Source of the DNA: Raillietiella orientalis | Lineage: Eukaryota | Direction: 5' to 3' | NCBI GenBank assembly: GCA_036172245.1 | Contig: JAYWIR010000002.1 | Location: 3,782,001 to 3,846,000 of the forward strand | DNA length: 64,000 nt | Shown here: positions 1 to 64,000 of the stretch, in pieces | How the letters are laid out: each line of letters begins with the position of its first letter | How positions within the stretch are numbered: the stretch's first letter is position 1 | The notes under the pieces: model-generated | What the model was told of the DNA's origin: nothing | The model's database searches: none | Seen by the model: the letters and a program-made list of their open reading frames with translations, nothing else | Position numbers and translations under genes: made by a program

Positions 1-481
1 GCCGCAACTCCGGTGGGGACGCCTCCTCGTCCCTCCCTCAACGGAGCGAGCAGAGTCCCCGAACGATTTCCGGGCCGCCTCTTTCCCTTTCGCGAGCCCC
101 CCGTGGGTTGTGCGGGTCGGAACTCCGTCCGGGGATGATGCAGCGGTCAGCAGCGGCGGCAGTGCCCGCCAACCGGGCAGCCGTTTCCACGGTGAATCGG
201 CGCACCCGGTTGCGAAGACCCCACTCGGGTCTTCCCCTTCCCCGGAGGCAGCTCGCCCGCGTGGTGGAGGTTCGGTGCTCTGGCGCGTCTCGAGCTAACT
301 GCAGCTCCCTCTTGTTCCTCCCCCCCCCCGTTTCCCTCCCCCTCCCTCGCGCACGCGCCCACGCTTCCTCCCATCCCTAACGGGGACACAGATGCGTCGG
401 ATAATACGGTTTGCCACCCGTGCATCACCCTCCCCCCTGTTCCTGGTCACCCTGGTATGTGCTGATTGTTTCTTGTTGCAG

Positions 482-3400
482 AGCTTCCATTCCCATTCAG
501 ATTATCGAGGAGGACAGTTACGAGAAAGACGTGTTGTTTTACGTTGAACTAGGCGACCCTTACTGCGTCACAAGTAAGTCACGATGTAGCTAGTGGGAGA
601 CAGAAAGAGAGGAACGACAACAAAAAAAAGCCATGTCCACCGCAACGATGGTCACCCACGCTTCGGAGTTCTGCGTTTTCTAGTCCAGAAGGAGCACGGT
701 GGAAAGACGTTCTTCTTTCCGTTCCGCTCGCTCCGTGATCTTCACTCCACCTTCTCTTGTGTTTCTTCTTCGCCTGGTTCTCTTTTGTTTCTTCGTTTGT
801 TTGCCTTCGTTTCTTTTTTCACCCTCCCCCTCCCCCCCCCCGCTTTCCCCTCTTCCACACGTCGGCATCCTGGGACGCTACGCTCCTGGCACCTTCGTCT
901 CCCTTTCAGCACCCAGTCTTTTTCGTTGGGAACGCCCGGGCGGGAAACACCCGGGTAGGGAGCCACTGGACGTCGTCCCCGCAGCTTCGGCGGGACACGC
1001 GCGGGCACGGCCAGGAGAATTTCGATGGACGCACGCTCTTGGCTGTCACCCCTCTCGCTCTCCACACGGACATCCCGGCCTTCGTCGCACGCTCTTTCGA
1101 TCCTGCGGGCGAGAGTCATCTGCACCGCTCGCAGAGCCTGTTTCTTTTCTTTTTTTTTTTTTTTAATCTCCCCCCCCCTCCTCCTCCTCACGTGTTTTCC
1201 CTCCCAGGATGATGAAAAGGAATCGCTGGTCCTGCAGTCAGCCTGCTCGGTCGGTCCTGACGCGCAAATGGCTCCATCAATTTTTCGAGCTCTTAGTTTT
1301 GCCCGAGCTGCATGATAAATTAAGTGGATGCGGCTTTTTTGTCCCCGCGCGGATGTCTCTTGCCGGATCTTCCTCTCCCTCCTTTGTCGCTCCGGAGCGA
1401 AGGAAGCTGAAACGGAAAGCTCGCCAGGAGCACTTAATCCACGGTTTCAGTGAGCGGTGCTCACGTTCGGAGCGCTCCCTTCCGAGCTACTCTCGCCGAA
1501 CGGCGGGGAGTTTATTGTTGGGGGGGGGGGGGGGGGTGCATCCTCCCAGCGTTTCCGAGCAACCGCTTTGCTCGCGTAGTCGTCTTCCTCCCCAGAGGGC
1601 CATGGTTTCGTGGACCCGACTCATCTGCGGCTGCACGTCCGCGTTGCCAAGATGCACCGTAGGAATCCGAATCGATCGATGCATCCTACGATTCGTTCTT
1701 CATGCCGTATGCTTCCACCACATCCTTTCCTCATTTCTTCATCATCGCGGCACACACGAAAGGTCGCACATGCCATCGCCTGGTTCCTTCACTTCTCTTC
1801 GGGGCAACATCTTTCTCTCGCCGCTCCACTCACCCTTGGTTTACATGATTCACTCCATTTCCGAACCTCGTTGCTACGAGAAGGCCTCAGGAGAATTGAT
1901 CCTCAGTAATCCTTCGAATCCTTCGCACCGCAAGATCGTTTTTCCTAATAAACCTTATTGTTTCTACACGCTCATCCATTTGAGTCAATTTTGTGCTCGG
2001 TACGCTTTCCAGCCCGAAAACGATTAATCCGCTACTTGTTTATCACTTCTCAATACCTGCTAAAAGTTCGGGAAACCAAAATCCCGAAATTGTTGGCATC
2101 CCTGATTATTTTCGGAGGGCGCAGAGAATTATCTGTTAGCCTCCGATTTTGCACCATTTTGAATTGAGATTAGATGAATTGAGATGAACAAATATGGATA
2201 CTCACTTACTCTTTTCCCTCTTTTTTTTCCTTTCATTTACACCAATTAAAGATGAAGACGAGGCCGGAAAAGATTTGATCGAAGGTTTGTAAAGCATGAA
2301 ATTTTTATCCATCATTCACGCATCTCACTAACCACTTACTTTTCCTTTTGGATAGCATGCTGCTGTGCTAAATATTTGATAAGATTGGATCCGAGGTGTC
2401 GGATCGAAACCCAATTGGCAAGAGTTTTTTTGCACACACACCTCAGTTTTTTTTTTTTTTTTTTTTGGCTGCACGCTGCACTTGCTGTGTGATCAGTAAC
2501 CTCACTGACTAATGAGTTCTTCTTGCTTTCGAGTTCTTTTTTGCTTTGGCTGCATCTCAAGGAGTCTGTGCCTTTGTGTTTGTGTTGCATTGCATAATGA
2601 ACCCAAACCTCTGCTTCCATGCAGAAACGAGCAGGCTCTCTAATCAAACCCAATCCCGAGGGGAACCTGTGAGAGTGTTTCGAACACCGGAAGGAACACG
2701 GCGGTTCAACGACAAGCAACTTGTTTGTGACTCGCTCTCCTCCATGGCCGGATCGGGCATCCCGCTTACCGTGGCTGTCCACTTTTATCCTCGTGCTCGT
2801 GAACGATGCTCGGTCGCCATGGAGATGGGCATTATCGAGCCGTGAGGCTTGCGTAACAGAAAGTGGCAAAGCAAGATGGCTGTGGAAGCCACGATGGCGT
2901 CACGATTTTGACCCGGAGCCATCTGTGCTGGCGCCGAGATTAAAAAGCTTACGATGCGGATCGGAAAAGTCACTTATCGCTGACAAATGCCGAGCTGCGG
3001 GCGCCAAAAATCCCCCTGATTAACCGCCTGGTAATATTTCGTAAAGACTCCCGATTTCTTCACCGCTGGACGAATAGTCAACGCCTGCCCTGCGATCCCT
3101 GCGCTCTCTTCGCCAGCGCGAGGAGACACGCCGGCAGATCGCAAAGAGGAAGCACGTCTTCCCACAACATGGGTTCGGACGAAAAGCTTTTCCCGGTAAT
3201 TGAATGCTTCGAATAGGGAAAAACAAACACGCTCGACCCGGATGGCGTTACTGGACCTGCTGAATAGCGTGGTCACTCGTGTTCGGCTGGTCTGCCGTCT
3301 TCTGCTCGACAAGTGCTCCCTAATGTCCTGCTTCGAAATCTCGGCCTTTCCCCATCCTTGCTCCCAAGTTCTGCGACGGACAAAATTAATGATGTTCGCG

Positions 3401-4317
3401 TCCTCTGGTAATGGCGCTACGGCGTAGAAAGACATCCTCTGTTGTTGTTGTTCTTTCTGTTCTGCGATGAAACCCAAGAAGTGAATGATGGCTCAGGCCA
3501 AACGATGCTGTCGTTTAGCAATAAGGCATTTTGAGAGTGATAAACTCCAGAGAGATTCACTTTACTAATTGCAGCAGTTTTTTAATTATTGCACGAAAAA
3601 TATGTTTGCGCTTCGTTGCTGAATATGCCAGGCAACCAGGCCATTGGTGGCGCAGCGTCCAAACTATGGAAACTCTCTTTCCAGGATCCTTTTGTGCGCC
3701 TCCTTAACATTTAAGGCACCCGATAGCCCCTATATCTTGTTAATGACCATAATTTCTACACTGTGAACGACTTTCGTCTTGAGACCTCAGCACACATAAA
3801 ACTGTGATGCTTACTCTGCTTCAGTCTCTTTGTTGGATTGCTTCTCCTAGAGAGAGATCTCACCTTTCTTTTCATCAAGTTTGTTGCTGTGCTAATAGGC
3901 AGGCTTGAGAAAGGCTGGAATGCACTTTGCGAGCGGCTCGTCTTATAATGTTTTCGCTTTATGGAACCTCGCGGATTAATGAGCTGGAATGCCAGTCTTT
4001 GAATGCTTCCATCTGAACAAAGCTCTGCTCCATCACCATTCGAATTTACGGTCACCACAGATTGGGCGACGCCTTTGTTGATCGCGTGTTGTGGCGCTCG
4101 GTAGTGCGTTTTCTCGGATCTTCGACAGTCGCTGCTGCTCCTATGGAAGCGGGCGTGCAAGCTCCGTCGCCGAACCCAAAGAGCCTGCGAAACCCCGGTT
4201 GTTTCCTTGGGCGCTGAAGGCGCGCAGGTTGAAGGTAACCGATCCAGCAGCACATGCCGTGGCATATCCACGGCAGTCCGTCTCGCGGAATCAATTAGCG
4301 TCGATTCTTGAAATTTG

Positions 4318-4348
<31 letters not shown>

Positions 4349-7300
4349 TCCTCCTCCTCCTCCTTAGGTATTTTGCGTCTCGGGCGCCCCTCCACGTCCC
4401 GGTGAGCGGCGGCGCGGAGACGAAAATCTTAGCACGAGAACGCGTCCGCGTCGACCGTAAGCGCGCGGCGGCCCCGCATTCGGGCGGGCGCGTCGCCGCG
4501 GCAACGCACGGAACTTCCCGCTCGGGAGCTCGCCGGTCCCGGGCGCCACTGGTGGCGGCGAATCCGCGCGGCTCTTGCTCGCTGGCGCACCCTCACTTTG
4601 CCCACGTGGGTTCGTCACCATCCTACTACTAACGCTGAAGCTGTGACCCCTGTAGTCAGCCCTTAACACTGCAGCCGCTTGCCAGCAAGCTATGGCTCGT
4701 TAATGAAGTTGCTGTCTTTTCCCTAGATGCCGGCGAGATGGTCAAGGACAAGGACGTCAAGCTCATGACGAAGAAGGAAAAGATCGCCCTTTTGGGCAAG
4801 CCTAGGCTGGGAGAGCAGACTCGCGCCCAAATCCGGGTTAAGGAAAGCAAGGAGTTCAAGGTACGCACGGCGTTGCCGTGATAACTGCACGCATCTTTTC
4901 CTGTGCCTCGAGGACAGGGGAGGACCCTGCGAGCCGTCGCTATCCTCACATGTCACACGGGAGTGAAGTTTTCGGCGTCGAGCTTTGCAAGATGGCTGAC
5001 CGAGTTTGGCGGCCCGGAAAGATTGCTGTAGGCGGTAGCCGAAAGCTGGTTGGTTGCAGGATGTCCCGAAGTTGAATTGGCATCGGGCAGCCGTTCGGAG
5101 GGTGGGGGGTCAGAAGGACTTCTCTCCAAGAGATCGCAGCGCGTCGATGGCAGACGAGGAATCGCAGGGGAGTCGGATCGCGCGGAGGTTTCAATGGGAG
5201 CTGTCGGATGAGCGGAGTCGCTTCGGAGCGTCGCATTCAGTGGACCGGGGTGGGAAATAGCAGTGGCCGGCAGCCAGCAAGGGCAGGAGGAGCGCTGCGT
5301 TCCATGGGGAGGAGGCAGCCGCCTTGCTGACGAGAACGGATTGGGGACTCAGGCGGTCGCGGACACGGGAGGTGCTGCTGCCTTCCGGCGAGTGGAGGGA
5401 TCCGAACGTTCCTTTTTCTGCCCCCTTCTCTTCTCCCCTCCCTCTCTCCTGCCCTATGCAGAACAGCCGCTTCCTCTCTCAGGAAGGTCCTGATCTTCTC
5501 ACGTCTCCTTCCCATCTTCCCGCTGGCTGCTCATCTGTCTCACAGCTCCCGCGCCACTACCGTCCGGCTGACAGCGCGCGGCCGTCCCACCCGATGCAGT
5601 GCGCCTGCCCGCGGGTCGCGAAAAATGTCCGGCTGAGTCCTCGGAGCAACGCGGTACGTCCAGGCGTTCCCATTCTTCGTGCCCTGTTTCCGGGTGGTCC
5701 AGCGAAGGAGGAGGGGCTTCTTCGCGCATTTCTACCTTGTCATTCGCGGACCTTTGGGGGAGGCTCCACATCCAGCCCGCGTTCTCCCGCCCACTGCCTG
5801 GATGGCGTCATCCACCCTACCGATCACGCGGGAATTCTTCCCGGTGTAGTCGCCGACGATCTACCGCTCGCAGCATCCGCTCAGAACGTGTCCCGTCGTG
5901 AGGCTCGGCATCGCACTAGCGGGAGATCATTCCCGTCTCTACAGCGCGGAGGAGCGCTCCAAGCAGAAAGAGACCGTCCGCCTCCGCTGCAGGCTCCGTT
6001 GCCGCGGTCGCTAGGCAGCGGCACCCGAAGATGTCTGCCTGGGACTCGGGAGGAACTGAGAGCACGGGAAATTTTCGCCTGGACTTTCTCTGCCCGCCAG
6101 AATGGAGGGGGGAGGGGGCCCAAGGTGATTCCAAAGCGGTGTGCGCCAACACGATAAGAGTACACCAAGTTTACGCTCGCCCCCGAGGCGGCAAGCGGAA
6201 TCTGCTGCTCTGGGAGGGCACGCAAGGAGCACGAGCAGCTGCGGTTCTATGGAAACGAGAGGCAGGAACTCCGCCGGGGACGAGCGGCCTGCAGGGAGGA
6301 GGAGCTCCTAGAAAACCTTGGCGCGACCATGGCGCGGTGCGGGTTGTCACCTGTGGACGCTCGCCCGCATGGGTCCTCTGTGGACTAGTCGCCTCCCGCA
6401 TGCGGAGCGAGTGCGGAGCGCCAGAGGGCGGGGAGTGTCTCCGAGGCCTCAGCGGCGGGTCAGGAGGCGGCAGCCTCTTCAGACCGCGAGCGTCGCGGCC
6501 TCACCCTTCGACGGCCGAAGGTTGACCCCGCCCGAACGCGCGAGAGCAGCGCCGCGGACCCGACTCGAAGCCCACGTGCATTATTGCGTTACCGCAGCGG
6601 TTGGTAGATCTCGCTCTCCATGTTGAACGCGGCGTGCCACAGTGTGGATTGCGCTGATGGTTGCGCGTCTCGTCCCGTTGCCAACGTGGTGATCCAAAGG
6701 GTAAAATTGCTCCTCCCCTTCCTCCAAAGAGGTTTTCGTGTGTGTATGGTTTCTTTTGGGGGGAGGCACGAGCTCACGACTTAAGAATCCGATCTTTCAG
6801 AACACGGTGGACAAGCTGATCAAACGGGCCAACGCCTCTCTGCTTGTAGGAACGTTCAGTTGGAAGGAGCAGTTCATCGAGGCGATCACCGTATCTCCAG
6901 GTGAGAGCGCTGCCGGCCTCCTCTCCCGCTAGCTGTCCGTGTCCGTCGGCTCGATCCCACGGGGCGGGAGTTGATCGATGCGGGAAGCATCGTCGTCATC
7001 AGATCTCTTTCTTCCTTTCCCTTCCCCCCCCCCCCTCCCTCCATTTGTTCCTCTCTCTGGTGACGCGGCATGTCTGTGCGATACCGGGTGAAGCGTGCCT
7101 CTTTGCTGCCGGTCGGGCTCCTCTGCTGCTTCCCTCCTCTTTGGCTGCAATTTTTTTCACCCGGTCACGCCGGCACGTTTACTATAAAAAATAATAAACC
7201 TACATGTGTAGGGACACCGTCCCTACATGATCCGAAAATGCTCGGAACCTGCCGAGTGACCGGCACGCAGGCCGGCGAGGTTCGCCTCGGCAGTGGAGGG

Positions 7301-10300
7301 GGAAGGGGCAAACAGAAATAAAAATAAAACGAAAAAATTGAGAGGGTTAGGGAAGGGATGACCGGGAGCTGGAAGGCGTCCTCTGCATCCTTTCCAGGAT
7401 TATCCGCGAGGAATCGTGCCGTGCGCACTTCACGCTTCCAGCGGGCTCCCTCCGGGCAGGTTCTGATCTCTCGTCGTTTCAGATGACGACAACCACGGAG
7501 AAGGGAAGAAGGATATCAAGATGCCGTCCTGTCTCGATTACGCCATTCACTTCATCACTGTGTTCTGGAAAGTGCTCTTCGCCTTTGTACCTCCCACAGG
7601 TCGGTTTGCCCTGCCTCGAGGTGGTCTCCGTCCGCCGCGCACCTTCCCCATTGTCTGGGGTCGCTTTCCGATTCGCGGACGGAAATGGAATCGCCGCCTC
7701 TGGAAAAAAAATGGCCCCGTCGAGCCGTGCCGGATGTTTCTGACGCCGGTCTCCCCGCCGGAAGTTCTGTAATCGCGCGCGCGGAGGTGGCAGCTGCCGC
7801 TACTCTCCTTTTTGATGTAATGGACAACTCGCGCAAAGAAAAGAACGAAAACAGCGCGAGAAGGATGGGGGAATCGCGCCTAACCTCGCCTTTCGAGGAT
7901 GACCCCGAAGGGCCACGTGGCCGACGCCGCCCCATAGCCCCGAAGTCCCCTCGCCCTACCTTTTCTTTCACCTGCTTCCCACCCCTCCTGGCGTAGAATG
8001 GCTTTTTTCTCCACGGGAACCGGAGACGGCGGATTCAGCTCGACGGGGGAGTATCCGTTGCCGAAACTCAGCAACCATGGTTTTGTAGCTCCCGCCTGAA
8101 CGTTGGCACGAAGCCATGCGCTCCATCTGCTCTGCAGAGAGTTCCCTCCGGCATCTGGAAGTGCTCACCCTCCTCCTCCTCTCCCGCTCGAGGTGCCCGG
8201 ATGTTCCTTAAGACCCTGTGTGCTGCTCGGCCAGCCCATTCGTTCGTGAGCAACTCCAGCGCGGAACTCCGTACGGACGATTCGGTGTCTCGCAGCCCAG
8301 CTGCGCACCGGACGGTTGGTTATGCCATTGCAGTGGAGGGCAAGCGTTCAGAAACGAGACTTCAACTTCGCTACCCTTCTTCGCTCCGTCGCTTCCTCCC
8401 GGAAGCAATTGCTGAAACAGCCGCCAGACCACGGAAGCTTCCTCGTGGACGTTGGTCGGTCTCCCCTGCATGCATCGCTCGGTCGAGTGCATCGCAGGAG
8501 CGAAGGGAACGGAAACTTCCCGGCTTTCCCCCCGAGGAGGCCCGGGTGCGGCGCAGGGTTTGCAGCATGTACCGGCGCAAAAAATCCCACGTGGATGGAG
8601 GCGAAGTATCATGCCGATGGCCACTCAACATCCGCGTGCTCTCTCGCGCTACGCCAAGGAGGGACGCCTCCGTGCGCACCGCTGGGAGAAGTGCGGCGCA
8701 CTTGCGCAGTTCGCATCGGTCGCCCCGGCAACCCTCCGCTTGCGACGGCAGAGACGCATGGCTCCTCGAGCCGATGCGCGCGCCCGGGAATGCGCTGTGG
8801 GTATGTTTCACACCCGGGTGCGCCGGGGCATTTGTTGTGAAAATAAGCATACAAATTGTAAAACCGTCGGCCCTACATCGTCCGAAAGAGTTCGAAACCT
8901 TCCAAGTAACCAGCACGCAGGCGGTCAAGGTTTGCTTCGGCAGCGGAGGGGGAGAAGGCAAACAAAAAGAACAATCAATAACAAAAAGAACTCTAGGGGG
9001 CACGGGAATGGACCACTGGGATCTGGAGGACGTCCTCTGCATCCTTTCCAGGATGCCGGCAAGTTCCATCCGAGTATGGGTCCCAGGTGGGCCATCTCTG
9101 CCGTCCACAGGAAGCGCAGGGCGATGCAGATGGCGTTCCTGTAGCGCCGTCCTCCTCTCGCGTAGCTCCAGGCCGCCACAATCCCGCGTAGGCAGCAGCA
9201 AAGGACTTCTGGGGATGCGTCAGGCGAAAAGGCGTCGCGCACGAAGAGGCATCCCCGGGATTGTCCGTCAGTGCACCAAAGGCCGTTGGGTAACGCAACC
9301 ACAGGAGCCGTAGGTTAGCACAGTCCACAATCAGGTGCGGAAGGGACTCCCGTTCCCCGCACCTGCAGCAGTTTGGGTCCACAGCCCCGCGGGTCCAGTG
9401 AGACCGACGGGCAGCGTTGCACGGGTGGCCCCAGTGCAACAGCAGAAGTGCCGACTCCTACCACTTCAGGGGGGAGGGCCCTGCTGCTCTTCAGCGCTGG
9501 GGGCCACTCGAGGTCTTCCTGTAGGATTCCCAGCAGCTCGCCCCAGCGTAATAGTCCTTTCGGTGGGGCACTTGGAGTCGTAGCGTCCGTTAGCTGGCCC
9601 GTCGTCCAACCACCTAATCTCTTCGTCTGAAGACTTTTCTGCTTACGCACGCATGATGGGCTCTGTGCGGTCGTGTTGCCGCTACCGCTGCTGCTCCTTG
9701 AAGTGGCAGATTACTTGCGCAGCGTTCCCCGTCCCCTCCGCATTCCGTGCAGTGAAGAACTTCTGGAGATGTAGGGGGTCTTCGGCTTCGAACCAGTTCG
9801 CGCGCTTCCGGTGAACTGCCCTACCCCCTACTCCCCCCCCCTACCCCGCAGCGCCCGACGCGCTTTGCGGTCTCTCGCGGATGCTTTAAAAGAGCAGCTG
9901 CCTCGTTTGTGTTCCAGACATTCTGCAAGGGTGGTTGGCTTTCTTCTGCACCCTTATGATCATCGGGCTGCTGACCGGCCTTCTCGGAGACATCGCCAGT
10001 CATCTGGGCTGCACGATCGGACTCAAGGACACCGTCAACGCGATCGCCTTCGTGGCTCTGGGAACCAGCGTTCCAGGTAAACAAAAGGCGCGGCTATCGG
10101 TGGCGGCTTTTGGGGTCGCACGCGCCGGTGCTTTCCTCCGTGCTCCCACACTTGCGCGCGAAGGCATGTCGCGTGCCCCTTTCGGTCGCCTCGAACCGAA
10201 TGCCCCGGGCACGCTTGGTCCGGGACGCATGCCCGCGCAACGCGGTTGCCGCCTTCTGCAGCAACCGTGCAAAACTGCCTCTTTGACTGACCTTGGTTTC

Positions 10301-12944
10301 GCATGGCATTTTTTTTTTTTTTTTGCGCAAAGGGTTGAGCAAGAAAAGTCTCGAGGTTCCTGGTGGGTGCAGCTGGAGTTCCTGGCAGGATGGACACGGA
10401 GCGATGCGAGCGCAGATTGCGACGAGATTTTCTAGGCGTTTCCCGCAAGAGCGGACGGAGCGGACGGCCCTGAGGGCGTCGTCGCTCGTGTTCCTCCCGA
10501 CCTGAATCCTGGGAGACCCCACCATTCCAAGGGATCCGTCTTCCAGTTCGGCCCAGCGTATCAGCAACTCTTCTAAACCCAGATTTTCGCCTTTCGGGGT
10601 TCCCGGATTTCCAAGAGGCTTACAAGGCCATTTCCCCTTCGGCTCCTCTCCCCTCCCGTGCCACTTGCGGATGCACGCGAAGCGAACCAGCGGAGTTCTC
10701 GATTTCGGACTTTGGAAGATTGTCAATACTACGCGCGTACATGCTGTGTACATGCACAAGTATGTATTTACAGATTAGCACGTGCGCGTGGGTTGAGTTG
10801 GTGTGATTTTTGTCCACTCGTTTGGATGCAGATCCGCTTTCTCGTTCCGCATCCAAACTCTGCTCTCAGCTGGGGGGAACGGAGGGTGGGGGAGGGACGC
10901 CCGAAAGAAAAGAGTTTCCGAGGACGCACCACGGGACGAGGAAGTTCTCCGTGTTCTTGAAGTTTCCGGCGTGCGTTGTGCTTTCGCTGCCGCTCGGAAA
11001 GCGTGACGCGCGTGACCTCTCGCACCGCGGACCTCGGCCGCCGCCCAAAAAGCAACTTCGAGCCTTGCCGTGCCCTCGACTTTCGGGTCGCCCGGGGGAG
11101 GGGGATGAATCGCACGTCGCGTGGAAAAGGACGGAGACGCAAGGTGCTCGGATGAGACAGGATGCTGCAGAATCGTTTTCCGCAGCTGCACCAGGCTATG
11201 GCACTTGCGAAAAGCTCCTCGTCCGTGATGCACCAGAACGGTCGCTCCGAGGGAACGTGGAGGAGCCATAATGCCTCCGACGTCTCACCTGCTCCTGTAC
11301 CTGACCGTAGCCAAGCGTGAACTGCAGGCCCACGCGCCTCTCCGAGATGGCACTTTCGCGCGGAGCAGCCTGGTGCTGGTGGTGCTTGAGTGAACGCAAA
11401 TCTGCGACCAGGGGTGGATCCACGTGCTCCCCGAAAGCGAGATTCGCCCTAGGGGTGGGTGGGTTCCGGAGAAGGGCAAGAGTGCTCTTCATGGCGCGGC
11501 CGGTGCACCCGTTATGGCATGGCTCCGGTCCCCAGAGCTCGGGAGGCACCTCTGCGGACCTATGAGCTGCAACTCGATCGCCGCGGGTGGTTGACGGAGG
11601 AGGGAAGGGGCGCCCTGAAAGAGCGCCGGCGGCTAGGGGCGGAAGCAAGAACCTCCGCGCTTCTGTTTTGGGCGGACTGCCCAGCCCTCCGCCAGAGGAA
11701 TACCTTGGCAGGTCTTGGGGGAGAACGGGAAAATGCCCCCTTTCTTCTGTCGCGTGCCTTTTTCCGTGCTCTTATTAAAATAAATAAGGCGCGACATCGA
11801 CGCGCATGCGATGTAAGATGCAGGCGCGCTCGCTGTTGCTTTTCCGAGCCGAAGGGGCAGTTAGGGGACCGCTCAGCTGAGCACCAGTGCAGGGGCCCTC
11901 GGATGGCTTCCCCTCCCTCTCCGCGCTGGCGCCGAGATCAGGGAAGTGCGCCGCTCCCGCGTGAGATGGTGACCAAGTGTGCTCGACGCTTCCAGGATGC
12001 TCTTTCGGGTTCTCCAGCGAGGCGATTCCGCTTTCCGTGAGCCTCCAAGTGGACCTTCTCCATCCTCCGTCCACAGAGGCTCGCAAGGAACCGCTGGAGC
12101 TGATATGCTGGTGGCACTCCCCTGCTGGCCGGATCGGCCAGAAAAAAAACAGCTCTTCCTGCTTAGAAGGCCTTCTTCCAGAAACGGGTCCGCCCCAAGC
12201 TGTTGCCGCGCTAGGCCGCTTGCCCTCAGGCACCTTCGGAAGCTTCGCGAGCAGGGCCAATGGGGGGGATGGTCCGTGCGGGACTGGTTGGCAGCGGCGC
12301 GCACTCTTGCCGGACGAGAGGAACACCCGACAAGCACCTCGCGGACAGGCGTCTTCTTCGGGTGGCGATCCGTCTGCGCGCCGCTCGCGGAGCTGGTCTT
12401 CGGGCAGCCTCCTGGACAGCTCGCCCTCGCGTGCGCGAGTTTGGCGGCGGCTTGCTCGGAAGGACCCGCCCCCTCACCCTTTGTCTTTCTCCGTAGATAC
12501 CTTCGCCAGTAAGGTGGCTGCCATCCAGGACCAGTACGCGGACGCATCGGTTGGGAACGTGACGGGAAGCAACGCCGTCAACGTGTTCCTCGGTATCGGC
12601 ATTGCGTGGTCGATGGCTGCCATCTACCACGCCATAAACGGGAATCAGTTCTTGGTGCAACCTGGCACGTAAGTACCGCCCCGGTGGGGACGGGGACCGA
12701 GCACGAGCGGTGAGGAGCTGGTGTTTCGTTCCCGAAAAGGCTGGGGTTTTCCGTGACGCTGTATTGCGCCCTGGCTGCCGTGGCCATCACTGTGATAGGG
12801 ATACGCAGGCACAAAAGCATCGGTGGAGAGCTAGGAGGCCCAAAGTCCATCAAAATCGCCACCGCCATCCTCTTTTTCACGCTGTGGTTCATCTACATCA
12901 TCGTCTCCAGCCTGGAGGCCTACGGCCACATCAAGGGATTCTGA
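482..12944 (+). CDS. SLC8A: Na+/Ca2+ exchanger (NCX/SLC8/Calx family), 3' part; 5' exons lie upstream of the window. Exons 482-573, [optional 2252-2284], 4727-4860, 6801-6900, 7483-7599, 9918-10076, 12497-12668, 12740-12944
   Basis: GT-AG, phase-compatible exons give CBD2 (IQIIEEDSYEKDVLFYVELGDP; IALLGKPRLGEQTRAQIRVKESKEFKNTVDKLIK; SWKEQFIEAITV), MPSCLDYAIHFITVFWKVLFAFVPPT, the alpha-2 repeat (FVALGTSVPDTFASK...ADASVGNVTGSNAVNVFLGIG) and C-terminal GGELGGP...SSLEAYGHIKGF*. All are NCX hallmarks. Confidence 0.97.
2252..2284 (+). CDS. Candidate 33-nt cassette microexon of NCX (CBD2 F-G loop): (N)EDEAGKDLIE(D)
   Basis: Branch-like TACTCAC, a long pyrimidine tract (2209-2240), AAG acceptor and G|GTTTGT donor. 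Phase 1/1 and 33 nt, so it preserves frame between exons 482-573 and 4727-4860. Confidence 0.6.
4319..4363. repeat. (CT)n/(CCT)n microsatellite
   Basis: Directly visible. Confidence 0.9.
7151..7415 (-). mobile_element. 5'-truncated LINE (L1/Tx1-like) 3' end, in an NCX intron
   Basis: Family C-terminus NPGKDAEDAFQLPVIPS, 3'UTR similar to the 8806 and 56487 copies, hairpin 7207-7227, terminal CCGGCGTGACCGGGTG plus A7. Confidence 0.8.
8806..9800 (-). mobile_element. 5'-truncated LINE copy with zf-RVT-like remnant, in an NCX intron
   Basis: HWTRGAVDPNCCRCGERESLPHLIVDC (CxxC...H...C zinc knuckle typical of the L1/Tx1 ORF2 C-terminus), HPGKDAEDVLQIPV and the shared 3'UTR. Confidence 0.85.
12000..12400 (-). 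mobile_element. Decayed LINE ORF2 fragment (EN-RT linker)
   Basis: GLARQQLGADPFLEEGLLSRKSCFF resembles the GAxxRxxxxxxEEGExxSxYFF linker motif; frameshifted. Confidence 0.35.
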
Positions 12945-13495
12945 GGGGTCGGGAAGGCCCCCGTGAGCCGGAGGAAGAAGTCTCCGCCCTCTCCCGGGAC
13001 GAACGCGCGCGGCCTCGCCCAGCGTCGTCCGCGCGGTCGTCTCGGCATCCACACTACCTCCGGGCGAAACAGAGGACTCGACTCGATTCCGCGGACTGCA
13101 CTGCCTGACGGGTCATCCGTTTCCGGGGAAAGAGAGGAAGAGCAGGACCCGGGTGCCGCCCGCGTCGGAGGGTGGGCGAGCGAGCCGTTCTTCCAGAGTG
13201 TTTGCCGCGAATGCTCTCTCCCGGTGCTCGTCGCCTCCGCCCTCCCTTCTTTCCCTCCTTCCCTCCCCCCTCCCTCTTGAACGGAAGAGGAAAAGGAAGA
13301 AAAGAAAAAAAGAAAGACATTTTGCCTGACGTGACTCCCTCCCCTGCGCCCCAATCACCGACCCTCGCCCCAGTTACCCCGAACGTCGAAACTCTTTGAA
13401 CCCCCGATGACCGAAAAAGTCAGTTAAGGTACACGAAGACATATTTTAGAAGCTTAACATAGAAGGACAACTGGGTTGTTTTCTTTACGTTACCG

Positions 13496-14454
13496 TTGTT
13501 GTTGTTCTTAAAGTAGCTGCAATATTAACATGTGTTATCCACATTTGTAAGAGGAAGTTCGACATAGGGAATAAAACCTTCGCAACTTGGGGGACGCCTG
13601 TTTCCTTTTCCGGGAGAAGCCGGCCGCGCGGCTCGGTGTGGCCGCGAAGCTCTTAACACCGTCCACGTCACCTGATGGTGCGTGCAACTATTCACGTTGT
13701 AGGGGGTATCCCAGGAGGGGACCATCCCGTGAATCCAGGAAGGGTTCCAGGGGAAGGAATCCGTCACTTACTCTTCGTAGTGAACCTCTCCTGTTTACTC
13801 CTCTGAAGAGAACTCCGAAGGGATGTTTCCCAATTTATCTTCGAAGTCAGCGCACTTCCTGACACTCCGGCGAAGCGACCCCCCTGAAGTGGTCGTCAAC
13901 CAGCCCTATAAAAGGGCTCCCGTTTCACAACCGGAAGGGAACCTCTTATTCTCTCCGAAGGGACCCCCGGTTTGTGGGGACCGCTCGTTTATTCTCCGGA
14001 GGGCGCCCGCAAGGGAGCCTTTCCTTGTTACCCCTTTGAGGAGAACTCCAAAGGGACGCCTCCAAATACTCTCTGGAGGGCTTCTCTGACTCTGGAAAGG
14101 CGATCCCCTCCGGAGGGGTCATCAATTGGTTCCACAGAACGTGATGAGGGGCCCCCTTCCTTGAGGGGGTGAATGGTGAGGACGACTCTTTTTTCGCAGC
14201 CATAGGGAAACCTCGAAGGGCTTCCCGATTCTTAGGAGGACCCCAGAGGGTCAGCTTTCATTCCCGGAGGCCGGTCAACGGGGGTTTCTGACTTTCACCT
14301 GTGCCGCCGCAACCGAACGCGCCAACCAGCGTCATCTTGCGGTAGGGACTCGAAACCACATTGCACCTTCCCTTCCGTTCTCGGCGTCGGCCCTTACCCG
14401 GGCAAGATTCCAACCCGTGACGGTTGGTGCCACGCACGGAGCCACACGGCTACC
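13496..14454 (-). mobile_element. Long (~960 bp) tRNA-headed SINE-like element, apparently full length (copy A)
   Basis: Head with an A-box-like GCCGTGTGGCT and a B-box-like GGTTGGAATCT; core CAAGATGACGCTGGTTGGC; body with internal repeats (GAGAACTCCRAAGGG); (CAA)n tail. Aligns to 19345-19690, 20598-20757 and 56305-57940. Confidence 0.75.
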
Positions 14455-16906
14455 AACACGGGACGGTTCCCGGTTTTAGAGGCGAGATGACTCCGTGGTC
14501 CCAACACCTTGAGGCTGGAAGAGGCTGCCGCATCCCCTGCCAAGAGCACAGCTCGCTGATACCGCTTGCGAGGTCCCGAGTCCAGGAACCGGCAGGCACC
14601 CGGTGGGATCCATCCCAGGAGCGAACTCCTCGGGGAGTGGTGGGAAGGTGGTCTGGAGTGTTCCGCGGAGGGGGAGAGAACCTTGCCCCTTGCGAGCGCG
14701 CACCAGCAGCCCGTTGTGTGGGACCACGAAGCGCAGGGAGAGGAGGACGCCTTTACCCTGAAAGCGGTGCCCTCTGCCGTGAGGGCGGCGGCCGTAGAGT
14801 TCTCGAGATCCTGGAGTCCCGAGGAAAACTGTCCAGGGGATCAAGGCTACCCGGGAGACGGGCGGGTGGAACGCATCGGAAAGGAAATGGCGCGCTCGCG
14901 CCAGCGGATTTGCTGCGATGGGTGCCGGAAACATCGGGCAGGTCACCCCAGCATTTGAGCAGTCAGCCTGTGACATTTCAGAAGAGGAAGACGGTGGAAA
15001 GCGCTTTCCTCTTCCATTGTGTAACATTTGTGTACACTCCTTCTTTTGGAACTGTCCTGTGAGGTGTACGCCTGTGCACACCCTTCGCCTTAACCCTACT
15101 GCATGCTACGGATTGGAACCGATTGCTTCAGGTGCCCCCGTTCAAACAACCGAGGTCTTTCCATCTTGAGGACTCCGACCAGCCGTCCCGATGAGACGTC
15201 GCACAGTCTTCCAGGTCTTCTGCTTAGACGTCAAGCGAACCGCCATCCATTTGGAGGAACCTACGCCAACGTCGCAACAAACGGCAGTTGCTCGGTAACT
15301 GTCGGCCTACCGACGCGCCCTCGTGCGGATGCCAACGCGCTTCGCCACGGCCCGCCTAGCTGCTCTCCCGAGACTCCTCGATGCACACGGCCGCGAAAGC
15401 GACCCTCCCGCTGCGTGTCCAGCAGCGCGCCAACCTCCGCTCACGAGGTTCTCAAGGAACACCGCGAACTCGCAACACGGCGCGCGGGAAGTGCCCGGGG
15501 CGAAGATTCGGCTGCTACGGAAGCGAGACGAAGTCCCACGTCAACCCAGCGTTTCTTAGGCGCCTGATGCCCTTGAGCTCTGTTGACGAGCTGCCTAGAG
15601 AGCACCGAGGAGCGGAGCAGGCGAGCGCCATCTTTGGCTGGAGATGGACAGTCCCCCCGTTTCCAGGGTACGCAAGGATTGCGCAACCGCTCTCACGAGA
15701 CTCCCGTGCCCGATTCCTGCGTCCAGGGCAGGTGGATCCGGCTCTGTCCCCAGGATGATGTCTCCCGTTTGCAAGGGTTTCCGCCGGGAGTCGGAGGCTG
15801 CGCTCCACAGCGCGCAAGCAGTAGATCCGCGCCCCCCTCCGCTATCAGGAGACTTTGGGAGTGAAGTGCCGGTTCGCCGAGATGCTCCGTCTGGGAGAGA
15901 AGACCCGGAGAAGGTCCTTTCCGCCGGTCCCGTGCCTCGCACGGTAACGCTCCTCCGCTGACGCAGACGGGCGTTCCGATGGGCATGGCGGGTGGAGTCG
16001 GCAGATGGCGCGCGGGGTGTCTTGCTCTGCGGTGGCGAGAGAGGGCGGAGTCGCCCGACTCGCCGGAGACCCAGCTGCTCTTACGGCAAGATCGGAACGC
16101 GCGGGGCCGCTCGGCTCGAACGCCGGTCGCGAACCTCTTGTCTCCGGCAGGAACCAGGGGAGGCGAACGGTGGGCGGTGCCGTCCCGCTCCAAGGCATCG
16201 GCCTTTCCGATTGGCGTTTCCTTACCTGTGGTCCGCGCGACCGGGATGCCGGGAGGAACAGGTCGGTCGGCGGAGCGTCGTTTGCCCGGGAGGGATGGCC
16301 CGCGAGGGAGGCCAGAGCAGCCCTTCCGTTGCCGCATGCATCGGCGAGAGACGTGCCCGTCCTCCGCACCCTTGAGGATGGGCGCGTGGGGGCACGGTGG
16401 ACCGAGGCGCCACGCAACGCTCTTCCTTCTTCCTCTTCTTTCCTCTTAGCGCCATTTTGCGGCAGACATGGAAGGCAGGAGCAACGCCAACCCTCCCCAC
16501 ACCCTTCCTTTCCCTGCTTGGCACCACTCCTGACATGAGGGGTCGAAGAAGGAGTGTCGAGCTGCCGTTTCTCCAGTCATCCCTCGCTGATGGCAATGGA
16601 GAGCGAAGGGGGAGTCCCAAGCGCTCTCCGCTGTTCGTCCTCCAGCGGCCGTACGCAAAACCCCACCGACCTTCCACTCTTTGTCGTCCCCTTGCGGTCG
16701 GACGTGGAGTCAGTTAGGAGTGAGCTCCAACCTGCCGCTTGGGCCGCGCCCTCCTCTTCGCTGCACTCCCTCCTGTGCACTCCCTCCGTCGAGAGGGAGG
16801 AGGGTAGATGGCAGCACGCTGTGGCTCGCATCTCTCGTGGCCTAGGGCCACGGGTCGAACCTGCGTCCACGGGAGGAGGGACGGGAAGGAAATAGTGAGG
16901 TTGGAT

Positions 16907-17200
16907 CACCCGATCACGCCGGGGTCTGCCTTCAACTCAAGTCAGACAGAAGTTAGGGGGAGGGTTCACCCACACGCAGGTCGGAGATCTCTAAAAACCC
17001 ATAACAGGAAGGAGGGTCGGAAGAGAAGACGGGAGGAATGGAGTCTCCCCTTCCTGATGAATAAGGAAAACCGGGAAAGGTCCGGAGCGAAAAGGAAGGG
17101 GCGATAAAAAGGGGAAAAAAATGAAAGGAGGGCTGGGACAGGGGTTAATGGTGTCGGCCATTCCTTCTCTTCGGAAGCGGCACTGGATGCCGGCGATCTG
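16907..17200 (-). mobile_element. Diverged LINE 3' end
   Basis: Terminal CCCCGGCGTGATCGGGTG, a purine-rich UTR tract on + and GGATGCCGGCG matching the family C-terminus region. Confidence 0.4.
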
Positions 17201-18489
17201 TGCCTTCACTTCCGCTTCGAGGTGAGGCTGCCCTCACGTGGGCGACCTCCCGCCTCCATGCTCACGTCTGTAGGATGTGGCGGGCCGTGACGATGGCGCA
17301 CCGTGGAGTGGAGTGGGGTGGAATAGGCAACGCGGCTGCCAAGCAGCAGCAAGACGGGGGAAGGGGTTGTCGGTGAGAGACACCGGAAGGGGGCGCGTGC
17401 ATGGAGAGGCTCACGAAGTGCAACCGCGCCGCCAACCACTCCACGTCCCAGAAGCTGCGAGCGATGGACTAGACGCCCTCCGAACGCCGCCACCTCGCCT
17501 CGGACCGAGGTGCAGAGTTCGTGTGCCGCGTGACCTCCCCACTTGCAGCCGGCGGGTTGCCGCTTAGCCTGCTCCCCGGTGTGGCCCAGAAGCTCGCCCT
17601 GCACGCAGCCTCCATCCCCCCCTTCCTCCTCCGAGGATGGCGTCGTTTTCGGGTGCATTTCCGGAACGGAGGAGACCCTCCCGAGAGTCGGCGCGGAAGA
17701 TGTCCGGCCGCCCATGGAAGAAAGGAATGGATGATCGCGAAAGAGAATGAGCGTGTGCCTGCAGGCCGTCGCTTGTACGCAGTCTGCTTCGTTATGTACG
17801 GTTCCCGTGTACACAGCTCAGCGCGCATCCGGTACTGCCGTTCGCGCGCGATGCTGCGGGTCGAACAGGCGCGGGCGGGACGCGTAACCCCCCGCAGGCG
17901 CACGCGCCTGCGCACGACAATTATGGCACGGGGACGGCTGCCTTCCCTTTTCTCTTGATCAGGGGGGATCTCGTTTTCGGGGGGGGGGGGATTCCGGGGC
18001 GCTCTCTGAACAAAGGGTTTGGCACGTCGCCTGCGCCGAGCTGCGAGCTCTGAGAACCCTGAATTTTCTGCGCGAGCGCACGAGCTCCCGGAAAGCCTGT
18101 GGCCTCCCTAGGGAGGGTCGATGCGCTCGTCTGAGAAGGGTCCTGTCCGAAGGAAGCAGCGGCTCGGCAGGACGAAACGTCTCGCCACGGTCATCCCTTC
18201 TTTCCCCATGAAAAAAAAAAAAAAACTCCGGGATATTCCAGGGGGATCACTGTCGTCGCAAGGACTCGGCGTCCAAGCCGACGCATCCGAGCTTGCGTCA
18301 GCCGGCGCCGCCTGCGCGCGCTTTCGCGAGGGTGGGGCACCCAGGCCGCCGAGGTCACGCGCGCGAGCTCTCTCTTCTTCCTAAATGAGTCCCAAGTTCT
18401 CCCGAGGCCGGCGGACGGCCAGACGCCAGCGAGTCCCTTCCTATTCCGTGAAGGCTGCAGGGGCGCGCGGACGGCGTGTACACGGGTGT

Positions 18490-19340
18490 GTCCTTCGACC
18501 GGTCACGCTGGGGCGCTTCTTGTAAGGAAAAATACAAAGTCAAACTGCTGGTCATTCATGAAGGTGCGTGGTGGCAGTGCAAGGCCATCACTTCCGTATG
18601 TTCCGGAGGAGTCCCCTTCTCGAAGAGGTCGCCGAAAGAGGTCCGCGCAGAAAAACTGGGGGAAGGAGCGGTAAACAACCACAAAAATCAATAAACATTA
18701 AACAAAAAAGTACTGAAGTGTTTAAGGGGGAAGGGGAGGGGATCACAGGTGGCTCCCCGAGGGGATCACTGACCTCTGCATACCCTAAAGGGTGCCGGCG
18801 AGCTCCTCCTATTCGTGTGCCTCAGGTGAAGCCACCTCGTGGCGATCCTCAGGAACGAGAGGAAGAGGGGGAGGGCGGCTTCCCTTCTGTTCCCGCCCGT
18901 GTGGCTGGGGCTTCCAGTCGCCACGATCCCGCGGGCGCTGCGCGAAAAGTGCAATCGCCGCGGCAGACGGCGTGGAGCCATCTGACTGAGGCCCTATGAG
19001 GTGGTCTTCTAAGAGGGTCAGGGACGTGTCAAACATCTCCACGAACGCACTGAAAGGCAGCACATTCGAAAAGAGAGCGCGGCGAGGCTTCTCTTTCGCC
19101 GCTCCCTTGTCACGGTCCGGGGTCGCGGTTCCCCTAATCCAGTGGTGGGGGCGCGCGTCGTATGGGATGCCGCAGCGCCGAGTCCTGCCACTTCCGGGGG
19201 GCGCGGAGCTGTCCGGGAGCACCTCAAGGATCTCCAGTTCATCCTCGAAGGGATCATTCTGCGCGGGGATTCGCAGGAGGTCCTATAGGCCAAGTCCTTT
19301 CTTTCGGGCGCTCCCCGAAGGTAGCGACGCGCTTCTTGCA
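18490..19340 (-). mobile_element. 5'-truncated LINE copy
   Basis: Terminal CCAGCGTGACCGG, hairpin 18568-18591, and GGGATCACAGG...CCTCTGCATACCC...GGTGCCGGCGAG matching the other copies. Confidence 0.7.
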
Positions 19341-19344
19341 TACA

Positions 19345-19690
19345 CTGGAGAGGTGTCATCAATCCACCAACTCCATGGTAGGAGATGAAAGGCCACCCCT
19401 GAGGGAGGGGACGACGTCTCCTTTGCATAACCAGAGGGGAACTAGCCATTCTTTGTTTCCGTTCCCTGGAGGGACTCTGGAGGTCGACTCCCAGCCCTGG
19501 GCACTCATTGGGGGCATCTGACTTGAACCGCCACCGGTGTCGCACCCGAATGTAGGCCAACCAGTGCCATCTTGTGGGAGGAACTCGAACCCACGGAGCA
19601 CCCATTTCTCTGGCGTTGATCCTTCCCCGAGTGGATTCGAGTCCATGACGCTTGGAGCCATACGCGGAGACCCCAGCAGCCACATGGCCT
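19345..19690 (-). mobile_element. SINE copy C (head, core and partial body; empty at the LINE target site)
   Basis: B-box-like GACTCGAATCC, core CAAGATGGCACTGGTTGGCC, and body aligning with 14100-14310. Confidence 0.75.
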
Positions 19691-20493
19691 CCGACGTGGA
19701 GAGGGTGGCGAGGGTGAAAGGGCGAGTCATCAGTCCAGCATCTTAATCTTTCTTCCTTTCTGCGACCTCGCAGTTTGTTTCTCGCCTTGAGGGCGAGCGG
19801 ATGGCTGTCCTGTCCGTTCCTCAGGTACGACAGCGTCGCGGCAGGATTAGCTCGCTGGGTCCACGAGGTCTTCCTCCGGGCAGTCCATTTATCCCTTTGG
19901 CGGGCAGCGAGCGCAACCGGAGCGCCGCAGTAGTCGCGTTTCCTCCAGGCTCGCGCCTCTGCTTCCCATTTCCAGGCGTCACCGCTCGTCGGGGAGCGGC
20001 AGACCCAGGAACCAAGGCAACCACCTTCCGGAGCCGGCAGCCGCCGCACCGAGGGCCGTCTTCGGCCAGGTGAGTCCCTCCAGGCCGGCGCGCACCAACG
20101 GGTGCTCCAGAACTTTGCCGCCTAAGCTGCTCTTCGGGAACTGCTCCTTTCCAGAGTGGGGACATCCAGTTCGCCGTCCCGATGCGGCGTGGCGCGAGTT
20201 CTCCGAGCAGACCCGGGGTCATCGCATGTCCCTAGAAGGCTTCTTGCGGAAGGACCTCGGTCCGATTCTGGACGCTTCCGTGAAGGGAGGCCAAGCGCAA
20301 AAGCAGGGGTCGAGGGATAGGCATCCCAGGAGCGCTGTACGTCCTGGCCGTGTGCAGCGCAACGGCGGGATCGCTCGGCTCTGAGAGCAACATGCATAGA
20401 GCGCTCCTCCATACTCCCTCCCGGTCGTGCGAGCCGATCCCCCTTTCCCCCCGGACAGGGCGTGGCTCGGAAACCGTCGAAGAGCTCCAGCTC

Positions 20494-20757
20494 TTTTTTT
20501 TTTATATATATATAAGTAACGTGGCAGGATCAAACGCCCTGCCACAGACCTGTATGTTTATTTTTATAATAAACGCCCTGGCATGACCGGATGTCAACCA
20601 GTGCTGCACCCGAATAGGCCAACCAGCGTCATCTTGTGGGGGGAACTCGAAACACATGACGCACCCCTCGTTCTCGGCGTCGATCCTTTCCCCGGCGGGA
20701 TTCGAAGTCGCAACTCTTTGGTACCACGTGCGGAGACTGAAGCCATACGGCCGCCAA
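20494..20757 (-). mobile_element. Chimeric SINE head + antisense LINE tail + (TA)n-A10 (copy D)
   Basis: SINE head and core at 20757-20598 joined to the LINE tail at 20597-20512 at the same junction as 56486/56487; ends in an A-run. Confidence 0.75.
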
Positions 20758-23700
20758 GCATCAGAACGGTCACATTTTGTGGCAGTTACCACTGGTAGCG
20801 AACTGTCTGCGATCCCGAATGCTCAATTTGGATCTTTGACGTCCAGTTCTCCCGTGGAATGAGAAGGAAGCGGGGAATTACCAAGGGCAGTTCTTTATTC
20901 CAGATTTCTCTGCTTCGAGGCACCATTTTGAATTGGTGAAATTTTGAATTTGAAATCCTCACCAGTGCCTGATTCCCCTTCCAGATGGGATCGGTGTCTA
21001 TCCATTCTCCCGGTTGTCCAATTTGGGCTGAGATCGGTACACTCGGGCTGCTTCAGCAACTTAGGCCAAACACATCTGTGAGCCGCAAACGGCCATTTTT
21101 CCCGGTACTCGGCAACCTCCAGGAGTGGTGGCGCGTCCATGGTTTCCATGGAATATTCCAGTGACTTCATCCCGGTGAAACCGTCTTCTTGCAGGCGTCT
21201 TCTTTCTTCTTCGTCTTCTTCAAGGCTCAAGAGCTTGATCCCCATCCTTGGTTCGGACTCCTCTCCATAGCAATTTCCTCTGCAGTCTTTCTACTCTTCT
21301 CCGGCTCTTTCGGGGCCAACGCGAGCCCTCGCGAGACGCCGGATTTCGACGCCAGACCAAAAGCCACAAAGAGGGGAAAAAAGAGGAGCGAAACGAACCG
21401 AAAGGAAGGACGATGTCGGCAAGCGGCGGCGGGGGAGGAGCGCTAGAATTGCCCCCCCCCCCTCCTTCCTTTTATGGCTACCTTCTTTGGATGCGGCGAT
21501 CTAGATCAGAGCAAGCAGATGGTCGCTCCCTCCTTCCTTTCCGCTCGCGAACATCCCGCGCGCATCCATCTTTGAGCCGCGCTCTCGCCATTCATTCAGA
21601 CGGAACTCGAAAGGGGGGGGAGAGGGGCACCTGCCAATGAAGCTTTCGGGAAGAGAAAAGAAATCTTCCCTGCGGGCACGCAAGCCACACGAGATACAGC
21701 GGACGATTCCCGGAAAGCGGCTCATCCGAGCGGCCGAGACTCCGATAAGAATAATGGATGGGATGCTCGTCAGCGAAGATTCCCGGAGGCGGAGTTGGCG
21801 TTGGCGGTGCGCTCCCAGCGACAGGGTTGGAGGGGACGTCTGCTTCCCACTGGTTCGCATTCCCCTAGGGGGCCGTCTGATCCCCCTCCTCCCCACGCGC
21901 ACACGAACCCGCTCAGGTCCGAGGACCGCGGCTGGGCCTCCCAAGCTGTCTGGCCGCACCGCCAGCGAAGGGGAAGCCAGGGGGAAGGGTTCCGCGGTGA
22001 CCACTGTTGGCGACGGTCCCCCGCGCGCCCTGCTCCCTCTCAAGGCTCTACGGAGATGCTCTCCCGGAGGCGCCGCCGCCAAATAGTGCATCCCGTGTCC
22101 GGCTCGAGCGATTTCCCTGTTCCCGCTCCATGAGGCTCAAGGAAGGCCGCGAGCATCTCCCCGAGACTGGCGCGGTTTTTCCCGTGCATCCTCCACCCCC
22201 TCTTTGGCAGAAGAAGCTCCGCTCGCGCGCGCGCTCCACCTCCCTCCCTGCGAAGACCCGCCGCTCATCTATGCCCGAAGGCCAGGAAGGCCTGAGCAAA
22301 CAGAAGCCATAAGAGCGTCCTCTCGAAAGGAAACTTTTCGACGCTCCGTGTCCGGAGGGATGCAGCATCGTTCGCGAGTCGCTTCTCTGTTTCTCTTCCT
22401 CCTCCTCCTCCCCCTTTCGCCGATCCATCAAGCAGCTCTTAGTAAAATCCCGGTGCAGAGATATCGAGCCGGGAGCTTTTCGCTGGGAAAATTCAATAAC
22501 GCGGGGTCACGTGGGCCCGGTGAAAACAAAACGCCGCGATCATCGCCGTAACGAGCGTTCGCGCAGCAAATCGTGCGATGGCGGAGAGCAGGCGAAGGGG
22601 TTCGGGAGTGGTGGGGGTCGGAAGCAGGCGATTCCTCCCGCGATGCAGCGGGTTTCTTTCCCAGGGACGAGCCGCGAACGCGGAAACGTGCGCGAAAGGG
22701 GTGTGAGCACCCCCTTTTCTCTCGCTCGCGTGATTACGTCAGCGCGCGCATGAGCGCTGACTTGCTGGTCTCGGGAAGAGAGAGAGAGAGAAAAAAAAAA
22801 CGCATTCGCTTCCGCTCGTCCCCGAAGGCCTTGCGCGTAGGGCTTCCTTCTTTGCTTCGAGATAAAAATACCGAGGCTCTTCTGGATGTTCTTTGCACCT
22901 CTGCGCTGCCCCACCCCTGGTGCTCCCGCCGGGCTGTTCGAGCTTCGCTGCTCGCGACGGGGACGATGAGAAAAATTCCCCGCGGCGCTGCGCCTCTCGA
23001 CAGGCGCGTTCCTTCCTCCGCAGGCAGCCTCGGCGAAGTTGGGTTCTCGACCCCCAGTGCCACGGAGGTCATCGACTGATTCGCACGAACCTCCCCCCCC
23101 TCCCCCCATTTGGTGAATAATCGGAAAAACAAAGGCAACAACAAGAAAAAGAAAAAACATGCGCGCTCAAAGGGGAGAAGACGAAAACATCACTTGCTAA
23201 GCGAATTGTCAGATGCAGCATGTGACCTCATAAATCCAACTACCGCGTTGACAGTCATGCTCAAGAGCACTGGGAACATGACTGGCCCTGGCGGATGTTC
23301 CGACGTAATTGGGTTTCCCACTGCCTTTAGTGGAATTATAACGGTAATGAATTCTTTCCGGTCTTTCCGATTCTTGAGCTCAGCACCGCAGTTCTTCCTC
23401 GGCGAAGGTGGAACCTCCCCCCCCCTGCTCCCCCCCTCACACAGGCCGCGCGCCACCAGTTCCTCTGCGATTCGAGGATTCGCAACAATCGCCAGTGGTG
23501 TTGATTGTTGGTTGTTCAGTTGCTTCGTCGCTAGGAAACCCCAAACGAAAGGTGGTTGTCAAGGAGCATTTCTCGGGGTCCACTGCAAGCAGGGGGGAAA
23601 AAAAAAAGAAAGAAAGAGGCACTTTGTTGATATTATGCGAGTGCTCGTGATTTTATTATAGATGCTCTTGTCATGAAACTCTCCAAACCAATTAGCAGTG

Positions 23701-26700
23701 TTCTCCCCACCTAGTTGAAGCCGCCGAGTAATGGGCTCCGCTTTAATTTTCCTCATTTTCACGTTCGACATCGACTAATGGAAACAGAATGAGGCTGATG
23801 CGAAGATAATCCGACGCTTTTCCTTAGGCTTTCCCCGAAAGACGCAGAAAGAAGTGTTGAATATTCTGAGGACGGCCCTCTGATCGAAGTGTAGTCGCTG
23901 CGACGACGAATGGATGCACCAGACGGGGGATTCCGGCTAGAGCTTGGGGCAGGGGGGAGGGGAGAGGAAAGCTTGCAGACGCTTCCTCATCGGGAAGAAA
24001 GGATTCCTGTCAACTAGCTCGCTCGAAATTTGCCAAAAGTTCGAAAGGTGGGGGGGATTCGTGGTTAAGTGGTCCTTCCGACATTCCGCGCGTGCGCCGG
24101 CAGTTTCTTTGTTCTTGCGCGCTTCGTTTCCAGCGAGCCCACGTTCACCCACTGCATGGTTTGCTATGCTGAAAACACCCTTTCCATATTCTTTGTGCGG
24201 TGGGGAAAAAAAGGAAAAGAGAGACAGAGAGACGGGGGGGGGGGGAACAAGAAAAAAAGGGCAGTCTTCAATCTTCAAGAAGACTGCTACTACCACGAGA
24301 CTCACGGTCTTGGAGTAGAATTTCCTCAATGTCCTAAGCTCTTGCGGAGCAAAAGCTCTTTCTTCGTTTGCTAGGGAACGTCACTTCTCGTTTGAGCGAT
24401 TAGAAATGAGAACGGTTCCGAATCAAAACCTCAATTTTCTGAAAGAGGAATGTCTCGTCGGATTAATTACAACCGCGGAGACTTTTGAAGTGATGGAGGT
24501 GAGCCGAGCTTTTCAGATGCAGCCAGCGCTTGGCGACCGGCCTTCCGAGAGCTCCCGGAGACTCAGGATGACCTTGGATGGGTCATCCCTGCAGGGAAAA
24601 TAATGGTTGCAGGCGTTTCGCAAACCACATTTCACTCATTGCCTTCTCCTCGCAGAAAATATCTGTGAAGACGCACCAGCTTGCTGGGTCCAGATGAGTA
24701 TCTGCATACACAGCTTCTGGAATTCCGGACGTGAGAAATTTGGCAGCCCCTATTGTGATAAAGCAAATGGGACACGCACCTGTCAACCTCTGGCCGTGTA
24801 TCTTCCTGATGGTGTTTCTTTGCATCGCATGAAAACACCATGATGAAAACCACTTTGTTTTCTTTTTCTTTTTTTTCTTCGACCGAAAGCTCCCTATCCT
24901 CTTCCACGTGCAGGGTGTCCTGGAAATAAAAGACTGCGTGGGATTTCAAAAATTGGATTTGAATATCAAATAAAAGAAAAAAAAATTGCATACACGGACC
25001 AGTAATCTTTTCACGAGCTCGCCTTTGGAAATTCAGGGAGAAAGCATTTTAGCAGGACATTCGAGAACTGTCCCTGTAAGGAAAGAGAAATAAATCGTAT
25101 CGTGAACAAAGGAACTCATCTCACACCTCCTCCTGGAACTTTTCCTTCATGCTAAACCTCTAGCATCCTTTCTGAGAGAAGTGCAATCTTCATTTGCATG
25201 GAATCCTTGAAAATCGAAGACTTTCCACGCTTAGAAAAGGAATGTCCTTTTCAAGAGAGAAAAGAAAGAATACTTTCCTTTTTTTTTTTTTTTCTCCTTT
25301 GAGGGGGGGGGGTGCACATATAAATAAAAGTTGGGGCGTTACTTTGACGAAGTGTCGACAAAAAATCGATCGTCTTCCTGCCACTTCCAAGTGTTGAGTA
25401 CATAGCAGCTGACTTGTTTTCCTTTCCTCAATATCCAGTTTTGAATTATCCGCCATCTACCATTTCCTGCGAACGTTAATTTGCGTTGCATTTGGCGCCT
25501 CCAAGTGGATTTTCCATTACCCCGCCGTGGCAAAACGGCAACTTATCGAACTCGTGTTTCCGACGAAGGAAAGCCGTTTCCGGAAGACGAAACCGCACCT
25601 TTCCAAGGTGTTTACAAGTGGGATCGGATGAGCCTCGGAGGAGGCGCACAACACGAGTCCTGCGACGTCGCTTGCAGGTCCGACGAGGAGCCCCCTACAG
25701 GACCGTTTCCACGGGAACCGAGGATCTCCCGTTCCCGCTTGCTGCCGCCGTGGGTTGCTGCGCCGCTCGGGGCAAAGCACCGCCGGGCAGCCCAATGACG
25801 AACCTCTTCAGCAAACTGGAGACTTCTCAAAGCAACACTTTTAACGGCGCGCGCGGTCCATCCTGTTTGCGGGGCTCTCCATGCCCCCCCCCCCCCCCCA
25901 CCTTTCCTTCGAAGGGAAAGGCGGATTTCTGGGGCGCCAGCATAATATGTTGGGAAGGTTTTCCCCAGTTGGTATTCTTCCTCCTCCACGCTTCGCACCG
26001 GGCCCACTTCGTCATCCCGGAACCGTCCCGTGGTGCCAACCACGCCGGCACGGAGACGCGCGGCGTCTCCTTGAGCGGTGCACGCAACAATGAGCACAGG
26101 TGTTTTTAGCCTAAGCCCCGGCAACGTCCAATAACGATCCGAGTATTGGGCTCAGGGCTAAGCATGAATAAGGTGAAACAGAAGTGGTGCCACATTTATT
26201 TATGGGTGCTTGTAAAACAGAAAAAGAAAAAACATCAGGACTTCCCAACAGAAAAAGAGGTCGTCGACAGATTTGACATTTATTTTACGCCCGTGGGCTA
26301 CCTGCCTACTCAAAAGTTGACAATGAGCGCTTCCTGGCTATGAAGATCTCAAAATAAAAACGTCTCATGAAGATGCTGATCGTGAAATTTTCACAAAGCA
26401 CTTTTGTTTCCGTAGTCCCTGCGAGGTTCCCCCATGTGCGATCTGTGGAAGGAGAGTGGAAAATATATTCCTCTAAATCAAAGAGAACCCGCTGAATATA
26501 TTTCTAAGGAACAAGGAGAACACCCCAAAAAGGTTCTGGTTACGACTGGGCAAAAACGATTTAGATGATTCCCAGGTTTCAAGTTCGATTCCGATCCCAT
26601 AAAGTCGCCTCCAATTCCACGAAGTGTATTTATGGAAGGCCATCGAGAAAAATAATTTTCCGATCGTTCAGCTGCTACGTTATAAACAAAATCTGTTTGA

Positions 26701-28436
26701 GCGAAAGATCCGGAAGGGAAAAAACTCTGCGATCCTCCTGTGTGCTCTCCCACCGGAACTGGAAAAGCGAGAAGCGGATCCGACGGAACAAAGCAAACAA
26801 GCAAAGCGAACGATTTGAAGCCCTGCTGCAGCTCCCGCGCAGAAGCTGAAGTGGGCTGCTGCTGCTAGCGTTTGTGGGGCCGTTCGCTGCCGCCCGGTAC
26901 CGGGACGCTGGCAGGAGTCTTCCCAGTGGCGCCCCGACCGGACGGGGCCGACGGGCAAATCTGCTGCTGGTAGCGGGCGAAGGTGCACCGCCGGAAGGCA
27001 CGCTCTCCGTTTTTCGGACACGCTCGAAAGTCGGAAACACCTCCGCGACACGGATGGCGCCTGCGACCATCTTGCTCTGCTGCAATCGCCTGTGGGCGGG
27101 CCGTTTCTATCCCCGTAGTGCCCCTCCCTGCTCCATCTCACCTGCCGCAATTTGCGCGAAGAAGGAGAAAACTCTGACTGAAGAAACCAGTCGCACTGTC
27201 TCTATGCTAGCGATTTGTGGTTTCTTCAGGAAGCATGCGCGTCTTCTCCTTGTTTCCAGAGTTGCCTCTCATATCCCGAGTCCAATTAAAATCTTCCTTT
27301 GGCATTTCTTTCTCTTTGCAATGTGTTTTCTTTTCATACCAACAAGGGCCATTCTGTGACACTTGTTAATGGTATTTATTTCCCATATTGAAGTCCAAAC
27401 TTTGGAAATGTGTTTTTTGGAAATGATTCAGATGGAAAGAAGAGACGATGGCTGGGAAATGAATCAGAGGAGTGGGAGCTTGGATCCCCATCAAAGTTAC
27501 ATGATTCTCATGGGGGGAAAAGAGCTCAAAGATAACTTCCCGGAACCCCTGTTGTTTTTACAAAGGCGCGCTACCCCCATATCGTGTTGCTCTTGGTCAG
27601 CAGCGGCGGCAAATGGAAAACGAGGAAACCGCAGCCGAACGAGTGAGCTCCGGAAAAACGTGTGCGCGTGCCGTACGATGCATCTTCCTCAATCGAGAAC
27701 CGGTGCAGCTTTCCCATGCCCAGGAAGGTTCCGCTCGGCCCTCTCCATGCTCCGTCTTCCTCTTTATCGGGGTGTTCCAGTTCGGAAGACTGCCATTCGC
27801 GTTGTCACTCTAGACCCCGGTTCCTCGGCAGCGCCGAGAGAGCGATCCTCACGTTGTCGAACTCGCTCTCCCGTAGCCCATAGCAGTCCCAGAAACGGCC
27901 GTGAAATGGCGCCAAAAGGTCAGGGCGCATGTTTACGCCTGCAGAGTCTCTTCCCGAGGAACCGTGCATCGAGTTAACACCTTGAATACAGCCGCGTTTC
28001 TCTGTTCGCTGCCGCTCCTGCGGCGCCGCTCATCCTTTTCATTCGGACCGCCCAAGAGTCGCGTTTCGTAGCACCCGTTTGTAAGCAGAGTCCCCTTCCC
28101 CTCCCCCATCCACCCCCTCTCTTTCTCTCTCTCTCTCTCACATACACTCCTACACTGCAAGTCCCATTCTTTATTCCGCGCGCCGTCCCTTTCTGTCGCC
28201 GTCCCCGAAAATCTGTGCTTCCCGGTGCTTTCGGGTTCTCTGGAGAATCGCACGATGGCCACTGTAGACTCCGTGCCGGACGTCTGGAGACGTCCGGCAA
28301 GGAGGCTTTATTCTTAGTCTGCCGGACGTGCCGCCTTATCTTGATTCTTACGCTCGCTCGCTCTTGCGGAATGCTTCCATGCAGCCTTGAAGACGTTGGA
28401 CTTTTTTTTTTTATTCTTCCCTTTTTTGTTTCAGTC

Positions 28437-28650
28437 TTGAAGAACAAGAGAAGGAGAAAAAGAAAAGGACGAGAAGAAGACGAAGTAAAAGAAGAGAAGA
28501 GGAACAAGGAAAAAGAAGTAGAAGAAATGGATGTAGAAGGGATAGAATTAGAAGTAGAAGAAGAAGAAAAAATAAGTAGAAAAAGAGAAGAAGTATAAAT
28601 GGAAGAAGAAGGGGAGAAGAGGAGGAAGAAGCAAAAGAAGAAGAAAGAAA
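28437..28650. repeat. Purine-rich (GAA/GAG) low-complexity tract
   Basis: Directly visible; it produces spurious E/K-rich and S/F-rich ORFs. Confidence 0.85.
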
Positions 28651-31600
28651 TCACCGACATGCTTGCATCCACATGCTATCTTGCCCAAGGTGAATCACAG
28701 CTTCCACATGGGCAGTTCGGTTGCCTCCGCAGTCCACCCCCTCCTGATTGAGATGGACGGATTCCATCGGTTGTGCCGTGGGCATGTCTCGAACGGACCT
28801 GCTCCCGGTTTTCGGCGTCCTTCCCGCCGCCAGAGGGAGTCTTTTGGTAGTCGCAGCGTCCAGGGAGAAAAGGAGGGGAGGGGGTCAGCTTGGGTTTTTC
28901 GCACCGAAAGAACCTTCCTCCATGGGGCAGGGGCCTCCTCTTGGCGAGGCGGCGGCAGCGGCAGCTCTCCCTTCCAGCTCGCGAGAGGCTTCGCGTAGGG
29001 ACCGAAATCCCGCGGAGGGGGTGGGAGCAAGCCGCTGCCAACCCTCTTCTCCCCTCGGGAGACAAACTGGCGATCGAGGCGCGTGTGGGTGTCCCATGCG
29101 AAAAGATGGCGAAGGGTGCGGGCCTTTCGTGGCTCCTCGAGGAAACCACCGCACGCCCGCGGCCACTGCGCTTCCTTCCCAGGGGGCAACCTGCCGAGAC
29201 ACTGCGGGCTCCCGACGGCGGGGAAGAGCCGTTGGAGAGAGGGAGCGAGACAAGCGCTTCGGGCGCCTCAGTACCCCGAAGGAAAGGAGAAGGGGTGCCG
29301 AGTCTTCCAGCGCCCCCTCTGGTGGGAGGCCCTTCGCGTGCCTGGGGTTACCCACCCCTGCGGGGTGGAGAATGCGGACCGGAAGCGCCGTCGCTCGTCC
29401 TGCACCGGCGCGCCGCTTCCGGCGACGGGTCCGGAGCTCCCTCTCTTTACTGCAGGCAGGTGTGCCACCTAGACCTAGGGACGGAGGAGAAAGGTGCGAA
29501 TCCGGGAGCGTGCGGACTCCAAGCCAGCCCGGCAGGGGGAGGCGTGAGCCGAACTTATCCTCGGGGAGAGGGGACAAAGGGCACGCGAGCGACCCAGTTC
29601 CGGACTTTTGGGTCTCCGATCGCGCCCAGTCTGCTCCGCGAGGGCTCAGATCACGCAGGGGGGCGCCTAGGGCAGCCGGCGCGCCCGCTGCCCCTCGTTC
29701 TCGAAGCGGCGACAGGGAATGCTCGCGTTGAGGCAACAATGCCCGATACGTTTCCCCGACGACGGAGCGAAACCGGCGTCGTCGTGGGCAACCGCTGCAC
29801 ACGCACACGTAGCGGTCGAGTGCGCCAACGTGTGCGACAGTGTGGATGGCGCGCATGTGTGTACGCAGGACCTGTGGAGACACCGGCGCGTGATGGTGCA
29901 CGGCGACGGAAAATGCTGGCGCTCGCATCTGCCGACAAGTGCGGAGCGCACTGTTTCGCGCACCCAGCAGGGCAAAGGCGCTTAGCAGCTTCTTTCCATC
30001 CGAAGTGGAGGCGCATCTCCTCGGACTCCCTCTTCCTTCTCCTCCCTTCTCGGAACCTATGTGTCTGCAGGATGCGGTCCGCAGCCTGCAAAGTTCCTGC
30101 CAAAAAAGAGCTTGGGAAAACTCGAAAAGTTGGGAGGATCCTTTGAACGCTGTGTTCGTTCTATAAATAGCCGTGACACGGAAACATTTTTGATTAAGAA
30201 ATGGTTTTCAGATCATGGGAGATTCCCCGGAGAGCGTGCACCCACTAGGTAAGCCTCGTCTGATCATTCTCCTCCCAACACGTAAGCGTCGCTCCCTTGT
30301 TTTATTTTTATTTTTTTCCTATCGCATGGAAGAGGGAGCCCGGGACCCAAGGTTCCCCAAATGCTCGCGGAGGATTTCTCAGGATGCACGAAGGTTCCTT
30401 TTTTTTTTTTTTTTTTGTCGTCGTCCTCTGCCGCCTCTGAGCACAGCGGCAATCGATTTCCGCTTCTTCCTCGGCTACGCGCGGGAGCTTCCAGCCAAGA
30501 CAGCATGTCTGCAGGGATGCTCCGCAGCCTCACCACGGCGCCTGCCGAACCTGCGCTGAGCCTCAGGGAGTCGGGCGGGAGCGACCCATCGGCGTGTGTA
30601 GTCAACGGCGAGCCGCCGCAAAGAATCGACGACTGTGACGCAACGGATGCAGACAATCAGTGTGAGAAAGAGAAGAGGGCCGAGGGCGCGATGACATCCA
30701 GCTCGACATTAAAAATTAAAGGGACGACGTTGGGAGGTAGTGGAAGGCGAGCTGCTGTGGGTCTGGGAATGGGATCGACACTCAAAGAGAGATGAGATTT
30801 CGACAGTTGAGCAAAATTTGTATTTATTTTTTTTTTTTGGATGCTGTTTGCTAGACGGCTGGAAGAGGACGGCGCTGCGACGGTTCATCCGGTTTGCGAG
30901 AGTGGAGATTTCGAAGGGAAAATTCGTTTCTGTAACACAATCGTGGGGACCGGAACACAAAGTAGCACCGAGGAATGAAATCAGACATCAGTTTGATAGG
31001 CTCGAATTTCAATCAGTGCGTCCTTAGGAGCGAGGGGATTCCGCAACGTCTTGTTGCCTGTTTCCGTCCGCCCTACGCAGAGGAGGAAAAAAAAAAAAAG
31101 AGGAAAAGGTGTTTCTTTTCCTTTTTCATCCCAAGGAAGCAACCGATGTGTATACGTTAGCATGACCTTCTAGTGCTCCGATAAACATTCCCTTTTATTT
31201 TAGTCACAAAAAACCACTCGAATCTGAATCATCGTTGCAGTTCTTCGTTCGAAAATTTTTACGAGCTTTGCTTCTACAGGGGTCCTGGAAATGCAATCGG
31301 CCAGACGCAAATAAACAAACCGGAAAATAGATTTCAGAACAGTTGGCAACACTGCTTTGGAGGGCCGATTGCAAAACGTTTTCGGTTTCCACCATGCTTC
31401 ATTTCCCACCATCCGTTTACTTGCAGTGCAAACGACGTCTGGGCTTCTTTCGCTTCGTAGACTCTTCCGCTGCAAGCAAGAGGCTGAAGTGTCTATTCTC
31501 GTAGGGCAAAGGTGTTTGTGCTCAATCTTTTTCTGGAAGCGCTTAGTTTAATGAGTTCTCTGGGGGCTTTCTTCTTCTTCCCCGAAGAGGGTATGGCCGC

Positions 31601-34405
31601 TGAGAGTTCCTGGTGATGCTGGCTGCATACCTCTGTGCTCACTTTTGTCCCGAGCAGCGAGCCAACTGCTGCAGCTTCGGGGAACCACCTCGTGACTTTG
31701 GCCCACCAAGCGTTTTCCGTTGAGAAAAAAACCCCTCCGGTTTTTTTTGACCTCACGCGCCACCCTTGTTTGGGTCGAGTCTCACCTCGACCCCGGGTTC
31801 CCATTTGTTCCTCGAGCGCATGTGCACACTCGGCTTCGCCACCGGGACCCGGGGGTTGTCGGCTTTTACCTCCCGGATGCAGGACTCTTTCCTCTCTTTT
31901 CCGACTCGGATCGTCTTACGCTCTACTTTCACCATCTAGCGATTCGATTTGAAAGTGCCGTGGTTTTCCTTCGGAACTCAACGCGGCATGACGATCCCGG
32001 TATCTCTCCGCTCCGCCCATCGACGTCGACTTCGTTCGGTGGACGGTTCCCCCTCCCTTTCTCCCGGTTGCGCCCGTGGAGGGCACCTTTCGCTCTTCTC
32101 GAGTCTGCAGCCCCCAGCCTTCCACCCCTTCTCTGCCCTGAAGTTTCTTTTTAGCTTCTCGGCGGGGATTCCGACGCCCCCTGCCCACCCGCCGAAGGGA
32201 CGCCCTGTCCGAGTGCCACGTTCCGATCCTAGAGGTGAGGATGGAGGGGAAGGGAGAGGAGGGGAGGGGGTGGTGGTGGAGGGAAGGGAAAGGTGAAAGA
32301 AGGGAGAGCCGGGATGGTTGCTTGGCAGTCCCGCAAGATGCGGTAGCGGCGGTGTGCGATGCAGCTCCAGGGCAGGAGGCTGCGAGTGCGAGGGGAGGGG
32401 GGGCGAGGTTCCCCCAACGTCACTCCACCCCATCCCCTCCAGTGCCGGCCAAGAAAGAGAAAGAGTCTGGGCAGGAAAAAGGGGGACGGGCACGAGAGGC
32501 ACCTGCAGGAGGAAGAGGCATCCCTACGAGCAAGGCTGACTGCGAGCTGTCGGCCCCTGGGAGGGCTCGATTCCCCTCGGTCGGGCCCGGACCGTGGGAC
32601 TGCCCTGAAGGCGCTTGGCTTTCCGCGGCGCTGGAACGCAGGGGGCCTCGAGGAGTCTCGCCAGCACTACTCCCCTACTTCCTCTTCTCGAAGAAGACCC
32701 AGTCCCTCCGCTCCCGTTCCTTTTCCTCTACTGGAGCGAGCAGGAAGGAGGCGGGTCTCAAGGGACGGGTGGGGCGCGCGGGAGGATTCGACGGCTCCAC
32801 TCTCGCCCCGGAACCGGCTGTCCCGGATGCCCTCGCGGCGCTCGACCACTCGACCTGCTGGCGGCGAGCATGCGGATGGCCCGAGAGGCCGGTGGATTCG
32901 CCGGTCGGGAAGAGGGAGAGGATGCCCATACCGTGAAGCAGCAGCAGAGGGTACTGTCCCACCCCACCCCGCGTGTCTCGCGGAGGGTCCTCTGCCCTTT
33001 GCGCAGCTTCAAGGGGCCGCCCTCCCTGCGGGCAAAGAGCTCCTCGCTCTCTCCCCATCGCCATGTGCACGACCGCCCGGCGCCGCGGCGGAACGAAGGG
33101 CTGGGAGGGCTCGCGCGACCTAAGGGGAGCGAAGGGCCCACCGCCTGATCAGTCCCGTGCTGCAGGGGGAGGTCGCTGCCCTCTCCACCCGTGCCCTCCT
33201 CGCCTTCAGGAATAGGTCCTCCGGCTCATGCAGAAGGCTTGCAGGCGCGTCGGAGCACGCAGTGTCCCCGTGGGCGCCCCCTCTCCCGCGTCCGCCCAGC
33301 GTCCTCAAGCTCGGCGCACCGGGGAGGCCGGCAGGGGAATCGAAGAAGAGTTCCGGCCCGGCGTTGGCCTCAGGTTCGAAAGGTCACTCTCCTTCCCGTC
33401 TTCCCGCCTCCTCTCCAGGGTCTTTCCTAAGCATCCTTCGGGTTCCCTCTCCTCCTCACCCCGGTCGCGCGGGAGGACGGATAGATTGCCCCGGGTGGCG
33501 CGGCAGTGGAGGAGACTTGTGGTGGCGACGCCGAGCAACTCCGATGGCTCCAGGGGAGGCAGCGACGATTCTTCAGCACTTGGAGACGAGGAAGCTGGAA
33601 AGGCGGCGGCAGCAAACAGAAGGACCGCAAGGTTCCCACAGTCCTTGCGCCAGGGCGCTCTCGAGAGATGGACAGAGGATGGCGCGGGGCTTTGGGCGTC
33701 CAGCCCGCGCCCGCTTTCGCTCTTCGATTCTCCAAGCAGCAGCAGCGGGTCCAGAAGTCCCGCGCCTGTCCCGCGCTGCGGAGGCCGAGCATCAGGTGGC
33801 GTGCATCTCCCCTTCCCCCACCGCTGTAGGAGCCGTCTGGGCCTGCCGCTCTCTCTTTACGTGGCGACCCGATTGCAGGTTCTCGCCAGATTTCCCAATG
33901 TGGCGCCGGGAGAGCCAGCCCGAGGAAGGGGTCTGGGCATGCCTCTGACACCAGCCGAGCGGAAACGGGGCAGCGGCGAGGCGAGGGCAGTCCCTTGAAG
34001 GGAGGAAGGGGGCGAGCGAGCCATGACGAGCTGTCCCTTCCGAGAAACGTCAGAAGGCATCCAGGGAGGCTTCTTCGCGCCAGACGGACCGTAACCACGG
34101 ACAACGTCTGTCGCCACAGCGTGCACGCGGCGCGTGTGCCGGAAAGGGGTGAGCGAGCAGGAATGAGGAGGGTGGGGAAGGAGGCTGCATCCGCATGCCG
34201 GGCTTCTTGCCGCCTCCGGAAACTCTCCGGGAGGGACTCCACCCCGTGCGTTCGCGCTTCCGGCACGCACGCGGAGGGAGGACAGGCCGATGGACGGTGC
34301 TGCCGCCACAATGCCCGCGCTCTCCGCCTGGGAGAAAGCTTCCTCGGCCTTTGTCCAGGAGGTGCCCTCTAGCCCTTTCCCCTCCCTTCTTTGCGGGAGA
34401 CTCCC

Positions 34406-34460
34406 ACCCCCTTTCTCCAAACGCCCCGGGCGTACCCGGGTGACAACCCCCTTTCTCCAA
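34406..34460 (+). mobile_element. 25-bp LINE terminal micro-insertion (34421-34445) with a 15-bp TSD
   Basis: ACCCCCTTTCTCCAA at 34406-34420 and 34446-34460 flanks ACGCCCCGGGCGTACCCGGGTGACA, which matches the LINE terminus. Confidence 0.8.
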
Positions 34461-36016
34461 TAGGATGCCTTTACCTCAGGCGCATGGAAGCGAGAGGAGT
34501 CCCATTCCGTGCCGCGAGAGGGCGCCAGGAGTGGTCTGTCCTTCAAGTCGAGGAGAGGTGGCCGGGCCTCCCGGAGGGCTGACGCTCCGGACGCTGGCGG
34601 CGGTCCTCTGCCGCCAGGGCGGCAGATTTTCGGGAGCGACGGGACGCAGACGAAGGTCTGCACGCCGCTTCCCCCTCCCCTTCCCTACTCCCCCTACCCT
34701 GCCGCTCCCACGAGACGGCCCTTTCCGAAGGGAGGGAGTCTGGGGACACGGAAACGGAGGGAACAGTGTCAATCTCGGGAGCCGTCATCGGAAGCACGAG
34801 ACCAGGGAGAAAAATCTCGGAAAGGACACCACCGCTCGGCAACTGCTGCTCTCCGGAGGCAGGGAGGAAAAGGACCGGGTTCAAGGGGATGAACGCCCCC
34901 CCTCCTTACCCTCCCTCCAGTCGGCCGGACAGCGAGACACGGGACAAAAAGATGTAGTGGTCGTGGTGGAGGGAGGCAAAGGTCCCAGGGGCGGCAGATG
35001 AGAGGAGGGCACGCCCATCCCATCCCCTCACGCCCCGGTTTTTCAGGGCGCCCTTCCACCAGCGGCGAGAACCTCGAAAGTGTCCCTGGAAGAAGGGATG
35101 CTGGACGCTGGGAGAGTAGGAACAAGGAGGAAAGGTCCGGATCCGGGGACGAACGATCCAGGAATCCCCAGTGAGCTTCCGGCAAAGGGACGGGACGCCC
35201 GGCAGAGGATGACCCATCGCATCCGGAAAGCAGGGGACTCGCGGGAGACGCTGCTTCGTGGAGACCGGGCATTCAGCCAGCGTCCCCCGGAACGACCGCA
35301 AGGCGGAAAGGCAAGTGGGCTGTTCGGGGCCCCCACAGCCGAGGGCAGCGGGCGCCCCGAGCGGACCAAAAGCGAGGGGAAGCAACGTTCGGGGCGACGC
35401 TGGCCCTCCCTTCATCTCGTGGGAGTGGGAGAAACGGGAACCAGAGGAATCGGCGCTTTCGGCCACGTGGGAAAAAAGCGTGGCGCCAGCTGACACCGCA
35501 GCCCGCTGATCTCTCGGGGATATAGTCGGGAAGGAGTCGAAGACCACCGCCCGAGTCGGAAGTGCCAGGCGGCGCCGGGCTGCCCGGATGGGCAGCGATC
35601 AAATGGGCAGCGATCAATCGGGAGCGGGGAAAGGGAATGGGAAAGGAGGGGGGGGGGAGGTACCTCGCTCCGAACACGCAGTCCCCGCCCGCTCGCACCC
35701 GTGACACAGCACTCCCGAAGAGGGAGTCACTTCTTTTATTGTCCTCGGAAAACAAACGTCCTCAGGTAAGCGGACGCGGCTCGCCCGTCGCGTCGTCAGC
35801 AGCAACGCTGTCATCCAGCGGCCTACGCTCCTTCGCGCGGTCCACACCGAGAAGCACACAGGGGGAAATGCAAAAACGACGACAACGAACACGGCACACT
35901 TCGTGCATTTCCTAGAAGACACAACGAAGCTGTTGATCATGAATTTCTTTTATTGTATTGCTGCATCCGTCGGTCCGCTCAGCTGCTCTGAGGAGACAAC
36001 GAAGACAAGTCGCGCT

Positions 36017-36609
36017 TCACGGACTCGACTTGCGCACATCGCAAAAACCTATCCTATTCTTGTTGAACGAATTCGGTCCGGTGGACGTAGGAGTGTCCCT
36101 GGAAATGGGCCATGAGCGTCCCGATCCCCATGCGAGCACCTTGAGATACCTTCCGATGTTCTTCATCCGCATCCGTGCTTCAGGAGGCATCTCTTCCGGT
36201 TCTTCGTCCTCGTCGGAGTCAAAGACTTTGGCGGCAATCCCGGACTTTGGTTTCAGAGATGGGGTGATACTTTCCTTTTGCTTCTGCAGAGCGCAGACTT
36301 ACACGGGAAAGCTCAAGAAAGGGCATACTTGCGCATTAGTCGTCAATTTTATCGAAATGGGAGCAACCTTCTTCTCGGGAATCATGGCTTCCTTGGAACG
36401 CAAAGAGTCCACCTCGAAGTATTCCCCATCTTCCAACGTGGACTCTGTGAGGTGAATTTGTACACTCCTACTGTCCTCAGCTCTTATTCGTTTCATAGTT
36501 TCCATGTCTTCAGAAGAACTGGATCGCTTCAAACCATTCGTTTGCTGAGCAAGACTCAACGCAGAACGTGTCAAGTCATTTGGCTGGCCCTTGCCGTATT
36601 TTTCCACCC
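36017..36609 (-). CDS. PCNP: PEST proteolytic signal-containing nuclear protein; exons 36609-36329, 36283-36150, 36098-36017 (start codon uncertain)
   Basis: Spliced translation gives APISIKL...[49 protein letters not shown], the conserved PCNP signature. Introns are 45 and 51 nt, GT-AG. Confidence 0.93.
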
Positions 36610-36919
36610 CTGTTCAGTGAATACACTGGCAAATTTAAAACTGTGATCAGCATAGAACAAATTTTACATAATCTGTGCTAAAAATAAAGGAGTCAATAAC
36701 AACCAATTTGCACAGACTTATAACAAAACTGGAGACGGTGTTTAGACCAAGAACAAATACAAGGCGTCTTTTGAGACCGCAGACTTGCTCCCCGTAAATA
36801 AACAAACAAATCCTGTTAGCATAATGTTGCATACAAAAAAAAAATCGTTATCGCCACAATTCGTATACAAGCATAAACATGCGTACGCATATACAAAGTT
36901 GAGTGCGCCACGTGTGGGT

Positions 36920-37612
36920 TTCATTCGTGTCCTGCAAGGCGCTTTCCGGTCTTCGCTTTCCTCGGCCACACGTTCGTCCAAAGAGACCTCGGCATGCACT
37001 TCGCGAAAAACTGCTTGACCTGTCCTTCAACCCCGACGTCCTGCGACCACTTTGCGCGAAGCACAAAACGGTCACGAGATACGCTACCCACATGATTTAC
37101 GATCTCTCATGTACACTGCGTACGGTCAAAAGCATCTCCAGCACTGAACACCCCACAGTGTGTGCTACAAAAAGTGTTCCGTTAGACATCCTGAACAATC
37201 AGCACAAAGGAGCCTCAAACAGCCACGGACAACCAGGAAAGCTTGCTGAATGCTGTTGACAGCCACCAGCGATCTGAAGAACCACCAGAATTATCTTCTG
37301 AATTGTCTGCATGATTGGTATTATCTTATACGACTGCAACATGCATCCTTGCTTATCTCTTGCCGAATAAAAACGATCCTGAGGAGGGTGGAGATGGTCT
37401 TGAATAAAAGTCTCGTTCTAAGAATTTTTTCCATAAAGTATGTTCTCCCAGATACCCTGTATAATTCTTTGTGTTTCACAACAACGAATGCAGCTTCCTC
37501 ATACTTTTGTCTTTCGCAACACTGATTAACATGTCCAGCAGATAAACACTTAGTATCTCACCGACCATGCATCGTGTACGATTAAAGTGCCTTTTGATAT
37601 TAACATTCCCAT
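36920..37612 (-). CDS. Possible small multi-exon gene of unknown function
   Basis: MGMLISKGTLIVHDAWS|CCERQKYEEAAFVVVKHKELYR|NETFIQDHLHPPQDRFY... can be joined across 40- and 38-nt GT-AG introns; CTAAC...TTTTTGTAG acceptor near 37165. The 3' structure is unresolved. Confidence 0.3.
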
Positions 37613-40600
37613 TTCTGCAATAGCAGCTTAAAAATTGGATAAAAGAATTGAAATAAATTCGGAACAGCCACACATATGTTCTCTTGTGAAACTATTTTAA
37701 GCACATACTACTTTACAAACATGCAGAAGATAAACATAGCAACACACAAAAGGTGTCTGGCTAGTCTAATTTTCAAACAAACATGACGATCTAGCTTTGG
37801 AGACCAGCGACTGATCAGTTTGCACACAGAAGGCAACATTTTTAAAAGCTACCCTTCCTACATACTTTCAGAAAGAATGATGTTTACATATGCATGCAAT
37901 GTGTTCAATACTTCCTCTTTTGACTGAAAAGAAAACAACCAACTTTAATGGGGGGGGGGGAGAAGCTTGCATTTAATTAAAGGAAATGATCTCCCCAAAG
38001 AAAACAAATCAAGAATCATAAAAGATTTCGTATCAAAGTTCTACAAAGGAAACAAAAGTGAACCAAAGTGATCAAAAAAACAATTGCATGAAAAAGTGAT
38101 ACGCACAAATGCAAAAAAGTGAACATCTGAATCTACTTAAAACATGGAGGAGAAAACAGGATTGCGCCATTAATTATGTGATGTACAACTACTGAAGTTT
38201 GAATTTGACAAATGTCTTACATTTAATGGTCAAGGCACGCAATCATTTAAGAAACACACACAAAAAAAGAAAATCATGCACACTGAATGGACATATAAGA
38301 TCTATCGCTTGCATTTTAAGTCATCATTCTTGCTTAAATAGTGACAGGACTGTTTATTCAGAACAACGACAGTAGTGTCCAAATGCTGACAAAAAACAAC
38401 AGAACATCAGAACGAAAAAATGAAATCTACCAACAGATCTTCTTGAAATGAGTAAAAAATGTTCTAAATGAAAGTTATGAATGGTCACTGTTAATAATGA
38501 AAAGCAACCCTACACACTAGTGGCACAATAATTGATTCATGATGAATCAGCCATCATTTAGATATGAATGTGATGAATATTTTAAAAATATCAAGGAACC
38601 AGAAACTGTACCATATGTTTTTAAAACCATGTCAATATTAGATCATTAAAAATTGAAAATAACCCAATGAACTTGAAAGAAAAAAGAAAGTCAGTTTTCA
38701 GCCATTATTTATAATATATCAAGTACCATCATCAAAACAATAACATCTTTAATGATTTACAGTAGTTTGAAAAATAGGACATAACTCAAATTACTGTTTA
38801 GTCCACTTTAACTGCAAACACACACTCTAATATTAGTTTACAAGTTAACTTTTTTTCACGAACAACTTTCAGCTGATACAAAACAATATTTTCTTCAACC
38901 TTTATATTATTAGGAAGCAAATGGACACTTGTAAACTGTAAGGAAAAAGAGAAAAGGTGTTACATTTCGATTTTAAGATGGTGCAGGATTAAAAATTAAA
39001 ACTGGTTACTGGTTAAAAATTACAAAGTTCTGAAGGAACATGGTGTTTCATGTGATAGTGCATATTGGAACAGTTGTGCCTTCCAGAATTCAATGAATAT
39101 ACCATACCTACCAGATATTATGTACTAGAATTAAATTCATTAACTTATGTTATTAAGAGAACAATGCAAACTGCGCAGTTTTCTGGATCCAGTTTGAAAT
39201 TACAATTTTAACAACTAATTTGCATTTTGGTTTAATTTTATTTGAAGGCATTTTCATTAACTTGATGCAGATGCTGCAAAGTGGACATCAATTAAATGGA
39301 AAATTATCGCTTAAAATTTATGATCAGCTGTGATATTATGCGCTATTAATCAATTATACGAGCATAAATTACTATTACACGTATTGTTTACAAATATTTA
39401 CACCCCGACGGAATTTTTGCATTTCCATATTTAGAAGGAAACACTGACAACTGAGCACAACTGCTCAAACCTTCAGTTTGGATAAACATTTTGCAAATTT
39501 GGGGCACTCAAATTTTAAATGCATACTTTCATTTACATTTCTGTATACCAAAAATAACTGCAAATACTTCCCATGAGGAAGTATTTGCAGGATTTCCCAT
39601 GAGGAAAATGCAAATAACATTCCAACAAAAAATAAGAAAATTACTGACATATTACTAGGAACTCCAAACACCTGCAAAACAATTTTTACATATTTTGATG
39701 CTGAAACCTGAATAACTATTAATTATTTAGAACCAGTTTTCATAAACCTCCTAAGGTGGTTCCTGTTCTGCCAGGCTGACAAGATTACTAAAGATTAATG
39801 AAAAGTGGCGATGTTTACATTAAAGAACACGCATGTCATAAAGCATTTATTTTTCCAAACTTTTTGGTACACATACATTACTTCACCAGTCTTCAATAAC
39901 ATCTGATTAAATTCACTTAAACTGCAGTCTCCACGCTGTCATCTGTAATGTTATGAAGCTTACATGCACAAGGTAATATTTCTTAATTGAATTAACAGTG
40001 ATACTGGCAGTTTTAAAACAGCACACGATCTGCATTTTTAAAAAGAAAAACGTGCTTTCAAAGCTCATTGGGGTACAAAACTAATCAAATCCTTATACAT
40101 GTATAATGCACCATACACTAGTTTGTTAAATGTTTGCCAATTGCTAAATGCTTATAACACACTAATGGCATTGCGTATTCAAGAAAGCAAATTGCAACCA
40201 ACCTGAATCGAAATATTTACCATCCATTTTCTAAAACTTCATAAAAGTTACCTTCGAGGCATGCTAGCAACATGTCAAGGAATTAGATCCATATTATCGA
40301 CACAATAACATTATAGCCTAAGTACCGAATAGGGCATTTCAAATGGAGTAGACCGCACACGGAATTACTCTTTTCTTTAAATTTCGAGCATTCCTTCCCA
40401 ATGCTGGAAGCCAGTCTGTACGAAATTTTTATTGCCGGGTTTACGCTAGCTCTTTGAATTTTCCTTTTCTAAAAACCGATACTTAAATATTTACGAAGTT
40501 GTCTCCTTGGATAAAGCTAAGCGACGAAATGCTAAAGAAGATTCACTCTATTATTTAAATCCACTCAACTAATAAACGAAAAACAGACTGCTGTAAAAAC

Positions 40601-43600
40601 AAAAATATTAATATTTATTACAACAAAGTTCTGCTGTGGATCAACTAAGATCTTTTGCACAAGTCGCTCCCTGTAAATTGGAAAGTGTGTATGTTGATTA
40701 GATTAGAATATACAAATTAAAAAAAGAATTTTTTTTTTTTTTTTCTTTTGAGAATTACCAAAGTTTAAGAATTGTCTACTAATTTTAAAAGTAAAACTTT
40801 GCTCATTACAGAATTTCCGAGCCACAACTAAACAATTCATTCTGGAATACTCCAGAATTTTTTGCAAATATTCTGCATTAATCTCGGAAACGGATTTTCA
40901 CGCAGCAATACTGAATGCATCAACTTTTCCCATTTCGCACATTGTGGGTTAAGGGAGCACACATAAAATTAATGAATGCGTAGGGATGCGAATCAATCCA
41001 AGTTCAGATATCAAATATCTTTGTCTGCATATGTTTCTCATATTTATCCTCCTGAAAAACGCTTTTAGAAAATTACAGCGTAATCTAGTTAGCATTATTT
41101 CCTACCATGTTCCTCAGAATGCATGTCTTCATCATAATCTAAAAAATAATAAATTCATACTCCAAAAGTTTTTACAGTATATTTATTATGAAGATTTTCA
41201 TTTTTAATACTTCAAGCACTTCATATAACGAAGCAAAGTATGAAAACCGCCTGAATAATCCAGAAATCTTTCGAGATGATACTCCCCAAATAAATTATGG
41301 AAAGCACGTACTCGTACTACGCTGCTAACGATCAGCTTTCTCATTCAAAAAACAATTAACAGAGCTATACTTTGATCCATCTACATCTGTATGGTAATCT
41401 AAATTCTACTTATAGAAAATGCTTTTGTACTTTGATCACTTTTTGAATTTGTAATTTCCTTGGAAAGAATTGTTTCAGTGGAAATTCATGACGTATTCTA
41501 TTCCTGTATTCTATTCCTATTTTAGGTAACTTCCAATGTTCGAAACCAACAGAGCTAATGCGCCAAATTTAAAGGAAAAGATTTTGTTCATTTAAGGAAC
41601 TGAATTAGAAAATCCTTTGCTTTGCTATTATACACTTTTCATTTAAAGAGTTCAGTTTATAAAAGTTATATTAGTAATAGTAACGCTCTCGTATGTCTTT
41701 CATTTCAAATCATAGGAATTTTACTTCAAGATGGTCTCTAAGATCGATTTCAAGCATATAAAGGAAATTTTCCTAATTTCCTAATTTTCCTAAATGCATG
41801 AGTATGCTATACACATGCAATCAAGTGAGCCAATCAACTTCTCCATTTCGAATACATTAACATTGCAAGTGCAAGGGGAAATATTCAGCACACACACATG
41901 AAAATCACTTAAATTTGAGAAAAATATGGAAGATGTACCTAAGTTAGCTGTTTATTTTAACAGTATATATTTTCTTATTGCAATAAGGGTGAATACAGGA
42001 ATGTGAATACCTACTTGTATGTTTGCAGAATGGCTTAAAATTTCTAAATAAGTAAGAAGAAAAACAGTATCATCAAGAAAGCAATATAAGATTTTTTAAG
42101 TCTTAGCTGCATACTTTAATTCAAGTCTAACAGCATTACAGAAGGCGCTACTTCCAAGAAAAAGCTTTATAAAAAAGAGCATAAAAACAAAAGGCACACC
42201 AAACTAAAGAATTCAGAATAAAAATGTGATATCAGTTACCCAAAGGATTCTTTCGATAATTCAAATGCTGTGATTCGTGAAATAAACCATTTTTTTTCTT
42301 GCAAGCATGTTCGAAAATTCGCGAATCAACAAAGAAGCAGAGAAGAACTCATGATACTTGAATTCTCAAAACTCAAATCAATGATCTGCTTGCAGATTCG
42401 CCCTTGTCTTGAAGTGAACTTACTAATGGACTCAGCCAGGAGAATAAGTCCAAAGGGATATTAAGAAAACCTTGTGAAGTTTTAAACATGTTTACGGAAT
42501 ACAGCAAATAGAAGAAAATGTTTTCGTAGAAGAGGATTCTCAAAATGAACTAAGCTAGCAAGTGTTTATCATAAAACCCTAATATTCTCTATTATTTATT
42601 TTATAATTTTCTGCATTTACTTTGAAAGCTTAACTCAAAAAGTAACAAGAAAACTGTTCATTTTAAAAAACATGCATACAAATTATAGTTCGTGCAGATT
42701 TCGTGCAGACATTTAAAGCAACAATGTATCGAGTACAATATAAAACCAGAAAACGATTTCCAAAATGCGATTGAATGACAGCGTATTTTTTTCGCGTTTG
42801 TATCACATCCTTGTGTTTCTCTTCTCTTTTCTTCCCTCCAATTTTTTCTTTATTTGAGATCCTGTCAATCTTTTATCATTTCCTAATCATGAAGATTTCG
42901 TTTAAACTGATTTTAAAACTCCTTGCATCCTTTAAAAATTTATAAGTTTATATTCAGGAGTAGTGGTAAAAGTTCGTCCTGTTTTTGTCTCTATAGATTT
43001 GGAATTTGGATTGGATTTTGGATTTTATCCATAGTAAAGAGAACCCTAAATTAATATTTTATCGCTAAAGGTGTGTCTTTTTCCCTGTTTTCACAGTTTC
43101 TTTGACATCTGTTTGTTTCCCAACTTGGTACTCTGCTTGCTCATTGTGCATTCATTTATCTAGATAACTTGAGCAACTTACGTTTTAAAATTCTATAAAT
43201 GACTTTTGCATTAGTATTTTAAACTTCTTTTGAATATCACAATTTAATTTTAAGGCACTTTTTTCAAAACGTGTGTTCATAAACTAATGTTTTCAATTTT
43301 GATTATAGGACAAGTAATTCATATTACTGTGAGCAAATCTCCTAGATGCTGCTTGAATGAATTTTAACTTTTTTCCCTAGTCTTTACCACATATCATCCT
43401 ACTGCTGATACAGTTGTGCAAGCAAGGCTTTGTTTCTGAAGATTGCTAACAAGCTTTGAAATCCCCGAAGTAACCATTTTTCATTGAGAATTCTTGTCAA
43501 AGAAGTTCAATAAGCTAAATTAACCAAACAGCTGGTCACGTGCTCATTTTGTTGTTTAAAAAAAAAACAATATAAATTTACTTGTAACAATTGGGATAAC

Positions 43601-44615
43601 TTTCCCTTACAGGTTCATTCATACTAATACCTCAAAAGCTTCTTTCTATTTACAAGATTCTGAAACATTAGAAATCACCACAGTATCTATTTAAAATGTA
43701 GAATATGAAAATTCCAAAAAATTTTGCAACAGTGACGAAGTTTTATATACAATGAACACAAGTATTCCTACTGGAATCAAACCTTTCATTTTCCAAACAC
43801 GACACACTCTTACAGCGGTTGTCGACGGAAATCGTATTTATGTTCCACTATTGAGATTTTCGTTTCGGTGGCTTTTCAAACTTCTCTCGAGATTTCTATT
43901 CAAGTGAAAATTCTCATTTCTTGTTTCCTTTTTTATATTAGTGACTTCCCTTTAGATTCCTTTGTACTCTTGATAATTGTAAAATGGGTCTGTGGCCAAT
44001 ACTTGGCTATTTGGAGAACTCTAGCAAATGGTGTATTCGTGGATATTAACTTATAAATTAGCAGTGCAAACATTGAAGTGCATTCGTTTCTGCACAGATT
44101 AGACTGCTATGCTTTGACCCCCCAGTTATATATGTCTAATGTTCATCATGCTAGAATGTCTATATGAACATTATATGTTTTTCAATCATAACGATACCTA
44201 AAAACCGTGTTCGTTTGCTGATTTATGTTTATAATGTCGTAAACGGTAATTTCAAGTACTCCGCGGGTATTCAAAAATTAAAAAAAAATTCCACGAATGG
44301 AATTTCCATTTGCTTTCTGTTTATTCTGCATGAGTACTCTGATGTTTCCATGGATGAAACGGTACCAATGGTCGCTCTTTGATTATTTTAGAAATTCCAA
44401 AAAATTGGAAAAGACTAAAAAACTCAGTGTAAAATCCTTGCATTTGCTATAAATGCCTGTTTTATTTGATGAGATACTTTTTGTATATTTTTGATGTGAT
44501 CAAAGAATTCATTGCTCTTCGTGGCAGTACGCGCCGGGATCCTGCGAAACGACGGAGTTCCACTTGCACAAACTTAAGGAAAGTCTGCGCAAACTGCAGT
44601 TGAAGCCAAGTAGTA

Positions 44616-47459
44616 ATGGAAATGAATCGTCCAAATCATCTTGTGAATTGTACACTGGGTTCCTTAAAAAATACTGTCATAGATCATGTTATGGTGAATG
44701 TGCACGACAAGACTCTTACCATTGGGTCAATTATCGGTGATCTGTTATCCATGGTAAGTTTTCTTTGCCGAATTCGAATTCAACTGAAGCTCCAGAATTT
44801 GCAAATATCCATATTATTGATAATGCTTTCAATATACGAGGAATAGGAAGCAGCAGGAATTAATTGCCAATTTTTCGTAATTTTGAATATATCAATCAGT
44901 CTTGAAAGCAAAACCTTCGGTTTTTTAATTTTTCTTGTTAAATTGTGTTTACTCATTTTTCACTTTTTCAGGAATATATTTGGTAATTACATAAATGTAT
45001 TGATAGTGTCATGTGCTTATTTTCAGGGTGTGCATCTTTCATATTCAGATTTTACTTTTACTGTCAATGGGAAACTAGTACATGCCAACGATAATGTCGA
45101 GACGGGACAGATCATACGTATTTCCCCAAGACTTATTGGTGGTAAAGGAGGTACAATACTATTTTGGCCATTTTATTCGTTTCAAATTTCAATGTAATTT
45201 ATATGATTTTCATGACTGTGGACAGATTCACACACACATATGTGTACATGCATAGGTATTACATTTTCATTTCTGTTTATTTGCCAGAAGTTACTGTTTG
45301 TCACTTTTTGCTCTAACATGGAAGATGTTGAATACAAAAGTCATGTGAATTGATGATCTGCATGTTCTGATATGCCATCTGCACATCATTGTAGCTGTGG
45401 AATTGTCTGCATAATCTTGTATTTGTTTTAAACTAATGACATGAACATGTCATTTAAAATGTTGTTCTGTTACAATAGGTTCTTTGAATCATTATGATAA
45501 GCTTTCCAGTAAACTCTCCTAGATAATTCCTTGTTAGCAATGAATAGTTATGTATCATGCTTATCTTCATTGATTTGTAATATGAAAGAGTATCCTACAT
45601 ACTTGGACTTTGCTACCAAGTAAATGGTCCTAGAACTAATTGAAATCTCGGTAACCGTGGTCATTTTAAATTTTCTCACTCTTTGTAAACTTCATTTACC
45701 TCTATGTTAGATTTCTGTTTTTCATGTTGCTTTTCTTGATGAAAAAATCCTTAGCCTGTGTTGTCATTTTTTTGTACTGGAGTCTTATTCTGTTCTGTAA
45801 TTCAGTTTTTGTTTTTATGGAATTTTGCAGTTCTGTATTCTTAGATTTTCTACTAAATTTAGATTATGAATCCTTTGCAGTTTAGCATTTTTCTGGTCAT
45901 TGCATTCAGTTTTCCCTTTGAGTTGCTAGCTGCAAATTAAACATGTGATGTAAAGTTCTGTACCTTTAAGTATGATTGAAAGCAATATTTGAAATTGTTA
46001 ACACTTTGTTTAACCAGTAATTGTGTTATTTATAATGAGAAGACAATCTAGTCACATTCTGGTCTGTCTTGATGACTACCCATCAGTGAAATGCAGCATT
46101 TTGAAAAATCTAGTCCAAGAGTACTGTTACTAACTGTTGTCTTGTGCGAATTATATTGTGTACCATTCTGCATGAGACATGCCATTAAATTTCAATCAGA
46201 TATTAAAGTTTATGTACGGATGTGTAAAGGTTTGATATCTATTTGTTTTGTTCCTTGAATAAACCTTTGTACACTTCAAATGCAATGTTTGTTACTTTGA
46301 ATTAATCAGTTAAGTGCTTACTGCTAGCTTGGAGGTATTTGAAAGCAATAACTTATGATCTGGGAAAGTACTTGTCCAAATTTATAAGTGTTATGGTCAT
46401 TAGAGTATTGCTATTAAGAGTGTTAACATGATGTGACTGTTTTTGATTTGCCAATCACGGCCATAGTTTTAGGAAGCTTATTTTGCGTTTTTCTAATAAA
46501 GTCATTATTTAGAAATGAGTTTGAGAAATGTGTTTTTTAAAAATAAATTCAAAACATTTATGCTTGTATCATTGCATGCTTCAGTATCAGAGCATCTATA
46601 AGTCTAGTGATAGATGCTGTCATCTGTGCAAATAAGCAGTTTTGTTGCAAGATACAGATGTTGCAAGTTCAAATGCTTTCTCAGAAATGCAGAAAAAATG
46701 GTTTTAGGTTTTGGTTCCATGCTTCGAGCAATTGGTGCTCAGATAGAAAAAACAACCAACAGAGAAGCTTGCAGAGATTTGAGTGGAAGGAGACTACGTG
46801 ACATAAATGAAGAAAAAAGGTATTGTACAAGTATTCTGCATCACTATCTAGGTGTTTAAACATCATACTAGATTGAAAAAATGGTTAGCCAAGCAATCAG
46901 AAAGAGAGAAAGAAAGTGAAACAAGAAAACGTAAAAAATTGGAAAAATTAAAGCAGTTGCCAAAACATAGCTACTCAGACCCAGATTTCAACAGAATTCG
47001 CTCTGATATGTGTGAAAGCATTTTTGATGCTGTAAATGAAGGTATGCTAGTGTTCAGAGAGCTAATACAAGTCACATTAAATGTTTAAGGAGCAAAAGCA
47101 TGTTCTTCGCAAATGTCAGAGGATTCTAATTCCATAAAACGCAAACATCCAGAAGATCAGCAAACTAACAGCAAGAAGTACTGTTTGTGGTAAGTCCAAT
47201 GAACAGAAAATGGCATGGTTTTAGGTTGGATGTCAATGAAGATATATCCAGTAATGATACCTCAAGTGGCAGCAGCAGTGAAGATGAAAAAAACGAGAAT
47301 GCTGAATGTTCTGATGAACATTTAAGGTATCTGTATTTTACCCATGATTTGCAGCTAGTTTGTGTTAACAGTGTGAGTGCGGACCACATAGATGATGATG
47401 GTTTATGTGGTGATGTTGAACTGCAGAAACAAAGTACTTCACTCCATGCATCTGTTTAG
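44616..47459 (+). CDS. SDE2: SDE2 (ubiquitin-fold splicing/replication-stress regulator); exons 44616-44753, 45027-45150, 46708-46819, 46872-47041, 47090-47189, 47225-47326, 47372-47459
   Basis: UBL domain ending [51 protein letters not shown], the diagnostic SDE2 cleavage motif and domain. Confidence 0.95.
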
Positions 47460-48626
47460 TGTTCCATGCTTGAAGGAATACTGCTACTTAGCCAGTACAT
47501 GAGCAATGGTTGTAACAAAGCAAAGAAGACTAGCGCATACAAGCACTTGCTACTGTAAGTTTCACCTCGTGAAGGCTGGAGGCGAATTCTGAAGGATCGA
47601 ACCTGAAATAATAAAATAGAAGTTCTGTGTTTAAATATAGCTCTATATTTCTGCTTACCAGAAAAAAGGCACATGAACTTCCAAAGTATAATAGGGCAAC
47701 GAAATAGCCCAAGAGTCCAAAAAATACCTCTGCTATGAGCATGATGATCATCCTACAAGAGCTGAAATTCTAGTTCCCATTTTGATTTTCCTTACCCCAC
47801 ATATTTGTATGAACAGAAAGCAACCAGATCAAGTATGGATATGCTAGCATTCATACTTTGCAGCCACAGAATGCATTGCATAAGTAACACCTCCAAAACT
47901 AACCATGCAAGCGTTGAGCTGGCTTTGATTCCCAACAGTTCCACATCAAACCTGCCATAACAGCGCATCCTGTTGCTGGTGATCTTAATCATTTTGTGTA
48001 CCTGTTTGATAAGCCAAGGACGATTCCTAAGAGTAACACGAACGTGATAAGAGCCATCATAGGAATATAAAGATCAGCAGCATTCACATCAATACGAGGG
48101 GGCAAAGGTCCATCTACAGAATGTTTTAACGACCAATCCTAAAAGACAAAATGTAAATAAAGTGTCCACTTAACTGAATAAATGCATACAGAGTGAGCAA
48201 AAGGAAAGATCAACAGCTGCAACTTTTTGAATACGTAGCCAGTATTTACAGCAAAGTAACGTTTCAAGTCAAAGACGTGTTGCTTCACAACTTCTGATGA
48301 CTGACCAAAGACTTGTTGTGATGTTATCCTTCCTGCTTGCAGTAGTGTCTCTTTCATTGCCTCTCTCATGGGGTCTCCCAACCCAGGAGCTTGCGACCCT
48401 ATTCAAATAGCTATCATATTAGTTACAAGTTACACTTACAAACATTTGATGCCAACTGCTGTTCAGGTTGATTTAAAGCGTAATTGGGGTAATTTGCACC
48501 CTGAGAAGTGAAAGAAGATGCATGATTATAATAAGGGGGAGAACTAAAACCAGGTGGAGATTCTAATTGTGAGGCAAACATAGGAGAAGCTTGTTGTCTC
48601 CAAGGATTCCTTCCTTGACGAGACAT
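47456..48626 (-). CDS. YIF1: YIF1 (Yip1-interacting factor; ER-Golgi membrane protein), 6 exons
   Basis: LKRYFAVNTGYVFKKLQLLIFPFAHS, PPRIDVNAADLYIPMMALITFVLL, LDLVAFCSYKYVGMI and QPLLMYWL; short GT-AG introns. Confidence 0.95.
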
Positions 48627-48720
48627 TATTCGATATATCGATTAGCAACTGCTAGCCATATTCTAATGAAGGAGATATTTTATTATGTTTGCAAGAAAAA
48701 CAATCCTCCCACACCCTGCC

Positions 48721-51700
48721 TTATTTGAGGCTTTGCTGAAAGAGATATTCTGCCTAAGATTAATGGCATTTATTTACTAAAATCCCTGCATACTCACCAA
48801 AAAGTCTATTGGGTCCTCAGGACGCACCTGGGATACTTCTAAAAGTCCTGGCACCAATGTAGGAACAACATGCTTCATTAGGTACGAACGCACTGGCAAA
48901 CTTCTCAGTTCCAGCAAGTCTTGCTCTTCCTGTTCTAGTTGTTTTATAAAAGCTGTCTACATACGCAACTATCTTCCTTCACTAAAAGGAGATTGCTAAC
49001 CCATTCAGTAACTCTCTGTTGCTGCTGTTCTTTTTCCTTCAACAAAACTTCTTTCATTAATGCTTCTTGTGCTTCCTTTATTCGTGCTTTTTCTTCCATT
49101 TCACGTAACTCAAGTTGCAACAACAGTTCAGAAGAAGGTCCTAATGTTTTTATAAACCTAATATCTTCTTGGTTAAATTTACCATAATTGCGAGGAGGAC
49201 CAAGTTTATTCAGAACATATTGCAATATATGATTCAGTTCAATTGAGTCTTGAGCCACATTTACATGGTGAATAGGTACTTCATTCTCCTCAAAGAAATT
49301 CAGGACATTAATTGCCGCACCATTGGTTCTATTTCCATGTGTTACTTGGTGAAGTAGATCATGACACTAACCTATACTTGCTGAGACGATTCAAAAAAAC
49401 TTCCTCTCCATATTTCTCATATCCCAAAAGGGCTAACTGATCTTCTGGAATGTTAATTACACGATGAATCAAGAATTCATCATCAGCTTCCAGTGATATG
49501 ACCAATTCTATAATCCAAGTATTTGTTATCTATTTCAGGAAGCCATACCTGGCATTGGTTTATATACAGAATCTTCTTCTGTGGGGGCTTCAAATTCTGC
49601 TACTTCCCCAAGGAAAAATTCAGCCTGCTCTACAGAATAAGGGTACCCATCCAAGACGTAACCCTGATTCTGGTATGGGGTAGACACCAAACGTTCTTGC
49701 ATAACACTGGGAGGAAGCAACTTTCTTTTCAGTGGTATTTTAACCCAAATACCTAGACAACACTTCATCATCTTCCACATCTTCCGCATAACTAAGTTGC
49801 TGGATAGCTTCCGGTAAACTCCCATCTTTACTTTCATTGTCTCCCCTGTTCAATCGCTTTAGACTGTTAGATTTCCGTTTTTTGAATACTTGCATTGAAA
49901 TAGTAGTAGATAGGGCTTTAATTTCAGTTTGTAGTTCTTCTAAACTGATATAATGGATGCCATATAATTCAGACAACTGTTTGCTTAGTGTGGTCTTTCC
50001 AGAAGCAGGAGGGCCTAACACACAAATTTTCACAGGCTAAACAATTAAAAAACAATATGTCCATCTTACATGCAAGTTCCTTTCCTTTCTGTATTCATTT
50101 ACTAAGAGTGCCATGTTGTCCTCCATACCTGAATGACAATGCCATTTCCAGTGCAAATTATCAGATATATACTGAGATTCCAGTAGCAAATCAACTTGCA
50201 GCATCGCCAATTCAGTTTCCTAATACTTCACATGATAAACACTAATGAAAATGAAATACCTTTAATTCACTTAAAAACAATAAATTCTCCTGAGGAACCT
50301 TATGAATGTGACCTGTTCCCAGATTCTTACTGATAGCCTGCAAAGGAGGTGCAGTCAGGAAATAACATTTTGCATACACATACTTGAACAATGGATAGTT
50401 GTGTACAGTTTCCTTCATCACAAAGAAGCATATATGATTTGTTTGGTTGCTGTTCCATTATAGTTAGAAGGGCACTACTGATATCCCAAACATGAACAGC
50501 TGGCAATATATTCTGACCTTCACCAAAAACTTCAAGCTGATCAGCATTATTCCATGCTTGTTTAAACCAAAAATGGAAAATACCCTCTTCCTGACCATAG
50601 GGTATCCCAGCTGCGACCACATAAGTTTTCAGTTTTTTTTTATTCTATAAAAAAAATGTTACAAAAAGCAATGGGGCAGTACAAATTTACTTGTACACCA
50701 GCCTTTGTTACTTGTTTTTCCAGAGCAATGTGTTCTTTAAATAGAGGGTGACACTTTCTCCTGAGATAATCTTCATCTATGAGAGGAAGACCAGCATCTT
50801 CTTGCTGAAAGTAGCCAATCAATTTTTTTGAATTGACTTCAAATGTCTCACTTACAGTATCTAATGGTTGAGTCTTAGCCCAAGTCATGATTGTGGATAA
50901 AAGGATAAAAGTAGGAGGATAGGGCATGGATTCCAAAGAATTAATTAAAGCTATTAAATTTTAGTGAAAAGAATGGTGTAGCTTTTATTTAAAGGTACTA
51001 AAAAAACAATACGCTAAATTGTTATACCTTTGAGTACATTTGATGCTTCCTCAATTTGGGATGTATCTTCTAGAATATTATAAACAATATAGCGATTTTT
51101 TATTACATCATTCAAGAAATGTTCATCATTGGGGTCTAAAATGCTGTTTATGTAAGGTGGAGTTGGAAACTGAAAGCATGTGTGTATAATTAACTTCTCT
51201 TTATCTAAGTTTTAGATCATTCAATGCACTTGAACAACATGGTAGTATCCTGGCTCATGAATAGCACTTGACAAACAAACAAAAGCAAATAGATATTTTT
51301 ATTAAAAAATCATAATACGCAGTCATTAAACAATAGTTCCTCCTACTGAATTGATGAAGTAAGTGAACTACATGTGGGTTTTGACCTACTGACAAACAAT
51401 ATGGTAAATTTATTGCATAGAGAATACTTGTAATCAATTAAAAGTAGTATTCCATCAATAAAGAACTGACATCTTAATTAGTTTTTTAAATTACCATTGT
51501 GGTTTTGCTGGTTCCTTGTATTTTGTAAAAGGCTTTCTCATAATCGTCATTGCTGATTTCCTCCTCATCCAAGTCCATATGCATACCAACAGGGCATTTT
51601 GAAATAAACTGAATAACACAGTAACATAAATTCATTTGATTGCGGTACACATTGGCTTAAAATGGGTTAAACACTCAAATCTTTAAATGCAAAACCACAC

Positions 51701-52036
51701 GTAGTGGACTCTTCATTTACACTGACTCATTTTTTTTTTTTTTTTTGGCGGAGTTCTGCCACAATTCTATTGAATTTTCGAACACGAAGGCGCTACTGAA
51801 CACTCATATGATCCGCATTTACATCCACACTTGCAACACGAATTTTCACACGGGCACGGCATCAACTGAAAACATCGACACAATTCTCGGATCGCGATTC
51901 ATCTCCTGCGACTCTTTCCGGAAAGCTTCGTGATTGTGGAGCCAAACGATTCGTTTCACAGAACGAAAAAGGACACCTTTGCAACGTTTCTTCCCACGTA
52001 GGAATCCACACCATTGCAAAAGATGGTCAGCTCCAT
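48721..52036 (-). CDS. AK7: Adenylate kinase 7 (ciliary/flagellar), multi-exon; first exon 52036-51977, stop at 48721
   Basis: MELTIFCNGVDSYVGRNVAK|FISKCPVG; FILLSTIMTWAKT; DYLRRKCHPLFKEH; YVVAAGIPYG; P-loop KICVLGPPASGKT; QGYVLDGYP; C-terminal Dpy-30 motif PVRSYLMKHVVPTL...RPEDPIDFLAEYLF. This is the AK7 architecture. Confidence 0.95.
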
Positions 52037-52656
52037 TATAAGGCCACGTAAACTCCCCGGTTGAATTCAGCTCGGGAACAGTGTGGACAAATTTTTTCAA
52101 GAATTCGGTAAGGTTGCCACTTCTTGCAAAGCGGCCCGTGGATTCAACCGGCAAATTTCTTTTCCGCTCTTCATGATGGTGAGTTCTCTTTGGGAAAAAA
52201 AGCAGTCATCAGCCGGAGCTCGAAAGAAAAAAAAAAATGCGAAGCGTTGGCACGAATGTGAGTTCGTGATAAATCGAATCCAGTCAATTTCACAAGTACT
52301 TTTTATTTGCTGAGGCATGCGACTTTCAGTTCAGACGAAGATGAAGCCTGCGTTGACCGGGAAAGCTGCTTTCACAGGAATGCAAACAGGAATGCATGCA
52401 TCTTCATACAGTCTTCTTCTCTCCCTTTGTTTGTTGTGCAAAAAGGTGCTCTTTGGTTGTAAGACGCATTGCTGAATTTTCAGCTATCACGGGTGCAAAG
52501 ACAACGTGAAGTCTCAGGTAGCAGGCGAATGCAGCAAAGGGGTCGGGAATATCGAAAGCTGTGCTTGGAGAGTCCTTTAAAAGGAAAATGTCATCAACAA
52601 GGATGATTACCATTCACGAGCTATGAGATCGAATGATGAAAGACGAGTTGGAAGGT

Positions 52657-54024
52657 TTGTGACCCGGATTTGACGGGGCACTTATTATTAAAATTTTTAT
52701 AAAAATTGTATCATAAATTCATTGATATTGATATCGTGGTAGAACACTTGGTTCTACCACGCGTGGAAGACTTGCCATAAACCGATACAAAGACCGGTGA
52801 GGTCCTCTCTGTTGGCATTAGGGGAGGGAATACCAGGAAAAAAAGAAACAAAAAGTTAACAAAAAGGGAGGGAAATGTTTTTCGGGGAGGAGAGGGCAGG
52901 GATGGGATCACCGGTCTCCTGGAGTGGTCCTCTGCATCCTGTTACGGATGCTGACGAGTGCTGAACGGATGTTCCAGAGTCGGGCCATCGGGCGGTGTTC
53001 TTCATGAAGATTTCCACCCAGTGGATGGCATCCCTGATGTTTTGGCCTCTTCTCTTCGCGCTCCACCTTGCCACGATTCCGCGTACACAGAGGCGGTGGG
53101 TAGGGCGTCACGCAAGAAGAGGCACTGTTTTTAGGGTCGGCTCCTAGGATTTTGAGGATGGACGAGAGTGGATCCCAAAGTGCACAAAGAACGACAGTCT
53201 ATTATCAGATGGGGAAAGGATTCCCTTCCGCTGCACTCTGCGCAATGGCCATCCACACTACTCCGTGTCCAATGAGAGAGATATGCTCTGCATGGGATTC
53301 CCCAATTCAACAACAGCAACACCGTCTCTTGCCATTTCAGAGGGAGGGTGCCACTGTCCGAACACGCTGGGGGCCACTTCACCTCCTCCGGAGGTATTTC
53401 GAGTGTGGTCTTGCCCCAGCGTTAGAAGTCCTTTAGACGGGACAGTCGGGGTCGCAGCATCCGCTAGCTAGCGAGTTGTCCACGCCTTCAAAAGTTTTTT
53501 CCTGCCTCCAATGAGGAAGGACACTTCCCACTTTGCCGGTTCGTTGCTGTCCCTAGCGTTCCTGAGGGAGGGCAGCACTGGAGCAAGAGGGGTAAACGAA
53601 GCCCACAGCAGCTTGCGTGGGTTGTTGAGGATCTCCTGCAGGGGTTGTCGAGCGTTCCTCCCTTTCCGGAGGCAGGTGTATTCCGCCTCGCTCGAGCCGT
53701 CGATCTTTCCCAATGAGGAAACTGACTCCTGAAGCCAGGCAGTGCAGTTCGCGGGGAGGCAGGAGATCCAGGTGTTCTCCTGCACCAGGATCTGGCGCAG
53801 CTGATGGTCACAATGCCTCGGGCTGTGGTCGTAGGCCACGAGGATGGAAGTGAATCCTTCGCAGCCGGTCGCTCTTGTGGCGAGGAGGCGTGCAGGTTCT
53901 CACCATGGCGTTGTCCACAGCTTCGCCGCAAGGGCGAGTTTTCGAATTTGGAGCTGTCGCTCCAGGCGCTCCACGTGAGGAGGCCCAGTCCATCGTCCCT
54001 GCGTGGAGCGCTCAAGTCTTTTGA
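52657..54024 (-). mobile_element. 5'-truncated L1/Tx1-like LINE (1368 bp) with a perfect 14-bp TSD
   Basis: ACGAGTTGGAAGGT at 52643-52656 and 54025-54038; zinc knuckle HWTRSSVDGHCAECSGRESFPHLIIDC; 11-bp hairpin 52735-52761; GC-rich within AT-rich flanks. Confidence 0.92.
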
Positions 54025-56304
54025 ACGAGTTGGAAGGTAGTGTAAGACTTCATTTGCTATAAAGTTAGAATCTCTGTTATTTCGACACTGCAAATAGCAG
54101 GCATTGTATTGGGTATGAAAAAAATTATAACATTGGAAATATCTAAAAAGGGACTTACCTCAATACAATGAGCGGAATTCGCATATTCGATGATCTATTG
54201 CTTATCTCACTGTAAGTTTTCTTTCCTCGAATTAAATTTAAATTTCACCATCTCATTTAATAAAGTTGTTAATCATTACCGAACAAGAATATATTTAAAA
54301 GATAAATAAGCCGCAATACTTATTCATATTCACCATCACCGAGACGGAATATTACATGTTTTCATGATAATGTTTACAGCTCGCTCTTGAACATCCAAAA
54401 ATGGGTATACTGTTTACATTCATTCACCATTCCAGTGACGACTTGGCTGGAGCTTTTCACTATTTTAAATCAAAGTTCATATCGAGTTCTTTAGTTGAGC
54501 TCAGACTCGAACACACTTCTAGATAAAGGGGCTGTATAAAACAAAAAGCAAACTGTTTGGTCACTCAGCTATTGTGAAATTCCATGACTTCGTTGCAGAA
54601 AGACGCCTCCTTTTTTATTGGACATGCCCGCAATCCTTGCCCAGAACAGTGTTTGGAAAAAGAAACTTGTCATGAAAATCATTCGAGGAAGAAGAGAATT
54701 CACGTGTTGCGGGAATATTTATTATAATGAATGAACAGAGACTATTGTGTCCAGATAAACGGAAATGTTGCATATTGATATTCGCAGAAAGAGGTGTACC
54801 AACTGCGATTGGTGAGTTGAAATATTTCTCTGGTAATTCGAACTGCACAATCCCACATCATCAGAAGAGGAAATCTGAGTACGCAATTGACCTTTTAAAA
54901 CATGTCTTTTCATTCTCTAGGAAAAGTAAGTGCACAATGCTGACTCTCCTTGAGGAGCAGATGAACCCAGGGGAATACACTTATTTGGAAAAGGAAGCGG
55001 AAGACAGTAGTGTTCTTTGACAGAGAGAGAGTGGGGAGAAGTTTCCTCCTCTATGGACCTGAGTATCCCATTTGATAATATTGCTCATGGGAACAGTTTT
55101 TCTTCAGCCTCAGAGATCATGGAGACGTCCAGAAGCACCACGATCTGGAATGCAAAAAGCGCATCTGGAAAATTGGGAGTATCCTTTCTCCTCCACTTTC
55201 GGCGAACCGATTCCCACGCAAAGGAAGGAGTGCATTGAAAGAGAATGAAATTCTTACCAGCTTCCAGACGACTTCATCACAGGGCAACCCGAACGTTCTG
55301 CTCTCGAGATCGTCTGCCCCGAGGGCAGCTCTGTAAAAAAATTCCTTTCCTCCGATTTGCACGCCTTCAGGGCAGCTGGATCTCTGCCTTCCAAGCTCAG
55401 CTTCCTCATACCAAAAATGCATCACGCCTCGGATTTCTTTTTGGTTGGGAGGAGGCTCTCCTGATCAATCTAGCTGTTCAACCCTTTGCCAGCTGAGGAG
55501 TGGTGCTCCGAGCGTTTCTTTCTCAATCTCTCCCTCCTCTCCTCGGATGGATCCGCAGCAGACTTCCGACCTCTGGGGGGAGCCCTCTCGCACCCTCAGA
55601 GTGCAATTTTCTCGCCTTCCTTCCCACAGAGTGGATCCCTCTGTCCATTCTCGATAATCCAGCAGAGAGAGGAACAGACTCCTACCTCCGGAGCTTTCCT
55701 GGATTAATTAGGGAGTCGTTACGGGGTTGTCCTCCAACAGGGTTACATTGCGTGAGGTCGAATGATGAGCTGCTGGACCAACCTACAAGGCGCTGCGCTC
55801 CTCTTCGAGCTGCTGAGTAGGGATGAGGACCTCGGCTTGGAGGAGCAAGGGGGGGAAGAATTTTTCTTTTGTCCCTCCCCTCTCCATCTCTCGAGGACAC
55901 GGAGCTCCAGCAAGATGCAACTAGAGGTTCCCCTCCGTAGGTTGGTCCGAAGGTACGCGCAACCCCGGCAACCCCGAACGCCCTCGGCGGCAGGGTGACG
56001 GAGGGAGCGCCAGGTTCCACACAGCCGCTTCCCCTCCGAAGAGGGTCCGGAACGCCCTCCCCAGCTCGGCCAGTCGCGGATCGGGCACACGCTCACAGAA
56101 TCGCAATCGTACATCTGCTCGCACTGTACCGTGCGGTTCACGAAACCCAAGTACGGCGAGAAATTCCGCTCCGATTGAAAGGAAACGAGGAGCGCGTGGC
56201 GGTCCTCATCCCCAGTCTTTCCTTTCCCCGTCCCTTTCTTCCTCTCGTCTGCCGTTCCTCCCTCCCTCCCTCTGGAGCCTCTTCTGCAGGGAGGTCTCTC
56301 TCCC

Positions 56305-57940
56305 GCGTCGGAGGTCTCCCTGCGGCTGTGGCTTGCCAGGCGTCGCAGGTTCGAATCCCGCCCCATGGAAGAGTCGACGTCAAAGAGATGGGAGGTGCGT
56401 CGTGGGTTTCGAGTTCCTCCAGCATGCTGTTCATATCACTATTCCAAGATGACGCTGGTTGGCCTATTCGGGTAAGGTGGCACTGATTGACATCCGGTCA
56501 CGCCGGGAGTTTATTTACAAAATGAACATACACGCCTGTGGCAGGACGTTTGATTCTGCCACGTTACTTATAACTACGAGAAGGAACCTGCCGGGAGCTG
56601 GCACGCAGGCCAGCGGGTTCGCCTCGGCAGCACAGGGGAAGTAGAGACAAACAAAAACATAAAATAAAAAATATATAGTCAAAAAATGGGGGGTTAGGAA
56701 GGGATCACCGGGTGCTGGAGAATGTCCTCTGCATCCTTGTAAGGATGCCAGAAAGTTCTTCATGCTGTTCTGTTACTGTTCCAGGACGCTAAAGGTCCAC
56801 TTCATCTCCTCCGGAGGTATGCTCCCTTATGTGCAATTCCTTGGGGTAGGACACCCGGGTTCTCAGTTGTCCGTCACCTTCCGAGTTGCCCGTGCCCCCA
56901 GAAGTTTTGTCTTCGCTGCTATGCATCATTTCCTACCATTGGCCTAAGATGATAGGAATTTCTTCGGGCTCTTTCCCTGCTCACCTCATGAAGAGGACAG
57001 CAAAATAGATGGCGTCCCTGTCGTTGTGGCCTCTGGCGTTGCTCCATGCAGCCACGATACCGTACGTGGGTGAGGGCTGTGGGAACCCTGTTATTCGGCA
57101 TGGGTCCAGAAAACCTCTCGAGAAGTCAACTGGAGTTGCAGTTCCATTCGCTACAGCATCAGGAGGACTAGACCTAGGGGGCGGCATTGGCGGAAGCCGA
57201 AAACCCCTGTTGAGAGGCCGGGATTGGAAGCCGACCCTCCGGGCTCTTTCCAGGAGTCGAGGAGCACCTCGACGTTCCCCAATATGGTTGCGAAAATGGA
57301 GCTGTTACCTCTCCCTCGGGGGAGATCCTCCATCGCGTGCCATGGAGCTTGTGGCTCGATGTCTCTCCAGAGCGTGAAGAAGCGCGTTGCTCTTTTCGGG
57401 GAGCGGTCCTTCAGAAAAATTGGGAAACACCCCTTCGGAGTTCTCTTCAGAAGAGGGAACAAGGATCGCCCTTATTGAGGGTGCCCTCCGGAGAAGCAAT
57501 GAGGAGTGGGTGCCTCCGTAGAGAATAAGGAAGCGGTTCTCCTTCGGGTTCCTTTCGAAGACAACCAGGAGGAGGGTTCACCTTCGGGACTCCCTACCGA
57601 GCGTAAGAGAAACGGACTCCTTCCTCCTCCCTTCTTCCTTCCCCCTCCTCCTGTGAGTCGGAACCTTATTGGACTCATACGGCGGTCCTCTACAGGGGTA
57701 CCTGCTACAACTTGAAGAGTTACACGCACCCTTGGGTGGCTTGGACGAACAGTGTTAAAGAGTTTCGTAAGCCGCTAGGCAACCGACGGTTCTCGAGGTA
57801 CTTAAGGAACAAACAACACAAAAAAAAGAAAACCGGAAAAACAGAAGGAAAAAAAAGAAAATCCCCAAACGTGCTTCAAATCTGGACCGCGGAATCCCTA
57901 AGCAACTGCTCCAATAAAATGCCATCCAACAACAACAAAA
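56305..57940 (+). mobile_element. SINE copy B, split by an antisense LINE (SINE parts 56305-56486 and 57180-57940)
   Basis: Perfect B box GGTTCGAATCC near 56348, then the core. The body resumes at 57180 colinear with copy A and ends CAACAACAACAAAA. Confidence 0.8.
56487..57179 (-). mobile_element. 5'-truncated LINE nested in SINE B
   Basis: HPYKDAEDILQHPVIPS*, hairpin 56538-56562, AATAAA and terminal CCGGCGTGACCGGATGTCAA; degenerate TSD GGTGGCACTGA/GGCGGCATTGG. Confidence 0.8.
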
Positions 57941-58812
57941 TCCTCCAACTTGGTCAATACCGACGTGGATTGACATGGGCAACCAGCTGGACCCGATAAA
58001 ATTCTTGGGCCAGTTGGAAGATAGAGTACGAATAACACACGAATCTGCTCGACAGCTTCGGTGCTTCTTGTTTCGGAGTTCTGAACATTTTTTACCCGTG
58101 GGGAAAGGCTTGCCTGCGTCTGACTACTGTTTCCTCTGTGGGCTGCATCCTCGAACCTCTTCCCCGCAAATCCAGCGGTGGACTCCTCACCGTTTGCGGA
58201 CAAAGCTCTTCAGAGAAGACGAAGTAGGAACGTGATTTCACGATACGAGTCCAGATAACTCGAGATAACTGTTTGCAAAATTCTCCCTTCCTCCTTCCTG
58301 ACATATCCTTTATTTTGATTTTATTTTTTCTTGAACTGCCTCGTCATCGATCAGCACTCGCCAAAAATGATGTTAACCTCCCATCCATGGCAAATCAGCA
58401 GCGGGAATGCTGGGAACAAGCGTAGATTTCTTTGAAGACGGTAACGTCAAGTTCTTTAGAGAAACTGATACCCTGCATGTGTATGGAAATGTTTCCTGTC
58501 GTCCCCACCCGATGTCTCTCTGCTGCTTCTTTACGTGCCGCTGCAAGCGCTGAATGTGTGAAGTGTAAGAAGCGACTGCTTCGACGGCTGGTGGAAAGAT
58601 ACTTTGTTTCTCATGTGCCGAATTTATTTGTGATGTTCGCTCTTCTCAAACCAACCTGTACTGAACGTCGGAGGATCTTGTCCGGTTCATGTTGGTGCGT
58701 TCCCACTGCTGACCTTTGCGCTGGAGCCTTCTTTCTTCCGATTGTGCTTTGTTCCAGCATCAAGGGCTGAAGATCTGGTTGCCCCAATTCCATTCCCACT
58801 ACTGTGTTTTTG

Positions 58813-60309
58813 CTATTCCAGCTGGAGTTTCAGCTGCCGTTGCTGTTGTTCCAGGTGCTCCCTGAGAATTCGGGACTGCTCTTTTAGCAGCATCTCTGTT
58901 TTTCTTTGTTGTTCACTGAAGTTCTCCTGGAATACTCGCTGATGTTCTAGGATTATTTGTTGATATTCTTGTTGTTGCTTTAGAATTTCCTGCTGTTGCT
59001 CACGTTGATGCTCTTGGAGTTGTAGATATTTTTCCTGTTGTTGAGTCAGAAGTATCAATTGCTGTTGATCCAGATCCTGCTTCTGTTGCAGCTGCTGTTT
59101 TTGTAGCTGTTCCAGCAGTTCTCGTTGTTGCTCTTTGAATCTTTGCTGATGTTGTTCTTGTTGTTCTGCAAGTGTTCTCTGGTATTCGCGTAGTTTTTGT
59201 AGAATGCCTTCTTCATAATTTTGCTGCTTTTGCTGTAGATTCGCTTGTTCTTCTGCTTGCTGTCTTTCAAGCTTCCTCTGCTGCTCTTCGACTTCTTGTC
59301 TCAGGCTATGCTGCTCCGCTCGCTGTTTCTGTTCAATCTGCTGCTGCTTGCTTCTCAATTGTTGTTGCTGATCATTTATTTGCTGTTGTAGATCACGTTT
59401 GTGCTCCTCTAGTTTCTGCTTCAGCTGCTGTTGCTGCTCTGCAAGTCCTTCCGTCAGCTTCTCCTTTTGTTCCAGAAGCAGTTGTTCTTGGGATTCAAGT
59501 TGCTGCTTCAAATCACGTTCCAGCGTCTCTAAGTCCAACGCAAGCTGTTCTTTCTGTTCCAGCAGCTTCTGTTCCAGCTGCTTTTCTTGCTCTTCTATCC
59601 TGTGTTGGAGTTCCCTCAACTGCTCGGCAAGCTTTTGCTCCAGCGGTCTAGTTGGATCTTGAGGTAGCACAACGGCTTCTCGTTTCTCACGATTACTCGA
59701 CGTCTTAAGCAGTAAAGCACTCCTCAGCTTTCTCAAAAGTACCAATTTCGTATTCAACACTGAGCAGGTGGTTGCATCTGGCGCCACCGTCCTTTCGGCA
59801 CCATCGGTGTACTCCAGCGCGGCTCCTTCCTCGGGATCAAGACTGCTTTCCCTGATTCGTGGTTAGTCTTCCGGCCGAAAGAGGGCACGTGCACTCACCT
59901 CACGAAAACCCACCTCGGAGCGTCTCCGGACTTTTCTCCGCCTCCAATCGGTGAATCGCAGCTGCAGTGGATCACTAGGGAACATCCGAGTCAGGTCGCA
60001 GCTACGGGTCCAGGAACGGCACGCGAGCGAATCCGCTCAAAACGGCACGTGCAACCGCTCGCGAGTTTCGTGCGCTGCCGGCGTCGCGTCCAACTCGCCC
60101 ACTCTCCATCGTCGAAGAGCGCGCCTGCCTCCCCCCCGATAGGCCGCAAAGCCCACCTCGCGCCTCGGCTGATGCGCAGTCCCCGTTTGGGCGAAGGGCT
60201 GGACGTCCACCCGAATGTCACGAAACAGGAAGGGCTTCCCTGCGCCACGCTCGTACTCACCGCTCCCGGCGACGAAGAAGGCCAGGGCCAAGAAGCGCTG
60301 GGGCTGCAT
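58813..60309 (-). CDS. Secreted Gln/Glu/Leu-rich coiled-coil protein (~387 aa); exons 60309-60261, 59974-59899, 59851-58813
   Basis: Two GTGAGT donors; intron 2 has an ACTAAC branch site; phases match. Signal-peptide-like MQPQRFLALAFFVAGSVIHCSC, an REKR site, then ~285 aa of Q/E/L heptad-like sequence. Confidence 0.8.
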
Positions 60310-60899
60310 GGTTGTTGGGTTATCGGATTCCGCTGCAAGTTCTTCTGCCTCCCGAGCGGCTGGCCACGTCACCTGCAAGAAAACAGTCGGTGAATGGAAG
60401 CCAAAGGCACACGTCGAGCGCTCGGTAAGCCAGAAGATTGCGGGGTTCGCCTGACTAAGTTGACGGCTTTCGGATGCGGGCAAAGGGCGGTCTCTGTCTC
60501 TGATGCTCTTCGAGTTAGCCCACGCCGTGAAGACCGGTCCTTGCTTGCAGCGAACACGCGACCGTACACCGGCAAACACAGGATGGCTCCAAGGAAGAAC
60601 GTTCTTTAGGGTCAGCGTGGCGGGACAGAAGGCGAGTGCGGTGATTGCCGTTCGTGGGTGGAGCGGATCAGTCACTCCCGGAAGTTCCGCTAGATGGTGG
60701 GAGCGTTCGGATTCCAACGGCTACGGCGGCGCAAAGAAGGGATTCCAACGGATGGCACCGGTGCATTTCAGCGGAGAAAGGCAGTGTGAAAAGTCGTCGA
60801 AGGTTCTTCTTGCTGTCTGACCCCGAGCAGCGTCTCGCTCAGCAAGCAGCTTCCTCGCTGTTGCCGGTACTCCAGCGAAGAACGTGCGAATCGTGGCGC

Positions 60900-61950
60900 T
60901 TCCTGAATCCCACTTGTGGGACACGTAATCTCGAGAGGCTACCTCGTTCCTCTTACAGCGGAATGAACGGCCGCCTCTTGATGAAATACGAGTTTCTCCA
61001 GGTGGTAAATCAACTTTCACTTGCCGCTTTTCTCGACGTCTCGTGATGCTGCTCTTCAGACCTTGGCCGACGCTTCCGACATCCCTCTTCGGGTTGCCTC
61101 AGCTCGTCCTTCTTCTGTACTGCTTGCTGCGGTTTTCAGACGTTGAATCGGAAAAGAAAACGACGGGATGGTGCACGTCTTGCAGCCGCGGCTTGCAAGC
61201 AGCCTCCATCGGAGGTGTTGTTGACGGTCGTATCGCACCTCAGCGCACGGCAGTGCACGAGTGCGACGAGCATCTGCATCTTCCACGCCACACACGAGCT
61301 CTGCACTTCGATAACACGGGTTTTCGTCTTTCTTCCTCCGAGGAGTAGCTATGTGGGGCTGGAAAGCGCGGATGCTGCGATACCCGCGTTGCGTAGAGAC
61401 CGGATGAATGGTCTCGCGATCACAACTGCCCTCGCTGCCTTTGCACTCGAGCGAACTCAGCCATTCACACCCTGACTGCTTCATCGGTGCCGCGGAAACT
61501 GCGCGCGATGCCTCATTCTCCAGAGAGACACTCTGGGGATGGGATGCGGCGTCGGACGGAACTTTCTCGTGGTTTCGCGAGATGCCGAAGGAGAGGCAGC
61601 GGCAGGGAAAGGAGGGCAACGGAAGGAAAACTCACCTCTGGTCTTCGGAGATCACTAGGGAGCACCGGCAGTGCGCGCGGCTGGCAGGCCTCAAGGTGAT
61701 GTCTTTTGTACGCTGCTGCCGGCTCTGCACCTGCTCAAGGCCGCGCGGTTTTTCTTCGACACCCTTTTGCGCACGAACCATTGGCTTCCGCTGCGCCACC
61801 AGAAGCCCTCCATTCGCCTCTTCGAGGCAAGGTGGTATCGGATTGGCCGCTTTCGGAATTCCATGATTCTGAAACCCCGGCTACCACTCTCATGCAGATG
61901 AGAAAGGAGATCAAGAGATGGAGAACTCTTCCGAGCTGACGTCCGTGGAT
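60900..61950 (+). mobile_element. Decayed Ty3/gypsy-like pol relic (RT-RNase H)
   Basis: Frameshifted motifs in pol order: xD.ICIFHATHE (YxDD region), SRETLWGWDAASDGTFSWF, LRTNHWLPLRHQKPSIRLFEARW...LSEF...PGYHSHAD. Confidence 0.45.
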
Positions 61951-62169
61951 GGAACTTGAGGCCATGGCCTCCGCGACAGGTGCAGCAGGGGCCTGCAAAA
62001 GGGGGAAAAAGCTTCGCGGCTGCATACCGAGGCAGGAGATTAGCTTCTTTGCGCATCCCGGAAAATAAATCTCTTAATGACGCCTTTCATGATGGATGTC
62101 ACTACCGGAACACGTCAGGCCACCATCCTGCGTTCGCAGTTCGTGGAAGGGGTGGAAGGATTTTTCTCT

Positions 62170-63900
62170 CCGTGCTCCTCCTCCAATCATCTCGCTGACT
62201 GCCTCTGCGAGGTTTTTTTCCCCAGCGATGGCAAGAAACGCCCCCTCGCCCCCCTTCTTTCCCAGGATAACCGGTTCCTTCTTGCGGCGTTTCTCAACCA
62301 TGCTCCTCGCTCCCAGTCCCGGTTTCCTGATGAGCCCCCGCTTCCCCCAGGAATCGGGAGCCGCATCTCGAGTGCAGTTGCGCCCACACGCACGCGCACG
62401 CGGAGGAGCTCTTCCGGCGAAGACGAGCTGCGCCTTCGTAGCTGCTGGACGCCGGAGGGGGAAGAAGAACGGAGGAGGGGAAGATTTCTGGATCGTCGTC
62501 TCGATCCGGAAGCGGACCACGGCAACATCGGAACAAGGTCTTCCCCCTCTTTCCTCTACCCTCCCCCCCTTGCTTCCCCTTCTCCCCAAGGAATCCTGCG
62601 TCGAGGCACCGAAGAGGCCAAGAGTTGGCCGTGCACGAAGCAGGGAAGGGCGAGCAGGGACTTTCCAGCAGTCAGTCGAGCGGTGGATCCAGCGGCCGCT
62701 CACCCTGAGCGCCATCGATGACTACGCGATGCTGTTGGTAGCGATGGTCGGTGGTAGACTGGGTGACTGACTGTGCCGGCGGCGCTAGTGGTGGTGCCGC
62801 ACGTCGGTCTGCGCGAGCCGCAGTCGGCAGCGAAGCCATGCGATGCAGCCGATCGAGCGGCTTCCGCGTGCAGCCTGCGGGCAGAGTGAGCGTCGCGAGA
62901 TAAAAGCAGAGACCGCGCGCAGAATGCTTCTGTCGAGCAGCCGGGATGCACCATCGTACGGGGAAGTACGTGTACACGTGCCAGATCAGGTCTCCCGGTC
63001 GAGGGAACGGCGCGACTCCTTCCGGCTACTGACGAAGGCGCGAGGTCTGAGAAAGCGGGGGAAGTCCGGTCGGGCTGGCCTCGGTGTGGATCTCTCGTGG
63101 AGCCAGGAGGCAGTGAAAGCTATGGCCGTAGGTCACGAAGACCAGTCCGGAGATGCTGCTCTCCTCCTGGCATCTCGGAAGAGTCCCGACCTTGGAGGAT
63201 GAACCGAAAGAGGCCTTCTCGGACCACCGTCTCACGGTCAGCAGCGGCGCGGTCCTCCCCATGGAAGACGGGCGGAAGCCAACAGCCGAATACCTCGTCA
63301 AGGGGGACTCCCGCGGGGCTGGTCATCGAACCACACAGCCGGAGAGACAAACCTCTGCTTCAAACCACTCCGGTGGGCGGAGCCTCCCTGCTTTTCTGTG
63401 GGGAACCGGCGGTGCTGCCGCTCCTTTTCCCCTGCTTGTGCTCAGCTCCGTGCTGCTGTCCTCGAGGCGGAAACCCGCGCGATGGTGTTCTTCGCGCACT
63501 GAGGACTCCCGTGCAGTGGTCCCTGGCAACACTGGAACGAGGGAGGGAAGGGGGAGAGCGTATCGTTAGGTTGGAGTGCTGGTGGGCAAAGACGTTCTCG
63601 CGCTCGTTACAGAACCGCCGCGGCCGCTTCCGGAGGGAACCAGAGTTGACCGCAGAGCGCATCTTTCTCACTTGAGCGGACGCGTCCGGAGGAGCCGCCA
63701 ACGCGCGTCAGGTTCTTGAGCCCACGGATGCTTTCTCTCCCCCCTCCGGCCTCCCAGATTGCAACCGAGCGGCTGAGACGATCTGCTCGCCGCTTCTCAG
63801 CGCTCAGAAAGCCTCTCATGACAAGAAGGAACCTCCCGTTTCCGTAAAAGGAAGTGAGAGAGCAGCAGGAAATAAGGGGAGTGGGGATCCCGCCGATCCC
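62170..63900 (-). mobile_element. Decayed LINE ORF2 fragments (linker and RT N-terminus)
   Basis: RGAWLRNAARRNRLSWERRGARGRFLPSLGKK; WLPPVFHGEDRAAADRETVVREGL...SSEMPG; LLAPREIHTEASPTGLPPLS. These resemble L1/Tx1 pre-RT motifs; many stops and frameshifts. Confidence 0.45.
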
Positions 63901-64000
63901 TACCGTGCTTTCCTCATGTATGTGTTTTTTTTTCATCTTAATCTTCGCCAGCTGCTCCCGTTCTCCTCTCCTTGGCAGCGCTCAGCTCAGCCGCCGGGGA

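Follow-up and report, generated by a model that had tools for sequence, protein, structure and literature searches.

Known targets of LINEs include rRNA, snRNA and tRNA genes, microsatellites and DNA transposons, and site-specific LINEs, which are also of interest as models for programmable insertion, are thought to persist by way of harmless multicopy DNA. In R1/R2-type LINEs, co-transcribed target sequence helps to fix the 3′ junction. Integration of Dictyostelium TRE and yeast Ty elements follows a distance window rather than one nucleotide, and chimeric retrocopies made by reverse transcriptase (RT) template switching, such as U6-L1 chimeras, are also known. The closest described systems are Tx1-clade LINEs that target other transposons: in PMC4494074, Tx1L inserts into Tx1D (piggyBac), Tx1-Mar into Mariner-N4_AMi, and Tx1-8_Crp and Tx1-4_AMi into LTR elements. 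The same paper mentions R1/R2-type site-specific LINEs of rRNA genes and, as a working criterion, counts a LINE as target-specific when over 20% of its flanks are of one sequence type; PMC4640811 places target-specific families mainly in early-branched, Tx1 and R1 groups. Pol III genes are targeted by Dictyostelium TRE non-LTR elements and by yeast Ty elements (PMC5006619 and PMC5911963). Our literature search, from whose scope most subscription journals fell out, found no description of a SINE as a LINE target.

Within the 64-kb stretch of DNA analysed here (the window), a polyadenylation-signal-bearing, L1/Tx1-like LINE family left six 5′-truncated copies. One of them, 693 bp long, integrated by target-primed reverse transcription into a SINE-like element (copy B), in antisense orientation, just past a conserved core and with an 11-nt target-site duplication (TSD); a second is joined to another SINE-like element (copy D) at the same nucleotide. 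As in the Tx1-clade targeters of PMC4494074, the LINE occupies a defined position within a second mobile element that is non-autonomous, specificity varies between related LINE families, and the C-terminus of ORF2 bears a CCHC-like motif. Unlike those systems, the putative target is a Pol III-type SINE, two of six copies are at the site, and the family is known from fragments that lack RT and an APE-type endonuclease. The nucleotide-exact 3′ junction and the multicopy target are also reminiscent of R1/R2-type LINEs, with read-through annealing as one possible mechanism, but the target here is a dispersed repeat instead of a gene array and the C-terminus looks L1/Tx1-like. Integration at a set distance from the B box, as described for TRE and Ty (PMC5006619 and PMC5911963), has a counterpart in a junction that lies ~125 nt downstream of a B-box-like motif; in contrast to the TRE/Ty windows, one exact nucleotide is used here, next to a putative Pol III-type SINE.

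The window is metazoan DNA, as judged from a sodium/calcium exchanger (SLC8A/NCX-like) gene whose C-terminal half is represented by seven exon matches at 486-12941 on the plus strand. These are the last seven exon matches of the gene, all within the first 13 kb (486-581, 4711-4860, 6756-6908, 7482-7598, 9917-10099, 12496-12666 and 12723-12941; protein similarity), with 50-82% identity to proteins from crustaceans, fish and flatworms; the top identities (82%) are to decapod crustacean proteins, with similar scores for fish and flatworm proteins. G+C content is ~60%, except in a 14-kb AT-rich block (31-39% G+C) at 38000-52000, and a degenerate (GAA)n microsatellite of ~200 nt occupies 28439-28645. 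The window contains 17 A/T homopolymer runs of at least 10 nt, spread over its whole length (e.g., 1150-1164, 2447-2466, 10309-10324, 18211-18225 and 30399-30416). Other retrocopies of the poly(A) type may have left these runs as their tails; self-BLAST around them found no repeat family. Ten long ORFs of the window had no match in Pfam and are likely spurious, with the high G+C as the likely cause.

Four SINE-like copies (A, B, C and D), which cover ~4% of the window, have in common a conserved 42-nt core and a head in which a T-arm/B-box-like GCGGGTTCGAATCCCGC is seen. A and B additionally carry a body of ~750 nt plus an A-rich/(CAA)n tail, giving an element of ~950 nt, long for a SINE, and since their bodies are ~60% identical, the SINE copies are old. 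Copy A (13496-14468, minus strand; nhmmer and alignment) begins ~550 nt past the last exchanger coding match (12941). It is uninterrupted and represents the empty target site: the earlier note had described it as colinear with B across the junction, which the profile search and the alignment confirmed. Its candidate 10-nt TSD, GC(C/T)TCTAAAA, matches at 9/10 positions, with ~0.2 such matches expected by chance, and is not significant. Copy C had been counted as uninterrupted as well, and this reading failed: although empty at the B/D site, C comprises just the first ~450 nt (19255-19702, minus strand; nhmmer) and is followed by a co-oriented LINE fragment, H (18494-19238, minus strand; nhmmer E = 8.1e-28, profile positions 9-721). 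H meets the truncated body of C with its own truncated 5′ end, and its 3′ end lies in non-SINE DNA. Copy C thus does not serve as an intact reference and represents either a SINE-LINE chimera or a nested insertion that was damaged; the C/H architecture (18494-19702, minus strand) is what a switch of RT from a LINE to a SINE RNA template would produce. The best TSD match around C/H (11/14) is not significant. Of the four SINE copies, A is the one with no LINE fragment in contact; B, C and D each adjoin one, and each in its own arrangement.

The label of tRNA-SINE, given in the same note, could not be verified. ARAGORN predicted no tRNA in the whole window; Rfam gave no tRNA at the gathering score, nor did the three heads scanned at E ≤ 10 (those of A, C and D) yield any. 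No tRNA model matches, and just the T-arm/B-box-like GGTTCGAATCCCGCC is visible. Decay of old copies could hide the rest of a tRNA-like head.

Copy B spans 56305-57940 on the plus strand. Its 5′ part (56305-56486; nhmmer with the four-copy head profile, E = 2.7e-41, and alignment) consists of the head with the motif just mentioned, followed by the conserved core CAAGATGACGCTGGTTGGCC. A 22-nt segment unique to this copy lies at the outer edge of the core (56424-56445) and could be a plain indel, a recombination scar or a priming scar. The SINE breaks off after GGTGGCACTGA at 56486, the junction reading TTCGGGTAAGGTGGCACTGA|TTGACATCCGG at 56486/56487, and resumes with GGCGGCATTGG at 57180; the 3′ part, with the body and the A-rich/(CAA)n tail, extends to 57940 and is colinear with copy A (57180-57940; nhmmer with the body profile, E = 1.3e-216, high by construction). 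Both flanking 11-mers (56476-56486 and 57180-57190, plus strand) map to the same 11 nt of copy A, GGCGGCACAGG at 14308-14298, and are 8/11 identical to each other. In local alignment, the left part of B falls on A 14339-14301 and the right part starts at A 14308 and runs on; if the three terminal bases are included, 11 nt of SINE stand on both sides of the insert, which marks them as a target-site duplication. The interruption of B by an antisense LINE, its resumption at 57180 and the 8/11 TSD, all proposed earlier, were borne out by this alignment to copy A.

The insert in B (56487-57179, minus strand) is a 5′-truncated, 693-bp LINE fragment, antisense to the SINE, with a 3′UTR (~210 nt, with AATAAA 23 nt from the end and a conserved hairpin) and decayed coding sequence of the ORF2 C-terminus. 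Its score against the profile of copies F, G and B (nhmmer E = 2.5e-149) arises partly by construction, B being one of the three profile sequences; independent support comes from tblastn, in which F and G peptides match up to 57061. Profile searches placed six copies of ~88, 250, 693, 745, 820 and 850 nt in the window, with one common 3′ terminus (CCGGRTGTSAAA in element sense) and varying 5′ truncation. Besides the fragments in B and D and fragment H, these are E (7153-7400, minus strand; ~250 nt with an A7 tail), F (8806-9628, minus strand) and G (52656-53503, minus strand), all three at non-SINE sites, with E and F antisense within introns of the exchanger gene. AATAAA stands 23-24 nt before the LINE end in B and D, and the A tails are short (2-7 nt). 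No TSD was found for E, F or H, and G has one weak candidate (13/16).

Coding remnants type the family weakly. A peptide like HPGKDAEDVLQIPVVHS recurs, as decayed coding sequence upstream of the 3′UTR, in four of the six copies (F, E, B and G). CX2CX7HX4C motifs are present in F (9299-9421) and G (53188-53349), for which the top Pfam match, zf-RVT, stays below the curated cut-off of 27.5 bits (E = 0.014 and 16.5 bits for F; E = 0.037 and 15.1 bits for G). Among Atlas clusters, one with 44% zf-RVT members ranked second (score 0.94). A C-terminal CCHC motif of ORF2 also occurs in L1 and other clades; we take the combination seen here, CCHC with a W..W..R-type tail, to resemble L1/Tx1 rather than the restriction-like type. 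Pfam found no domain in the LINE B fragment or the frames of copy B, and neither RVT_1 nor Exo_endo_phos matched in stop-masked frames of 56300-58000 (six frames) or of 8800-13400 and 52700-56300 (minus strand). LINE homology stops ~850 nt from the 3′ end, so that every copy in the window is 5′-truncated; the absence of RT concerns the window copies and may not extend to the family. Searches with the C-terminal fragment gave no match by phmmer among 1.84 billion proteins and no chain in the PDB, and none of 760 candidates scored in a profile search for longer proteins. The term LINE thus holds as far as the common 3′ end, the variable 5′ truncation and the TSD around B are concerned, whereas an RT or endonuclease was not found in the frames scanned, and the insert family is best described as a 5′-truncated LINE, weakly typed by its apparently L1/Tx1-like C-terminus.

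A hairpin sits in the 3′UTR of the family, ~50-80 nt before the LINE terminus (stretches 56530-56575 in B, 20515-20560 in D, 7195-7235 in E, 8845-8885 in F and 52735-52770 in G). Its pairing is retained although the stems differ in sequence: B and D have GUGGCAGG/CCUGCCAC, E has GUAGGGAC/GUCCCUAC, F has a G-U-rich stem and G has GUGGUAGAAC/GUUCUACCAC. It is present in single-sequence MFE folds of four of the six copies and was not recovered by RNAalifold, with one copy out of register. Beside the terminus, all four predicted pairs of a CCGG..CCGG mini-stem are standard in five of six copies, with two pairs broken in one or two copies.

The second junction lies in copy D, a SINE-like head and core (20598-20758, minus strand; nhmmer E = 2.9e-45, and alignment) that ends at the same column as the left part of B. 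The same junction, GCAGCACTGG|TTGACATCCGG at 20598/20597, had been noticed before and stands: on the minus strand it reads TTCGGGTGCAGCACTGG|TTGACATCCGG, and in the alignment the SINE column and the first LINE base both coincide with those of B. Joined to D is a LINE 3′ terminal fragment of ~88 nt (20510-20597, plus strand; profile search), which is identical to the LINE part of B at 75 of 86 aligned bases. Directly past this fragment, T10 and then (AT)n follow on the plus strand (20494-20509), equivalent to (TA)n A10 in SINE sense, and beyond it lies unrelated DNA. The SINE does not resume: no SINE body was found to the left of D by profile search or by similarity search at word size 7. We also considered the left flank of D as a diverged SINE body or LINE and rejected this, as no similarity was seen at word size 7. 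No TSD was found around the insert or around D as a retrocopy. By our own arithmetic from 17 runs in 64 kb, chance adjacency of an A10-type run to D has a probability of ~0.002-0.004, and the run may have been the poly(A) tail of a composite transcript that was retrocopied, or it may be what a target deletion left of D's own A-rich SINE tail.

A comparison of B and D bears on whether the two junctions arose independently. In the four-way alignment, identity of the SINE heads upstream of the core is 64%, and in pairwise alignments with four gap penalties, counting each gap event once, the heads reach 62-69% and the LINE parts 87-89% (Fisher P = 5.6e-5 to 8e-4). Both LINE parts fall into one young subfamily. 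CpG decay was examined as a cause of the head divergence and rejected, since the gap persists at non-CpG columns (heads 62-66%, LINE 90%; P = 5e-5 to 5e-4). The difference is not significant for transversions alone (P = 0.10), nor in a very gap-permissive pairwise alignment from B box to core with gaps ignored (82% vs 87%; P = 0.37). Head identity between B and D is the lowest among the six SINE pairs, and the parsimony-informative sites (BD|AC 2, BA|DC 8, BC|DA 2) give no B+D clade. In the 13 nt beside the junction, B and D differ by a 3-nt indel and three mismatches, and the 5′ truncation points of the LINE parts are unlike (693 nt in B, ~88 nt in D). The core by the junction is identical at 36 of the 39 positions aligned out of 42 nt, a value that is not distinctive, as D-A and D-C reach 33/39. 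High identity between B and D forms one block (56445-56572; 86.8% over 129 nt), rising from ~64% to ~90% at the B-only 22-nt segment; core and LINE are both highly identical, a pattern that a recombination tract would also give. The flanks of D have no similarity to those of B, and D was rejected on this ground as a segmental duplicate of, or 3′ transduction from, the B locus. The junction thus stands on two different SINE backgrounds, which implies that integration took place twice at one base, or once and was followed by recombination or template switching in the core. Of the earlier expectation that each junction copy would have its own truncation point and its own TSD, the first part agrees with the data, but D lacks both a TSD and the distal SINE.

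On the first of these readings, which is the narrow favourite, a closely related LINE copy would have inserted separately into D, a SINE copy that diverged long ago, with nucleotide and orientation matching those in B, because the young LINE subfamily prefers a site at the edge of the SINE core. Site-preferring, independent integration in B and D is, on the sequence evidence, quite possible though short of probable. The endonuclease may recognise the core boundary (..TTCGGGT..GCACTGR|T). Alternatively, a LINE copy residing in a SINE may give rise to read-through RNA with antisense SINE sequence, which would anneal to nicked SINE DNA and fix the junction; for R1-type elements, annealing of read-through target sequence has been proposed to act in this way. 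D would have lost its distal SINE during integration, through a deletion of target DNA as far as the A-rich tail of the SINE itself, unless D is instead an A-tailed retrocopy of a SINE-LINE composite. By our own arithmetic, two insertions at one base and in one orientation of a ~950-bp element amount to a coincidence of ~1 in 1900, on top of the ~4% SINE coverage; the coincidence of the junctions is real, and chance does not explain it. Across the family, LINE 3′ flanks are SINE in two of six copies, at one SINE position (2/2 for the young B/D subfamily; n = 2), while the remaining four 3′ ends lie in unrelated DNA (two exchanger introns and two intergenic sites), which limits any site preference to the young B/D subfamily. 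No shared motif was seen at the nick among the six insertion sites. The earlier claim that the LINE uses the SINE as a preferred landing site is therefore supported in part, by identical junctions on diverged heads, but tempered by the small number of cases, by the four 3′ ends elsewhere and by the lack of a TSD around D.

Motif scans of other sequence collections added no further junction. A metagenome scan with the SINE core motif returned 61 loci, none of which matches the SINE-body or LINE profiles; two of them (L017 and L059) match the head profile in the seed stretch only (E = 6e-4 and 8e-4), and all 61 are read as chance matches. The LINE-terminus motif had no match in viral contigs and 17 in prokaryote genomes, the latter taken as chance from their record titles, without a profile check.

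The second reading is that of one integration that then spread by descent, a B-like composite whose junction was carried to a second SINE background without any target preference; we regard it as a serious possibility, if a somewhat improbable one. Two routes are conceivable: a SINE-promoted transcript could read into the antisense LINE, become A-tailed and be retrocopied to give D, or copy-choice template switching or gene conversion in the core could place the core and LINE as a module behind another head. The structure of D, with its intact SINE 5′ end, ~88 nt of LINE and (TA)n A10 but neither a SINE TSD nor distal SINE, fits such a history, as do the start of the high-identity block at the core edge, beside the B-specific indel, and the location of four of six LINE 3′ ends outside SINEs. 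This genome does form SINE-LINE chimeras of a different type, as copy C with H demonstrates (5′ SINE and 3′ LINE, co-oriented). This join resembles the chimeras made by template switching, and a mosaic origin of the D head would need the same process; B differs from them in having a TSD on both sides of a LINE inside a SINE, which template switching does not produce. If head, core and LINE had been inherited together, however, the heads should not be so much more diverged than the LINE parts, and B and D should form a clade, so that an extra recombination step is needed. Nor was a TSD found flanking D as a retrocopy, TTTT runs in the composite at 56905 and 57393 (SINE sense) would stop Pol III early, and the dissimilar flanks argue against both segmental duplication and 3′ transduction from B.

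A third explanation, in which the LINE subfamily has ~40 nt of antisense SINE core fixed to its 3′ end through 3′ transduction, so that B and D are two insertions with the junction internal to the element, appears very unlikely. It would account for a B-D core about as similar as the LINE part and for the position of the extra segment of B exactly at the outer edge of the core. Against it, the SINE head runs on in register past the core in both B and D, the TSD of B lies at the LINE/core boundary rather than outside the core, and the core is conserved in all pairs of copies, those of D with A and C included. A chance match of two unrelated insertions is scarcely credible, and so is an error of assembly or alignment: nothing specific speaks for either beyond the fact that the window comes from one assembly, the ~1 in 1900 estimate counts against coincidence, and loci with different flanks and 13% divergence are no collapsed or duplicated assembly segment.

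The observation is thus real, and the reading as site preference, which 64 kb cannot decide, is plausible but unproven. A broader proposal, which we put forward as doubtful, is that the young LINE subfamily homes to one nucleotide at the core edge of a Pol III-type SINE, through its endonuclease or through read-through annealing, while the RT of the same family also handles SINE RNA, as the C/H chimera and the A-rich tail of the SINE suggest; the two would then form a two-way nested parasite system. Should the junction instead be common to B and D by descent, the locus would represent ordinary nested and chimeric repeats, and would serve as a caution that identical junctions of one transposable element in another need a copy-by-copy phylogeny before targeting is claimed. 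If the site preference is true, a SINE-targeting LINE would add dispersed Pol III retroposons to the known targets and offer a natural case of one retroelement policing another, and if the two-way system is true, the driver would both mobilise and disrupt its own dependent element.
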